Below are positions 1 to 52,154 of a stretch of 52,154 nucleotides of DNA, in pieces; position 1 is the first letter of the stretch, and each line of letters begins with the position of its first letter. This DNA comes from Candidatus Micrarchaeota archaeon. GTDB taxonomy: Archaea; Micrarchaeota; Micrarchaeia; Micrarchaeales; CABMGC01. Under the pieces are notes generated by a model. It worked only from the letters and a program-made list of their open reading frames with translations. It was not told where the DNA came from and searched no databases. The position numbers and the translations under genes were made by a program. Location of the stretch: positions 1-52,154 of the forward strand of contig DAHUYR010000036.1 of the NCBI GenBank assembly GCA_027315135.1. Direction: 5' to 3'.

Positions 1-303
1 TTAGCGATTATTGCAATTATAGGGAGTTACCTAATCTCTACACTAATATCTCTTAGGTTCCCAATACTTGTGCTTGGAGAACCTGTGGCAATCTTCGGTC
101 TCGTGTATGCTATAGTCGGGTACATACTCTATACCGGAGACAACTGGGCCTGGTGGGTGGCAGTTGCCTTCTACGGATCATTCTTAATAATCTCTATGTT
201 AAGCTTGGCAGTTTCCCTATTCAGTATAATCCCTCTTGCAATATCTGCATTAATACTTTACTACTTGACAACAATAAAGGTCAGAGCATACTTCGGCGTG
301 TGA
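1..303 (+). CDS. small hydrophobic membrane protein, 5'-partial (frame open to window start)
   Basis: The frame-1 ORF has no stop from nt 1 to the TGA at 301-303. The translation is almost entirely hydrophobic (IFGLVYAIVGYILYTGDNWAWWVAVAFYGSFLIISMLSLAVSLFSIIPLAISALILYYL), giving 2-3 TM helices. No family recognised. Confidence 0.45.
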   Translation, partial: LAIIAIIGSYLISTLISLRFPILVLGEPVAIFGLVYAIVGYILYTGDNWAWWVAVAFYGSFLIISMLSLAVSLFSIIPLAISALILYYLTTIKVRAYFGV

Positions 304-359
304 GCTGCAAAAGCTTTATTAATAGCAATTCAGATTTAAAGATAAGTAACGGGATTATA

Positions 360-1019
360 ATGGCAAAAAAACATACTAGGGCAGTGGCAAAAAAGCAAGC
401 TACTGGGAAACAGGCTGGAACCGGGTCATTTGACATCATAGGCTCAATAAAGAGCGCATGGCATATGGCAATACATCCTTCTACCGCAAAGCCCATGAGC
501 GTAAGGGACGCCATAAAATTCTATTATTCATTTGCAATAATACCAGGAATAATAGCTACAATAATAGCAGGGCTTATCACAGGAACAGTCTCAGCAGCTG
601 TAATCATGTTCGGCGTTATATTCGTACTGGAAGTTATAGGCATATTCGTAGACGCAGGAATATATCATCTATTTGGCAAATTCCTCTTCAAGAAATTCAC
701 ACAGGATTATTCAGTTACGTTTACTGCGACAGTAGTTGCATCAATCCCTGCAATACTTTTCTATTGGCTATCTCCGATAACCGGAGGAATTTCAAGCATA
801 CTATTTGGCATATGGGGCATAATCTTGCTAACTATGGCACTAATGAAGCTCCAGAAAGTATCAGGAGTAGTTGCAGTGCTCTCGTGGCTGGTTCCATCGA
901 TAATAATAGGAATACTCGTAGTCCTTCTGGCCATTGCCGCATTTTCAGCAATAGGTGCACTGCCAGTAGCAGGCAATCTTACAAGCAACTTCACAACAAC
1001 TGCCCTGACAACAATATGA
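360..1019 (+). CDS. polytopic membrane protein (possibly Yip1-like)
   Basis: ATG at 360 (MAKKHTRAVAKKQATGKQ...), within track ORF 153..1019 whose 5' part overlaps the previous gene. It has a basic soluble N-terminus followed by about 5 hydrophobic helices. The family assignment is tentative. Confidence 0.55.
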   Translation: MAKKHTRAVAKKQATGKQAGTGSFDIIGSIKSAWHMAIHPSTAKPMSVRDAIKFYYSFAIIPGIIATIIAGLITGTVSAAVIMFGVIFVLEVIGIFVDAGIYHLFGKFLFKKFTQDYSVTFTATVVASIPAILFYWLSPITGGISSILFGIWGIILLTMALMKLQKVSGVVAVLSWLVPSIIIGILVVLLAIAAFSAIGALPVAGNLTSNFTTTALTTI

Positions 1020-1254
1020 GCTCAGCCGTACAGAACACAGTTTCCATATGGCCTAAGTATGAGTTTGTACGTATCTCTTGACAATTACTGCCAAGGCGGA
1101 GTAGCGTAAGTGCAATAAAATACCAAACTGCAGTAGGGCCTAGTCTCAAACTGTATCATTTATTAAACTCTTACAAATTGCTCTACTTTGTCAAACCGAA
1201 GATCTTCAGAATCCTGATGCTCACTTTTTAATACGTTAACTGCTTAAAATTACT

Positions 1255-1926
1255 ATGATAAAACTTGTTATCTTTGATGCAGAGCACGTACTTTACAACG
1301 CGGAAGGACAGATTAAGTATTTCAACATAAAGCTTGCTGAATTTGTAAAGAATAACAGTAATACGGATCCGCAGGCACCGGGAGCCATATGGAAAACCCT
1401 TGGAAACGCTGTATTAGTAGGTAAAATGTCTATACTACAGGCTCATAAGGAGTTTATCTCTAGACTGGGCATCCGCCCCGAGCTAATTGAAGAGTACGAA
1501 GCATTCGACAGAGAATCGTTCAATTATGCAAAGCTAATGGAAGATGACGAAGAAAAATATCTAAGAGATCTTAAAATAAGAAATTACAAACTTGCAGTAC
1601 TCTCTGACGGTGTAAATCCGGCAGATACCAAAGCACAGATATTAGAAATAGTGGGACTCGGTGGAATATTCGATAAGATATTTGTTTCTTCTGATATAGG
1701 TCATAAAAAACCAGACAGCGAAACCTACCGGGCAGTTATGGATGCGTTTAAGGCAGACTCTTCAGAGACGGTCTTTGTGGGTCACGACCTCGACGAACTT
1801 GAAGGTGCAATTGCCTTAGGCATACACACTATCTCATATAATGGAGATAGACTCGGTCACGAAGCTGACAGTTTCTCAAGAATAAACGAGATAATCTACA
1901 GTCTAGACAACGGAAACAGACAATAA
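1255..1926 (+). CDS. HAD-superfamily hydrolase
   Basis: N-terminal VIFDAEHVLY resembles HAD motif I. HKKPDSETYRAVMDAF and VFVGHDLDELEGA resemble motifs III/IV. At 223 aa the size is typical. Confidence 0.7.
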   Translation: MIKLVIFDAEHVLYNAEGQIKYFNIKLAEFVKNNSNTDPQAPGAIWKTLGNAVLVGKMSILQAHKEFISRLGIRPELIEEYEAFDRESFNYAKLMEDDEEKYLRDLKIRNYKLAVLSDGVNPADTKAQILEIVGLGGIFDKIFVSSDIGHKKPDSETYRAVMDAFKADSSETVFVGHDLDELEGAIALGIHTISYNGDRLGHEADSFSRINEIIYSLDNGNRQ

Positions 1927-2157
1927 CATTCAAGACTGAAGAGATGTTTGGCCTGAAAATAACAGGTCTACTGATCTGAAGAAGGTCAAGATATGCCTGT
2001 CAGCCTGCGTTCCTGCAAACCTGCTAGAATACGCGATGGGATGCTTCATACTTGACGAAGGTGACTGGATGTAAAAGCCAACTACCTAACTGTCGACGTA
2101 GTAAAAAGATTAATATAATTATCTATAAGAATAACAAATGCTAATTTCAGTGATACT

Positions 2158-2520
2158 ATGAAAATCAATGAGCTTAAAGGAGGCGTGGGAAACGTAGAAA
2201 TAGAGGCAACTGTAGTTGACAAGCAGCCCACTAGAACTGTAGTAACAAAGTATGGAAAGCAGCTTACTGTATCAAGCGCTACCATAAAGGATGACACAGG
2301 AAGCATTACGCTATCACTCTGGGAGAAGGATGCCGACGCAATAGATGTAGGTGACAAGATAAAGGTAACCAACGGCTATGTCAGCGAATATAAGGGCAAT
2401 CCACAGCTTTCAGCAGGAAAGTATGGAAAGATAGAGGTAGTGGAAAAAGGAGACGGAAGCGCATCAGCATCAAGTTCCGGTTCAGAGGAGAACTTCGAAT
2501 CTGGCCAGGAAGAGTTCTAG
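2158..2520 (+). CDS. single OB-fold nucleic-acid-binding protein (SSB-like) with acidic C-terminal tail
   Basis: 120 aa with an OB-fold-like core (VEIEATVVDKQP...ITLSLWEKDADAIDVGDKIKVTNGYVSEYKGNPQLS). This is followed by a Ser/Gly linker and an acidic end, SGSEENFESGQEEF. Confidence 0.65.
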   Translation: MKINELKGGVGNVEIEATVVDKQPTRTVVTKYGKQLTVSSATIKDDTGSITLSLWEKDADAIDVGDKIKVTNGYVSEYKGNPQLSAGKYGKIEVVEKGDGSASASSSGSEENFESGQEEF

Positions 2521-2536
2521 TTGTTTCTAATCTGTT

Positions 2537-3781
2537 TTAGAACTCAAAATCTATTGTATCTCCAACCTTAGGAGTGTGAACCTTGAATCCCTCCATAGCC
2601 AAGCTTTCTGCAGCTGTAGATATATTCTCGCTGCTGCCATGCACGAGCACTATCTCCTCAGGCGAACACATCTTGGCATATTTGTGAAGGTCGCTCCTTC
2701 CGGCATGTGCTGAGAAATCATAGAAGCCAACCTCATTCCTTACAGTAAACTTTTTACCGTCAATTACCAAGGGTTTTCCATCAAGCAACCTGCGGCCATT
2801 CGTTCCTTCGACCTGGAAACCTGTAAGAAATACTTTTGAATTGCGGTTAAGCTGCGTTATGTAATTAAGCACCGGACCCCCAGTGAGCATTCCCGAAGTA
2901 GTCAGTATTATCTTACCTCCCATAACTGCTCTCCTTCTGGCACGGTACATCGTCACTATCGATGCTTTATTCACACCATCTGCAAGCAGCTTGCCGTTTT
3001 TAAGGAAACGTTTGTGGACAAGCGTTATCTCAGTTGCTGCTTTTGCCATCCCGTCAAGATAGGTGCGCTCTGCAAGGCCGTGCTGTTCAAGCACCGCCAG
3101 CACCTCCTGGCTCCTGCCAACCGCAAACACAGGAACAAGAGCCGTCCCGCCGTTGTCTATCACACTCTTCACATCCTCTATAAATGAGGATATTAGTTTA
3201 TCCCTGTCAGGATGGTCTCCGCTTCCGTATGTCGACTCCATTACAAGTATGTCACATTTGACCGGGTCAGCACCTTTCTGCAGTGTCTGTTCTTCAAGCT
3301 TGAAATCCCCAGTATATGCAAGTGTCCTGCCACTCCTCATATTTTCAACAGATGAAACTGCGCTTCCAGGTATGTGGCCAGCATCACGCAGCGTTATCAC
3401 ATAATCATCGAATTCGTTTTCAAAACCGTACTCGCAAGGCACATATCTTGCCATCATCTCCCTGAAATCGGCTCCTGAGTATGCCGGTTTTTCATGCCTG
3501 CGCTTCGCAATCTTCATCGCGTCCTCTATCAGAAGCTCTACAAGCTCCATAGTCGGCTGCGTAGCAAACGTCGGAGGTCTGCCCTCTCTGTATATGGAAG
3601 GAAGAAAGCCACTGTGGTCAAGATGAGCATGGCTCAGTATGCACGCATCAACAGCTCCTATCTCTAAAGGGTATTCAGTATTGCTCTCAACCTTTATCCC
3701 ACAATCAAGCAGTATGTTCTTTTTGTCCTCGATTACAAAGGCGGATCTCCCTACCTCCCCGGCACCACCAAGAAACCGCAT
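2537..3781 (-). CDS. beta-CASP metallo-beta-lactamase ribonuclease (aCPSF2-like)
   Basis: MRFLGGAGEVGRSAF start (ATG at 3781, 6 codons inside the track ORF). It carries the HAHLDHSG MBL motif and is about 414 aa without KH domains. Confidence 0.8.
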   Translation of the reverse strand: MRFLGGAGEVGRSAFVIEDKKNILLDCGIKVESNTEYPLEIGAVDACILSHAHLDHSGFLPSIYREGRPPTFATQPTMELVELLIEDAMKIAKRRHEKPAYSGADFREMMARYVPCEYGFENEFDDYVITLRDAGHIPGSAVSSVENMRSGRTLAYTGDFKLEEQTLQKGADPVKCDILVMESTYGSGDHPDRDKLISSFIEDVKSVIDNGGTALVPVFAVGRSQEVLAVLEQHGLAERTYLDGMAKAATEITLVHKRFLKNGKLLADGVNKASIVTMYRARRRAVMGGKIILTTSGMLTGGPVLNYITQLNRNSKVFLTGFQVEGTNGRRLLDGKPLVIDGKKFTVRNEVGFYDFSAHAGRSDLHKYAKMCSPEEIVLVHGSSENISTAAESLAMEGFKVHTPKVGDTIDFEF

Positions 3782-3917
3782 CCTCAAACAATCACACAAT
3801 CAAAACAGAAGCAACAACACTATATTTATCTTAACCTATTTAAGCGTTATTAAAGATAATATAGCGACCAGTGGTGAAATAGTGGACGATATAACCTTCC
3901 TTGACCTTGCGTGCCTT

Positions 3918-4577
3918 ATGAAGATATCAGAAGATACTACGTTAGAAAGATTCGGCTCTGCGATAAACGCGAGCATATTCGATGCATCTAACATTGCAGG
4001 AACCCTTAAGCAGAAGGATCTGATAGATTTCACATCAATATTCCCAGGACCAAATTCAATAGCTGTAACTGAGAAAGGCAAGGCAGCACTGACAGAGGCC
4101 GAACAAAGGGCAGCAACCCCATTCGACAATCTTGACAAGAGCATACTATTGCAAATATCGAGCGGCAAGAGCTCCCCAAAAGACATACAAAGCTCAATAA
4201 GCCTCAATTCAAGGGATCTTGCAATGCGCCTGTACAAGCTAAGCAGGCAGAACCTGCTCACTTACGAACTGAAGAGCGGTCAGGTCGAAATACTTCTTAC
4301 TGAGCAGGGCTTCCTCAAAGCATCGCCATCGCAGACCCAGCCTATGCAGCCAATGCGCCAGATGCAGCCGACCCCAGCTCCTCAGCCTACTGCACAGCAA
4401 CCGTCCCAGCAGCCATCTGCAGTCCAGCAACCAGGCCAGTCAGACCAACAAACAGCTCCTAAGGCAATACAGTTCCAGCCAAAACCGATGAACAAGAAGC
4501 AGCTTGCCATGGTAGGCGTTGCCGCGGCAGCAATTATAATAGTGCTTGTATACCTATTAATGACGAAGATAATATGA
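3918..4577 (+). CDS. tail-anchored protein with two winged-helix-like units and a P/Q-rich linker
   Basis: ATG 3918 (alternative GTG 3882), inside track ORF 3639..4577 whose 5' part is antisense to the beta-CASP gene. The C-terminus has QPMQPMRQMQPTPAPQPTAQQPSQQPSAVQQPGQSDQQ followed by the TM helix MVGVAAAAIIIVLVYLLM. Its stop overlaps the next start (ATGA). Confidence 0.55.
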   Translation: MKISEDTTLERFGSAINASIFDASNIAGTLKQKDLIDFTSIFPGPNSIAVTEKGKAALTEAEQRAATPFDNLDKSILLQISSGKSSPKDIQSSISLNSRDLAMRLYKLSRQNLLTYELKSGQVEILLTEQGFLKASPSQTQPMQPMRQMQPTPAPQPTAQQPSQQPSAVQQPGQSDQQTAPKAIQFQPKPMNKKQLAMVGVAAAAIIIVLVYLLMTKII

Positions 4578-5188
4578 CACTGTCAGATTACTTTGAAGGG
4601 GAAAAACTCCTGAAGAAATACGGCATAAGCAGCATAAAGAGCCGGTATGTCAATTCTGCAGAGGAAGCCATAGCAAACGCAGATGGCAAGCCTATAGTAA
4701 TGAAGATAATATCTGATAAAGCGCTGCACAAATCAAAGAGCGGCCTAGTCGCACTTGACCTCAAGACAGACAAGGAAATTCGCTCTGCGTTCAACTCCCT
4801 CACTGCAAAAGCAGCAAAACTAAAACCATACAAGGTGATAGTGCAGGAGATGTCAAAGAGCGGCATTGAAGTGATAATAGGCGGAAAGACCGATCCGCAA
4901 TTTGGCAAAGTGATACTACTGGGACTTGGCGGCATATATGTTGAGGCGTTCAAGGATTTTGCAATACGCGTCTGTCCGATAAGCAGCTCTGATGCAGGCA
5001 GCATGATAGACAGCCTGAAATCCGAGAACGTAATAACCTATGGTTCAGAGAACAGGAAGATGCTTGAAAAGCTTCTGGTAAGCGTATCGGAAATGTTGGT
5101 CAACACTGAACTCAAGGAGCTTGACCTTAACCCTGTCATATTGAGAAAAGCAGACTATGATGTAGTCGACATAAGGATATTGAAATAA
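4574..5188 (+). CDS. acdB: acetate--CoA ligase (ADP-forming), beta subunit (ATP-grasp domain)
   Basis: 204 aa with an ATP-grasp-like sequence (PIVMKIISDKALHKSKSGLVALDL...VIVQEM...GLGGIYVE...ELDLNPV). It lies immediately upstream of the alpha subunit. Confidence 0.75.
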   Translation: MTLSDYFEGEKLLKKYGISSIKSRYVNSAEEAIANADGKPIVMKIISDKALHKSKSGLVALDLKTDKEIRSAFNSLTAKAAKLKPYKVIVQEMSKSGIEVIIGGKTDPQFGKVILLGLGGIYVEAFKDFAIRVCPISSSDAGSMIDSLKSENVITYGSENRKMLEKLLVSVSEMLVNTELKELDLNPVILRKADYDVVDIRILK

Positions 5189-5208
5189 TTAAAACCGAGT
5201 GTTATAAC

Positions 5209-6588
5209 ATGAAAGCAGACCTGCAAAACATGCTGAATCCAAAATCCGTAGCGATAATAGGTGCTTCCAGGAATCCTGACAAGGTCGGGCACATAATACT
5301 CCAGAATTACATAAACTCAGGCTATTCCGGCAGATTATTTGCAGTCAACAAGGATGCCGAATCAATACTCGGGGTAAAGGCATACAGGCACGTCGGAGAG
5401 ATAAAGCAGAAGCTTGACCTGGCAGTCATAGCAATACCTGCCCAGTTCGTCCCACAGGCTCTTGAGGAGTGTGGCAAAGCAGGCGTGAAGAGCACCATAG
5501 TGGTGACTGCAGGCTTTGAGGAGATAGGCGAGAAGGCGCTGCAGGAACAGATCGTGAGAATATCGGAAAAGTACAAGATGCCGATGCTTGGGCCAAACTG
5601 CCTGGGTGTCATGGACACGCGCGCAAGGACTGACACGCTCTTCCTGCCAACATACAAGCTGAGCAAACCAGGCGTGGGATATGTAAGCTTCATATCACAG
5701 AGCGGAGCCGTAGGCAGCACGATACTGGATCTTATAGCCGGAGAAGGATTCGGTCTTTCCAAATTTATATCTTATGGAAACGCTGCATATATCGATGAAT
5801 CCGACATTCTGGAATATTTGATGAATGATGACGATACTAAAGTAATCATAATGTATATCGAGGGCATAAAGGACGGCAAAAAGTTCATCGAGGTTGCAAA
5901 GAAGGTAACCAAGAAGAAACCTGTCGTGGTGCTTAAAGGAGGAAGATCTGCCATAGGCCAGCAGGCTACTCTCTCGCACACAGCTTCATTGGCAGGGGAT
6001 TATCAGGTTTACGAAGGCATGTTCCAGCAATTCGGCTTTACTATTGCAAACGACCTAAACGAGCTTTTATACTATGCCAAGGTTCTTGTATCCGAGCCTG
6101 AACCGAAAGGAAACAGGATAGGCATAATAACAAACGGTGGCGGAGCCGGGGTAATAACCACAGATGCTGTAGGCGCGGTAAAAGCGCTGAAGCTCGCAGG
6201 ACTCAGTAAGAAGAGCCAGGAAATACTCAGGAAAACAATGCCCCCGCTTGTCAATATAAGGATACCTCTGGACCTTGCAGGAGACGCAGGAGGTGACAGG
6301 TACGAAACTGCGGTCTCTACGCTAAGGGATGATGATAATGTTGACATGATCATAGTGATAGCGCTATTTCAGACTCCTGGAGCTGATTCCAGTGTGGTTG
6401 CAAAACTTGTCCACTTCAAGGCAGACATGAACAAACCCATGATAGTGATAAGCATAGGCGCTGAATACACCCAGATACACAACCACATGATGGAGGAGTC
6501 AGGTCTTCCAGTATACGATTCCCCTGTAGCTGCTGTAAACTCACTGGCAGAGTTATTCAAATACTATCAGTATAAACACAGGAAGTGA
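5209..6588 (+). CDS. acdA: acetate--CoA ligase (ADP-forming), alpha subunit (CoA-binding / succinyl-CoA-synthetase-like)
   Basis: 459 aa. SVAIIGASRNPDKVGHIILQN is a CoA-binding motif, followed by GPNCLGV and SQSGAVGS motifs typical of NDP-forming acyl-CoA synthetases. Confidence 0.85.
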   Translation: MKADLQNMLNPKSVAIIGASRNPDKVGHIILQNYINSGYSGRLFAVNKDAESILGVKAYRHVGEIKQKLDLAVIAIPAQFVPQALEECGKAGVKSTIVVTAGFEEIGEKALQEQIVRISEKYKMPMLGPNCLGVMDTRARTDTLFLPTYKLSKPGVGYVSFISQSGAVGSTILDLIAGEGFGLSKFISYGNAAYIDESDILEYLMNDDDTKVIIMYIEGIKDGKKFIEVAKKVTKKKPVVVLKGGRSAIGQQATLSHTASLAGDYQVYEGMFQQFGFTIANDLNELLYYAKVLVSEPEPKGNRIGIITNGGGAGVITTDAVGAVKALKLAGLSKKSQEILRKTMPPLVNIRIPLDLAGDAGGDRYETAVSTLRDDDNVDMIIVIALFQTPGADSSVVAKLVHFKADMNKPMIVISIGAEYTQIHNHMMEESGLPVYDSPVAAVNSLAELFKYYQYKHRK

Positions 6589-6592
6589 AGAT

Positions 6593-7786
6593 TCAGCTAA
6601 GCAGGTCGTTCATTATCTTTGCAATTACCTTATCCTTTTTCTCTCCGGAGCTGAGAAGCTCAAAAAGTTCGGCAGGCCCTATTGCAAGATCATATCCGCT
6701 TTTCTTAAGCTCTTCAACCAGTATGCCTATACCAAGATCCTTCACTGAAATATTGCTGATATCCGAGTATATCTCCGCACGCTTACTATCGTCAGACACA
6801 TTCTCAAATCCCTTCTTTGCTATCTCTATTACTGCATGGTCCTTGTATCTCTTGGCTATCTCCTGCATCTCTATGCCCATCCGTTTGACTGACCTATCGT
6901 TTCCATTTATCTCTATTCTAATTATGCAGCCTTGCCCATGCTTCGACACAGCTTCGTTTATCCTCTCTTCTATACGCCTGAGCAAAGTCCCTTCCTCAGA
7001 AGAATCCACATCAACCTTTACCGATTCAAAACTCCTCGAATTTATATGCACAAATTCATACGAATTGGTCTTTGTATCGTAAACAAAGAATCCCTTTCTC
7101 TCAATCTCTCCATCCTTAAGCTGTGTTAGCACAGTGCTTCCTGGTATCAGGAACGGTTTGCCATGCACTGTGGATTCTACCTTGCTGTGTATGTGCCCAT
7201 TAACATAAAGATCAAAACCCTCCGGCAGTTCATTCATCCTAAGGAAGGAATCGTTGAATGGCAGAAGTTCGTATAATGACTGGTGGAACATGAGTATGTT
7301 GAAAGCTCCATCGACGACGGAAGAGGCATGTTCCTTCAAAGCTTCGCCAAAGCGCTCCTCCACCACCCCTGAAATGCCTGTTACTGCGACTCTCTCCCCA
7401 TCCTTCTCAATAACCGCAACTCCCATCCCTATGTCTGCAAGCAACGATGTTAAATTAAGAAGGTCAACAGGGTCTTCAGTATCGCTTGTCCTTCTTTCAT
7501 GTGTTCCAGGTATGGCCAGCACCGGCTTGTCCGTGTATACTCTGCCATCTCCTTTAAAATCAATTATCTTAGCTCCAAACTCTCTCTGCAGCAATTCCTT
7601 AAAGATGAGTATTGCCTCTGCTATGACGTCGGGTTTTGGAAATCTTGTATCAAATATATCTCCAGGTATTATTATCGCGTCTGCCCTTTCAGCCGCCATG
7701 GTCAAAGCCTCAGCCGCTTGGGCATGGGCGTCCTTCCTGAAACGGTCGTAACCTATGTGCAGATCAGAAACAATCGCTATCTTCAC
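6593..7786 (-). CDS. mre11: Mre11/SbcD-type metallophosphoesterase (DNA double-strand break repair nuclease)
   Basis: Phosphoesterase motifs are present: VSDLHIGY, IIPGDIFD, AIPGTHERR, LMFHQSL, VNGHIHS. There is a 4-nt overlap with the upstream cdc6 gene. Confidence 0.75.
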   Translation of the reverse strand: MKIAIVSDLHIGYDRFRKDAHAQAAEALTMAAERADAIIIPGDIFDTRFPKPDVIAEAILIFKELLQREFGAKIIDFKGDGRVYTDKPVLAIPGTHERRTSDTEDPVDLLNLTSLLADIGMGVAVIEKDGERVAVTGISGVVEERFGEALKEHASSVVDGAFNILMFHQSLYELLPFNDSFLRMNELPEGFDLYVNGHIHSKVESTVHGKPFLIPGSTVLTQLKDGEIERKGFFVYDTKTNSYEFVHINSRSFESVKVDVDSSEEGTLLRRIEERINEAVSKHGQGCIIRIEINGNDRSVKRMGIEMQEIAKRYKDHAVIEIAKKGFENVSDDSKRAEIYSDISNISVKDLGIGILVEELKKSGYDLAIGPAELFELLSSGEKKDKVIAKIMNDLLS

Positions 7787-8988
7787 CCAACCTCCTCAAC
7801 TTCAGTCATAAGAGTCTTTTCAATCGTCTCCTTCATGCGCTCCGGAGAGTATGCCAGCTTTATCAGCTTCGTATGTCCTCTTATCCCCTTTCCGGATTCG
7901 TAAGCGGAAATAAGCCCCTGCATCTCAAGATCAAAGACGTACTTCCTGTACCATCGTGAACTCTTAGGTCCCTTGTTCAGGCTATTCGCTATCGATGCGT
8001 ACTTGTTGTAAATATCTCCGCTGAATAAATAGGTCTCACTGTCGCCGCTGAGCCTCTTGTACCTACTTCCTTGTATTGACAAAAGCGAGATTGCGTATAT
8101 AATGAGGCGCTGATGCTCCGGAAGTGTGTTGACAAGTTCATATACCAGTTCCTCCTCTGCAGCTTCGGTTGCCTTGTTAACATCATTTACTGTGATTACG
8201 CCGTCTCCACGTTCATCAGCAAGCTCTCCTGCCTTTGAAAGCACCTTCAACGCAAGCCTTGCGTCCCCGCTGTCCTTCGCAGATATCGCAGCAGCAAGAT
8301 TTATCACCGCCTGATCAATAACTCCTTTCTTGAAGCCCTTCTCTGCCCTTTCCTTTAGTATCAATGCAAGTTCATTAGAGTTGTAAGGCGGAAATACCAA
8401 CTCGTTTTCGTAAAGCGTCGAAAGGCTTCTTGGATCAAGGTCCTCCTTGAAGGATATCTTGTTCGACACCCCTACTATCATTATGCCTCCTGATTTTATG
8501 TCGCTGTTAGCCCTTGTCAGCGTGTATATAAGATCATCAAGATCCTTTACAACGTCTATCTCGTCAAGCACCACTATCAGAACCTTGCTGTCCTCTTCTA
8601 TCCAGTTTATTATACGCTCATAAATGTCTACAAGCCCGTATCCGCGCTTTGCATAAACCGGAAGATAATCACTGGTTATCTTGTAAAGGACCCTATATCT
8701 GGAATTGTATATTCTGCAATTGATGTAAGAGACCCGTGCCTTTGTCGGCAAATCCTTTATCTTATCTACAACATGCTTCACGCAGGAGGTCTTCCCAGTC
8801 CCGGTCTTTCCATAGACGAACAGGTTCCTCCCTCTCTCCCCTCTGAGCGAAGGAGTCATGTATTTGACTATATTCTCAATCTGTTTGTCCCTGAAAGGAA
8901 GGTTATCCGGCATATAGTGCGGTGAAAGAACCTCACGGTTTGCAAACACGTTTGAATCCTTGAACAGATCTGAGAAAGGCTCCTTCAT
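7783..8988 (-). CDS. cdc6: Orc1/Cdc6 replication initiator
   Basis: AAA+ Walker A (YGKTGTGKTS) and Walker B (VVLDEIDV), with a C-terminal winged-helix region. 401 aa. Confidence 0.9.
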   Translation of the reverse strand: MKEPFSDLFKDSNVFANREVLSPHYMPDNLPFRDKQIENIVKYMTPSLRGERGRNLFVYGKTGTGKTSCVKHVVDKIKDLPTKARVSYINCRIYNSRYRVLYKITSDYLPVYAKRGYGLVDIYERIINWIEEDSKVLIVVLDEIDVVKDLDDLIYTLTRANSDIKSGGIMIVGVSNKISFKEDLDPRSLSTLYENELVFPPYNSNELALILKERAEKGFKKGVIDQAVINLAAAISAKDSGDARLALKVLSKAGELADERGDGVITVNDVNKATEAAEEELVYELVNTLPEHQRLIIYAISLLSIQGSRYKRLSGDSETYLFSGDIYNKYASIANSLNKGPKSSRWYRKYVFDLEMQGLISAYESGKGIRGHTKLIKLAYSPERMKETIEKTLMTEVEEVG

Positions 8989-9791
8989 TTTGTCACCAAC
9001 CCTGCTTTTCTAATCATATTCTCAAATTCCTGCTTCACAGAACTGTCATGTAGCACAGGTACTCTTCCAGAGTCACTCATCTCTCCAAATATCTTATTTG
9101 CCGTAACCTTGCCGACCAAATCGCAGCCAAGCTCCGCAGCAACCTCCTCTCCCCCATTTCCGCTACCGTCAGACATGTTTTCAACCACTCCAAGAAGAGC
9201 CACCCCAAGCCTTTTTGCCATCATCCCTGACCTTATGGTATTTACTGCTGATATATGCCTGGGTGTAGTAACAAGCAAGAAGCCGTCCAAAGACAGCAGC
9301 TGTATTATTGACAGAGGAGCATCGCTGGTTCCAGGAGGCAGATCTATTATAAGATAATCTAAAGGCCCCCAATCTGTATTGTCAAGAAACTCGCGTATCA
9401 TCTTCGCAACGAGCGGCCCCCTCCATATTATCGGCTTTTTCACATCGTCAACAAACATGGAAGTCGAAACAACCTTCACGCCATCCTTCTCTGCAGGCTT
9501 GAGCGGATACTCATCAGAAAAGGCTCCTTTTATTCCAAGGAACATCAGCGTATTAGGGCAGTCAATGTCAGCGTCAATCAAGCCGACTTTGTAACCCATG
9601 CTGCTAAGTGTAAAGGCTGTGTTAACTGCTACGGTGGTCTTTCCCACCCCTCCTTTCGCGCTGTAAACTCCTATCTTATGTTTTATATTGGAGAGCTTCT
9701 GATTTATGTTCTTCTTATCCTCTATCACTCTAAGTATGGATGAGTGCATCATATTCGTTCCTGCTCCTTGATTCTGTTCAGTGTCAGCCAT
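8985..9791 (-). CDS. Mrp/NBP35-family ATPase (Fe-S cluster carrier, ApbC-like)
   Basis: Deviant Walker A SAKGGVGKTT, plus GLIDADIDCPN and VENMS motifs. The ATG is at 9791; the track's longer ORF starts at TTG 9803. Confidence 0.85.
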   Translation of the reverse strand: MADTEQNQGAGTNMMHSSILRVIEDKKNINQKLSNIKHKIGVYSAKGGVGKTTVAVNTAFTLSSMGYKVGLIDADIDCPNTLMFLGIKGAFSDEYPLKPAEKDGVKVVSTSMFVDDVKKPIIWRGPLVAKMIREFLDNTDWGPLDYLIIDLPPGTSDAPLSIIQLLSLDGFLLVTTPRHISAVNTIRSGMMAKRLGVALLGVVENMSDGSGNGGEEVAAELGCDLVGKVTANKIFGEMSDSGRVPVLHDSSVKQEFENMIRKAGLVTK

Positions 9792-9924
9792 AGATTTCCC
9801 CAAGAATTAATAGTGCATTACTATATGAGCATATAGTATATAAATTAAATGAAGTAAAAGGTTATAGCGAGCTTAAGCCCATCCTATAACCGAAACCATT
9901 ACGGGTACCATACAAACGGGGCAT

Positions 9925-9940
9925 CTGAAAGTTCTTTCAG
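9925..9940. promoter_or_regulatory. perfect 7-bp-arm palindrome CTGAAAG-TT-CTTTCAG abutting the TATA region of surface-protein gene A
   Basis: Read directly: ctgaaagttctttcag. TATA-like elements follow immediately. Confidence 0.3.
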
Positions 9941-9958
9941 TATAAAAAGTTATATATA
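9941..9958 (+). promoter_or_regulatory. TATA-box-like elements (tataaaaa / ttatatata) upstream of 9981 ATG
   Basis: The AT-rich box lies 23-40 nt upstream of the start codon. That spacing implies a leaderless or very short-leader mRNA. Confidence 0.35.
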
Positions 9959-9980
9959 CTGTAGCCAAATAAATTACAAT

Positions 9981-12900
9981 ATGGGTTCGGTTTCAGAAAA
10001 CCAAGGTTCAATCACATTCCTACTTCTACTTACTATTGCAATTTCAGCATTTTTTCTCCCTAGCGTTGGCGCATCTGCTTTTACTGCAACACCTGGCTCG
10101 TTCACTCTCTCAAACACAATAATAGACGTAGGACAGATCTCCGTTGCAAACACAGTGATAAGCGGCGGTTCAGGAGGCCCATATTCTGGCCAATGGTCCG
10201 AATTTAATGCAAATCAGATAAACAATCAAGTGATAAACACAATCACAGTTGGCTCCCTTCCCTACAGCGCAGCCTTCAACCCTTCCGGAACGCTTGCATA
10301 TGTGTTGAACTCCTTCTCAAACACAGCAAACGTAATCAACACAGCAACCAATACTGTGATACATACAATAACTGTAGGCTCCAACCCCGAGAGCGTGGCC
10401 TTCAGCCCTTCAGGAACGCTTGCATACGTAGTAAACGATGGATCAGGCACTGTAAACGTAATCAACGTAGCAACCAACACAGTGATACACACAATAACCG
10501 TGGGCAACGGTCCCTATACTGCAGCCTTCAGCCCTTCAGGAACGTTAGCCTACGTAACGGGAGGTTCAAACACCATAAGTGTAATCAACGTAGCAACCAA
10601 CACAGTGATAAACACAAGAACCGTGGGCAACACTCCTTATGGCGTAGCCTTCTCCCCTTCAGGAACACTCGCATACGTGACGAATCAAGGCTCAAACACC
10701 ATAAGTGTAATCAACACAGCAACCAACACAGTGATAAACACAATAACCGTTGGCACAACTCCATACAATGTGGCCGTCAACCCTTCAGGAACACTTGCAT
10801 ATGTGGTGAACAAAGGCTCAGATACCACAAGTGTAATCAACACAGCAACCAACACAGTGATAAACACAATAACCGTGGGCACCAGTCCTTTTAGTGTGGC
10901 CTTCAACCCTTCCGGAACACTTGCATACGTGTTGAACTCCTTCTCAAACAACGCAAGCGTAATCAACGTAGCAACCAACACAGTGATAAATACAGCAACT
11001 ACAGGCTCCGGACCGGTTGGTGTAGCCTTCAACCCTTCCGGAACACTTGCATACGTGGTTAATGAAAACTCAAACAATGTAAGCGTAATCGGAAACCTTC
11101 CAGAAACATCTATACAAGAACTTCCACAGACATCAAATGCTCTATCACTTACTATAAACGCTCAGAACAGCAATACACTCTCTCTAACCTTCAACGGAGT
11201 TGCTTACACAGAAAGTACAGGCTCTAACAGCATTTACGGCACATGGTCCCTCTACGGATTCGCACAGGACAACGGCACCAAAATATACTACTACGGCAGC
11301 AACACTCTTCTCCTTTCAAATTCATTGACCATAAATCCCGCGCTTACTGTTGGTTCCGTGACCCCTGCGTTATTAACAACAGATGGTGGCCAGAGCGTAA
11401 CACTTACAGGAACATGGTCAGGCGGAACTTCTCCATACACAGCCAAGTGGTATACAGGACCTGCAGGGAATACCTGTGCAGAGGACAGTACAAACATCCT
11501 TGCAACACATTCAGGATTGTCATTAACATCCAACTCCATATCTGTAACTCCTACTACTACAAACTCCTACTGCATAGGAGTGACGGATTCAGCCAGTACT
11601 CCGGTAACTCAACTCTCGGCAAATGATGTAGTAACAGTCAACCCTGCCTTATCCGTTCCAACAATCAGCCCATCAAACCCAACAATAAATTCAGGACAGT
11701 CAGTAACCTTTACAGCTTCATGGACAGGAGGTACGCCGATTTATGGTTCATCCCTGTATTCTTCAACAACCCCATCAACCTGCAACCAACAATCAACCCT
11801 TGTACAGCAGGTCACAGGCATTTCAACAACATCTGTCACGTTCTCTCCAGTAACTCCTAATTCAAATACCTATTACTGCGTCTTTACTACAGACGATATT
11901 GTAAATTTCTACTCAATATCAAATGCGATAATCTCTGGCATCAGTGCTCCTTCAGGAGTATCTATCTCCCCTTCAGGAACGTTAGCCTACGTGGCAAATG
12001 AAGGTAGTGATAATGTAGTGATCATCAATACAGCAACCAATTCAGTAACAGCTTCCATAACCTCTGGCTTTAGTGATATTCAAGGAGTATCTATCTCCCC
12101 TTCAGGAACCTATGCCTACGTAACCAACTGTAATATAACATGTGCTTTTGCCAACATCCCTGACAATGTAGTGATCATAAACACAGCAACAAACTCAGTA
12201 ACAGCTTCCATAACCTCTGGTTTCAATATTCCTTATCCAATATCCTTCTCCCCTTCCGGCACCTATGCCTACGTGGCAAATCAAGGTAGTAATAATGTAG
12301 TGATCATCAACACAGCAACAAACTCAGTAACAGCTTCCATAACCTCTGGCTTCAGCAATCCTGCAGGAGTAGCCTTCTCCCCTTCCGGCACCTATGCCTA
12401 TGTTACAAATCTGAATACCAACAATGTAGTAATCATCAACACGGTCACCAATTCAGTAATCGGTTCCATAACCTCTGGCTTCAGCGGTCCTGAAGAAGTA
12501 TCCATCTCCCCTTCCGGCACCTATGCCTACGTAACAAATTTTAACTCCAACAATGTAGTAATCATCAACACGGTCACCAATTCAGTAATCGGTTCCATAA
12601 CCTCTGGCTTCAACGAGCCTTCAGGAGTATCATTCTTTCCTTCAGGAAGCTATGCGTATGCAACAAACCTTGGCTCTAGCAATGTAGTAATCATCAATAC
12701 AGGAGCGGATATACCCAACAGCATAAACTCTGAAGTTATGATAAACACTGGAACTTCAGTCAGCAACCCATATGCAGGCGGATCCACAGGATTCTTTGGG
12801 CACCTGCCTGGGGCAACAACAATAACCTCATCTTCAACTACAACAGCCACAACAACTGCACCAACCACTTCTGCCGTCATAACTGCGCCTGTAATAACAG

Positions 12901-13469
12901 CATCAGGTACAACGGCTCAGATATGCAATGACACACATGGATACAGTGTGAATTATCCTTTGCTAAACTCAACCTTCTACTTCAAACCATCGGCTTCATC
13001 ATGCTTCAATGTAACTGCCAGCAATGCCTCCTCAACATACATCGGTTCAAACAGTGAAATAATAAGGGCAATAAATTACTCATTCAGCAACAACCGCATA
13101 CTATCAAACCTGACTATCTATTACCCAAGCAGTACTGCACCATCTGTACTACTCCCAGTCATCCTGAAGAATGGCACATGGGATGGGATAACTCCATTCA
13201 CAGTAAATGTCGCAGCGCATACGGTCACATTTGCAGCCCCTACAGGTCATGTTGTCGCACTGTTAAACACATCCAAATCAGGCATCACGACCAACACTAC
13301 TACAAACGCTACGACTTCTCTGAATACAACAACTGCGCAGACTACTCTTCCTTCAGCAATCCAGGGAAATAACTCCTCTTCATGGGAGATAGTTGCAATA
13401 GTTGTAGTTGTCATAATAGCGATTGCAATTCTAGTTTATCTGTGGCTAAGGACAAACAGGAAGTGGTGA
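9981..13469 (+). CDS. giant surface protein A: signal peptide, 7x YVTN propeller repeats, PKD/Ig-like modules, 6x YVTN repeats, sequon-rich module, C-terminal TM anchor
   Basis: N-terminal signal ITFLLLLTIAISAFFLPSVGASA. The unit ..AFSPSGTLAYV.N..SN..SVIN.ATNTVI.TI recurs. Modules of the form SGQSVTFTASWTGGTP.Y...C...SYC are present. The C-terminus is WEIVAIVVVVIIAIAILVYLWLRTNRKW. Confidence 0.9.
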   Translation: MGSVSENQGSITFLLLLTIAISAFFLPSVGASAFTATPGSFTLSNTIIDVGQISVANTVISGGSGGPYSGQWSEFNANQINNQVINTITVGSLPYSAAFNPSGTLAYVLNSFSNTANVINTATNTVIHTITVGSNPESVAFSPSGTLAYVVNDGSGTVNVINVATNTVIHTITVGNGPYTAAFSPSGTLAYVTGGSNTISVINVATNTVINTRTVGNTPYGVAFSPSGTLAYVTNQGSNTISVINTATNTVINTITVGTTPYNVAVNPSGTLAYVVNKGSDTTSVINTATNTVINTITVGTSPFSVAFNPSGTLAYVLNSFSNNASVINVATNTVINTATTGSGPVGVAFNPSGTLAYVVNENSNNVSVIGNLPETSIQELPQTSNALSLTINAQNSNTLSLTFNGVAYTESTGSNSIYGTWSLYGFAQDNGTKIYYYGSNTLLLSNSLTINPALTVGSVTPALLTTDGGQSVTLTGTWSGGTSPYTAKWYTGPAGNTCAEDSTNILATHSGLSLTSNSISVTPTTTNSYCIGVTDSASTPVTQLSANDVVTVNPALSVPTISPSNPTINSGQSVTFTASWTGGTPIYGSSLYSSTTPSTCNQQSTLVQQVTGISTTSVTFSPVTPNSNTYYCVFTTDDIVNFYSISNAIISGISAPSGVSISPSGTLAYVANEGSDNVVIINTATNSVTASITSGFSDIQGVSISPSGTYAYVTNCNITCAFANIPDNVVIINTATNSVTASITSGFNIPYPISFSPSGTYAYVANQGSNNVVIINTATNSVTASITSGFSNPAGVAFSPSGTYAYVTNLNTNNVVIINTVTNSVIGSITSGFSGPEEVSISPSGTYAYVTNFNSNNVVIINTVTNSVIGSITSGFNEPSGVSFFPSGSYAYATNLGSSNVVIINTGADIPNSINSEVMINTGTSVSNPYAGGSTGFFGHLPGATTITSSSTTTATTTAPTTSAVITAPVITASGTTAQICNDTHGYSVNYPLLNSTFYFKPSASSCFNVTASNASSTYIGSNSEIIRAINYSFSNNRILSNLTIYYPSSTAPSVLLPVILKNGTWDGITPFTVNVAAHTVTFAAPTGHVVALLNTSKSGITTNTTTNATTSLNTTTAQTTLPSAIQGNNSSSWEIVAIVVVVIIAIAILVYLWLRTNRKW
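10221..11090 (+). repeat. coding tandem repeat array, 7 units of about 123-126 bp (YVTN beta-propeller blades), protein A block 1
   Basis: The unit caaccaacacagtgata(a/c)acacaataaccgt(g/t)ggc recurs at about 10471, 10594, 10718, 10844 and 10972. At protein level PSGTLAYV occurs 7 times. Confidence 0.85.
11928..12706 (+). repeat. coding tandem repeat array, 6 YVTN units of about 126-150 bp, protein A block 2
   Basis: SPSGTYAYV(T/A)N..(S/T)NNVVIINT occurs 6 times. Tracts 12421-12483 and 12550-12612 are identical 63-mers. Confidence 0.85.
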
Positions 13470-13901
13470 CCCTAAAATAAGGGACATCTGCTTAATCAAA
13501 ACCAAACCCTATGCTACTATGCTTTTGTTGGCAATTGTCACCTTGCAGAAGATAAACCCGCATGAAAAACAGAAGGATCAGACTGGGAAATGCCAGAAGG
13601 CTGTGCCTCAGCGCTTGTACCTATGCATAGACACGGACGATGAAAAAAGTGTAAGACACATACTCGGAATCCTCAAAGTCAGGATCATTCCAAGAATCAG
13701 CTGCCTTGTATCTCCTCACCCAATTACACCGTAAAGAAAATATAACGAACACATATAAGATGGCGAGAAGAATCGAACATTAACACAGATGTCTAGAATT
13801 TACCTTTTTACTGAGGTACCTTTACGGAACAACTCCCATAGCTAAACTCCCACATTTATTAATATCGCATAATTAAATAATATGAACAAGTGGGCTAACC
13901 T

Positions 13902-16900
13902 ATGAAGCTAATATCATACTTTGCTCTTACTATATCTGTAGTAATACTACTCTCATTATCATATTCAGTAGCTGCAACTACTACATTATCAATATCTTCA
14001 ATAACTCCTTCAAATCCTAACGTAGATAGCGGCCAATCCATTACCATCACTGCAGCGTGGTCAGGCGGAACCTCTCCATATACTGTAACGTGGTATACGG
14101 GCCCTGACGGGACTACCTGCCTTCAGGAATCGGCAAACGCACTCGCAACGTACACGGGTCTATCAGGCACATCAAATAGCCTATTGGTCTCCCCTGCGAC
14201 AACCAATTCCTACTGCATAGGCGTGACGGACTCAGAATCTCCAGCAGTGACACAATTATCCTTGAACTACAGTATAAGCGCTGGGATAACCTCAGGATTC
14301 AATAATCCGCTCGGAGTAGCATTCTCCCCATCAAATACATATGCATACGTGACGAACCAGAATACCAATAACGTAGTTATCATAAACACAGCAACTAACA
14401 CTGTAATAAACTCAATAACTTCTGGGTTTAATAACCCGCAAGAGGTAGCATTCTCCCCAGGCGGTACATATGCCTATGTTGCGAACTGGAACTCTAATAA
14501 TGTAGTAATCATCAACACAGCAACCAACACCGTAGTAAATGCGATAACCTCCAGCCTTAATTCTCCTTACGGAGTAGCCTTCTCCCCTTCCGGCACCTAC
14601 GCCTATGTTACAAATTCAGGCACCGGCAATGTGGTAATTATTAGCACAGCAACCAATACGGTAACTGGAGTTATCAACCCATTTGATACGGGAGGTGCGT
14701 CAGGAGTAGCATTTTCCCCTTCCGGCACCTATGCCTACGTAGCAAACAGCGGCAGTAGCAACATAGCTATAATCAACACAGCAACCAATACGGTAACTGG
14801 TTACATTACATCTGGTTTTGGCAATTTTGATCCTGAAGGAGTATCCTTCTCCCCTTCAGGAACCTATGCCTATGTGGTAAACAAATATGCGGACAATGTG
14901 ATGATAATTAACACAGCTACCAATACCGTGGAAGGTTCGATACACGTGAGTTTCAGCAACCCGGAAGAAGCAGCCTTTCTTCCGTCTGGTAATTATGTCT
15001 ACATAAGTAATTCTGGGTCCAACAATGTGACTATAATAAAGCCAGGACTAGGCGCAGAAACAACAAACCTAATATATTCTAACATAACAGTAAATCCTGC
15101 CCTAGGCATTCCTTCCTTATCCCCATCAAATCCGAAAATGGATTCCGGAAGTTCAGTTACTCTGGTAGCATCGTGGTCCGGCGGAACACCTACATATACG
15201 GTCAAATGGTATACAGGACCATCAGGAAATACCTGTACTCAGGATTCTGCAAATATAATTGCAACACATTCTTCAATAACCGGCACTTCAGATGTTTTAT
15301 CGGTCAGCCCAACAGCAACCAACAGTTACTGTATAGAAGTAATAGACAGTGCTTCATCTCCTGAAACGACTGTTTCAAGCACAGTTGATACAAGCATAAA
15401 TTCTGCTCTTTCCATCCCTACACTATCTCCATCCAATCCTTCAATAGACGCTGGACAGTCAATTACGCTATCATCCACATGGTCCGGCGGAACCTCAACC
15501 TATGGAGCATCATTATACTCATCTTCAACTTCAGCATGCGATACAGAATCCAATCTTGTCCAACAAACGGTTGGACTTACATCAAATACAATAACGTTTT
15601 CCTCAATATCCCCAGATTCAAGCACCTATTACTGTTCATTTATCACTGATAACACTTCAGATTCATATTCTGTAAACAGTGCAATAACATCTGGATTATC
15701 CCAACCAATTGGGCTAGCATTTTCCCCTTCCGGCACCTATGCATATGTTACAAATCAGAATGCCAACAATGTAGTGATAATCAACACAGCAACCAACACC
15801 GTAGTAAACACAATAACCTCCGGTTTCAATGCACCCATGGGGGTAGCCATCTCCCCTTCCGGAACCTATGCATACGTCGTAAACTATAACTCAAACAATG
15901 TAGTGATAATCAACACAGCAACCAACACCGTAGTAAATGCGATAATCTTTGGTATATCCGGACCACGAGGAGACGTAGCCTTCTCCCCAAGTGGTACATA
16001 TGCCTACGTGGCAAATTGTGGTTCTCCATGTGGCGGAGTTGGCAACGGCAATATAGTAATAATCAACACAGCAACCAACACGGTTTCAGGTGCAATAACC
16101 TCAGGTTTTTATTATCCGGTTGGCATAGCCTTCTCCCCTTCAGGAACCTATGCCTATGTAGCAAACAGTGGCAGCAGCAACGTAGTGATAATCAATACTG
16201 CTTCAAACTCAGTTATTAATTCAATAACATCAGGAATAAACGGCCCGTACGGAGTGGCACTTGCCCCTTCAGGAACCTATGCCTACGTTACAAACTTTAA
16301 CAGCAACAACGTAGTAGTAATCAATACTGCTACAAATACCGTAACAAGCGTCATAGTCTCTGGCATGTACTACCCATCAGGAGTAGCGTTTTCCCCAGGC
16401 GGTACATATGCTTATGCATCAGATTACTACGGAACCAATAATGTAATGATCATCAATACAAAGGCATTGACAACCAACAGCATAACAGAGGAAATAACAG
16501 TAAATCCTGCCCTTTCAGCACCATTAATCTCTCCATCCAATCCTTCAATAGACAGCGGACAGTCAGTAACCTTCAGCGGCACATGGTCCGGCGGAACTCC
16601 AGACTATACTGCAAAACTCTATTCTTCAACAACCTCAACTTGTAATTCAGGCAGCACCTTAGTACAGACGCAGGGTAGTCTAACCTCAGGAAGCACAATA
16701 TTCAGTTCGGTCAGCCCAACCACAGCCACATACTACTGCATATCTGTATCGGATTCCGCTGCAACAGTATCTACTACTAACTCGATAAACAGTGAAGTTA
16801 CAGTAAACCCCGCCCTGGCAGTCCCGACACTTTCTCCTGTATCATCAACAGTTGACTATGGTCAGAGTGCTACGCTGACAGCAGCGTGGTCCGGAGGAAG

Positions 16901-17828
16901 CAGTCCTTATACTGTCACATGGTATACTGGCCCTATGGGAAATACCTGTTCGCAGGACAGTGCAAACGTCCTTGCAACATATGCTGGAATATTAGGAACC
17001 TCAAATAGCCTACAGGTAAGTCCTGCAACTTCAAACAGCTACTGCGTCGGCATAACAGATTCTGCTTTATCTCAGGAAACGCACCTGACATCAAATGCCG
17101 TGGTAAACATCGCGCTTAATTCCACATCAAAGCAGGTAACCAACCCTTATGCAGGAGGATCTACGGGCTTCTTCGGTCACCTGCCTGGGGCAACAACAAT
17201 AACATCATCTTCGACTACCACAGCTACAACAACCACTGCGTCAACCACAACTACCGAGATAACTGTGCCTGTAATAACAGCATCAGGTACAACGGTCCAT
17301 GTGTGCAATGACACACATGGCTATAGTGTAAATTATCCTTTGCTAAACTCAACCTTCTACTTCAAACCATCGGCTTCATCATGCTTCAATGTAACTGCCA
17401 GCAATGCCACCTCAACATACATCAGTTCAAACAGTGAAATAATAAGGGCAATAAATTACTCATTCAGCAACAGCAGTATAATGTCAAACCTGACAATACA
17501 CTACCGGTGCAATGCTAGGCCTTCGGACATCTACCCATACCTACTGATGAATAATATATGGAAGGAAATAACCCCGTTCACAGTTAATGTTGCAGCCTGC
17601 ACCATAACGTTTGAAGCTCCTGCAGACCCTATCATTGCAGTACTATATTTGACACATTCTAATTCAACAAACGTAACCTCCACTACAAACACTACTGTTG
17701 CAACAATTATATCAAATACGACTCAACAGCAACCAGGCATTAACATATTTTGGGTAATTGCAATAGTGATAGTAGTTATAGCCATACTGGCTGTCGTTTA
17801 TTATATAAATAAGAGACGAAGTTTATAA
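13902..17828 (+). CDS. giant surface protein B: signal peptide, PKD-like, 6x YVTN, 2x PKD-like, 6x YVTN, 2x PKD-like, sequon-rich module, TM anchor
   Basis: Signal MKLISYFALTISVVILLSLSYSVAA and repeated AFSPSGTYAYV.N units. The C-terminal module is nearly identical to that of A. The C-terminus is IFWVIAIVIVVIAILAVVYYINKRRSL. Confidence 0.9.
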   Translation: MKLISYFALTISVVILLSLSYSVAATTTLSISSITPSNPNVDSGQSITITAAWSGGTSPYTVTWYTGPDGTTCLQESANALATYTGLSGTSNSLLVSPATTNSYCIGVTDSESPAVTQLSLNYSISAGITSGFNNPLGVAFSPSNTYAYVTNQNTNNVVIINTATNTVINSITSGFNNPQEVAFSPGGTYAYVANWNSNNVVIINTATNTVVNAITSSLNSPYGVAFSPSGTYAYVTNSGTGNVVIISTATNTVTGVINPFDTGGASGVAFSPSGTYAYVANSGSSNIAIINTATNTVTGYITSGFGNFDPEGVSFSPSGTYAYVVNKYADNVMIINTATNTVEGSIHVSFSNPEEAAFLPSGNYVYISNSGSNNVTIIKPGLGAETTNLIYSNITVNPALGIPSLSPSNPKMDSGSSVTLVASWSGGTPTYTVKWYTGPSGNTCTQDSANIIATHSSITGTSDVLSVSPTATNSYCIEVIDSASSPETTVSSTVDTSINSALSIPTLSPSNPSIDAGQSITLSSTWSGGTSTYGASLYSSSTSACDTESNLVQQTVGLTSNTITFSSISPDSSTYYCSFITDNTSDSYSVNSAITSGLSQPIGLAFSPSGTYAYVTNQNANNVVIINTATNTVVNTITSGFNAPMGVAISPSGTYAYVVNYNSNNVVIINTATNTVVNAIIFGISGPRGDVAFSPSGTYAYVANCGSPCGGVGNGNIVIINTATNTVSGAITSGFYYPVGIAFSPSGTYAYVANSGSSNVVIINTASNSVINSITSGINGPYGVALAPSGTYAYVTNFNSNNVVVINTATNTVTSVIVSGMYYPSGVAFSPGGTYAYASDYYGTNNVMIINTKALTTNSITEEITVNPALSAPLISPSNPSIDSGQSVTFSGTWSGGTPDYTAKLYSSTTSTCNSGSTLVQTQGSLTSGSTIFSSVSPTTATYYCISVSDSAATVSTTNSINSEVTVNPALAVPTLSPVSSTVDYGQSATLTAAWSGGSSPYTVTWYTGPMGNTCSQDSANVLATYAGILGTSNSLQVSPATSNSYCVGITDSALSQETHLTSNAVVNIALNSTSKQVTNPYAGGSTGFFGHLPGATTITSSSTTTATTTTASTTTTEITVPVITASGTTVHVCNDTHGYSVNYPLLNSTFYFKPSASSCFNVTASNATSTYISSNSEIIRAINYSFSNSSIMSNLTIHYRCNARPSDIYPYLLMNNIWKEITPFTVNVAACTITFEAPADPIIAVLYLTHSNSTNVTSTTNTTVATIISNTTQQQPGINIFWVIAIVIVVIAILAVVYYINKRRSL
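14275..15046 (+). repeat. coding YVTN repeat array (6 units), protein B block 1
   Basis: Six units of the form (G/E)VAFSP(S/G)(G/N)TYAYV.N......V.II.TATNTV. Confidence 0.8.
15679..16466 (+). repeat. coding YVTN repeat array (6 units), protein B block 2
   Basis: Six units. aatgtagtgataatcaacacagcaaccaacaccgtagtaaa recurs at about 15768 and 15897. Confidence 0.8.
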
Positions 17829-17907
17829 TGACTGAATAATGCAGTGTGCTCGCGATTTAAAGTCAAACTTATAAAGACACATATTCTAAATATATCTCGG
17901 TAAACTG

Positions 17908-20900
17908 ATGCACGTTTACGATTCTAACAATATTGGGACATTGACAGTTTATGTGGCCGTCGCCATAATTGCAATAACAGTTCTTCCTGCTTTTACAAAT
18001 GCCTCTATTACCAGCGTGACCCTCTCTCCTGCAAAAGTGACAATAAATTCAGGTTCTCCAGTAACCTTTACGGTTTCATGGTCAGGCGGAACATCTCCAT
18101 ATGATGTATCGCTTTTCTCCTCCTTAACTCCATCATGCAACGCGTATTCTACGTTTGTGCAGCAGGAAACTGCCGTATCTGCAAACTCGGCTGACTTCTC
18201 TTCTGTAACCCCATCAGCAAATACCTACTACTGCGCCTATGTGACGGACAATTCTCCCGAGATTTATTCGATAAGCAACATCATAAGTAGCAACTCCATA
18301 ACTCAGGGGTTCTACTATCCTGTATCTACTTCCTTCGCTCCGTCCGGCAAATACGCATATGTAACAAACCCCACCGGCGAGGACATAGTGATAATCAACA
18401 CTACAACAAATTCGATAATCAGCGCAATATTAAAAGACACAGATCCGCAGGAGGTAGCCATCTCGCCCAACGGCGCATATGCCTATGTGACAAATCTTAA
18501 CGATAACAACGTATCTGTGATAAATACTACTACAAATACAGTATCAGAACTTCTGAATTCAGGATTCAGTTCTCCGACAGGAGTAGCCTTCTCCCCTTCA
18601 GGAACATATGCCTATGTGGCAAATCTTGGAAGCAACAATGTGGTGGTGATTAACACTGCGACAGGCACAATAACAAGTTCAATAACCTCCGGTCTGAGCG
18701 GTCCCGAAGGGATATCATTCTCCCATTCAGGAACATTTGCGTACATCACAAATTCCGCTTCCAACAACGTAGTGATAGTCAATACTAATTCAAACACAAT
18801 CACTGGTTCGATAATCTCAGGCTTCAGCCAGCCCGAGTCCGTGGCGATAGCTCCGGTAGGAACCTATGCCTACGTGTCAAATCCTTATGCGCACAACGTA
18901 GTGATAATCAACACAGCAACCAATTCGGTGCTAGGCGCAGAGGCACTGAACAGCTACGATCCGATGGGCATGGCATTCTCCTCTTCAGGCACGTACATGT
19001 ACATACTGAACTACTCATTATATTCAGGAAAGGTACTGGTCGTAAACCCCGGAGAAGAAGTGGCAAACAGCACCAGTAGCAATATAATAATCAATACTCC
19101 ATTACAGGTCCCTATAATAACTCCATCTAATCCAACAATAGACTTCGGGCAGGCAATAACGCTTACGGCTTCGTTAGTAGGCGGAAACGTCCCATATAAC
19201 GCAATCTGGTATACCGGACCATCAGGAAACACCTGCGCTCAGGACAGCTCAAATACTCTAGCAGCATACTATGGGTTGTCTACAGCATCAAATAGCCTAC
19301 AGGTAAGTCCTGCAACTTCAAACAGCTACTGCATTATAGTGACTGATTCTTCAAACACGCCGGTCACCCAACTGTCTCAAAACGATGTGGTGCTCGTAAG
19401 CTCTGCATTAAACCTCCCTTCCATTACAGCAAGCAACACACCCTCAGTAAATACTACACAATATGAATTATTCTCAACCTCGTGGTCCGGAGGAACATCT
19501 GCGTACACTGCAAATTACCTTGTATTCAATACGATAACGCATACAGTAATGGCAAATGCTCTTTATACAGGAATAACTGTGACAAGCAACGCCTTCCTGT
19601 GGAAAGTGCCACCTGTAGCTTATGGGAACACGATATCGGCAAATGTATTGATAACCGATTCTGCATATTTTTCTGAAAAAGCAAACAGTGTGAATGTTAC
19701 TACAATAACCGTAAGTGGTACTCCACCAACTTCTACCACAACATCTACGACTTCCACCTCTTCCACATCATCAACAACGTCTACAACAACCACTGTATCA
19801 AGCGGCGGAGGAAGCAGTGGTGGAGGCGGAGGCAGTGGTGGAGGAGGTTCATTCAAGCCTTCAGTAGTGCCGTACAACACCTCCAGCGTGCATGGCTGGA
19901 AGATACTAAACTTCTCGCAAGACAACACAGAGAATGTTGAGATAAATGGCAAGATGTTCGACATAACACTGAACTCGATATCCCCAACGTTGGTAGACAT
20001 ATCTGTGAATGGATATTCGTACACGCTCAACGTTAATCAGCCGGTATCACTTACAGGCTCGAGCAACTACCTGCTTAACCTCAATTCGATATCGTACCTG
20101 CCGATAGTCGATACTGCTGCGGTGTACATATATACTAACGAATCCATCCCGACGCATATAACACCAGTCAGCGTTACTACAAACGAATCAAATCCAACAA
20201 TCGGAATAAACGTGACATACTTGAAGCCTGAAGTATTCAATCTTGCTGCGGATAACGTAATCATTGGCATAAGATATCTAAATTCAAAATCTCCCAATAC
20301 AATAAAAGGCAAATTATCTGTACTGAACGTGACTGCAAACATGTCTCTGCCAGCAAACTACGTCAAGATAAGGCTGCTGAACATAACCGAAAACACCACT
20401 CCTGTAAACCAGAGCCTATCACTGAACCTATCCATAAGATACAATTGCAGCATACCATCATCAAGGCAGTCGGCGTTCATATATGAAAACGGAGTATGGG
20501 TCAAGATAACTACTCTTTCAATAAATTCTGCTACCTGTACCACAGAATTCAACATATCTGCTGATCCAATCGTCGGACTATTCGAAGCAAAAGTAATAAG
20601 CAACACAACCTCAAGCACAATACCTGCCACGTCAGTTCCAGTAACAACTGTCAATAATCATGCAAACAGCACCAAGACAGCTGGAGCTTCACATTATTCA
20701 GGGGGCATAACTGCAGTAGTTGTCGCAAGTATAATAGCAGTAGTAGCAATTGTATTTTATGAATATCGGCGCATAAAAAGAGGCAAAATCCCGCCTACGG
20801 TGCTGCCAGGAAGCACCGCTACGGCAGATTCTAAAATAAACAGTACGCCCTCTTCTACAGACGCTTCTTCCGGTCTTGGAGATACAAACAGGACAGAAGA

Positions 20901-22392
20901 TTCAAGAGATGAACCGGGATACAAACGCATAATAGGGACAGATCTTTACTTTATTACTGCAATTATAATTCTATTTGCAGCAGCGACAATAATCAGCATA
21001 TCTAACAGCCATATAAATATGCTTGGACAAGTTACTCCTCCTGTTAAACTGACAGAAGTTAACATCCTAACGGGCATATATTCATTTCCTTCAGCCCCAA
21101 CAAACCTTATTCTTGTAAACCAAGGCTGGAACAATAGCAACGGTTTTTACCTTTTTCAAGGCAACTATGTCCAAAACGTATATTCTCTTACAAATTACCA
21201 AACAATACAATGGTCTGCAGCAACAAATGGCACTTATCCAATAGCGTACTATGAAATATACAGGAACGGAGTGGCATACGCTACGGTAAATGCTCCTACC
21301 AAATTCCAAGGATATATCAACGGCGATATATTAACTGTAACAAACATAATCTCAGGGACAATAGTCGAAGGAGCCGACTACAATGCAACTGGAGTTGCAG
21401 CACAGACGATAATCAACATTACAAATAATGGTCATCAAATTAACGGCACGCCTGGAGGTATTGGTAGCTATTATGTGAATATTCCTCAGACAGCAGGCAG
21501 CGCGAATTCTCCAGTAACTTTCACAGCATGGCAATTCATAGACAGCAATGCCACAAATAGCGACAACAAATTTTTCAATTCAACCATAACGGCATACTCT
21601 TATGCAGTAGCTGCTGTCGACTCGCATAACCAGTCAGGTCCTATGGACACTAATTACACTTCATACGGATACTACAACGGCTATTCGGATTGGGGGTATG
21701 CTAACTACAATTACGGAGGAGGCACTTTCAACTTTTTCAGCACGGCTGGAGATCCGCCTGCAGTAAATGCACCTTACGTTATCCAGGCAAACACTATCGG
21801 CCATGGAGGCGGACTGCTAATAGTGGCAAACCCTCCCAGATCTCCAGACCTTACCTTTGGTATTGGGGCATTCAAATATGCGATAATAGAAGTTAATCCT
21901 GGTCCGTCCATAAATTATACTCTAGGAGTAGACCAATTCGTCCGCCTCCCTCCAGGAGACTTATACGGGTGGATGACATATAATGATTCAAATGCATTCA
22001 TATATGGTCCTATAGGTTATCCTAAGGTAAACACCTGGGAGACTCTCAAAATACCCCTTACAACTCTCGGTATCGGACAGTGCACATTCACAGGTTCAAT
22101 ATCTGGAAATGTTCTAACAGTGACTTCAATAGATTCAGGGCCAGCAATAGTCGAAGAAGGCGGCTTTATCTACGGTCCAGGGATACCTGCAGGCGCATAC
22201 ACGATAGGCAACAATCAGAGCAATGCCATCGGTACGTTCACTATTGCAGGGCCTGGGATAAATGCTTCTACGCATGTGCCTAGCGAAATCATGAGCTATC
22301 AGAAAACTGCTTTCTACAAGACAGGAATATGGGATAGCGGTCTTGGAGGACATATTTACTACGTAAGTAAAATAGGCTGGACTACTAATTAG
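17908..22392 (+). CDS. giant surface protein C: paralog of A/B (signal, PKD-like, 6x YVTN, PKD-like modules, S/T+Gly linker, beta-rich module, TM+basic stop-transfer) fused to a second TM helix and a ~460-aa unrecognised C-terminal domain
   Basis: Single uninterrupted ORF of 1494 aa. TM1 is ITAVVVASIIAVVAIVFY followed by RRIKRGK (20707-20790). TM2 is LYFITAIIILFAAATIISIS (20944-21003). The extension runs to 22392. Confidence 0.85.
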   Translation: MHVYDSNNIGTLTVYVAVAIIAITVLPAFTNASITSVTLSPAKVTINSGSPVTFTVSWSGGTSPYDVSLFSSLTPSCNAYSTFVQQETAVSANSADFSSVTPSANTYYCAYVTDNSPEIYSISNIISSNSITQGFYYPVSTSFAPSGKYAYVTNPTGEDIVIINTTTNSIISAILKDTDPQEVAISPNGAYAYVTNLNDNNVSVINTTTNTVSELLNSGFSSPTGVAFSPSGTYAYVANLGSNNVVVINTATGTITSSITSGLSGPEGISFSHSGTFAYITNSASNNVVIVNTNSNTITGSIISGFSQPESVAIAPVGTYAYVSNPYAHNVVIINTATNSVLGAEALNSYDPMGMAFSSSGTYMYILNYSLYSGKVLVVNPGEEVANSTSSNIIINTPLQVPIITPSNPTIDFGQAITLTASLVGGNVPYNAIWYTGPSGNTCAQDSSNTLAAYYGLSTASNSLQVSPATSNSYCIIVTDSSNTPVTQLSQNDVVLVSSALNLPSITASNTPSVNTTQYELFSTSWSGGTSAYTANYLVFNTITHTVMANALYTGITVTSNAFLWKVPPVAYGNTISANVLITDSAYFSEKANSVNVTTITVSGTPPTSTTTSTTSTSSTSSTTSTTTTVSSGGGSSGGGGGSGGGGSFKPSVVPYNTSSVHGWKILNFSQDNTENVEINGKMFDITLNSISPTLVDISVNGYSYTLNVNQPVSLTGSSNYLLNLNSISYLPIVDTAAVYIYTNESIPTHITPVSVTTNESNPTIGINVTYLKPEVFNLAADNVIIGIRYLNSKSPNTIKGKLSVLNVTANMSLPANYVKIRLLNITENTTPVNQSLSLNLSIRYNCSIPSSRQSAFIYENGVWVKITTLSINSATCTTEFNISADPIVGLFEAKVISNTTSSTIPATSVPVTTVNNHANSTKTAGASHYSGGITAVVVASIIAVVAIVFYEYRRIKRGKIPPTVLPGSTATADSKINSTPSSTDASSGLGDTNRTEDSRDEPGYKRIIGTDLYFITAIIILFAAATIISISNSHINMLGQVTPPVKLTEVNILTGIYSFPSAPTNLILVNQGWNNSNGFYLFQGNYVQNVYSLTNYQTIQWSAATNGTYPIAYYEIYRNGVAYATVNAPTKFQGYINGDILTVTNIISGTIVEGADYNATGVAAQTIINITNNGHQINGTPGGIGSYYVNIPQTAGSANSPVTFTAWQFIDSNATNSDNKFFNSTITAYSYAVAAVDSHNQSGPMDTNYTSYGYYNGYSDWGYANYNYGGGTFNFFSTAGDPPAVNAPYVIQANTIGHGGGLLIVANPPRSPDLTFGIGAFKYAIIEVNPGPSINYTLGVDQFVRLPPGDLYGWMTYNDSNAFIYGPIGYPKVNTWETLKIPLTTLGIGQCTFTGSISGNVLTVTSIDSGPAIVEEGGFIYGPGIPAGAYTIGNNQSNAIGTFTIAGPGINASTHVPSEIMSYQKTAFYKTGIWDSGLGGHIYYVSKIGWTTN
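18290..19053 (+). repeat. coding YVTN repeat array (6 units), protein C
   Basis: The six units are SFAPSGKYAYVTN, ISPNGAYAYVTN, FSPSGTYAYVAN, FSHSGTFAYITN, IAPVGTYAYVSN and FSSSGTYMYILN. Confidence 0.8.
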
Positions 22393-22510
22393 TCTAGTAA
22401 AAACTCTGCTTAAGTTAGCCTCAGTGCTTGTACCTATTCAGGCACGTAATCAAAAGGTATTTAAGGGTAAACCCCTAAATACGATTGCTATTTTATACTA
22501 AAATTGCTAA

Positions 22511-22518
22511 TTATATAT
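22511..22518 (+). promoter_or_regulatory. TATA-box-like element (ttatatat) upstream of psmA
   Basis: It lies 26-33 nt upstream of the ATG at 22544, consistent with a leaderless transcript. Confidence 0.3.
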
Positions 22519-22543
22519 GCAAAGTGTATATGTGGTGTAATCT

Positions 22544-23242
22544 ATGTACCCAAACGTGCAAGCTTATGATAGAGGAGTGATGTTCAATCCAGACGGAAGG
22601 CTCTTTCAGGTAGAGTATGCGAAGGAAGCAGTAAGAAAGGGCGCAACCTCTATAGGGATAGTAGGAAAGGACAACGTAGTACTTGTGGCGCACAAGAACA
22701 TAAACGACCCTCTGGCAGTGCCGAGCACTATACAGAAGGTATTCAGGATAGACTCACGCATATGCGCAACATATTCTGGAATGGTATCAGACGGACTGCA
22801 CATAATAGACACTGCAAGATCAAGCACCCAGAACCACAGAATGCTTTTCGACGAGATAAAGTCTATAGAATCACTTTCAAAGAACATCTCTTCATATATG
22901 ATGCAGGCTACGCAATACGGAGGAATGCGCCCATATGCAGTCTCGCTCCTTCTAGGCGGAATTGACGATCACGGACCTAGGCTCTTCGAGATAGAGCCAG
23001 GAGCATCATTCCTTGGATACAAGGCAGATGCTATAGGTTCAGGAAAGAAAGTGGCAATGGATCTACTCATCAAGGAATATGAGGATGACATGTCGCTTGA
23101 CAAGGCACTGGCTCTCGGAGTCAAGGTAATAAAGAAAGTGAGCGAAGGAAAACTCACAGAAGACAATCTTGACATAGGCTATGTGAACGAAAAGGATGGC
23201 TTCTCACTGCTTTCCAAGGAGAAGACTAAAGAATACATATGA
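22544..23242 (+). CDS. psmA: proteasome subunit alpha
   Basis: The N-terminus AYDRGVMFNPDGRLFQVEYAKEAVRKGATSIGI is the canonical alpha-subunit signature. 232 aa. Confidence 0.95.
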   Translation: MYPNVQAYDRGVMFNPDGRLFQVEYAKEAVRKGATSIGIVGKDNVVLVAHKNINDPLAVPSTIQKVFRIDSRICATYSGMVSDGLHIIDTARSSTQNHRMLFDEIKSIESLSKNISSYMMQATQYGGMRPYAVSLLLGGIDDHGPRLFEIEPGASFLGYKADAIGSGKKVAMDLLIKEYEDDMSLDKALALGVKVIKKVSEGKLTEDNLDIGYVNEKDGFSLLSKEKTKEYI

Positions 23243-23252
23243 CAGTGACAGC

Positions 23253-23936
23253 ATGTCCAAAACAGTAATAGCAAAATACTCTCATTCAGGAGAAGACTTC
23301 GAAATATTTGTTGATTCGGACAAGGCTTACGATTTCATAACCGGCAAGCTCAACGATCCGATGAAGGTACTGGAAGCAGAAGAGGTATTTTCTGATGCAA
23401 ACAAAGGAGAGCGCCAAAGCCAGGACAAGATAAAGAAGATATTTAATACGACTGACATCTCAAAAGTAGCAGAGTTCATACTCAAGCACGGAAATGTGCC
23501 GGTAACCACGGAACAGAAAAGCAAACTCATGGAAGATAAGAAGAGGCAGATAATAAACATAATAGCGCGTAATTCGATAGATCCAAGGACCAAGGCCCCA
23601 CATCCGCCGCAGAGAATCGAGAACGCGATGCATGAAGCAAGGATTACTATAGATCCTTTCAAAGGCGCCAATGAGCAGGTAGACGACATCGTCAAGAAGC
23701 TCAGCCTGAAGCTGCCTATAAAGTTCGCGACAATGAAGATCGAGGTATGCATACCTGCTGAATATACAAACAGATGCTATGGAACGCTCAAGCAGTACGG
23801 ATTGAAATCAGAGGAATGGCAGCCTAACGGCTCGCTCAAGTGCGTACTGGAATTCCCTGCAGGCTTGCAAGGTGAATTCTTCGAGAAGATAAACAACGCA
23901 ACAAAAGGAAATGTTACAACAAGAAATCTAGAATAA
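23253..23936 (+). CDS. sdo1: ribosome maturation protein SBDS/SDO1 homolog
   Basis: ATG 23253 (MSKTVIAKYSHSGEDFEIFVDSDKAYDF...) matches the SBDS N-terminal domain. It occupies the conserved position between psmA and rrp4. Confidence 0.85.
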   Translation: MSKTVIAKYSHSGEDFEIFVDSDKAYDFITGKLNDPMKVLEAEEVFSDANKGERQSQDKIKKIFNTTDISKVAEFILKHGNVPVTTEQKSKLMEDKKRQIINIIARNSIDPRTKAPHPPQRIENAMHEARITIDPFKGANEQVDDIVKKLSLKLPIKFATMKIEVCIPAEYTNRCYGTLKQYGLKSEEWQPNGSLKCVLEFPAGLQGEFFEKINNATKGNVTTRNLE

Positions 23937-23945
23937 AGTGAAAAT

Positions 23946-24545
23946 ATGCAAAGAATAGTAATACCGGGAGAAAAGATCAGCGACACCGCGGTAAGAATGC
24001 ACAATACGCTGATACACAATGGAAAGACCTACTCTATGATAGTGGGACTTTACAACGATGAAAAGAGCATGCTTATACCTTTAGAGGGATTGTGGCACCC
24101 TGCATACGGCGATACTGTAGTGGGAGTGATAGAGGAAGACAGACTGAACACCTACAATGTAACTCTAAATTCACCATACAAAGGCCTTCTGATATCCAAA
24201 TTCGTACAGGAGCAGCTGAACAAGGGTGATCTTGTAGAGGCATCTGTAAAGGAGCTTGACAAGACGCAGACCGTTGTACTGATGCGCCCAAGGAAACTGT
24301 CAGGAGGAAAGGTATTTTCCATAACGCCTTCAAAGGTTCCAAGAGTGCTTGGAAAGGGCAACAACATGCTAAGGGAACTCTCCGCAAGCACTAAATCCAC
24401 AATAATAGTAGGGCACAACGGAGTCATCTGGCTGAAGGGTGGGAACACGCAGCTTGCAATGGATGCGATACTAAGGATTCAGGAAGAGGCGCACACGACG
24501 GGCCTCACGGACAGAATAAAAGAAATGTTATCAAAAGGTAGTTGA
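23946..24545 (+). CDS. rrp4: exosome complex RNA-binding subunit Rrp4 (S1 + KH), short form
   Basis: S1-like segment GDTVVGVIEEDRLNTYNVTLNSPYKGLL and KH-like segment VPRVLGKGNNMLRELSASTKSTIIVGHNGVIWL. It sits upstream of rrp41/rrp42. Confidence 0.85.
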   Translation: MQRIVIPGEKISDTAVRMHNTLIHNGKTYSMIVGLYNDEKSMLIPLEGLWHPAYGDTVVGVIEEDRLNTYNVTLNSPYKGLLISKFVQEQLNKGDLVEASVKELDKTQTVVLMRPRKLSGGKVFSITPSKVPRVLGKGNNMLRELSASTKSTIIVGHNGVIWLKGGNTQLAMDAILRIQEEAHTTGLTDRIKEMLSKGS

Positions 24546-24546
24546 A

Positions 24547-25290
24547 ATGTCAGGATCAGGAGAAAAACCAGAATTAATGATAAATGGAAAGAGACTAGAC
24601 GGCAGAGGAGCCAAGGACCTCCGCAGTCTGAAAATTGAGTCTAACGTAGTGAAGAACGCTGCAGGATCGGCATATGTGGAATGGGGCAACAACAAGATTA
24701 TAGCAGCTGTACACGGACCGAAGGAGGCGCTGCCTAAGCACACCTCAGATCCGGAAAGGGCCGTGATAAAATGCAGGTACATGATGGCTCCGTTCTCATC
24801 ATTGGAAGGCCACGGGAGGACAGGTCCAAACAGACGTTCTACAGAGATATCAAAAGTTACAAAGGAGGTATTCGAGAATGTAGTGATGCTTGAGATGTTC
24901 CCAGGAACACAAATCGACATATATGTCGAGGTGTTGCAGGGTGACGGAGGCACGCGCGCAGCAGGGATAACTGCTGCTGCAGTTGCGATGGCTCTGTCTG
25001 GCATACCTATGACCGATGTCCCTTATGCAGTATCTGCAGGCAAGATAGGAGAGACTGTGGTGCTTGACCTTGATATGATTGAGGACAATTATTCGGATGC
25101 AGACATGCCTGTCGCAGTAAAGCCTCTTACAAATGAGGTGCTGCTGCTGCAGATGGACGGCTCATTTACAAAGGAGCAGTTCAAGGAAGCAATGGACATG
25201 GTAATTGAATCTGGAAAGCAGATACGCCAGATTCAGGAAGAAGCGATAAAGAAGCCATACCAGGATATAATAGGAAGATACGAGAAATGA
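24547..25290 (+). CDS. rrp41: exosome complex exonuclease Rrp41 (RNase PH domain)
   Basis: GKRLDGRGAKDLRSLKIE...AGSAYVEWGNNKIIAAVHGPKE and the DGGTRAAGITAAAVAL-like motif. Confidence 0.93.
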   Translation: MSGSGEKPELMINGKRLDGRGAKDLRSLKIESNVVKNAAGSAYVEWGNNKIIAAVHGPKEALPKHTSDPERAVIKCRYMMAPFSSLEGHGRTGPNRRSTEISKVTKEVFENVVMLEMFPGTQIDIYVEVLQGDGGTRAAGITAAAVAMALSGIPMTDVPYAVSAGKIGETVVLDLDMIEDNYSDADMPVAVKPLTNEVLLLQMDGSFTKEQFKEAMDMVIESGKQIRQIQEEAIKKPYQDIIGRYEK

Positions 25291-25294
25291 TTTT

Positions 25295-26080
25295 ATGCGC
25301 ATACCATCAGCAACAAAGGAGTTCATATCGGACTTGATAGCGAACAACAAGCGCGAATTCGGAAGAGCGCTTGATGAGTACAGAGAAATGGAAATCACAA
25401 AGAATGTGATACCGCACGCAGAGGGATCTGCGCAAGTGGTCCTTGGAAACACCAAGGTACTGTGCGGAGTTAAGATAACGGTAGGAGAACCGATGCACGA
25501 CAAGCCTAACGAAGGCAATCTGATAACATCTGCAGAGCTGCTGCCGATGGCATCAGAGGATTATGAAACAGGTCCTCCTTCCCCAGAAGCCGTAGAAATA
25601 GCAAGGGTCATAGACCGCGGAATAAGGGCAGCAGGCATAATAGACACTGCTGCACTCTTCATAGAAGAGGGAAAGGTCTGGGACGTTTTCGTAGATATAT
25701 ATGTTATAAACTATGACGGAAATCTATTCGATGCAGGTACGATTGCAGCCACAGTAGCCCTGTTAAGCGCAAGGATGCCGAAGCTTGAAGGAGAGAAGGT
25801 AATAAGCGAAGGAATAAAAGACAAGCTAAAGACAAATGGTATAATAACTTCATGCACCTTTGCAAAGGTTGCTAACAAGGTATTCATAGATCCGGACGGG
25901 AATGAGGAGATGTTCATGGACGCAAGAGTCACAATAGCAAATGACGGAAAGGAGATACGCGCCATGCAGAAAGGGCTTAGAGGAGGTTTCACTCTCCAGG
26001 AGCTCACCGCAGCGGTCGCAATGTCGTTTGAGAAGCACAATGAGCTGAAATCATTGATGGAAAAAACATTAGGTGAATGA
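25295..26080 (+). CDS. rrp42: exosome complex subunit Rrp42 (RNase PH-like, inactive)
   Basis: NKREFGRALDEYREMEI...AEGSAQVVLGNTKVLCGVK. 261 aa, following rrp41. Confidence 0.9.
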   Translation: MRIPSATKEFISDLIANNKREFGRALDEYREMEITKNVIPHAEGSAQVVLGNTKVLCGVKITVGEPMHDKPNEGNLITSAELLPMASEDYETGPPSPEAVEIARVIDRGIRAAGIIDTAALFIEEGKVWDVFVDIYVINYDGNLFDAGTIAATVALLSARMPKLEGEKVISEGIKDKLKTNGIITSCTFAKVANKVFIDPDGNEEMFMDARVTIANDGKEIRAMQKGLRGGFTLQELTAAVAMSFEKHNELKSLMEKTLGE

Positions 26081-26081
26081 T

Positions 26082-26333
26082 ATGTCAAACAGCAGCATAA
26101 GATACGGAGTAGTATTGAGAAAGAGAAAGGCATCTGTCCAGGCAGACAAAAGCGCTAGATACATGTGCGAGGTCTGCGGAAGGACGGCTGTAAAGAGGCA
26201 GGGAAACGCAATATGGAAGTGCAGGCACTGCAACGCAGTGTTTGCAGGAGGAGCATACACTCTGAAGACTCCATCAGGGGAGAATGCCATACACATATTG
26301 CAGAGGATAAAATCTGGTGCGACAAATGGTTGA
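26082..26333 (+). CDS. rpl37ae: 50S ribosomal protein L37Ae (eL43)
   Basis: Zinc ribbon YMCEVCGRTAVKRQGNAIWKCRHCNAVFAGGAY. ATG 26082 is preceded by aggtga; the track ORF begins at GTG 26073. Confidence 0.93.
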   Translation: MSNSSIRYGVVLRKRKASVQADKSARYMCEVCGRTAVKRQGNAIWKCRHCNAVFAGGAYTLKTPSGENAIHILQRIKSGATNG

Positions 26334-26697
26334 AATAACCTATTCACCTTTGCAGTCTCTTATCGTCCACGATATACTAGAGGTAGATCAGGACAGCATA
26401 ATGCGCGGAAGAGTGACGCCTGCAGGCACAATGCCACTTTACTGGTGCGACGGCTTCCTCTACAGCTTCTCATCGCTTCCAATGACTGACGAGGTTGTCA
26501 AGGACTACTTGAAAGGAAGAATACACTGGGCCGAAGTGCAGTTTGCAAGGCTCGACAGATACGAACCAGTACTCTCCCTCAATGAGGAGGAGTATAAGGC
26601 GGAGCTTAAGATAAGGGTCATGGACACCGGAATATCTGAGCTACACAGGGAATTTGTGAAATGGCTGAAGACCATGACAAAGAAACGTTCAAAGTGA
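26326..26697 (+). CDS. hypothetical protein (123 aa) embedded in the exosome superoperon
   Basis: ATG 26326 is preceded by ggtg and overlaps the L37Ae stop by 8 nt. Sequence MVEITYSPLQSLIVHDILEVD...HWAEVQFARLDRYEPVLSLNEEEYKAELKIRVMD. No family recognised. Confidence 0.6.
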   Translation: MVEITYSPLQSLIVHDILEVDQDSIMRGRVTPAGTMPLYWCDGFLYSFSSLPMTDEVVKDYLKGRIHWAEVQFARLDRYEPVLSLNEEEYKAELKIRVMDTGISELHREFVKWLKTMTKKRSK

Positions 26698-26702
26698 TAA
26701 TT

Positions 26703-26834
26703 ATGGCATATATATGCATGCATTGCGGAAAAGAGGTAAAGTCGATAGAAAAGTTTGTAAGGTGCCCATACTGCGGTTACAGGGTCCTTGCAAAGAAAAG
26801 ATCAACTATAGTAAGGGAAGTATCAACAGATTAG
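26703..26834 (+). CDS. rpoP: DNA-directed RNA polymerase subunit P (Rpo12/RpoP)
   Basis: The 43-aa ORF falls below the track's length cutoff: MAYICMHCGKEVKSIEKFVRCPYCGYRVLAKKRSTIVREVSTD. It has a CxxC-x12-CxxC zinc ribbon and the conserved position downstream of L37Ae. Confidence 0.85.
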   Translation: MAYICMHCGKEVKSIEKFVRCPYCGYRVLAKKRSTIVREVSTD

Positions 26835-27073
26835 ACTCTGTCCCCCACTATAATGAGTTCTGCGACCTTCTTTACTCTCTTGTACTCTATGCTATTCTTA
26901 AGGAAGTCGGTGCGCAAATCGCTGCTCTTGGTCAGCTTGCTCATCTCGCTTAGAAGTAGGTGTGAAACCGCCGCGTTGTCAATATCAACAACAACCTCCT
27001 TTATCTCGCCAAGCATGTTGCCAGAAACCGAGAGGACCTTCTTCCCATAAAACTCAGAAATCATAACTCCCAT
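26831..27073 (-). CDS. PRC-barrel domain protein
   Basis: 80 aa. FYGKKVLSVSGNMLGEIKEVVVDIDNAAVSHLLL fits the PRC-barrel pattern. Confidence 0.65.
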   Translation of the reverse strand: MGVMISEFYGKKVLSVSGNMLGEIKEVVVDIDNAAVSHLLLSEMSKLTKSSDLRTDFLKNSIEYKRVKKVAELIIVGDRV

Positions 27074-27077
27074 TCAA

Positions 27078-27602
27078 TCATCTGATTCTGCTTACTTTCT
27101 TAGAGGCAAAAATTCTTATTATGTACTCCTGCAGAGTGCTTACGAACATGCTCTCGTTTTCCGAGAGTTCCTTAAGATCCTTTTCATCAAACAGCTCCTT
27201 CCTGCTAGCCACGAGGCTCTTCAGATAATCATCCGTCATCGAGTAAAAACGTTTGCTGCACTTCCTGCATATATATACGGGAACGACAGGGACATGGGTT
27301 ATAACTGATGGATGTACGAGGTCGAGCTCCCTGACAACCTCTCCGCCGCATGCGGTACAGTTCGCATCCACTGCCAACCCTGTATATCCTCCAGCGTCAG
27401 AGACATCCATGATACTTACTATTTCGGAGTAATTAGAATCTCCGGGCTTGACATAAAGCTGCTTTTCCACAAGTCCGCGTCTGTTGAACTCGGTGAATAG
27501 CATCCCATTCTGCGTATTCTCTATAAGGATGCATATATCTGCGCCGTTCCTGCTGTAAAAATCGCTTCTAAGGCGCGTATCACTGCTCCTGAAAAACTTC
27601 AT
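27078..27602 (-). CDS. hypothetical zinc-ribbon protein (174 aa)
   Basis: CTAC...(28 aa)...CRKC pair with a helical C-terminus. Its start overlaps the histone stop (TGATG). No family recognised. Confidence 0.6.
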   Translation of the reverse strand: MKFFRSSDTRLRSDFYSRNGADICILIENTQNGMLFTEFNRRGLVEKQLYVKPGDSNYSEIVSIMDVSDAGGYTGLAVDANCTACGGEVVRELDLVHPSVITHVPVVPVYICRKCSKRFYSMTDDYLKSLVASRKELFDEKDLKELSENESMFVSTLQEYIIRIFASKKVSRIR

Positions 27603-27814
27603 CAGCTCCCCTTCTTAATCACGTATTTTTCTATATCCTCCTTCGTAATTCTGTCTCTCTTGGAGCGCTTTGCATTCTGCACCGCAAATGCAGATATCTT
27701 CTCAGCTTCCTTTTCTAGTATCGCAGCTATCTTGTCAGCCCCGCCATCGGTTATCCTTGCCTTGAAATGACTCTTGACAAGCTCTTTTATCGCTTTCCTT
27801 GATAGTTTTGCCAT
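27602..27814 (-). CDS. archaeal histone (histone-fold protein)
   Basis: 70 aa. ARITDGGADKIAAILEKEAEKISAFAVQNAKRSKRDRITKEDIEKYV aligns with the HMf-type pattern (…ARITLAKILEEMGRDIASEAIKLARHAGRKTIKAEDIELAV). Confidence 0.8.
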   Translation of the reverse strand: MAKLSRKAIKELVKSHFKARITDGGADKIAAILEKEAEKISAFAVQNAKRSKRDRITKEDIEKYVIKKGS

Positions 27815-27967
27815 TTAATCAGCACTCAAGATCGTCATCACTACTCAGACCTTCAGCTCATCATCTCATACATTCTGCATGTAAAAGTATATAATTGCCA
27901 AAGGTAAAAATCCTAACGTTTATAATCATTCACAGCAATATGTCCTTTGCTATTTGTGGTGTTATAT

Positions 27968-28285
27968 ATGATAGAAGATCTAGATGGAAAGCAGTTCGAA
28001 GAGAAAGTCATGCGTTCAAGCAAGCCTGTTATAGTGGATATATGGGCTACCTGGTGCGGTCCCTGCAGAATATTCTCCCCAGTAATAGAAGAGGTATCAA
28101 AGGATTTTGTTAGCAAGGCGACATTCTACAAGCTTGATGCAGATCAAAACCAGGAGATAGTGCAAAAATACGACATAATGGGCATCCCGACAGTTCTCCT
28201 TTTTGAAAAGGGAGTAGTGAAGGCAATGTCAGTCGGCGCCCTTCCAAAAGAAGCTTTCAGGAAGTGGGTCGTCAACAACTTATAA
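27968..28285 (+). CDS. trxA: thioredoxin
   Basis: WATWCGPC active site and GIPTVLLF motif. The ATG is at 27968, inside track ORF 27947..28285. Confidence 0.9.
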   Translation: MIEDLDGKQFEEKVMRSSKPVIVDIWATWCGPCRIFSPVIEEVSKDFVSKATFYKLDADQNQEIVQKYDIMGIPTVLLFEKGVVKAMSVGALPKEAFRKWVVNNL

Positions 28286-28288
28286 TAA

Positions 28289-29578
28289 ATGATAAAGATG
28301 ACTCTTGAACTTCCCCGCGGAACAAAGGATTATGGGCCAAAAGAGAGCATGCGCCTGAAAGCAATAATCTCTAAAGTAGAGGATACTTTTAGGAAATTCG
28401 GCTTCTACCCAATAACTACTCCTGCAATAGAAAAAATAGAGGTGCTGAGCTCAAAGATATACGGCAGTGATGCAAATAATGAGATCTTCCTACTTGACGG
28501 AAAGGAAGCAGGACTGAGGTACGACCTTACGGTGCCTACTGCAAGATACTTTGCAATGAACAAGGGAACGGCCCTGCCATTCAAAAGGTACATGATAGCA
28601 GAGGCATGGCGCAGGGACGAGCCGCAGTTCATGCGCGGAAGAGAGTTCATACAGGCAGACCTTGATGTGATAGGAAGCTCGGAAATAACTGCTGAAGCTG
28701 AGGTAATAGCTGCAACAGCACTTGCCCTGGAGGGCATAGGCATAACTGATTACACGATACTGCTGAACAACCGAATACTACTATCTGCAATAATGGACAA
28801 GTTTGCAATCCCGAAGGACAAGCAGTTGCAGGCGATGCGCATACTGGACAAATTGGCAAAGCTAAGCGCTGAAGAGATATTGAAGCAGATGGATGCTATC
28901 GGAGTAAGCAAGGATACGGCAGAACAACTGCTGAACTTCATAAAGGTGGAAGAGGGCACGCAGCAGAAGCTCACAAGGATAGAGGCGAATACGGATTCCA
29001 CAAAAGCGACAGTTGAAAAGATGCGCAATCTGATATCGCTGCTAGGACTCTACCATATAAACGGCGAATTATCAATCGACCTTTCAGTAATACGCGGACT
29101 GGATTACTATACAGATACGGTATGGGAGATTACTGCTACGACATCAGGAAAGAAGACGCTTGCAATAGCTTCAGGAGGCAGGTATGACAGCCTGATAGAG
29201 AAATATTCGAAGGTGCATACTCCTGCAGTAGGGTCTTCAATAGGGATAAGCAGGGTTGTAGAATTACTCGAAGCAAAATCCGGAGCAAAGACCTATGCAG
29301 ATGTCTATATCTCCTACATGGACAATGAATCAATAAAATATGCGATAGAGGTTGCAAACATATTCAGAAATTCCGGCATAAATGTCGACCTGAACATGAC
29401 TCAGAGGAACATCAGCAAGCAATTGGAATACGTAAACACACTGAGTATAAAATATGTCTGCATAATAGGCCCTTCAGAGGTGCAGACCGGGTTGATAACG
29501 CTAAAGAACATGTATAAAAATGAGGAGACACAGATAGGTCCGGAAGAGGCCGTATCAAAAATAAAAGCTGGTTTGTAA
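28289..29578 (+). CDS. hisS: histidine--tRNA ligase
   Basis: PRGTKDY, LRYDLTVP, WRRDEPQFMRGREFIQADLD and GGRYD motifs of class IIa HisRS. 429 aa. Confidence 0.93.
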   Translation: MIKMTLELPRGTKDYGPKESMRLKAIISKVEDTFRKFGFYPITTPAIEKIEVLSSKIYGSDANNEIFLLDGKEAGLRYDLTVPTARYFAMNKGTALPFKRYMIAEAWRRDEPQFMRGREFIQADLDVIGSSEITAEAEVIAATALALEGIGITDYTILLNNRILLSAIMDKFAIPKDKQLQAMRILDKLAKLSAEEILKQMDAIGVSKDTAEQLLNFIKVEEGTQQKLTRIEANTDSTKATVEKMRNLISLLGLYHINGELSIDLSVIRGLDYYTDTVWEITATTSGKKTLAIASGGRYDSLIEKYSKVHTPAVGSSIGISRVVELLEAKSGAKTYADVYISYMDNESIKYAIEVANIFRNSGINVDLNMTQRNISKQLEYVNTLSIKYVCIIGPSEVQTGLITLKNMYKNEETQIGPEEAVSKIKAGL

Positions 29579-29579
29579 A

Positions 29580-30080
29580 ATGGCTAAATCAGAGCTCGAC
29601 GAAGTAACAAGAAGGACAATAGAGAACGGCGGAATACTTGCTAAGGCATATTTCGACATGCATAGCGAGAAGGAGGAGGATCTGCAGCCGTTGATGACCG
29701 ATATGATAAGCAACAGGCTGTTAAAATTCCCCGGCGTAGTATACTGTGCAGGAGAGATAGCAGAGCCGTTGAAGGTAGATAACCTCTACACGACCAACGC
29801 AGTGGTAACCATTCTTGTAAAAGACCTCTGGACCCTGCTAAACATATCCTTCAATTTTGTCCCAGCAGGAATAGAGGTGCTGAAACCTGATAAGGAATAT
29901 TATCTTAAACACAATGACTTGCAGGCCATAATGATTAACATAGCGCAGATATCGGCTCAGTTCTCCGAGTATATACTTGGAAATGTATTGTCAAAAGAGG
30001 ATTACGAAAAGGTAAAGCAGGACATGGCCAGGAGGGAGGAGCTCGGGAAGAAACTGATAGGAGAGGGCAAACAGGAGTGA
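29580..30080 (+). CDS. hypothetical protein (166 aa)
   Basis: The ORF starts 1 nt after the hisS stop. It is soluble with a charged C-terminus (KQDMARREELGKKLIGEGKQE). No family recognised. Confidence 0.55.
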   Translation: MAKSELDEVTRRTIENGGILAKAYFDMHSEKEEDLQPLMTDMISNRLLKFPGVVYCAGEIAEPLKVDNLYTTNAVVTILVKDLWTLLNISFNFVPAGIEVLKPDKEYYLKHNDLQAIMINIAQISAQFSEYILGNVLSKEDYEKVKQDMARREELGKKLIGEGKQE

Positions 30081-30081
30081 A

Positions 30082-31182
30082 TCACGCAGGCTTCCTTGTA
30101 AAGAATCTTTTTATCAGCAGGGAAGGATGATCCATATCTCCATATTTCGATATGAAAGAATCCATACCTAGAAAATTCATCACGCTTATCAGCCTGCCTA
30201 TCGAATTGCCATCCAACGAGGAATAAAAGTTGTTTATGTGCGTATGCAGCTTAAGATCCTTGCCATATTTCTTTGCGAACGCTTTCTCATACTCTGCAAG
30301 GCTCTTTCCAGATGTAATGCTGTCGCATATCGCACGCGCAGCCATTATCGCAGCAGCTGAACCATAAACTATTCCACCTCCGGTGGTTCCCTTTACCTGT
30401 CCGGCTGCATCTCCTACGAGGAGCACCCTTTTTTCAGGATTAACTATCCTCCTGCGCATCTGCAGAGGTATCATGCTCGCTCCGTTATCTATCATCTTTG
30501 CACTGCCAACGGCATCAGTCACCTCTTTCAGCGCAAGGAATCTGTCAAGAGCCTTTCTTGCATTTCCTTTTGAAGAATCTATGCCAACACCCACTTCCAG
30601 CACATCCTTTGCATTTGGGCACATCCACGCAAAAAGTCCGGGAAACGCCTTCTTGTCAAAAAACAGGTCCACATAGCCAGGCTCATCAACATCTACGTTG
30701 AATTCAGCCTTATATGTAAGCACATATCTGCCTATGGGCCCCATGCCAAAGTGCTTTGCTACAGCAGATACTGCTCCATCAGCCCCAACAATTATCGAAT
30801 CCTTATGCAGCTTTCCAATCGCTGTGCCATTTATCCTCACTCCCTTTTTTATTACAGCTCCAGCATGCTCTGCTTCATCTGCGCATATGTCTGCAAGCTT
30901 CTTCCTGTCAAGCACCTTTGCCACAGGCTCTTTAGCAGATATGCGCATGATTCTTTTACCTGCATGTATCCTCGCCCCGCGCAATGTGTTTGTTACAGCG
31001 CTCTCATAAGCTATCCCAGACATCTTCAATCCGTTTATGGATATTATTCCAGATGCTCTTACAGGAAGCCCAAGCTCTGTCTTCTGATCATATATCACAG
31101 TGTGCACTCCTCTGCCAGCAAGTTCTCTGCCTGCTACCAAACCTGCGGTCCCCGCACCTATTACTGAAACTTTGCCACGCAT
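30082..31182 (-). CDS. geranylgeranyl reductase family FAD-dependent oxidoreductase
   Basis: ATG 31182 gives MRGKVSVIGAGTAGLVAGRELAGRG (dinucleotide-binding GxGxxG). LLVGDAAGQVKGTTGGGI is typical of GGR. Confidence 0.85.
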   Translation of the reverse strand: MRGKVSVIGAGTAGLVAGRELAGRGVHTVIYDQKTELGLPVRASGIISINGLKMSGIAYESAVTNTLRGARIHAGKRIMRISAKEPVAKVLDRKKLADICADEAEHAGAVIKKGVRINGTAIGKLHKDSIIVGADGAVSAVAKHFGMGPIGRYVLTYKAEFNVDVDEPGYVDLFFDKKAFPGLFAWMCPNAKDVLEVGVGIDSSKGNARKALDRFLALKEVTDAVGSAKMIDNGASMIPLQMRRRIVNPEKRVLLVGDAAGQVKGTTGGGIVYGSAAAIMAARAICDSITSGKSLAEYEKAFAKKYGKDLKLHTHINNFYSSLDGNSIGRLISVMNFLGMDSFISKYGDMDHPSLLIKRFFTRKPA

Positions 31183-31295
31183 AGAAGCACTCTGCCTAAA
31201 AGTAACATACACTTTTATTAATACGACTAATGTATCTTCTGTATTGTAAATAGAACATTTACCTTTAATAATGCAAATTATCAAAGAATGGTCAT

Positions 31296-34200
31296 ATGCT
31301 GTTTATATTAGCACTCTTTATAGGGATAATAAGCGTCATAGTTCCTGGATTCCTCCTTGCGCTAGCTCTACTACACAGGACCAGGATGAACAAGCTTTTC
31401 ATATTCATGTTCGGGATAGCCTTCGGACTGATCTTCCCACCGACAATGATATGGCTTGAGGCTTATCTGATACCTATCTCTCCAGTATTCGCATTCTCTG
31501 CAGGGCTGTATGATGTAAACGTAGTAATACTTTCAATAATAGGACTAGTACTTTCCATAAGGGAGGGTGCCATAGACCTTTCAGCACTCGGAGCGCCAAA
31601 GCCAAAGGCAGGCAAACAATCCATAAACAAAGAGATTGAGCTTGATTATAAGAAGAGGCTGCACAGCCTGAGGGAGAGGGCAGCAACAAACAGCGCAGTG
31701 CTCAAGATTGTAAAGGCGCACGAGAAGGACGAGGAATACCTGTTCAACAGGCATGCTGAAGAGCTTTCATCGTTAAAAGACATAGGTCCGGAGGAAAGGA
31801 GAAATATAGAGGACAGGCATGCAAAGGAGGAGAGGAGGCTTTACGAAGAACATGAAACCGAGGAGCAGGAGCTCATAGGGGAAAAGCCTAAGGAAACCGG
31901 GAGGGGCTCATCAATAAATCTCGTATACCTGGGGCTGATAGCACTAATGCTCATAACATTCTTGACGAGAATAGCAAACATAGCTGTCTCACCCACTTAC
32001 TTCGAATTCGATCCATATTACGACATGATAAGCACAGAGTACATCCTTGTGCACGGATACCAGCTGCTGTATGACAACGCTGCATGGCCCGGCTTCCTTC
32101 CAAATTCAATGCACAGGCTGCAGCCTCTAGTGCCTTATATTGAAGCTTACTGGTATACTATATCAAACACGGCAAGTGCATCTGCGCATTATGTCAACAC
32201 AAATCTCCTTAGCCTAGTTAGCAGCTATTATCCGCCGATAACTGCAGCATTCCTTGTGTTCGCAGTCTTCATCTACCTTTATTATGAATACGGGAAGATG
32301 CCGGCCCTGCTTGGAGCAAGCCTGGCTACCTTCATGCCTGCATTGATAACAACCTTCATAGCCGGTGAGCAGCTGCTCGAGCCATGGGGAATATTCGCAA
32401 TGTTCTTCTTCTATGCCACTTATCTGCTTGCAATAAATAATCCCAAGGAGTACAGATATACGATTCTTGCAGGGATAGCCTTTGCATCAAACTTCCTAGG
32501 TGCCCACTACTACACAGTTACCGCAGGAGTTCTGGGATTCTACATACTTTTGCAGGGAGTAATCAACGTACTGAAGAGAAACGATAACAAGGACTTCTAC
32601 AAGATGAACGCCCTTCTTATAGGCATAATAATCGTAACCTTCGCTCTGTATAACGCATACAACGCGACGCTCACCTCACAAACCTCAAGTATCCTCGGCG
32701 TGCCTATAGTCATAGCGATACCGACCTTGGCCCTGATATTCGTCGCAGCGTTTGAATTCCTGCCAAAGCTGCTGAAGGAAAAGAACTATCTTAAGAAAAT
32801 AGACACTTTCACATATGTTATGTTCCTTGCGTTATTTGCTATCATTGTAATGCTATTGATAGCATTCACTCCTGTAGGAAAGCCTTTCGATAAATATCTG
32901 GCACTCAGCGCCCATTACACAACGCCTTCGATACCTCTTTTCATGACAGTCCAGGAGTATGCACCAACAGGGTTCAATTACAATTTCGGCTCTGCAGGCT
33001 TCGGCCTGATAGGGTTCAATATAGGAGGACTAGCGATACTAGTCTGGGGCGTACTGCTTGCATTTACCGCACTTATGATATATGCTATATATAACAGGGA
33101 TTCGCGAACAAGTGTCCTTTCACTGGCAATGGTGTGGCCACTGGCAATAGCCGGCATGTCCGAAGTCAAATACCTGCCACACTTCGGAGTAGGTTACATA
33201 ATCGCTATATGCGCCATACTCGGCGAAGTGATGGTGCTGTATCCAAAGTACAGCAAACTAAAGTGGCCAAACTTCTTCACCCCAACAAACGCAATCTTCA
33301 TCATAGCAATAATAATATTCCTGTCAGAATTCGTTCTTACTGCCCCATCCTTTGCATCTATGCTGAATCCAAACTGCAATACGATAAACAGTTCCATAAC
33401 GGCTGATATGTACTGCAACCAGGTGCCTGGGTACTGGATAAACGCGACAAATTGGATGAAGCAGAATGTCGGCCCATATGCTCCAAGAATACTTGCATGG
33501 TGGGACTATGGTGACTGGATAAACTGGTTCGGGAACAGCAATGCGGTAATAAGGGGAGACAACGCAGTTGCAAAGCTTGATTATGCGACAGCTGCGCAAT
33601 ATGTTCTAGGCCCTAAGGACGGCTACAACACGACAGAACTGGCGAAATTCATGAATACCAACCAAGCAGGATACATACTCATGGACAATCAACTTGTGCC
33701 TAAATGGGGAGCATTGGACTTCCTGGCATGCATAGACACAAACCAGACGACTATGCAGTATGCGCAGAGTCAGGGCGCACAGCAAAGCCCGCCACAACCA
33801 TACCAGCTTGGCACATCGCCATGCGAGCTGGCACATGATCCTGCATTCATATATGTGCCAGTGCAGCAGACCAGCAGTGGAATAACTATAGCTCAGAGCG
33901 TAAGCAGTTACTGCGCGTATGGCAATTCGACCAACACGGCGATAAAAGGACTGGTCTCTACAGGAAGCTCATTACTGAATACAACTTACTGCGTGCCAAC
34001 AAGCTTCCTCAATTCAGGAAACCCGACATATATCTATACTGCAAACGGCATCAAGACGAATATGATGCTTGCATCCCAGCCTGTGCTCTACGGCGGAGTG
34101 TCTGACATACAGGGTCAACTCTTCATAAGTTTCATGATACTGATGGTTCCGAACGGACCTAACAATACCATAACAAATCCATTATCGGAATTTTACCAGT

Positions 34201-34400
34201 CGAACTACTACAAAGGATTCTTCCTAGGTCACATAAACGGACTGACTCTGGTATACCCGACAAACTTCACAGGAGGGGTAAACTACATAAACTCGACAAA
34301 TGAAATCATGATATACAAGCTAAACAACTTCACTGGATCTCTTCCGAATGTGACCCAGAAGGCGTCTTGGGTGACCAACAACCTGACAATGCCTGGATAA
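31296..34400 (+). CDS. aglB: oligosaccharyltransferase AglB/STT3 with ~200-aa N-terminal extension
   Basis: WWDYGDW motif (33499-33519), EFDPYYD in the first external loop, and 13+ TM helices. 1034 aa. Confidence 0.9.
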   Translation: MLFILALFIGIISVIVPGFLLALALLHRTRMNKLFIFMFGIAFGLIFPPTMIWLEAYLIPISPVFAFSAGLYDVNVVILSIIGLVLSIREGAIDLSALGAPKPKAGKQSINKEIELDYKKRLHSLRERAATNSAVLKIVKAHEKDEEYLFNRHAEELSSLKDIGPEERRNIEDRHAKEERRLYEEHETEEQELIGEKPKETGRGSSINLVYLGLIALMLITFLTRIANIAVSPTYFEFDPYYDMISTEYILVHGYQLLYDNAAWPGFLPNSMHRLQPLVPYIEAYWYTISNTASASAHYVNTNLLSLVSSYYPPITAAFLVFAVFIYLYYEYGKMPALLGASLATFMPALITTFIAGEQLLEPWGIFAMFFFYATYLLAINNPKEYRYTILAGIAFASNFLGAHYYTVTAGVLGFYILLQGVINVLKRNDNKDFYKMNALLIGIIIVTFALYNAYNATLTSQTSSILGVPIVIAIPTLALIFVAAFEFLPKLLKEKNYLKKIDTFTYVMFLALFAIIVMLLIAFTPVGKPFDKYLALSAHYTTPSIPLFMTVQEYAPTGFNYNFGSAGFGLIGFNIGGLAILVWGVLLAFTALMIYAIYNRDSRTSVLSLAMVWPLAIAGMSEVKYLPHFGVGYIIAICAILGEVMVLYPKYSKLKWPNFFTPTNAIFIIAIIIFLSEFVLTAPSFASMLNPNCNTINSSITADMYCNQVPGYWINATNWMKQNVGPYAPRILAWWDYGDWINWFGNSNAVIRGDNAVAKLDYATAAQYVLGPKDGYNTTELAKFMNTNQAGYILMDNQLVPKWGALDFLACIDTNQTTMQYAQSQGAQQSPPQPYQLGTSPCELAHDPAFIYVPVQQTSSGITIAQSVSSYCAYGNSTNTAIKGLVSTGSSLLNTTYCVPTSFLNSGNPTYIYTANGIKTNMMLASQPVLYGGVSDIQGQLFISFMILMVPNGPNNTITNPLSEFYQSNYYKGFFLGHINGLTLVYPTNFTGGVNYINSTNEIMIYKLNNFTGSLPNVTQKASWVTNNLTMPG

Positions 34401-34413
34401 TCTCGGTCTTTAG

Positions 34414-35547
34414 ATGAAATTGTTGATAATACAGCCTTACCTGAACATAAAAGGAGGAGTCGAACGGGTAATATTAGAGATAGCAAAACACTACGACGCA
34501 ACTATCTATACTACAGAGTACGACAAAGCGGCGACATTCGAGGGATTCAAAGATACTGACATTAAAATAGTGGGAAAGGACGTTCCACTTGCAGACCGGC
34601 TTCCTTACAGGGCCTCCCAGGGACTGAGATACGGGTACAATTTCTACAATCTTAAGATAAAGGACGATTATGATGTGGCAAATCCTCACATCTCCCCAAG
34701 TGAGTGGATAAGGCACAAGAACGAGCATGTCCTGTGGTACTGCCACACCCCTCCAAGAGAGGTGTATGACTTATATGCTGTGCGGATGATGCAAAGGTCC
34801 TACAAGGAGAAGATGCTCTATGCTGCAATGACCGGTGCGTACAAGATAGTGGCAAAGAATATAGTCAAGAACATAGAGGAAGTTGCGGCGAACAGCCAGG
34901 TAACCAGGCAGCGCATAAAGAAATACTACTCGAAAGAATCAACAGTGATAAATCCCGGCATAGACTATGAGAGGTTCAGCGAAGGAGGCGACGACAAATA
35001 CTTCGTATATCCATCAAGATTCGTAGTGAACAAAAGGCAGGAGTATGTGATAAATGCTTTTAAGGAATATGTTAAAAAAACGAAGAGCAATCACAGCCTA
35101 ATACTTGCAGGCACTCTGTCCAAAGATCCGGAGCACATAAGGTATATGCAGAGGCTGAAGAACCTTGCCGGGAGCGCAAAGATCAGGTTCATGCCGAATC
35201 CCAGCGACAAGAAGCTTGCAGAGCTCTATTCAAGAAGTACGGCGGTGCTATTCGCAGCCATTAACGAAGACTTTGGCATAGTTCCGCTGGAAGGAATGGC
35301 AAGTTCAAAGCCAGTCATATCTGTAAATGAGGGAGGGCCTACGGAAACGATACTCAACAGGAAGACCGGCTTCCTTGTAAATTCATACTCTGAAATGGCA
35401 GAAAGAATGCAGCAGGTGGTTGATAACCCGTCAATGGCGAAAAGAATGGGCAAAGCCGGAAGAAACCGCATAATAAGCCATTATTCATGGCAGTCATTCT
35501 TCTACGAGTTTGACAGGCTTGCAAAGAGCGTAGCTAAGGCCGATTAA
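34414..35547 (+). CDS. GT-B glycosyltransferase, family 4 (Glycos_transf_1)
   Basis: E-x7-E motif EDFGIVPLEGMASSKPVIS and GGPTETI. 377 aa. It lies immediately downstream of aglB. Confidence 0.85.
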   Translation: MKLLIIQPYLNIKGGVERVILEIAKHYDATIYTTEYDKAATFEGFKDTDIKIVGKDVPLADRLPYRASQGLRYGYNFYNLKIKDDYDVANPHISPSEWIRHKNEHVLWYCHTPPREVYDLYAVRMMQRSYKEKMLYAAMTGAYKIVAKNIVKNIEEVAANSQVTRQRIKKYYSKESTVINPGIDYERFSEGGDDKYFVYPSRFVVNKRQEYVINAFKEYVKKTKSNHSLILAGTLSKDPEHIRYMQRLKNLAGSAKIRFMPNPSDKKLAELYSRSTAVLFAAINEDFGIVPLEGMASSKPVISVNEGGPTETILNRKTGFLVNSYSEMAERMQQVVDNPSMAKRMGKAGRNRIISHYSWQSFFYEFDRLAKSVAKAD

Positions 35548-35587
35548 ACAGCACTCTCTGCCAGTCCTGATGCATAAAGCGGTATAA

Positions 35588-35599
35588 AAAGGCGCCTTT
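35588..35599. promoter_or_regulatory. perfect 12-bp palindrome AAAGGCGCCTTT overlapping a TATA-like box upstream of the thermosome gene
   Basis: ggtataaaaaggcgcctttg read directly. It lies 109 nt upstream of the ths ATG. Confidence 0.3.
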
Positions 35600-35707
35600 G
35601 CAGAGAAAACTATAAAAATCTTAAGCAGCATAACAATAATGCGATAATGACCTAATCAGCTAGCTTTTTAGGAAGAATTCTACTTATATTATCATAAAGG
35701 TGAAAAA

Positions 35708-37363
35708 ATGGCTGAAAATAAACTAGGCGGACAACAGTATCTTGTACTGCCTGAAGGAGCAAACAGGATTCTAGGAAGGGAAGCACAGAGAACAAACATA
35801 GCCGTAGGTTATGCTGTAGCAAGCATCATAAAGACAACTCTTGGCCCTAAGGGAATGGACAAGATGCTTGTGAGCGAACTTGGCGACATAGTGATCACAA
35901 ACGACGGAGCGACGATTCTGGAAGAGATGAATGTGGAACATCCTATAGCAAAAATACTTGTTGACGTAGCAAAGACGCAGGACAAAGAGGTTGGCGACGG
36001 AACGACTACAGCTGTAATAATAGCAGGGGATCTTCTCAGGAATGCAGGAAACCTGCTGGATCAGGGAGTTCCTCCGGCTGCAATAATAAGAGGCTACGGA
36101 ATGGCCTCGTCAAAGGCAAAAGAGATACTAGCTTCGATATCAAGCAATGTAACGATAAACGACCAGAAGCAGCTTGAGAAGATAGCGCAGATATCCATAG
36201 GCTCAAAGAACATAGGAGACGATCAGACAATGAAGCATCTAACAGACATAGCGATAAAGGCAGTGAAGCAGGTTGCTACAAAAGAAGGAGAAAAGGTAAA
36301 GATAGACAAGGACTTCATAAAGCTCGAGAAGAAAGAGGGCGGAAGCATAATAGACACAGAGCTGATAAACGGCGTTCTGATAGACAAAGAGATAGCTCAT
36401 CCTGGTATGCCAAAGAGCATTAAGAATGCAAACATAGCCATTCTCGACGTAGCTCTTGAGATAGAGAAGACCGAGACAGAGGCAAAGATAGAGATAACAT
36501 CGCCTGAGCAGATGCAAGCCTTCCTGGCACAGGAAGAGAAGATGCTCAAAGACATGGTGGACAAGATAGCAAAATCAAAAGCCAATGTCGTCTTCGTGCA
36601 GAAGGGCATAGACGATGTCGCACAGCACTATCTGTCAAAAGCAGGGATAATGGCAATAAGGCGTGTAAAGAAATCTGACATGGAGAAGATTTCAAAGGCA
36701 ACCGGCGCAAGGCTGGTAACAAGCCTTGACGACCTCTCAACAGAAGATCTCGGACACGCAGGAGATGTCGCCGAAAGAAAGATCAGCGGAGAGCAGATGG
36801 TCTTCGTAGAGAAGTGCAAGGATCCTAAGAGCGTAACAATATTCATAAGAGGCTCCACAAAGCAGACAGCTGACGAGGTGGAGAGATCTTTAGTGGACGT
36901 AATGGGCGCTATCACAAGTGCGATAGAGCTTGGCAAGTACGTGACCGGAGGAGGCAGCGCCGAGATAGAGATGGCAATGCAGCTCAGGGAGATGGCAACA
37001 GATGTCGGAGGCAGGGAGCAGCTTGCAATACAGGCGTTTGCCGATGCAACAGAGGTGATACCAAAGACCCTTGCGGACAGCGCAGGAATGGATCCTATAG
37101 ACACTCTGGTGCAGCTGAGGAGCAAGCACAAGGGCAAGTCAGGAAGAAGCTTCGGAGTAGACATATTCACTAACAAGATAAGCGACATGGAGCAGCTCGG
37201 CGTGATAGAACCTACAAAGGTAAAGTATCAGGCCATATCGAGCGCAACAGAGGCAACTGTCTCTATTCTGAGAATAGACGACATGATAAGCTCCAAGGGA
37301 TCAAGGCCTTCCGGAGGAGCGGGAGGCATGCCTCCTGGCGCAGGAGGCTTCGGTGAGGACTAA
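35708..37363 (+). CDS. ths: thermosome subunit (group II chaperonin)
   Basis: [21 protein letters not shown] and VGDGTTTAV motifs, with a Gly/Met-rich tail [16 protein letters not shown]. Confidence 0.95.
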
Positions 37364-37383
37364 CCTCACCGGCGGTGCTTTCG

Positions 37384-37959
37384 ATGCCTAAAAAAATACT
37401 ACTTACAGGCACTCCAGGGGCAGGAAAGAGCACCATACTTGCGCTCTACAACAAGAAGAACAAGTCGGTCTCTATAACAAACCTAGGCACAGTGATGATG
37501 AAGGCAGCCAAGGAGGAGCATAAAAACATCAAGAGCAGGGATCGGCTAAGGTACATGAGCGACAGCGACATAATAGAGGTAAGGGAGAAAGCGCTCTCCA
37601 TGATAATGTCCGACAGGAAAAACTCAATAATAGACACGCACTCCTCGGTAAAGCAGGGCAGGCGATACGTCCCAGGATTCTCAATGAGGGAGCTTGGAAA
37701 GCTGGAAATCGATGCTATTATATATGTGGACGCATCATCAGATGATATAATAAGGAGAAGAATGTTGGACAGTTCAAGGAAAAGAGAGATTGAAGGGCCG
37801 CTGGAGATAGACGAGCAAAGGAGCATAAACCTTGCTATAATCTCGACAATAGCCCTGCATTTAAATATTCCAATATACATATTATACAATAGAGAAGGTA
37901 CGGCTAAGGAGGCTGCACAACAGGTAAAAGAGATAGCAAAAGAAGTATTCGGCGAATGA
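37384..37959 (+). CDS. adkA: adenylate kinase, archaeal type
   Basis: MPKKILLTGTPGAGKSTI P-loop. About 191 aa, with the conserved adk-DUF106-cmk neighbourhood. Confidence 0.85.
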   Translation: MPKKILLTGTPGAGKSTILALYNKKNKSVSITNLGTVMMKAAKEEHKNIKSRDRLRYMSDSDIIEVREKALSMIMSDRKNSIIDTHSSVKQGRRYVPGFSMRELGKLEIDAIIYVDASSDDIIRRRMLDSSRKREIEGPLEIDEQRSINLAIISTIALHLNIPIYILYNREGTAKEAAQQVKEIAKEVFGE

Positions 37960-38450
37960 ACATGGACATGATTCTATATTTGATGCTAATCGGAATCGTT
38001 TACGCACTGATTGCAATAGTCATACAGCGCAAGCTTACTAACCCTCTAAAGTCGATAGAGGTGCAGATTATAATGCAGGAACGCCTGAAGGAAATTAAGG
38101 ATCTTGCAGCTACCGACAAGGAACTGTATACGAAGAAGCAGCAAGAGGTATCAAAGATGATGATGGACAACATGAAGCAACAGTTCAAGCCATTAATAGT
38201 AACCTTCCCGATGTTCCTCGGAGTATTCTACTTGCTGCTACCATATTTATTCAGTGGTTTTCTTGCAACAACGCCTGAGTTAACTATACTATCAATGCCT
38301 CTGACCTATTCGCAGTTCTTCATAGCAATTATCTTTGTAATCGGTATGGTAGCGTCTTTGACTCTACAGAGCAGGGACAAGAAAAAGGTAATCAAGAGAA
38401 GGGCGCAAGAGACAAACCAAACCAATAATAATGTTAGCCAATCCCAATAA
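37956..38450 (+). CDS. DUF106/EMC3-Oxa1-like membrane protein (archaeal YidC-like insertase candidate)
   Basis: TM helix, then a charged coiled segment (MQERLKEIKDLAATDKELYTKKQQEVSKMMMDNMKQQFKP), then TM helices. It occupies the conserved position after adk. Confidence 0.65.
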   Translation: MNMDMILYLMLIGIVYALIAIVIQRKLTNPLKSIEVQIIMQERLKEIKDLAATDKELYTKKQQEVSKMMMDNMKQQFKPLIVTFPMFLGVFYLLLPYLFSGFLATTPELTILSMPLTYSQFFIAIIFVIGMVASLTLQSRDKKKVIKRRAQETNQTNNNVSQSQ

Positions 38451-38483
38451 GACTACAAATTATGAATACTTAGTAGTGATATT

Positions 38484-38810
38484 ATGCCAAAACCAATGCA
38501 CAGATCAAGAAGCTTCAGGCGCCTGGACAGGGTAACCCCTAAGAACAGGCACGTTATACACTATAAAAGGAAGGAAGGTTCTTTTCCTCATTGTGCAATA
38601 TGCAAGAATGAACTGAACGGCATACCTAGGGCAACCCAGGGCAAAAGCAAGAGCGCAAAGACAAACGCAAGGCTATTCGGAGGAGTGCTATGCTCAAAAT
38701 GCTCAAGCAACGTGATAAAGCTTGCAAGCAGGATTGAAAACGGAGAAATGAAGATCAACGACATAGGGATGCGAGAGAAGAACTACGTCCTGCAGATGAT
38801 CTCACATTAA
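38484..38810 (+). CDS. rpl34e: 50S ribosomal protein L34e
   Basis: MPKPMHRSRSFRRLDRVTPKNRHVIHYKRKE...CAICKNELNGI is the characteristic L34e N-terminus. Confidence 0.9.
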   Translation: MPKPMHRSRSFRRLDRVTPKNRHVIHYKRKEGSFPHCAICKNELNGIPRATQGKSKSAKTNARLFGGVLCSKCSSNVIKLASRIENGEMKINDIGMREKNYVLQMISH

Positions 38811-38829
38811 AGCGCGCCTATGCGATAAC

Positions 38830-39390
38830 ATGGATGCATTAATAATATCAGGGGAGCCTGCAGCAGGCAAGACCACTGTAGCAAGACTCCTGGCAGATAA
38901 ACTAAATCTTAAGATGCTGGGTGGCGGAGACATATTAAAGGAACTTGCCAAGGAGCACGGTTACAACCCGACTGGTGAGGAATGGTGGGACACGGCAGAC
39001 GGTATAGCTTTCCTAAAGAAGAGGGAGAAGGATCCTGAATTTGATATAAAGGCAGACAAGATAATTAAGGCAAAGATAGATTCTGGAAACATAATACTGA
39101 CGAGTTATACTGCTCCATGGATATCCAAGAAGGGCTTCAAGGTGTGGCTTCAGTGCAGCGCCTCAAAAAGGGCAGAAAGAATGGCAAAGCGCGACCACAC
39201 AACAATGGTAGAGAGCGAGAACGCAGTAATTGTAAGGGACAAGGAGAATTACATGCTTTATAAGGGATTATACCAGATAGAGTTCGGCAGGGATCTAAGC
39301 CCATTCAACATGATAATAGACACTGAGAACAAGAAACCCAATGACATAGCAGAAATGATAATGGCAGAGTTCAGGAAAGCAAACAAATAA
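38830..39390 (+). CDS. cmk: cytidylate kinase, archaeal type
   Basis: IISGEPAAGKTTVARLLADKLNL P-loop. 186 aa, between L34e and L14e. Confidence 0.85.
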   Translation: MDALIISGEPAAGKTTVARLLADKLNLKMLGGGDILKELAKEHGYNPTGEEWWDTADGIAFLKKREKDPEFDIKADKIIKAKIDSGNIILTSYTAPWISKKGFKVWLQCSASKRAERMAKRDHTTMVESENAVIVRDKENYMLYKGLYQIEFGRDLSPFNMIIDTENKKPNDIAEMIMAEFRKANK

Positions 39391-39439
39391 AAGAGTTTAC
39401 TGATATAGAAACTTGCTCATTTTGCTTAAAAGTGATTTT

Positions 39440-39718
39440 ATGGCACTAATCGAAGAAGGCAGGGTATGCATAAAGAAAAACGGAAGAGATGCCGGCAGCA
39501 AGGCCGCGATAACGAAGATAGTCGACAGCAAGTTCGTAATGGTAGTAACGGGAATAAGGCCAAAGGAGAGGAAGTGCAACGTTGCCCATCTGGAATTCCT
39601 TCCGGACAAGGTTGACATTAAAAACAGGTCTGCGCTTGCAAAGATCCTTGAGATAGAGGAGGCAACGTTTGACAAGAAGCCTACCCAAGAAAAGAAGGCA
39701 AAGTCCGAGAAGAAATAG
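39440..39718 (+). CDS. rpl14e: 50S ribosomal protein L14e
   Basis: ATG 39440 gives MALIEEGRVCIKKNGRDAGSKAAITKIVDSKFVMVTG (KOW-like) with a Lys-rich tail. Confidence 0.85.
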   Translation: MALIEEGRVCIKKNGRDAGSKAAITKIVDSKFVMVVTGIRPKERKCNVAHLEFLPDKVDIKNRSALAKILEIEEATFDKKPTQEKKAKSEKK

Positions 39719-39804
39719 CACCTCCTTGTACGTATTTGTAGCTGGTTCTACAAAAGGTATAAATTAAACGCAGTGCTATTCATACTACTAATCATGGGGA
39801 GAGT

Positions 39805-41310
39805 ATGGTAGAGGTAGTAACTGAGCTTGCAAAACGTCTTAACGGGATAGCCATAATCAGCTCCGATCTACAGGAAAGCGACCTTCAAGGCGCCGACTTA
39901 GAATCAATTACGGCATACATCACCAATTTTTTCAAGGATGAAAAGAGCCCAAAGATCCTCAATAGGGATATACTGGAACAGATAATGCAAACACGTATCC
40001 AGGAAGCGATAATACACGAGCCTGTGATACAGAAGCCCAGAGTCACGCCTCCGGCGCCATCGAATTTTTCCATAAGGAGCCTCGAAGTAAAGAAAACAGG
40101 GGCAAAGGCAGCAGACTTTGCAGAATACTTTAACAACAGGCTTGAACGGCTCAAAGCGATGATAATAGCAGGGAGGAACGTAAAGTTCGCCGAGGTAGTG
40201 AAGGACATAGATAGCATAAAGCAATACATGAACGGCAGGGAACTGGGAATAATAGGGATGGTGTACGACAAGATAACTACCAAGAACGGCCATATACTTG
40301 CGACAATAGAGGATGCAACTGGCACAGCAAAAATCCTATTCCTGAAACCATCCAAGGAGAGCTCAAAGGAGCAGATCCAACTGTTTTCAGAGGCTGACAA
40401 ACTACTTGTGGACGAAGTAGTAGGCGTGCGTGGGAGGATATCTGCCCCATTCATAATGGCAAACACGTTGATCAGGCCTGACATACCTATAAAGCAGAGG
40501 AAAAGAACTGAGGAAGATATGTCGATAGCATTCATGTCCGATGTGCATGCCGGGTCGAAGCTCTTCCTTGAAAAGCAGTTCAGGAACTTCCTCAAATGGA
40601 TAAACCTGTCTACCAGCTACAAGCAGGATATAGCAGAAAAGATAAAGTACATAGTTGTCGGAGGAGATCTTGTGGACGGCATAGGCGTCTATCCGAACCA
40701 GGAATCCGAGCTCACTATAGAGAGCATATACAGGCAGTACAACTTCCTCTTTGAACTCTTCTCCGAAATTCCGGAGAACATAGAGGTGTTCATGCTGCCT
40801 GGAAATCACGATGCGATGCAGAGAGCCGAGCCGCAGCCTCAGCTTGCCGAGGAGTTTCTGAAGGAGATGAAATTCAAGAACATACACATGATCTCAAATC
40901 CGGGATATGTTACGCTAGATGGCATAAAGGTACTCTCATACCATGGAACATCATTAGACTCTGTAATCCACGGGATAAAAGGATTGAGCTATTCCAAGCC
41001 TGAAGGAGCGATGCTAGAGGTGCTTAAGCGTAGGCATCTCTCCCCTGTCTATGGCCACAATCCAATAGTCCCTTCTTCAACAGATCAAATGATAATGGAT
41101 CAGGTGCCTGATATACTCCACATGGGCCACCTGCATAAGAACGGCAGCGCAGACTATCACGGCACGCTTATAGTAAACAGCGGAACCTGGCAGGCAAGGA
41201 CCTCTTACCAGATAAAATTAGGGCACATGCCCACTCCTGCCGTGCTCCCGGTATACAACACAAAAACGATGGAACTCTACAACGTGGATTTCAATTTAAT
41301 CAATGATTAA
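39805..41310 (+). CDS. polB: DNA polymerase II (PolD) small subunit DP1
   Basis: OB-fold region followed by calcineurin-like phosphoesterase motifs: FMSDVHAGS, VVGGDLVDG, LPGNHDA, HMGHLH. 501 aa. Confidence 0.92.
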   Translation: MVEVVTELAKRLNGIAIISSDLQESDLQGADLESITAYITNFFKDEKSPKILNRDILEQIMQTRIQEAIIHEPVIQKPRVTPPAPSNFSIRSLEVKKTGAKAADFAEYFNNRLERLKAMIIAGRNVKFAEVVKDIDSIKQYMNGRELGIIGMVYDKITTKNGHILATIEDATGTAKILFLKPSKESSKEQIQLFSEADKLLVDEVVGVRGRISAPFIMANTLIRPDIPIKQRKRTEEDMSIAFMSDVHAGSKLFLEKQFRNFLKWINLSTSYKQDIAEKIKYIVVGGDLVDGIGVYPNQESELTIESIYRQYNFLFELFSEIPENIEVFMLPGNHDAMQRAEPQPQLAEEFLKEMKFKNIHMISNPGYVTLDGIKVLSYHGTSLDSVIHGIKGLSYSKPEGAMLEVLKRRHLSPVYGHNPIVPSSTDQMIMDQVPDILHMGHLHKNGSADYHGTLIVNSGTWQARTSYQIKLGHMPTPAVLPVYNTKTMELYNVDFNLIND

Positions 41311-44300
41311 TATGGATATAGATTCTTACTTCAAGGTAATGCGGGACGAATTCAATGCTGCATACGATGTAGCGTCAGAGGCACGCTCCAAAGGATTCGA
41401 CCCCAAACCCTACGTGGAGATAAAGCCTGCACCTGACCTGGCCAGCAGGGTAGAGGGACTGATAAACACCGAAGGCCTCACAGAGATAATCCGCACTGTA
41501 GACAAAGGCCAGTCAAGAAACAAACTCGCTTTCGATGTTGCAAGGGAGATCTGCACAAACGACAGGTTCTCGAACTACGAAGAGATGAAGAGGATAGAGC
41601 TTGCGGTCAGAGTGGGAGTTGCGGTTCTTACCGAGGGCATACTGGTTGCCCCTACAGAGGGGATAAACAGCTTTGCAAAATACAAGAATAGGGACAACAC
41701 TGATTATTTGTGCATAGTATACGCGGGTCCTATAAGGGGAGCAGGAGGAACTGCAGCTGCGCTTTCCGTGGCCCTTGCAGACCAGTGCAGGCGGATCTTC
41801 AACATAAGCGACTACAAACCTACTGAGGATGAGATAGAGAGATATATGGAAGAGATAGAGCTCTACAACGACAGGATAGCAAGGCTTCAGTACAAGCCCC
41901 CGGAGCAGGACATAAGAGAGATACTCAGGAACTGCCCGGTGTGCATAGACGGCATGCCTCCAGGTGCGCTTGAGGTCGGTGTGCATGCAAACATGAAAAG
42001 AACCCTGTCAAGCGGAAAGGAGGTCATGATGACAAATAAGGTAAGGGGAGGAGTTCCGCTCGTAGTATGCGAAGGAATAGCGCAGAAGGCAAAGAAGACG
42101 CTCAAGGAAACAAAAGGGGTCGGTCTGGACTGGGACTGGCTTAACAACATAATCAAGGTAGATGTAAAGAAGACTGCAGAGATAAAGGATGCCAAGGCTG
42201 TATTTCTGGAAGAGATAGTTGCCGGGAGGCCTATTCTTGCGTATCCTGGAATGTCAGGAGGATTCAGACTAAGATACGGCAGATCAAGGTTCACCGGAAT
42301 AGCTGCAAAGGGAGTAAGTCCGGCAACAATGATAATAATGAAGAGCTTTATCGCTACAGGCACGCAGATGAAGGTTGAATTCCCTGGTAAGGGCTGCGTT
42401 GCTGCCCCTGTAGATTCGCTCGAGGGACCTTTTGTAACTCTTAAGGACGGGACAGCTTTGAGGATAAACGATTCGGAAACTGCAGAGAGGCTCAAGGACA
42501 AAGTAGTAGAGATAATAAACGTAGGGGATCTTCTCGTTACATATGGGGATTTCAAGAAATCGAATACGCAGCTCAAGCCGCCAAGCTACACCGAAGAGCT
42601 GTGGGAACTGGAACTTAGAGAAAAGGATCCTGCATCAGTTGTAGATCACAAGACACTGACATTTGAGCATGCCCGTTCTCTCTCAATACAGCATTCCATA
42701 CCTATACACCCAAAATTCCTATTTGAATTCCAGTCAGTATCAGTCAAGGAAATAGATGCTTTAAGGGAGTATATCAAAAGCAACAGCGTAGTAACAGAGG
42801 AATCCGACGTGAAGATAAAATCAGACAGCAAGATAAAAAGAACGCTTGAACTGCTAAACGTTCCGCATAAATTAGCTGAAGAGTACCTGTTGATAGACAC
42901 AGAGATGTGGTCAGCTCTTGCTGCTTCGATTGGGGTAAACAAAGAAATTGTCCCAACCGATGAGATTAATGTCTTAGATTATGTCAATTCAATAAGCGAG
43001 TTCAAAATTTCACAAAGATCAACTTATGTGGGTGCTAGGATAGGCAGGCCTGAAAAGGCAAAAGAGAGGCTTATGAAACCAGCGCCAAACATACTGTTCC
43101 CATTAGGCTCTTATGGTGGCAGAGACCGGAACATATCCAGCGCATATTCAAACGACATGAAGAAATTCAAGCACCAAATGTCGGTAGAGATAGCCAGATA
43201 CAAATGCAGCAGCTGCAAACGCATAATAGACGCTCCTTACTGCTATGACTGTTCAAGGCACGCATACGTAGAGAAGGTCTGCCCGATATGCTCTTCAATA
43301 GTGGACGATATCTGCCCCAAGTGCGAGGTGCATGGCGTAGGATACTATCAAAGGGAAATAGATCTGACAAAGCTTGTAACAAACGCAATGACAAAACTCG
43401 GAATAAGCAAGATGCCTAAGACAGTCAAGGGAGTAAAAGGCATGGTTAATGCAAACAGGTACACGGAACCTATGGAAAAGGGCATACTCCGCTCCTTCCA
43501 CAACATATACATATTCAAGGACGGCACATCCAGATTCGACGCAACAGACATGCCCATAACACACTTCTATCCGATAGAGCTGGGCATAAGCGTCGAAACT
43601 GCAAGGAAGCTGGGATATACAAAGGACTATCTTGGAAATGAACTCACGGAAGATACTCAGCTTGTCGAGATGATGCACCAGGATGTAATACTTAACCGCA
43701 GGGGAGCGGAATATCTCCTCAAGACATCGAGATTCGTTGATGAACTGCTTGAAAGATTCTACGGGATGAAGCCCTTCTACAATGCTTCTACGATAGGCGA
43801 TCTTGTCGGCAAGCTAGTGATAACACTATCTCCGCACACCTCATGCGGAGTAACAAACAGGATAATAGGATTTACTGATGCAAGCGTCGGATTTGCGCAT
43901 CCGTATGTCATCTGCGCAAGAAGGAGAAACTGCGACGGAGACGAAGACTCTACGATGCTGCTGCTTGACGCGCTTATCAACTTTTCAAGGGAGTACCATC
44001 CAAGCAGCACAGGAGGAACGATGGACATTCCTATCATCCTTACTGTAAATGTTAAACCCGAAGAGGTGGATGATGAGGTGCATGCCATGGAATGCGTGTC
44101 TGGCTATCCTCTTGAATTCTACAGGAAGGCATATGAGAGAGCCTCCCCTTCAGAAGCGAAGCTGGAACTCGTGGAAAACAGGTTAGGCTCAAAAGAGATA
44201 TACTCGAACATACTGTTCACGATGCACTCAACTCACACTGCAGTTGACGTATCTCCAAAGAGGTCCAGCTATACTCAGTTCAAGACTATGGCTGAGAAGC

Positions 44301-44701
44301 TAGATGCTGAATTCGACCTTATGGATATGATACATGCGGTGGACAAGAGAAACGCAGCGAGGAAGGTGATAACAGGGCATTTCATACCTGATCTTATAGG
44401 AAACCTTCACTCCTTCTCCAGGCAGACCTTCAGATGCTCCTCATGCAATTCCAAATACAGGCGCATACCTCTGGCAGGAAAGTGCACAAAGGACGGCGGC
44501 AAACTGCTTCTTACAGTATCGAAGGGAGGTATAGAAAAATACCTGCAGATTGCAATAGACCTTGCAAACAAATATGACCTTGACGATTACATCAAGCAGA
44601 GATTATATCTCACGAAGGAAGAGATAAACAGTATCTTTGCAGGCGAAGAACCGCCAAAAGAAGGAAACGAAGGACAGTTCAATCTACTTAGCTACGTATG
44701 A
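41303..44701 (+). CDS. polC: DNA polymerase II (PolD) large subunit DP2
   Basis: 1132 aa with Cys clusters (CSSCKRIIDAPYCYDC...CPICSS...CPKC and CSSCNSKYRRIPLAGKC). It overlaps the DP1 stop; the alternative ATG is 41312. No intein-sized insertion. Confidence 0.93.
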   Translation: MINMDIDSYFKVMRDEFNAAYDVASEARSKGFDPKPYVEIKPAPDLASRVEGLINTEGLTEIIRTVDKGQSRNKLAFDVAREICTNDRFSNYEEMKRIELAVRVGVAVLTEGILVAPTEGINSFAKYKNRDNTDYLCIVYAGPIRGAGGTAAALSVALADQCRRIFNISDYKPTEDEIERYMEEIELYNDRIARLQYKPPEQDIREILRNCPVCIDGMPPGALEVGVHANMKRTLSSGKEVMMTNKVRGGVPLVVCEGIAQKAKKTLKETKGVGLDWDWLNNIIKVDVKKTAEIKDAKAVFLEEIVAGRPILAYPGMSGGFRLRYGRSRFTGIAAKGVSPATMIIMKSFIATGTQMKVEFPGKGCVAAPVDSLEGPFVTLKDGTALRINDSETAERLKDKVVEIINVGDLLVTYGDFKKSNTQLKPPSYTEELWELELREKDPASVVDHKTLTFEHARSLSIQHSIPIHPKFLFEFQSVSVKEIDALREYIKSNSVVTEESDVKIKSDSKIKRTLELLNVPHKLAEEYLLIDTEMWSALAASIGVNKEIVPTDEINVLDYVNSISEFKISQRSTYVGARIGRPEKAKERLMKPAPNILFPLGSYGGRDRNISSAYSNDMKKFKHQMSVEIARYKCSSCKRIIDAPYCYDCSRHAYVEKVCPICSSIVDDICPKCEVHGVGYYQREIDLTKLVTNAMTKLGISKMPKTVKGVKGMVNANRYTEPMEKGILRSFHNIYIFKDGTSRFDATDMPITHFYPIELGISVETARKLGYTKDYLGNELTEDTQLVEMMHQDVILNRRGAEYLLKTSRFVDELLERFYGMKPFYNASTIGDLVGKLVITLSPHTSCGVTNRIIGFTDASVGFAHPYVICARRRNCDGDEDSTMLLLDALINFSREYHPSSTGGTMDIPIILTVNVKPEEVDDEVHAMECVSGYPLEFYRKAYERASPSEAKLELVENRLGSKEIYSNILFTMHSTHTAVDVSPKRSSYTQFKTMAEKLDAEFDLMDMIHAVDKRNAARKVITGHFIPDLIGNLHSFSRQTFRCSSCNSKYRRIPLAGKCTKDGGKLLLTVSKGGIEKYLQIAIDLANKYDLDDYIKQRLYLTKEEINSIFAGEEPPKEGNEGQFNLLSYV

Positions 44702-46017
44702 GCATTCGGTGAAACTGCCTTTATAGACTCTTCAAGAATATCAAGGCCATTTTCCAATACCTTCTTGTCAATCTCAAGCTGCGGTATTATTCTTATTGAG
44801 CACTCTCCTGCTGGCAGCAGTACAAGCCCCAATTCAAATGCACGCTTTATTATCGCATCCCTCTCGGTTATCCCAGGAGTCTTGCTCTTTTTATCCTTGA
44901 CTATCTCAATTCCTATCATCAGGCCTATTCCGCGAACATCTCCTACAATTTCATACCTGTCCATCATCGCATTTAGCCTTTTCATGACTATTCTTGATCG
45001 TTCATGTATTCCAGACTCTATTCTGTGCATGTTCTTTTTTACATAGGCAAGAAGCGCATCTGCACCTGCAACAACTGTTGCATTCCCGCCAAAAGTATTC
45101 GCATGTGCTCCTTGTTTCATATCTCCAAGAGAGCTTCTCGTAACCGTAACTCCCAAAGGCAGTCCTGCGCCAATGCTCTTTGCAAACGTATAAATGTCTG
45201 CCTTCACTCCGAAATTATCCATAGCTAGGAACTTTCCCGTACGCATATATCCTGCCTGCACCTCATCATCCACAAGGAGCATTCCGTTATCATCCGCAAT
45301 CTCCCTAAGGCCTTTTATGAACTCTTTAGGCGGGACTACGTAACCTCCCTCTCCCTGCACAGCTTCAACGAATATAGCTGCAGTCTCCCCTGGAGGAATT
45401 TCCTTGGCAAGCGGATATTTCTTTATGTAATCAACGCACGCCATGCCGCATGAAGGATATTCGAGTTTGAACGGGCATCTGTAGCAATATGCATAAGGTG
45501 CATGCACTACAGGACCAAATGGTCCAGCCCCTTCACGCTGCACAGTCTTTGATGCAGTCATTGAGAGAGAGCCATAAGTCCTCCCATGGAAAGCGCCGTA
45601 AAACGCTAACACATATGGTCGTTTCGTGAATATTCTTGCGAACTTAAGAGCTGCTTCGTTTGCTTCTGTGCCTGAATTGGAAAAGAATACCTTGCCAAAG
45701 CCGCTAGGGAACATTTTCAGCAGATTCTCCGCAAAATTTACCGGTCCTTCAGAATAATAATCAGTAAATGCATTATGCATCAGGAGATCCATCTGCTTCT
45801 TTATTGCAGTCCTGACCTCTGCCCTGGAATTATCGCCGAAATTATAGACAGAGATAAAGGTTGAGAAGTCTATGAACCTGTTTCCAGAGACATCGTATAT
45901 ATAGTCGCCGCTTGCCTTTTGCACCACCAAAGGGAAATCCTCCTTTGTGGTGGTAATCATAAATTTCCTGTCCCTTTCTATGGCGCGTCTTATCCTATTG
46001 TCAACCTTGAAACCCAT
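44692..46017 (-). CDS. class-III PLP-dependent aminotransferase (4-aminobutyrate/acetylornithine aminotransferase-like)
   Basis: NSGTEANEAALKFAR, LLVDDEVQAGYMRTGK and DIYTFAKSIGAGLPLG (Schiff-base Lys). 441 aa. Confidence 0.85.
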   Translation of the reverse strand: MGFKVDNRIRRAIERDRKFMITTTKEDFPLVVQKASGDYIYDVSGNRFIDFSTFISVYNFGDNSRAEVRTAIKKQMDLLMHNAFTDYYSEGPVNFAENLLKMFPSGFGKVFFSNSGTEANEAALKFARIFTKRPYVLAFYGAFHGRTYGSLSMTASKTVQREGAGPFGPVVHAPYAYCYRCPFKLEYPSCGMACVDYIKKYPLAKEIPPGETAAIFVEAVQGEGGYVVPPKEFIKGLREIADDNGMLLVDDEVQAGYMRTGKFLAMDNFGVKADIYTFAKSIGAGLPLGVTVTRSSLGDMKQGAHANTFGGNATVVAGADALLAYVKKNMHRIESGIHERSRIVMKRLNAMMDRYEIVGDVRGIGLMIGIEIVKDKKSKTPGITERDAIIKRAFELGLVLLPAGECSIRIIPQLEIDKKVLENGLDILEESIKAVSPNAHT

Positions 46018-46068
46018 ACTCTCGTTAATGATTAGGCAAAGAAGGATTATTAAATATCTGAAAAAGCA

Positions 46069-46338
46069 CTATCCCTTTATTCCTTCAAGCATGCTGAGTA
46101 TGTTCCATATTACGGTCCTTGCATACGGAGGCAGGTTTATATCGTTGCTTACCTCGTCTACCTTGTAGGTTGCAGTACCGGCTCTTACTGAATAAGCGTT
46201 ATTCTCCTGTGTAAGTGCAGCCTTTGCCTCATTCAGAGAGTTCTTCACATTCCTAGGAACGCTATTGTCACTAAGCAATGAGTCAATCTGCTGCTTGATC
46301 TGCTCAATCATCTCATCAAATTCCTTATTGTTTCCCAT
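46069..46338 (-). CDS. UPF0147 family protein
   Basis: 89 aa. DNSVPRNVKNSLNEA and NDINLPPYARTVIWNILSMLE match the two conserved repeats of the UPF0147 family as I recall them. Confidence 0.65.
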   Translation of the reverse strand: MGNNKEFDEMIEQIKQQIDSLLSDNSVPRNVKNSLNEAKAALTQENNAYSVRAGTATYKVDEVSNDINLPPYARTVIWNILSMLEGIKG

Positions 46339-46353
46339 TAAATCACTTTATAT

Positions 46354-46442
46354 CGGGCCCGGCGGGATTTTCAGAAGGTCTTTTGAACCCGCGACCCTCA
46401 GATTAGAAGTCTGTCGCTCTGTCCAAGCTGAGCTACGGGCCC
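46354..46442 (-). tRNA. tRNA-Arg (anticodon UCU) with 14-nt non-canonical intron in the T-loop
   Basis: Minus-strand fold. Acceptor GGGCCCG/CGGGCCC. D arm GCTC-AGCTTGGACA-GAGC. Anticodon arm ACAGA-CTTCTAA-TCTGA. Variable loop GGGTC. T stem GCGGG/CCCGC enclosing 21 nt. The mature form is 75 nt and no CCA is encoded. Confidence 0.8.
46368..46381 (-). other. predicted tRNA intron (AGACCTTCTGAAAA) excised from a bulge-helix-bulge motif, position 59/60
   Basis: TTCA pairs with TGAA (4 bp), flanked by 3-nt bulges AAA and AAT on opposite strands. Removal of the intron leaves the canonical T-loop TTCAAAT. Confidence 0.6.
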
Positions 46443-46449
46443 ATAAGCG

Positions 46450-47262
46450 TCAAATATAAAAAAACCTCTTCAGGTTCCCAGTTACCATAGAAGCCACATC
46501 ATAAAAACTAATGTCTTTCATCTTCGCTATAACTTCCAAGGTCTCCTTAACATCCAAAGGGCTGTGTCCGGCAACCGGGGAATCTGTTTCAACTACTATA
46601 TTACGTATGTCGAGATGCTTTATAATCTTTTTCCTGTTCGATGAGAGTCTAGGAGGTATGGATATTAGGTGGCCCATGCCTGCAAGTTTCTGCGCCTCTT
46701 CAAGAGCCCCGTCAAAGAAGTGCATCATGAAACGGACTTTTGGAAACTCCTCAATTATTTCAATAACATGCTTCATCATGCTCCTCGCATGCACCACAAC
46801 AGGTATTTCAAGCGCTTCGGCAATCTTTATCTGCTCCCTAAAGATATCTTTCTGCAGCTCCAAGCCATATTTATCAGTATATTTTGCATCAAGTCCTATC
46901 TCACCTATGCCTATTATCTTTGGATTTGCCTTTATCTGCATTTCAATATCGTCTATACTGTCGGCATCCTCTATCGCAGACGGATCTATCCCTATAGTTG
47001 CAAAAACACCATCATAATTAGTCATCTCTATCGCTCCTGTATTTCCGTCAACCGTGCCTCCAGAGGTTATTATAATGCCTATTCCTTCTTCACGCGCTTT
47101 GGCTATGGTGTCCAAAGGGTTTTTGAAGAGCTCAAGATGACAATGTGCATCAGACATCTCGGCCCTGTCAAGAAGATTCTCTTTTATTACGGTTTTGGAA
47201 AGCTGCGTCATGCTTACTGCCTTTATTTTTTCAGAATCTGTGTCATATGCCCTATACTGCAC
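46450..47262 (-). CDS. TatD-family metal-dependent hydrolase
   Basis: MSDAHCHL motif, GIGEIGLD, and VVVHARS. The longest ORF starts at GTG 47262. The ATGs at 47211 or 47157 (MSDAHCHL) are more likely true starts. Confidence 0.8.
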   Translation of the reverse strand: MQYRAYDTDSEKIKAVSMTQLSKTVIKENLLDRAEMSDAHCHLELFKNPLDTIAKAREEGIGIIITSGGTVDGNTGAIEMTNYDGVFATIGIDPSAIEDADSIDDIEMQIKANPKIIGIGEIGLDAKYTDKYGLELQKDIFREQIKIAEALEIPVVVHARSMMKHVIEIIEEFPKVRFMMHFFDGALEEAQKLAGMGHLISIPPRLSSNRKKIIKHLDIRNIVVETDSPVAGHSPLDVKETLEVIAKMKDISFYDVASMVTGNLKRFFYI

Positions 47263-47533
47263 CGTTTGACACTAATAAGACAAGAGATACTGCAACAACT
47301 ATTATGTATGCAAATGCCAGCGCATAGATAATCTTTGCCCACGTTGGCGAATTCTCATGCAGGCGTGTTCCTACCTCTGGATTTCCGGCATTCCAGCGCA
47401 CTGCCTCATTAGTGTTCATATATGAAAAATTTTCTGCTACGGTCACTTCCCTGAGTTTTTTAAAGCGTTTTTTATCCTTCATTTCCTCTCTAATTAACTG
47501 TTCAGTCTCCTTCATCTCGCTTTCTCTGCTCAT
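47252..47533 (-). CDS. small tail-anchored membrane protein
   Basis: 93 aa with a charged N-terminal half and the C-terminal TM helix IIYALAFAYIIVVAVSLVLLV. No family recognised. Confidence 0.5.
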   Translation of the reverse strand: MSRESEMKETEQLIREEMKDKKRFKKLREVTVAENFSYMNTNEAVRWNAGNPEVGTRLHENSPTWAKIIYALAFAYIIVVAVSLVLLVSNGAV

Positions 47534-47678
47534 GCCATAACCACGATAACCTAATGATACCGACTCTACTTAAATATTTGCCTTGAACAGATAGGATTGC
47601 GGAAAGGAAAAGAAGTTAAATAATAGTTTATAATATAATAATAGCAAAAATAGCAACATAGTTCAAAGGTTGTTCATA

Positions 47679-48761
47679 ATGGCAAGCACAAAAAAACAAG
47701 ATTCTCAGAAGACAGTGATCTCTTACAAAAAGGCAGTGGAAACGCTGAAAATAATCTCATCAGCATCTCTGGTAATAGCAATAATCGCAATAGTGATAGC
47801 ACTATTTGCGCTAACAGAGGTAAGCCAGCATCCGGTAGCTCTTGCAAACCAGACAACAAATACGAACACTCTCAACTCAAACAACACAGTTTTCGGCAAC
47901 AGGCTTGTAAACATCGATCAACCGCTTAACGCCACCTCGCTTGCAGTAATAAACAATGCTTCAAATTCATACTTCGAAACCGCAGGAGAAATGTATCTGA
48001 ACGGATCAATAAAGAATCCAGTAGCCTACCTGATAGGCGGGTTTAAGGTAAATCCAGTGAATGGCATTATCATCAACAACAAGCCATCAGTTATATACTT
48101 AGGATCCATAACCTGCGTATTTTGCGGGGAGAATAGATGGGCAATGGCCCTTGCATTGTCAAGATTCGGAACCTTCAACAAATTGTACAAAGGATACAGC
48201 GCGCTTCAGGACAGCGACGTGCCAACATTATACTGGAACAGCAACAACTACAATGCGCCTGGAATTGATCTTACGAACCACTACACAAGCCCTTACATAA
48301 ATTTCATAACTCTGGAAGATGAATACCCGATAACCGGGGGCTTTGCCTTGCAGCCAATGACCGTAATGGGCCAGGAGATAAACAATTCAAAGAACCAGAG
48401 CGACATAGCTGCATTCAAACTTATATCTAACCTGTCTGCAAAGACCAGTGCCGCAACTGCATTCGGCGGAACTCCATATACTATATGGGGCAACTACCAG
48501 GTTGGCGGGGCAGACGGGATAGTCTTCGGAAATACATCTGCAATAAGCGGAGGTTATCCTGCGATTACCTACATGACCCACTCTCAGATACTCAATGCGC
48601 TAAACTCACCAAACGATCAGTTTTCATGGTCAGAATATGCTGCTGCAGATATCTACATATCAGAAATGTGCCTGACCCTGAACAACACTCCATCAGTCAG
48701 CGCGTGCAGCCTCCCTGCGATAAACAAGATAGAACAGCAAATCAAGAAGAATTCATTCTGA
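47679..48761 (+). CDS. N-terminally anchored extracytoplasmic protein with CxxC motif (DUF929-like, thioredoxin-like candidate)
   Basis: TM helix IISSASLVIAIIAIVIALFAL, then YLGSITCVFCGENRWAMALALSRFGTF (CxxC at a helix start). A second Cys pair, MCLTLNNTPSVSAC, lies near the C-terminus. Confidence 0.6.
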   Translation: MASTKKQDSQKTVISYKKAVETLKIISSASLVIAIIAIVIALFALTEVSQHPVALANQTTNTNTLNSNNTVFGNRLVNIDQPLNATSLAVINNASNSYFETAGEMYLNGSIKNPVAYLIGGFKVNPVNGIIINNKPSVIYLGSITCVFCGENRWAMALALSRFGTFNKLYKGYSALQDSDVPTLYWNSNNYNAPGIDLTNHYTSPYINFITLEDEYPITGGFALQPMTVMGQEINNSKNQSDIAAFKLISNLSAKTSAATAFGGTPYTIWGNYQVGGADGIVFGNTSAISGGYPAITYMTHSQILNALNSPNDQFSWSEYAAADIYISEMCLTLNNTPSVSACSLPAINKIEQQIKKNSF

Positions 48762-48776
48762 TTTTCGGTAATCAAA

Positions 48777-49295
48777 ATGGCAAAGATGGCAAAAAAGCCC
48801 AAACCTGCAGGTAAGAAGCCTAAAAGAAGCGTCACATATAGACTCAAGAAATTAAAGACAGTACTAACAAGGCCAACATATCTCGCGGTGCTGGCAATAA
48901 CTGCGATAATCTATTACTATATATTCTATTACATCATAACAAGCAGCAATTATGGGCTGTTCCTCCTGACAATACCTGTATATTTGCTGTACGCATTGGT
49001 TATAACCTCGGCACTGCTCTTCACGGTGGCAATATCATCAATACACGGGCATGTCAAATACGCAAGGGCAATATCAGGAAGCGTATCTGGATCAATAATC
49101 GTTCTTGCCGGAGGCACGGTGGCCAGCTGCGCATGCACAATACCTGTATTCGTCTCCCTGTTGTACATATTCGGAGCAAGCGTTGCAGATGTCACTCTGG
49201 TAAACTTCTACATAAGCACATATCAGCTGTACATAATGGCAGCTTTGATAATTGTAAACGTGGCACTAACATACAATTATCTAGGAAAACTCTGA
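48777..49295 (+). CDS. 4-TM membrane protein with intramembrane CxC motif
   Basis: Lys-rich N-terminus and four hydrophobic helices. The only two Cys residues are in GGTVASCACTIPVFVSLLY. It starts 15 nt after the preceding gene. Confidence 0.55.
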   Translation: MAKMAKKPKPAGKKPKRSVTYRLKKLKTVLTRPTYLAVLAITAIIYYYIFYYIITSSNYGLFLLTIPVYLLYALVITSALLFTVAISSIHGHVKYARAISGSVSGSIIVLAGGTVASCACTIPVFVSLLYIFGASVADVTLVNFYISTYQLYIMAALIIVNVALTYNYLGKL

Positions 49296-49355
49296 TGAAG
49301 GCAAAGTTTTTATATCTGGAAAACGACACAATCATTTAGCATACAGGCGAGTACT

Positions 49356-50282
49356 ATGGAACTGAAGAACAAAGAGATAATAGTGACAGGAGGAGCTGGA
49401 TTCATCGGAAGCAACCTAGTTTCCGTTCTTGCAAAGGACAACAGCGTTACTGTAATCGATAACATGCACACTGGGACCGAGGCCAACCTTGCGGAAGACA
49501 TAAAGGAAAACAATGTAAAACTGCTCAAGGCTGACGCAAAAGAAATAAATAAGGCAAACGTAGATCCAGATTACATATTCCATCTAGGAATGTACTCTTC
49601 CACTCCTATGTACAAAGAAAACAATAACAGGGTAAATGAAGTTGTCAACGGCGCAATTAATGTCTTCAAATACTCGATAGAAAAGAATGCAAAGACTGTA
49701 TTCATTTCATCGTCATCGCTTTACAACGGTCTGCAGATGCCATACTCTGAGGATCTGCTGCCAAAAGTGACTGATTTTTACACAGAGGCGAGATACTATG
49801 TGGAAAGACTCGCCGAGCTTTATAGCAAGCTTCACGGACTCGACGCCACTGGCATAAGACTCTTTTCAGTATATGGCAAGAGAGAGGAGAACAAGAAACA
49901 GTATGCCAATCTGGTAACACAGTTCATATGGGCACTAAAGGACAACGGTCCGGCAGTAATATACGGGGACGGAAGCCAGACAAGGGACTTCACAAACGTT
50001 TCAGACGTTGTAAGGGCAGCAATACTCGCATCATCATACAAAGGATATGATATATTCAATGTAGGCACTGGTAAGAGCTACTCCCTGAACGACACGGTTG
50101 CAAAAATAAACAAACTTTCTGGAAAGGAGCTTAAGGTGCAGCATATTCCAAACAAGATAAACAACTACGTAGCACATACGCTTGCAGACACAAGAAAATC
50201 AAAAGAGAAGTTGGGATTCGAGGCAAAGGTTAATGTGGATGAAGGAATAAAGGAACTCCTCGCACACTACAACATAGTCTGA
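49356..50282 (+). CDS. NAD-dependent epimerase/dehydratase (extended SDR)
   Basis: VTGGAGFIGSNL Rossmann motif and a SSSSLYNG...DFYTEARYYVE catalytic region. 308 aa. Confidence 0.85.
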   Translation: MELKNKEIIVTGGAGFIGSNLVSVLAKDNSVTVIDNMHTGTEANLAEDIKENNVKLLKADAKEINKANVDPDYIFHLGMYSSTPMYKENNNRVNEVVNGAINVFKYSIEKNAKTVFISSSSLYNGLQMPYSEDLLPKVTDFYTEARYYVERLAELYSKLHGLDATGIRLFSVYGKREENKKQYANLVTQFIWALKDNGPAVIYGDGSQTRDFTNVSDVVRAAILASSYKGYDIFNVGTGKSYSLNDTVAKINKLSGKELKVQHIPNKINNYVAHTLADTRKSKEKLGFEAKVNVDEGIKELLAHYNIV

Positions 50283-50455
50283 TCTCCGAACACACTCTTT
50301 ATTTTAACTATATTCTTTACAGGCCTGGCATAGGTATTGCTGCAGGTGCCAGGAGTATTTATTACCAGCTGCAGTATCTACATGCAGATCTGCTGTTATC
50401 AAACCCTGAAAAGCAGATATAAATATTCCTATGCAAAGAGAATTGTGACGAATGC

Positions 50456-51448
50456 ATGAAACAAGCAAAGCGCCATAAAAAAGCAGTTTCAAAACACAGA
50501 TCGGCAAGGAGAAAAACAGTCGTAAATCACGCCGCTCAGCCAAAGCTATCCCGGGCACTTGACCTAGAAGAACTCCTTGTCAAAAGCCTTCTCAATCAAT
50601 CAAAGGGGCTTAAGGATGGGATAGTTGTTGAAGACCTTATATACTCGCTAACTCCGAAGCTGGCAAGAACGGCATATAACTTCGGTTATTCCATAGGCAG
50701 GAGCATATTTGCAAACTCCCAAAGATGGGAAAATACACTGATACCTGCTCTCGGAAGACTCGGTTTCAGGTACATAAAATACTATCCGTTTAGGGATGCA
50801 CTTGCGATAAGCCTAGAATCAAGGAATCCTGGTATTACCAACATAGGTGCAAGGATACATTCGTTCGAATCTGGGATAATTGCGGGCTATCTGTCAGCAC
50901 ATTCTGGAGAGGCAATAAATACTGTAGAGAAGGAATGCGTGTATCATGGCGATAAGGCATGCAGATTTGTTTCATACACAGGAAGAATACTGAGAGAAAG
51001 TTCATCGCCTTCATTGGAGGACGTAATAGACGCTATTGCAACAAGCATGCGAGAGATAAAATTCAGCAACAGGTCAGATACTGAGTATCATATGCTCCCT
51101 CTCATACTTATGACAAAACAGCCGCTGCGGAGTGAGGTTGCGAAGATATTTTATCTGACAGGCCTAGAACTTTCGCAAAGGCACCATAAGGAAGATATAG
51201 AAGACATACTGAGGAATATTGCAAGATACTTCGGGGTCACAAAGGAATCGGTATCAGTAGCTCCAAAGAATGCTACTGTTGAGCTGAATTACGCATATCA
51301 TAACTCAAATGCGGATTTTGTGGAATTGTCCACAGCGATGATACGGGGCGTCATAAAGGGCAGAACCTCAAAGGAGCCCAATGTATATATAAACGTTGAT
51401 AAAAATAAGAACTACGTTGTTGATATAACTACTGCGGTGCGCAAATGA
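50456..51448 (+). CDS. V4R-domain-containing protein with basic N-terminal tail
   Basis: FESGIIAGYLSAHSGEAINTVEKECVYHGDKACRFV fits the V4R C-x-x-G-x-x-x-C-x-F signature. The N-terminus is MKQAKRHKKAVSKHRSARRK. Its stop overlaps the secY start (ATGA). Confidence 0.6.
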   Translation: MKQAKRHKKAVSKHRSARRKTVVNHAAQPKLSRALDLEELLVKSLLNQSKGLKDGIVVEDLIYSLTPKLARTAYNFGYSIGRSIFANSQRWENTLIPALGRLGFRYIKYYPFRDALAISLESRNPGITNIGARIHSFESGIIAGYLSAHSGEAINTVEKECVYHGDKACRFVSYTGRILRESSSPSLEDVIDAIATSMREIKFSNRSDTEYHMLPLILMTKQPLRSEVAKIFYLTGLELSQRHHKEDIEDILRNIARYFGVTKESVSVAPKNATVELNYAYHNSNADFVELSTAMIRGVIKGRTSKEPNVYINVDKNKNYVVDITTAVRK

Positions 51449-52154
51449 ACATTAAATCCTTAGACCCGCTGCTAAAGCTCATACCAGGCATAAAGAAGCC
51501 AGCCACGCCTCTGTCCTTCAGGGATAAGCTGAAATGGACTGCAGCAATAATGTGCGCTTACTTTATACTTTTCAGTACTCCTGCATACGGCGTAAACCTC
51601 TCAACGCTCCAGCAACCTGTGCTGCAGCTGATCAACGTGATATTTGCAGCAAGGACCGGAACGCTGATCACTGTAGGTATAGGTCCTATAGTGCTCTCAA
51701 GCATAATACTGCAGTTACTGCAGGGTTCAGGAGTATTCAACATAGACATGAATGATCCAGAACAAAAGGGCAGATTTCAGGCAATACAGAAGCTCGCTGC
51801 AATAACTATTGCAGTAGTTGAATCCTTCATATTCACATATACGGGATATGTCCCGCTAGCTGCTCCGGCATTCTTCGGAATAGTGGTGCTGCAGCTTGCA
51901 GTAAGCGCGATGATAGTGATATTCCTTGATGAAATGATGGTAAAGTACGGTCTTACCTCTGGCATAAACCTCTTCATAGCAGGAGGAGTGGCATATTCGA
52001 TAATAGCAGGAACGATAAACATTTTAGGAAACGAGGCTCTGCAGGCCATAGCTGCAGGAGGTGCAACTGCAATACCTAATGCAATACTTGCATTTGGCCC
52101 ATTATTCTTCTCAGTATTAGTCATGCTGGTTAGCATATACGCATACGACATAAA
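51445..52154 (+). CDS. secY: protein translocase subunit SecY, 3'-partial (continues beyond window)
   Basis: The frame-1 ORF from ATG 51445 stays open to the window end, and is absent from the track because it has no stop. MNIKSLDPLLKLIPGIKKPATPLSFRDKLKWT...RTGTLITVGIGPIVLSSIILQLLQGSG...DEMMVKYGLTSGINLFIAGGV matches SecY TM1-TM5 signatures. Confidence 0.9.
   Translation, partial: MNIKSLDPLLKLIPGIKKPATPLSFRDKLKWTAAIMCAYFILFSTPAYGVNLSTLQQPVLQLINVIFAARTGTLITVGIGPIVLSSIILQLLQGSGVFNIDMNDPEQKGRFQAIQKLAAITIAVVESFIFTYTGYVPLAAPAFFGIVVLQLAVSAMIVIFLDEMMVKYGLTSGINLFIAGGVAYSIIAGTINILGNEALQAIAAGGATAIPNAILAFGPLFFSVLVMLVSIYAYDI

Follow-up and report, generated by a model that had tools for sequence, protein, structure and literature searches.

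A strain-variable insertion of putative YVTN-propeller surface-protein genes in the Mrp-psmA spacer of a Micrarchaeon

Three large, co-oriented genes, A, B and C, form an inserted island in the divergent intergenic spacer between Mrp and psmA of a Micrarchaeon (DPANN). A surface-protein block that differs between strains as an insertion at this site is a new finding. The genes comprise 12.4 kb of the window, i.e. of the 52.2 kb of DNA analysed, and their lengths and coordinates (Table 1) are exactly those given by an earlier, sequence-only reading. The encoded proteins are rather likely to be type-I, C-terminally membrane-anchored cell-surface proteins of an accessory adhesin or recognition type. 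We infer their surface exposure, glycosylation, binding function and ligand identity, as well as a part in host attachment, from the features described below.

Five Candidatus Micrarchaeota MAGs encode a proteasome alpha subunit 91% identical to that of the window, and ~70 further ones encode subunits 65-78% identical to it. These identities establish the lineage and agree with the small-genome archaeon that had been guessed. Micrarchaeota are DPANN archaea with small genomes, and their cultured members attach to Thermoplasmatales hosts. The source archaeon is acid-loving and has tiny cells.

Table 1 Features of the surface-protein island and its surroundings (positions in the window)
Feature	Position	Strand	Basis or remark
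Inserted island with three surface-protein genes	9849..22444	+	In divergent Mrp-psmA intergenic spacer; 12.6 kb
Gene A, 1162 aa	9981..13469	+	ORF; YVTN, Ig, TM and CT analyses
A propeller 1, seven 42-aa 'TLAYV' blades	10239..11150	+	Motif scan; TRF
A Ig-alpha and Ig-beta	11334-11627, 11640-11933	+	Cys 499/531 and 601/633
A propeller 2, six 43-aa 'TYAYV' blades	11928..12755	+	TRF 129-bp period x 4.2 copies, 83%
A CT module, aberrant copy	12906..13265	+	HYPC>YYPS, AAC>AAH, PSDP>PTGH
A C-terminal TM helix, then tail RTNRKW	13389..13448	+	TM prediction
23-bp imperfect direct repeat, left copy	13605..13627	+	Flanks B-C segment; 0 matches expected by chance
Gene B, 1308 aa	13902..17828	+	ORF; YVTN, Ig and motif analyses
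B propeller 1, 6 blades	14286..15086	+	Motif scan; residues 131-305 align to 1L0Q
B propeller 2, 6 blades	15684..16499	+	Residues 597-849 align to six-bladed designer protein Pizza6, E about 1e-18
B CT module, 12-strand beta sandwich (predicted)	17283..17636	+	Two Cys pairs; AF2 pLDDT 84; conserved Asp-Pro in APADP at 17616-17630
B C-terminal TM helix, then tail NKRRSL	17745..17807	+	TM prediction
Gene C, 1494 aa	17908..22392	+	ORF; YVTN, TM and module analyses
C CT module	20293..20652	+	SADP at 20557-20568
C TM1, charged loop and TM2	20707..21000	+	TM1 20707-20760; TM2 20944-21000; loop starts RRIKRGK
C extension, FN3 and beta-sandwich domains	21010..22389	+	Homologous to stand-alone bacterial-type lipoproteins, often with Calx-beta
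23-bp imperfect direct repeat, right copy	22418..22440	+	Flanks B-C segment
Probable divergent AglB oligosaccharyltransferase and GT4 glycosyltransferase	31296..35547	+	WWDYG motif; STT3-PglB_core E=1.3e-3, weak

An inserted island with several haplotypes

In sister Micrarchaeota (L007-L011, L013, L014, L016 and L018), Mrp and psmA are ~220 bp apart. Both ends of this island-free spacer are retained around the island: its left 45 bp occupy 9804-9848, and ~97 bp from its right end lie at about 22445-22541. Four states of the spacer are found: empty, A, B+C and A+B+C. The three occupied states occur within the species, while the sister species lack the island at this locus. Gene A is missing in strains L001 and L003, and its ortholog is the sole gene at the site in L089. 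The B-C segment is flanked by the two copies of a 23-bp repeat, of which L089 has one hybrid copy, precisely at the junction. Since the haplotype contigs are MEGAHIT k141 assemblies, this repeat cannot account for the contig joins. A YVTN ORF is present in only 3 of the 80 Micrarchaeota psmA neighbourhoods, and other Micrarchaeota carry family members at different, unrelated genomic sites.

Synonymous codon differences between strains exceed nonsynonymous ones in all three genes (158/62 in B, whose ortholog P0001 is 95% identical, 104/69 in C and 123/86 in A), which indicates that the genes are functional and under purifying selection. Such presence-absence variation of the island is what diversifying or frequency-dependent selection would be expected to produce in accessory adhesins or in proteins that recognise a host or matrix.

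Domain anatomy of the encoded proteins

The repeat arrays, of which one or two per protein had been claimed, are confirmed as YVTN repeats by TIGR02276, with matches far above the cut-off of 27.85 bits in A (E=1e-123, 11 stretches), B (E=1e-81, 11 stretches) and C (E=2e-27, 5 stretches). In a motif scan the blades recur every 42-43 aa and number 7+6 in A, 6+6 in B and, in C, 5 by regular expression and 6 by HMM. Propeller 1 of A is internally homogenised, its blades being 72% identical in amino acids within the array versus 45-50% to other arrays (TRF period 126 bp x 6.9 copies, 77% matches). In B and C, the blades of one array resemble each other no more closely than they resemble those of other arrays.

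The ~97-aa modules interspersed with the propellers had been described as PKD/Ig-like with a Cys pair. Nine copies contain two Cys exactly 32 residues apart, and a tenth is devoid of Cys. Two subtypes are distinguished, alpha ('WYTGP.GNTC') and beta ('LYSS.T.C'), with 47-61% identity inside a subtype. In the family-model search they matched only Ig-type models (Ig_3, I-set, Ig_2 and Ig_7) and no PKD model; the modules and the Cys pair thus hold, the PKD identity does not.

All three N-termini resemble signal peptides, as claimed, with a hydrophobic segment and small residues at -3/-1 (ASA-F, SVA-A and TNA-S). In A, the predicted signal peptide is followed by a truncated half-copy of the Ig-like module, a 7-blade propeller, a linker, Ig-alpha, Ig-beta, a 6-blade propeller, an S/T-type stalk, the CT module, a further such stalk, the TM helix and a basic tail. 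The order in B is predicted signal peptide, Ig-alpha, 6-blade propeller, Ig-alpha, Ig-beta, 6-blade propeller, Ig-beta, Ig-alpha, stalk, CT, stalk, TM and tail. Protein C consists of a predicted signal peptide, Ig-beta, a 6-blade propeller, Ig-alpha, the Cys-free Ig-like module, an S/T/G linker, an uncharacterised module, CT, TM1, loop, TM2 and the FN3/beta-sandwich extension. The TM helix with a short basic tail, attributed to each protein by the sequence-only reading, is therefore found in A and B but not in C, where TM1 (residues 934-951) leads through a charged 60-aa loop and TM2 (1013-1031) into a 460-aa domain. The two helices are predicted to form a hairpin that puts both large domains of C outside the cell.

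The C-terminal CT module, a sequon-rich and membrane-proximal domain common to A, B and C, has not been described before. It is located within about 65 aa of the TM and marks about 477 protein clusters; its Asp-Pro is 95% conserved. The AlphaFold2 model is all-beta (pLDDT 84), and Foldseek matches to ZU5 and GAIN suggest a ZU5/GAIN-B-like fold.

Propellers and Ig modules are strongly depleted in sequons (N-X-S/T), which instead accumulate near the anchor, a distribution reported here for the first time. By shuffling, the propeller and Ig parts contain 4 observed versus 30 expected sequons in each of A and B (0/2000 shuffles) and 6 versus 15 in C, a test that counts repeated blades as independent and thus overstates significance. 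Linker, CT and stalk together contain 13 versus 6.1 in A, 12 versus 5.9 in B and 10 versus 4.3 in C, and the C extension 13 versus 7.4. The sequon-rich beta module that had been noted accordingly applies to CT, linker and stalk and not to the strongly depleted propeller and Ig parts. This bias suggests that an oligosaccharyltransferase sees A, B and C; a likely AglB and GT4 glycosyltransferase are encoded within the window, 9 kb downstream of the surface-protein genes. Charged residues (K+R+D+E) make up only 3.7% of A, 4.8% of B and 6.8% of the C ectodomain, low values that fit exposure to acid.

Proposed role and the extension of gene C

Each protein would be exported by its N-terminal signal peptide, with a single TM helix and a basic tail in the cytoplasm as its membrane anchor. 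N-glycans may cluster close to the membrane, on linker, CT module and stalk, and the stalk would raise a charge-depleted, acid-stable ectodomain off the membrane, probably far enough to reach or cross the S-layer. The 6- or 7-bladed propellers probably serve as multivalent heads that bind ligands or glycans, with the Ig-like modules as putative spacers between them. Via its TM hairpin, C would also bear a second extracellular FN3/beta-sandwich (CBM-like) domain derived from a bacterial-type gene.

The ligand may instead be an environmental polymer, biofilm matrix or nutrient (glycans, EPS, minerals) and not a host cell, which we consider unlikely overall. The two models are not truly exclusive; the ligand alone differs. 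Matrix binding would suit the FN3 and CBM-like extension of C, whose homologs are bacterial Calx-beta lipoproteins, but the CBM likeness is weak (prob 0.5-0.7, E>0.09) and the domain search detected neither a glycoside hydrolase nor any further enzyme domain in A, B and C. It would also suit the homogenised blades of gene A, as a propeller whose blades are nearly identical is typically a multivalent lectin. A cultured Micrarchaeon is reported to rely on biofilm formation (PMC8975820), and a host ligand is not guaranteed because some Micrarchaeota lineages may live free (PMC12892359).

C is a fusion protein whose anchor leads into a loop, a second TM and a bacterial-lipoprotein-like domain (~50% identical). 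Homologs of the extension share 50-54% identity (E down to 1e-130), and 30 of 87 have lipobox-like N-termini. Its AF2 model (pLDDT 88.5) matched FN3 1k85 (prob 1.0) and CBM11/15 (prob 0.5-0.7) in Foldseek, with no match at E<0.03. That ORF C is two genes joined by a sequencing or assembly error, or that an internal start gives rise to the extension as a separate product, is quite improbable. The homologs of the extension are indeed stand-alone proteins, A and B stop 5-6 residues past their TM, and the C loop holds an in-frame GTG at 20800. However, independent assemblies from other samples (L001 and L002) carry the same uninterrupted 1494-codon ORF with 173 codon differences, 104 of them synonymous, and zero gaps, and the sequon enrichment of the extension agrees with an extracellular location.

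Family relationships and known surface proteins

It is very unlikely that A, B and C build the S-layer lattice or are obligatory structural components of the envelope. In favour are their large size, probable glycosylation and C-terminal anchor, and the name 'surface layer protein' of their best PDB match. A TM-anchored partner for the Micrarchaeota S-layer protein is conceivable. The experimentally identified Micrarchaeota S-layer protein SLP_Mh, in contrast, has PF05123/TIGR01564/TIGR01567-type domains and no propeller, while A, B and C have propellers and none of these domains in Pfam and NCBIfam searches. Presence or absence between strains and absence from the locus in sister species are likewise unlike an essential lattice protein, and in Methanosarcina the true lattice protein belongs to the DUF1608 type and is distinct from the YVTN/PKD protein. 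A lattice identity was therefore rejected.

That the genes arose by a recent local tandem triplication and have stayed similar through concerted evolution, as had been proposed, is highly improbable. The genes are adjacent and co-oriented with module types in common, and homogenisation is seen only in a 486-nt stretch common to A and B (83% identity) and in the blades inside gene A. Mutual amino-acid identity is nevertheless low (A-B 40%, A-C 38%, B-C 36%), and far closer relatives of each gene exist in other genomes (for A an 85% ortholog and 58% homologs, with the same architecture; for B 51-55% homologs), which refutes a triplication of whole genes. The divergence of Ig modules within subtypes, the B and C arrays and the haplotypes, which match cassette gain and loss, also argue against duplication. 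A, B and C rather appear to be anciently diverged members of a large Micrarchaeota surface-protein family.

The function of the YVTN fold is not fixed, its members including DNA-binding YncE and enzyme subunits, but catalytic or cofactor-binding propellers (lactonase, PQQ-associated or NosZ/hydrazine-synthase-like), and thus extracellular enzymes, are hardly credible, as the Pfam/NCBIfam matches to Lactonase, Cytochrom_D1, PQQ_ABC_repeats, hydrazine_beta and L-NosZ mirror the shared YVTN repeat only. The equivalog-type NCBIfam models among them all stay far under their cut-offs (for instance 156 vs 560 for hydrazine_beta, 119 vs 700 for L-NosZ and 243 vs 287 for PQQ_ABC), and neither motifs for binding heme, copper or PQQ nor partner genes lie nearby.

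The double-propeller mosaic, which the sequence-only reading did not recognise as described, is common: among >1000 homologs, architectures identical to A, B-like ones and triple-propeller forms of 1670-1720 aa are frequent, and double, even triple, propellers are the norm. The suggested likeness to Methanosarcina surface-layer proteins is borne out by the nearest solved structure, 1L0Q of Methanosarcina mazei (E=6e-43), which combines YVTN with PKD, whereas A, B and C combine YVTN with Ig_3-type modules. A precedent is the Micrarchaeon Mia14, which encodes at least 8 strain-specific secreted surface proteins with PKD-fold, YVTN and Kelch domains, four of which fill 2.5% of its genome and for which a role in cell-cell or host interaction was proposed (Golyshina et al. 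2017, PMC5498576).

Modular architecture of proteins A, B and C

The sequence-only reading had placed three long co-oriented ORFs side by side, and all three (A, B and C) were recovered with the lengths then given. The YVTN repeat model TIGR02276 (NCBIfam, cut-off 27.85) scores far above its cut-off in A (402.9 bits, E=1e-123, 11 stretches), B (268.7 bits, E=1e-81, 11 stretches) and C (95.1 bits, E=2e-27, 5 stretches), which confirms the repeats assigned to them. Pfam searches yield generic propeller families and, in B, Ig_3 as well. According to a motif scan, the blade period is 42-43 aa; A contains seven blades of the 'TLAYV' and six of the 'TYAYV' type, B contains 6+6, and the single array of C has five blades by regular expression and six by HMM. 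The best solved relative of the propellers is the YVTN+PKD protein 1L0Q_A of M. mazei (phmmer, E=5.7e-43), and the six-blade arrays match Pizza6, a six-bladed designer protein, end to end (E ~1e-18, B residues 597-849). Three ORFs of 127-136 aa that overlap A and C, in another frame or antisense to them, look like shadows of repetitive, composition-biased coding sequence and not like genes.

Coordinates of the features discussed (window positions)
Feature	Position	Strand	Remark
A	9981-13469	+	1162 aa
B	13902-17828	+	1308 aa
C	17908-22392	+	1494 aa
CT module of A	12906-13265
In-frame GTG in C	20800
C extension	21010-22389		460 residues after TM2
Island	~9849-22444		block holding A, B and C
Left spacer remnant	9804-9848		first 45 bp of spacer
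Right spacer remnant	~22445-22541		last ~97 bp of spacer
23-bp imperfect direct repeat, left of B-C segment	13605-13627		0 matches expected by chance
23-bp imperfect direct repeat, right of B-C segment	22418-22440		0 matches expected by chance
Probable divergent AglB	31296-34400	+	1034 aa
GT4 glycosyltransferase	directly after ORF 31296-34400, to 35547	+
Shadow-like ORF	10685-11077	-
Shadow-like ORF	11243-11626	+
Shadow-like ORF	19620-20030	-
Rfam tRNA match	46384-46442	-	59 nt

Interspersed with the propellers are nine modules of ~97 aa, each with a Cys pair whose members are separated by exactly 32 positions. They comprise an alpha type (Ig-alpha, 'WYTGP.GNTC', 47-61% mutual identity) and a beta type (Ig-beta, 'LYSS.T.C', 39-55%); a tenth, Cys-free copy is located in C and a half-copy at the N-terminus of A. 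Of the PKD/Ig-like nature previously attributed to these modules, the PKD part is not borne out. PKD profiles (PF00801 / PF18911) gave no match in the whole proteins, in a module pair (E<=1) or in the ten isolated modules (E<=1), and the PKD part of 1L0Q lies outside its alignment to the window proteins. Ig_3 (PF13927) is found instead, with 42.9 bits against a 30-bit cut-off in whole B and in 6 of the 10 single modules, there each time under the gathering score (best E=6.7e-5). Isolated-module searches also matched I-set, Ig_2 or Ig_7 to a few modules, and a ten-module profile retrieved only antibody V, PD-1 and DSCAM domains from the PDB (E 0.01-1). Judged by these profiles, Ig-like appears a more fitting name for the sandwich modules than PKD.

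A and B close, as had been described, with a TM helix and a short basic tail that ends 5-6 residues past it. This part of the description does not extend to C, which continues after TM1 with a charged ~60-aa loop (starting RRIKRGK), a second TM and 460 more residues, the C extension. From the positive cluster behind TM1, a hairpin is predicted that would leave both large domains of C outside the cell. The fusion is considered real because the same 1494-codon ORF is found in other assemblies, gap-free yet diverged (codon differences: 104 synonymous, 69 nonsynonymous; no indel); separate initiation of the extension at an in-frame GTG is conceivable. Over ~90% of its length, the extension shares 50-54% identity with proteins of 446-695 aa that stand alone and in most cases contain Calx-beta. 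Because lipobox-like N-termini occur in 30 of 87 homologs, these are regarded as bacterial-type lipoproteins. Its AF2 model is all-beta (pLDDT 88.5), and Foldseek returned FN3 1k85 (prob 1.0) and weak CBM11/CBM15-like matches, none below E=0.03. The conserved C-terminal ~300 aa of the family have no Pfam model, and searches of Pfam and PDB sequences with the A linker, the C mid module and the C extension yielded noise only. The extension was probably acquired by horizontal transfer. Together with proteins P0121-P0207 it forms an uncharacterised secreted family of FN3 plus beta-sandwich architecture, mostly bacterial lipoproteins. This family, too, is charge-poor (median K+R+D+E 8.1%), as are A (3.7%) and B (4.8%); charge depletion of exported proteins would fit an acidic habitat.

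The three genes had further been read as a triplication with concerted evolution and an undescribed double-propeller mosaic. Their mutual BLASTP identities (A-B 40%, A-C 38%, B-C 36%) and their relatives in other genomes show that they are no recent triplication: elsewhere, A is matched by an ortholog at 85% identity (P0034) and by homologs of the same architecture at 58%, and B by homologs at 51-55%, of which several are B-like in architecture. Homogenisation is limited to a 486-nt stretch of A and B (linker and start of the CT module; 83% identical versus 66-71% in the remainder of both genes) and to the blade arrays of A, so that concerted evolution does not apply to the triplet as such. 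Blades of A share 69-72% aa identity within an array versus 45-63% between arrays, and TRF reports the arrays with periods of 126 bp (6.9 copies) and 129 bp (4.2 copies). The mosaic itself is widespread, since module-HMM maps of the top 60 homologs commonly show 'P7-alpha-beta-P6-CT' (A type; P7 and P6, 7- and 6-blade propeller), B-like and triple-propeller forms of 1670-1720 aa. Homologs of B number >1000 proteins at E<1e-10. An identical database entry for B was not found by exact look-up, and its 95% ortholog P0001 was taken as stand-in; names from the cluster look-up do not go past 'YVTN/YncE family'. Relatives in other Micrarchaeota are encoded by one gene or two adjacent ones, at sites that are unrelated and have housekeeping genes around them. 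One Micrarchaeota contig (L088, 1-6130) encodes a C-like 'Ig-beta-P6-Ig-Ig-CT' gene directly upstream of the A-type gene P0033, and by this tandem pair small clusters of different subfamily members recur elsewhere.

The juxtamembrane CT module and sequon distribution

A, B and C share a C-terminal beta module of ~115 aa (CT), with S/T-rich linkers on either side and the TM helix thereafter. CT has no Pfam or PDB sequence match, and CARDB (PF07705) matched neither the whole proteins nor sub-regions nor 22 CT modules (E<=10). The AF2 model, built from a 22-sequence alignment, has 12 beta strands (pLDDT 84). Foldseek pairs it with ankyrin ZU5 (4d8o, E=1.8e-3), BAI3 GAIN (4dlo_B, E=8e-3) and NLRP1 FIIND (7crw, E=0.03), all three at prob >=0.99, TMq 0.47-0.56 and 9-12% sequence identity, with marginal E-values; the ZU5 and GAIN matches reach prob 1.0 (TMq 0.49-0.56, with 0.49 for 4dlo_B). 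The model thus suggests a ZU5/GAIN-like fold class, the marginal Foldseek values being no proof of homology.

A census of the CT family was obtained by exhaustive profile search of representatives; a word-indexed database search gave one protein only. The family comprises 477 clusters (50% identity) at E<=1e-3 and 313 at E<=1e-10. Of the 81 representatives that are full-length, 70 possess a TM within their final 60 residues, the median distance from the end of CT to the C-terminus is 65 residues, and only 15 contain YVTN blades; the other ectodomains are mostly without Pfam match. Membership in the PGF-CTERM/archaeosortase-processed proteins was rejected: no sorting-signal model of NCBIfam matched, and the C-termini (...SSSWEIVAIVVV... 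and ...INIFWVIAIV...) do not contain PGF.

The most conserved CT positions are Y84, C86, W103 and C116 (98% each), D125 and P126 (95% each), F120 (93%) and P123 (84%), and the pattern C...C...DP is found in 197 of 214 CT domains. In the model, D-P sits in the turn that links the penultimate strand to the last. HX(S/T) is absent from CT: the turn reads P-x-D-P in 197/214 domains, and neither His nor Ser/Thr is conserved at this place. Of all peptide bonds, Asp-Pro is the most acid-labile; it is also where 'GDPH'-type autocatalysis cleaves. The CT of A in the window has lost C86, C116 and D-P (HYPC>YYPS, AAC>AAH, PSDP>PTGH), all of which are kept in the 85% ortholog P0034 and in 197/214 family members. 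Synonymous/nonsynonymous codon differences in gene A are 18/19 in linker and CT versus 26/6 in the Ig region.

Sequons are unevenly distributed along the proteins. Although 10-11% of residues are Asn and ~30% Ser+Thr, only 4 N-X-S/T sequons versus ~30 expected are present in the propeller/Ig regions of A, and likewise in those of B (0/2000 shuffles as low); the corresponding regions of C contain 6 versus 15 expected. The linker/CT/stalk regions are enriched about twofold (13 vs 6.1, 12 vs 5.9 and 10 vs 4.3 expected), and the C extension has 13 versus 7.4 expected. The P-values are optimistic because the repeats are non-independent; the direction of the bias is alike in all three genes. The bias is indirect evidence, read from sequence, that A, B and C may be surface-exposed and glycosylated. 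Located 9 kb downstream, a multi-TM ORF with a 'WWDYGDW' motif matches the STT3/PglB/AglB core weakly (E=1.3e-3) and is missed at standard Pfam thresholds. This ORF probably encodes a divergent AglB oligosaccharyltransferase whose N-terminal part contains a long, charged insert, and a GT4 glycosyltransferase gene follows it.

A polymorphic island between Mrp and psmA

The neighbours of A, B and C are archaeal housekeeping genes, among them Orc1/Cdc6, Mrp/ParA, proteasome alpha, SBDS, exosome, thermosome, PolD and HisRS. The proteasome alpha protein (psmA) shares 91% identity with its counterparts in five Candidatus Micrarchaeota MAGs and 65-78% with those in ~70 others, which assigns the window to a Micrarchaeon (DPANN) and agrees with the lineage guessed beforehand. 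Some MAGs and proteins labelled 'Candidatus Marsarchaeota' (L046, L057, P0002) are probably misassigned, because the MAG psmA is 72-73% identical to that of the window, as in Micrarchaeota MAGs. Elsewhere in the window, an Rfam tRNA match (33.1 bits, gathering score 29) may represent an atypical or truncated tRNA; ARAGORN reports no tRNA in the whole window, this site included. A sigma-70 promoter scan was discarded as inapplicable to archaea.

Mrp and psmA are divergent, and ~220 bp lie between them both in the sister MAGs nearest to the window (84-95% identity of core proteins) and in more distant Micrarchaeota. Both ends of this spacer survive around the block that holds A, B and C, which identifies the block as an insertion. 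Near-identical strains (flanks 94-99% nt identity) hold other versions. Three loci (L001, L002, L003) carry B+C without A; L001 1-1001 corresponds to window 8848-9848 and L001 1201-11097 to window 13469-23368, so that the 3' flank of A is kept. A further locus (L089) carries an A ortholog alone between Mrp and psmA. Four haplotypes are thus found at one site, namely empty, A, B+C and A+B+C. The A ortholog of L089 (7893-11030) is 117 aa shorter than A; the gap falls in window-A residues 158-365, i.e. three 126-bp blade units, and the first array keeps 4 detectable blades. This may reflect real variation in blade number.

The B-C segment is bordered by a 23-bp imperfect direct repeat (GCCTCAG[C/T]GCTTGTACCTAT[G/T]CA). 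The A-only locus has one hybrid repeat copy (11166-11185) exactly at the junction, and the repeat is absent in sister species and other loci. The pattern is compatible with either deletion or insertion through recombination at the repeat site. The compared strain contigs are MEGAHIT k141 assemblies, for which a 23-bp repeat is no cause of misjoins. Of the hallmarks of mobile elements looked for around the island, neither an integrase nor a target duplication at the outer borders was present, and the internal 23-bp repeat was the sole such feature. Synonymous codon differences outnumber nonsynonymous ones between strains in B (158/62), C (104/69) and A (123/86); all three are maintained as coding genes. 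Among 80 Micrarchaeota psmA neighbourhoods (1.26 Mb), YVTN ORFs are found at only 3 loci and CT modules at 1, so the island shows no conserved synteny.

Proposed role and comparison with known systems

A, B and C are rather likely to be accessory, glycosylated, stalk-mounted adhesin or receptor proteins encoded in a strain-variable island. As a class of archaeal surface protein they are already anticipated, and would be ordinary if nothing else about them held. DPANN archaea rely on cell contact with hosts, and we know of no recognition-mediating molecule in Micrarchaeota; the locus provides a concrete and tractable candidate set for host recognition. Since the presence of A, B and C varies among strains of one species, correlations with host or partner and with niche are testable in existing metagenomes. 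Noteworthy features are the A / BC / ABC polymorphism within a species, the sequon asymmetry, the bacterial-type domain joined via a predicted TM hairpin and the putatively GAIN/ZU5-like CT with its near-invariant Asp-Pro. An S-layer lattice protein of the SLP_Mh type was rejected: the experimentally identified Micrarchaeota protein SLP_Mh has S-layer domains and no propeller, PF05123 and TIGR01564/TIGR01567 had no match in the Pfam/NCBIfam searches, and presence at this locus is not constitutive (A is missing in L001/L003, B+C in L089 and the block in the sister species).

Microbial GAIN-B-like 'MAIN' domains are autoproteolytic, cutting at HX(S/T) in the turn that precedes the final strand, and are found in proteins composed of signal peptide, adhesion or enzyme domains, MAIN and anchor (Brogan & Rudner, bioRxiv 10.64898/2026.05.12.724683). 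With this 2026 preprint on microbial GAIN-like domains, CT becomes directly testable for cleavage. CT resembles MAIN/GAIN-B in the order of the domains around it, its location between ectodomains and anchor, its diverse fusion partners, possibly its fold and a conserved motif in the turn before the last strand. It differs from MAIN/GAIN-B/ZU5-UPA (4DLO, 4D8O, 7CRW) by the lack of sequence-level similarity and by P-x-D-P in place of HX(S/T), and the anchor is a TM helix, in contrast to sortase or SLH in MAIN proteins. A speculative and rather improbable extension, built on sequence and model, is that CT might be an acidophile-archaeal GAIN/MAIN variant in which the near-invariant Asp-Pro in the turn before the last strand stands in for HX(S/T). 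Low external pH would nick the ectodomain at Asp-Pro, and the nicked ectodomain would be kept non-covalently and could be shed under force, making the propeller/Ig adhesins releasable. Protein A of the window, devoid of Asp-Pro and one disulfide, would be a non-cleavable variant, and the A / B+C / A+B+C island would act as a strain-level host-specificity cassette.

E. coli YncE (3VGZ) belongs to the repeat family of A, B and C and is a single 7-bladed periplasmic propeller of ~350 aa; its model NF052280 scores 83 bits with the window proteins against a cut-off of 400, and the NCBI name 'YncE family protein' on several homologs is an annotation transfer and no evidence of function. An enzymatic reading of the propellers was rejected. 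Bacteroidota SprB-type/'gliding motility-associated' adhesins (P0084, P0090, P0101) are among the matches and also combine YVTN propellers with 'GG..PY'-type Ig-like repeats in giant surface proteins, and Ig_7 weakly matches 2/10 window modules. These adhesins are, however, bacterial, use T9SS for export through a CHU_C/Por sorting domain, and are 35-45% identical over 17-19% of the query only.

The M. mazei 'surface layer protein' SlpB (1L0Q; Jing et al. 2002, as cited in PMC5498576) shares the YVTN propeller (E=6e-43) and the archaeal extracellular mosaic of propeller and small beta-sandwich modules, and a role in cell-cell contacts has been proposed for it, as for the window proteins. Its chain aligns to the window proteins over the propeller only. 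In SlpB, true PKD domains come after a single 7-bladed propeller, whereas the window proteins have one or two, mostly 6-bladed propellers, Ig_3 instead of PKD modules with an unusual Cys pair, and an extremely charge-poor composition.

A published counterpart is 'Ca. [quoted passage not shown] 2017, PMC5498576). The surface-interaction role suggested by the sequence-only reading appears right as a candidate role, and the idea had thereby already been published for a relative. By description, MIA14_0152, _0331, _0793 and _0946 are giant secreted YVTN + Ig/PKD-fold proteins of the same phylum, like A, B and C; both sets are strain-specific, take up a large share of a small genome and are proposed to act in host interaction (PMC5498576). 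As with the Mia14 proteins, a Micrarchaeon here encodes giant YVTN proteins predicted to be secreted, and their strain specificity is seen in the four haplotypes at one site. A CARDB-like module was reported for the Mia14 proteins, whereas PF07705 matches none of A, B and C. The other Micrarchaeota literature compared makes no mention of these proteins. The Mia14 report is without module map, juxtamembrane domain or population haplotypes; the present analysis supplies a module map for a family labelled only 'YVTN/YncE family protein' in databases and delimits an unannotated juxtamembrane domain, CT, of ~477 clusters.
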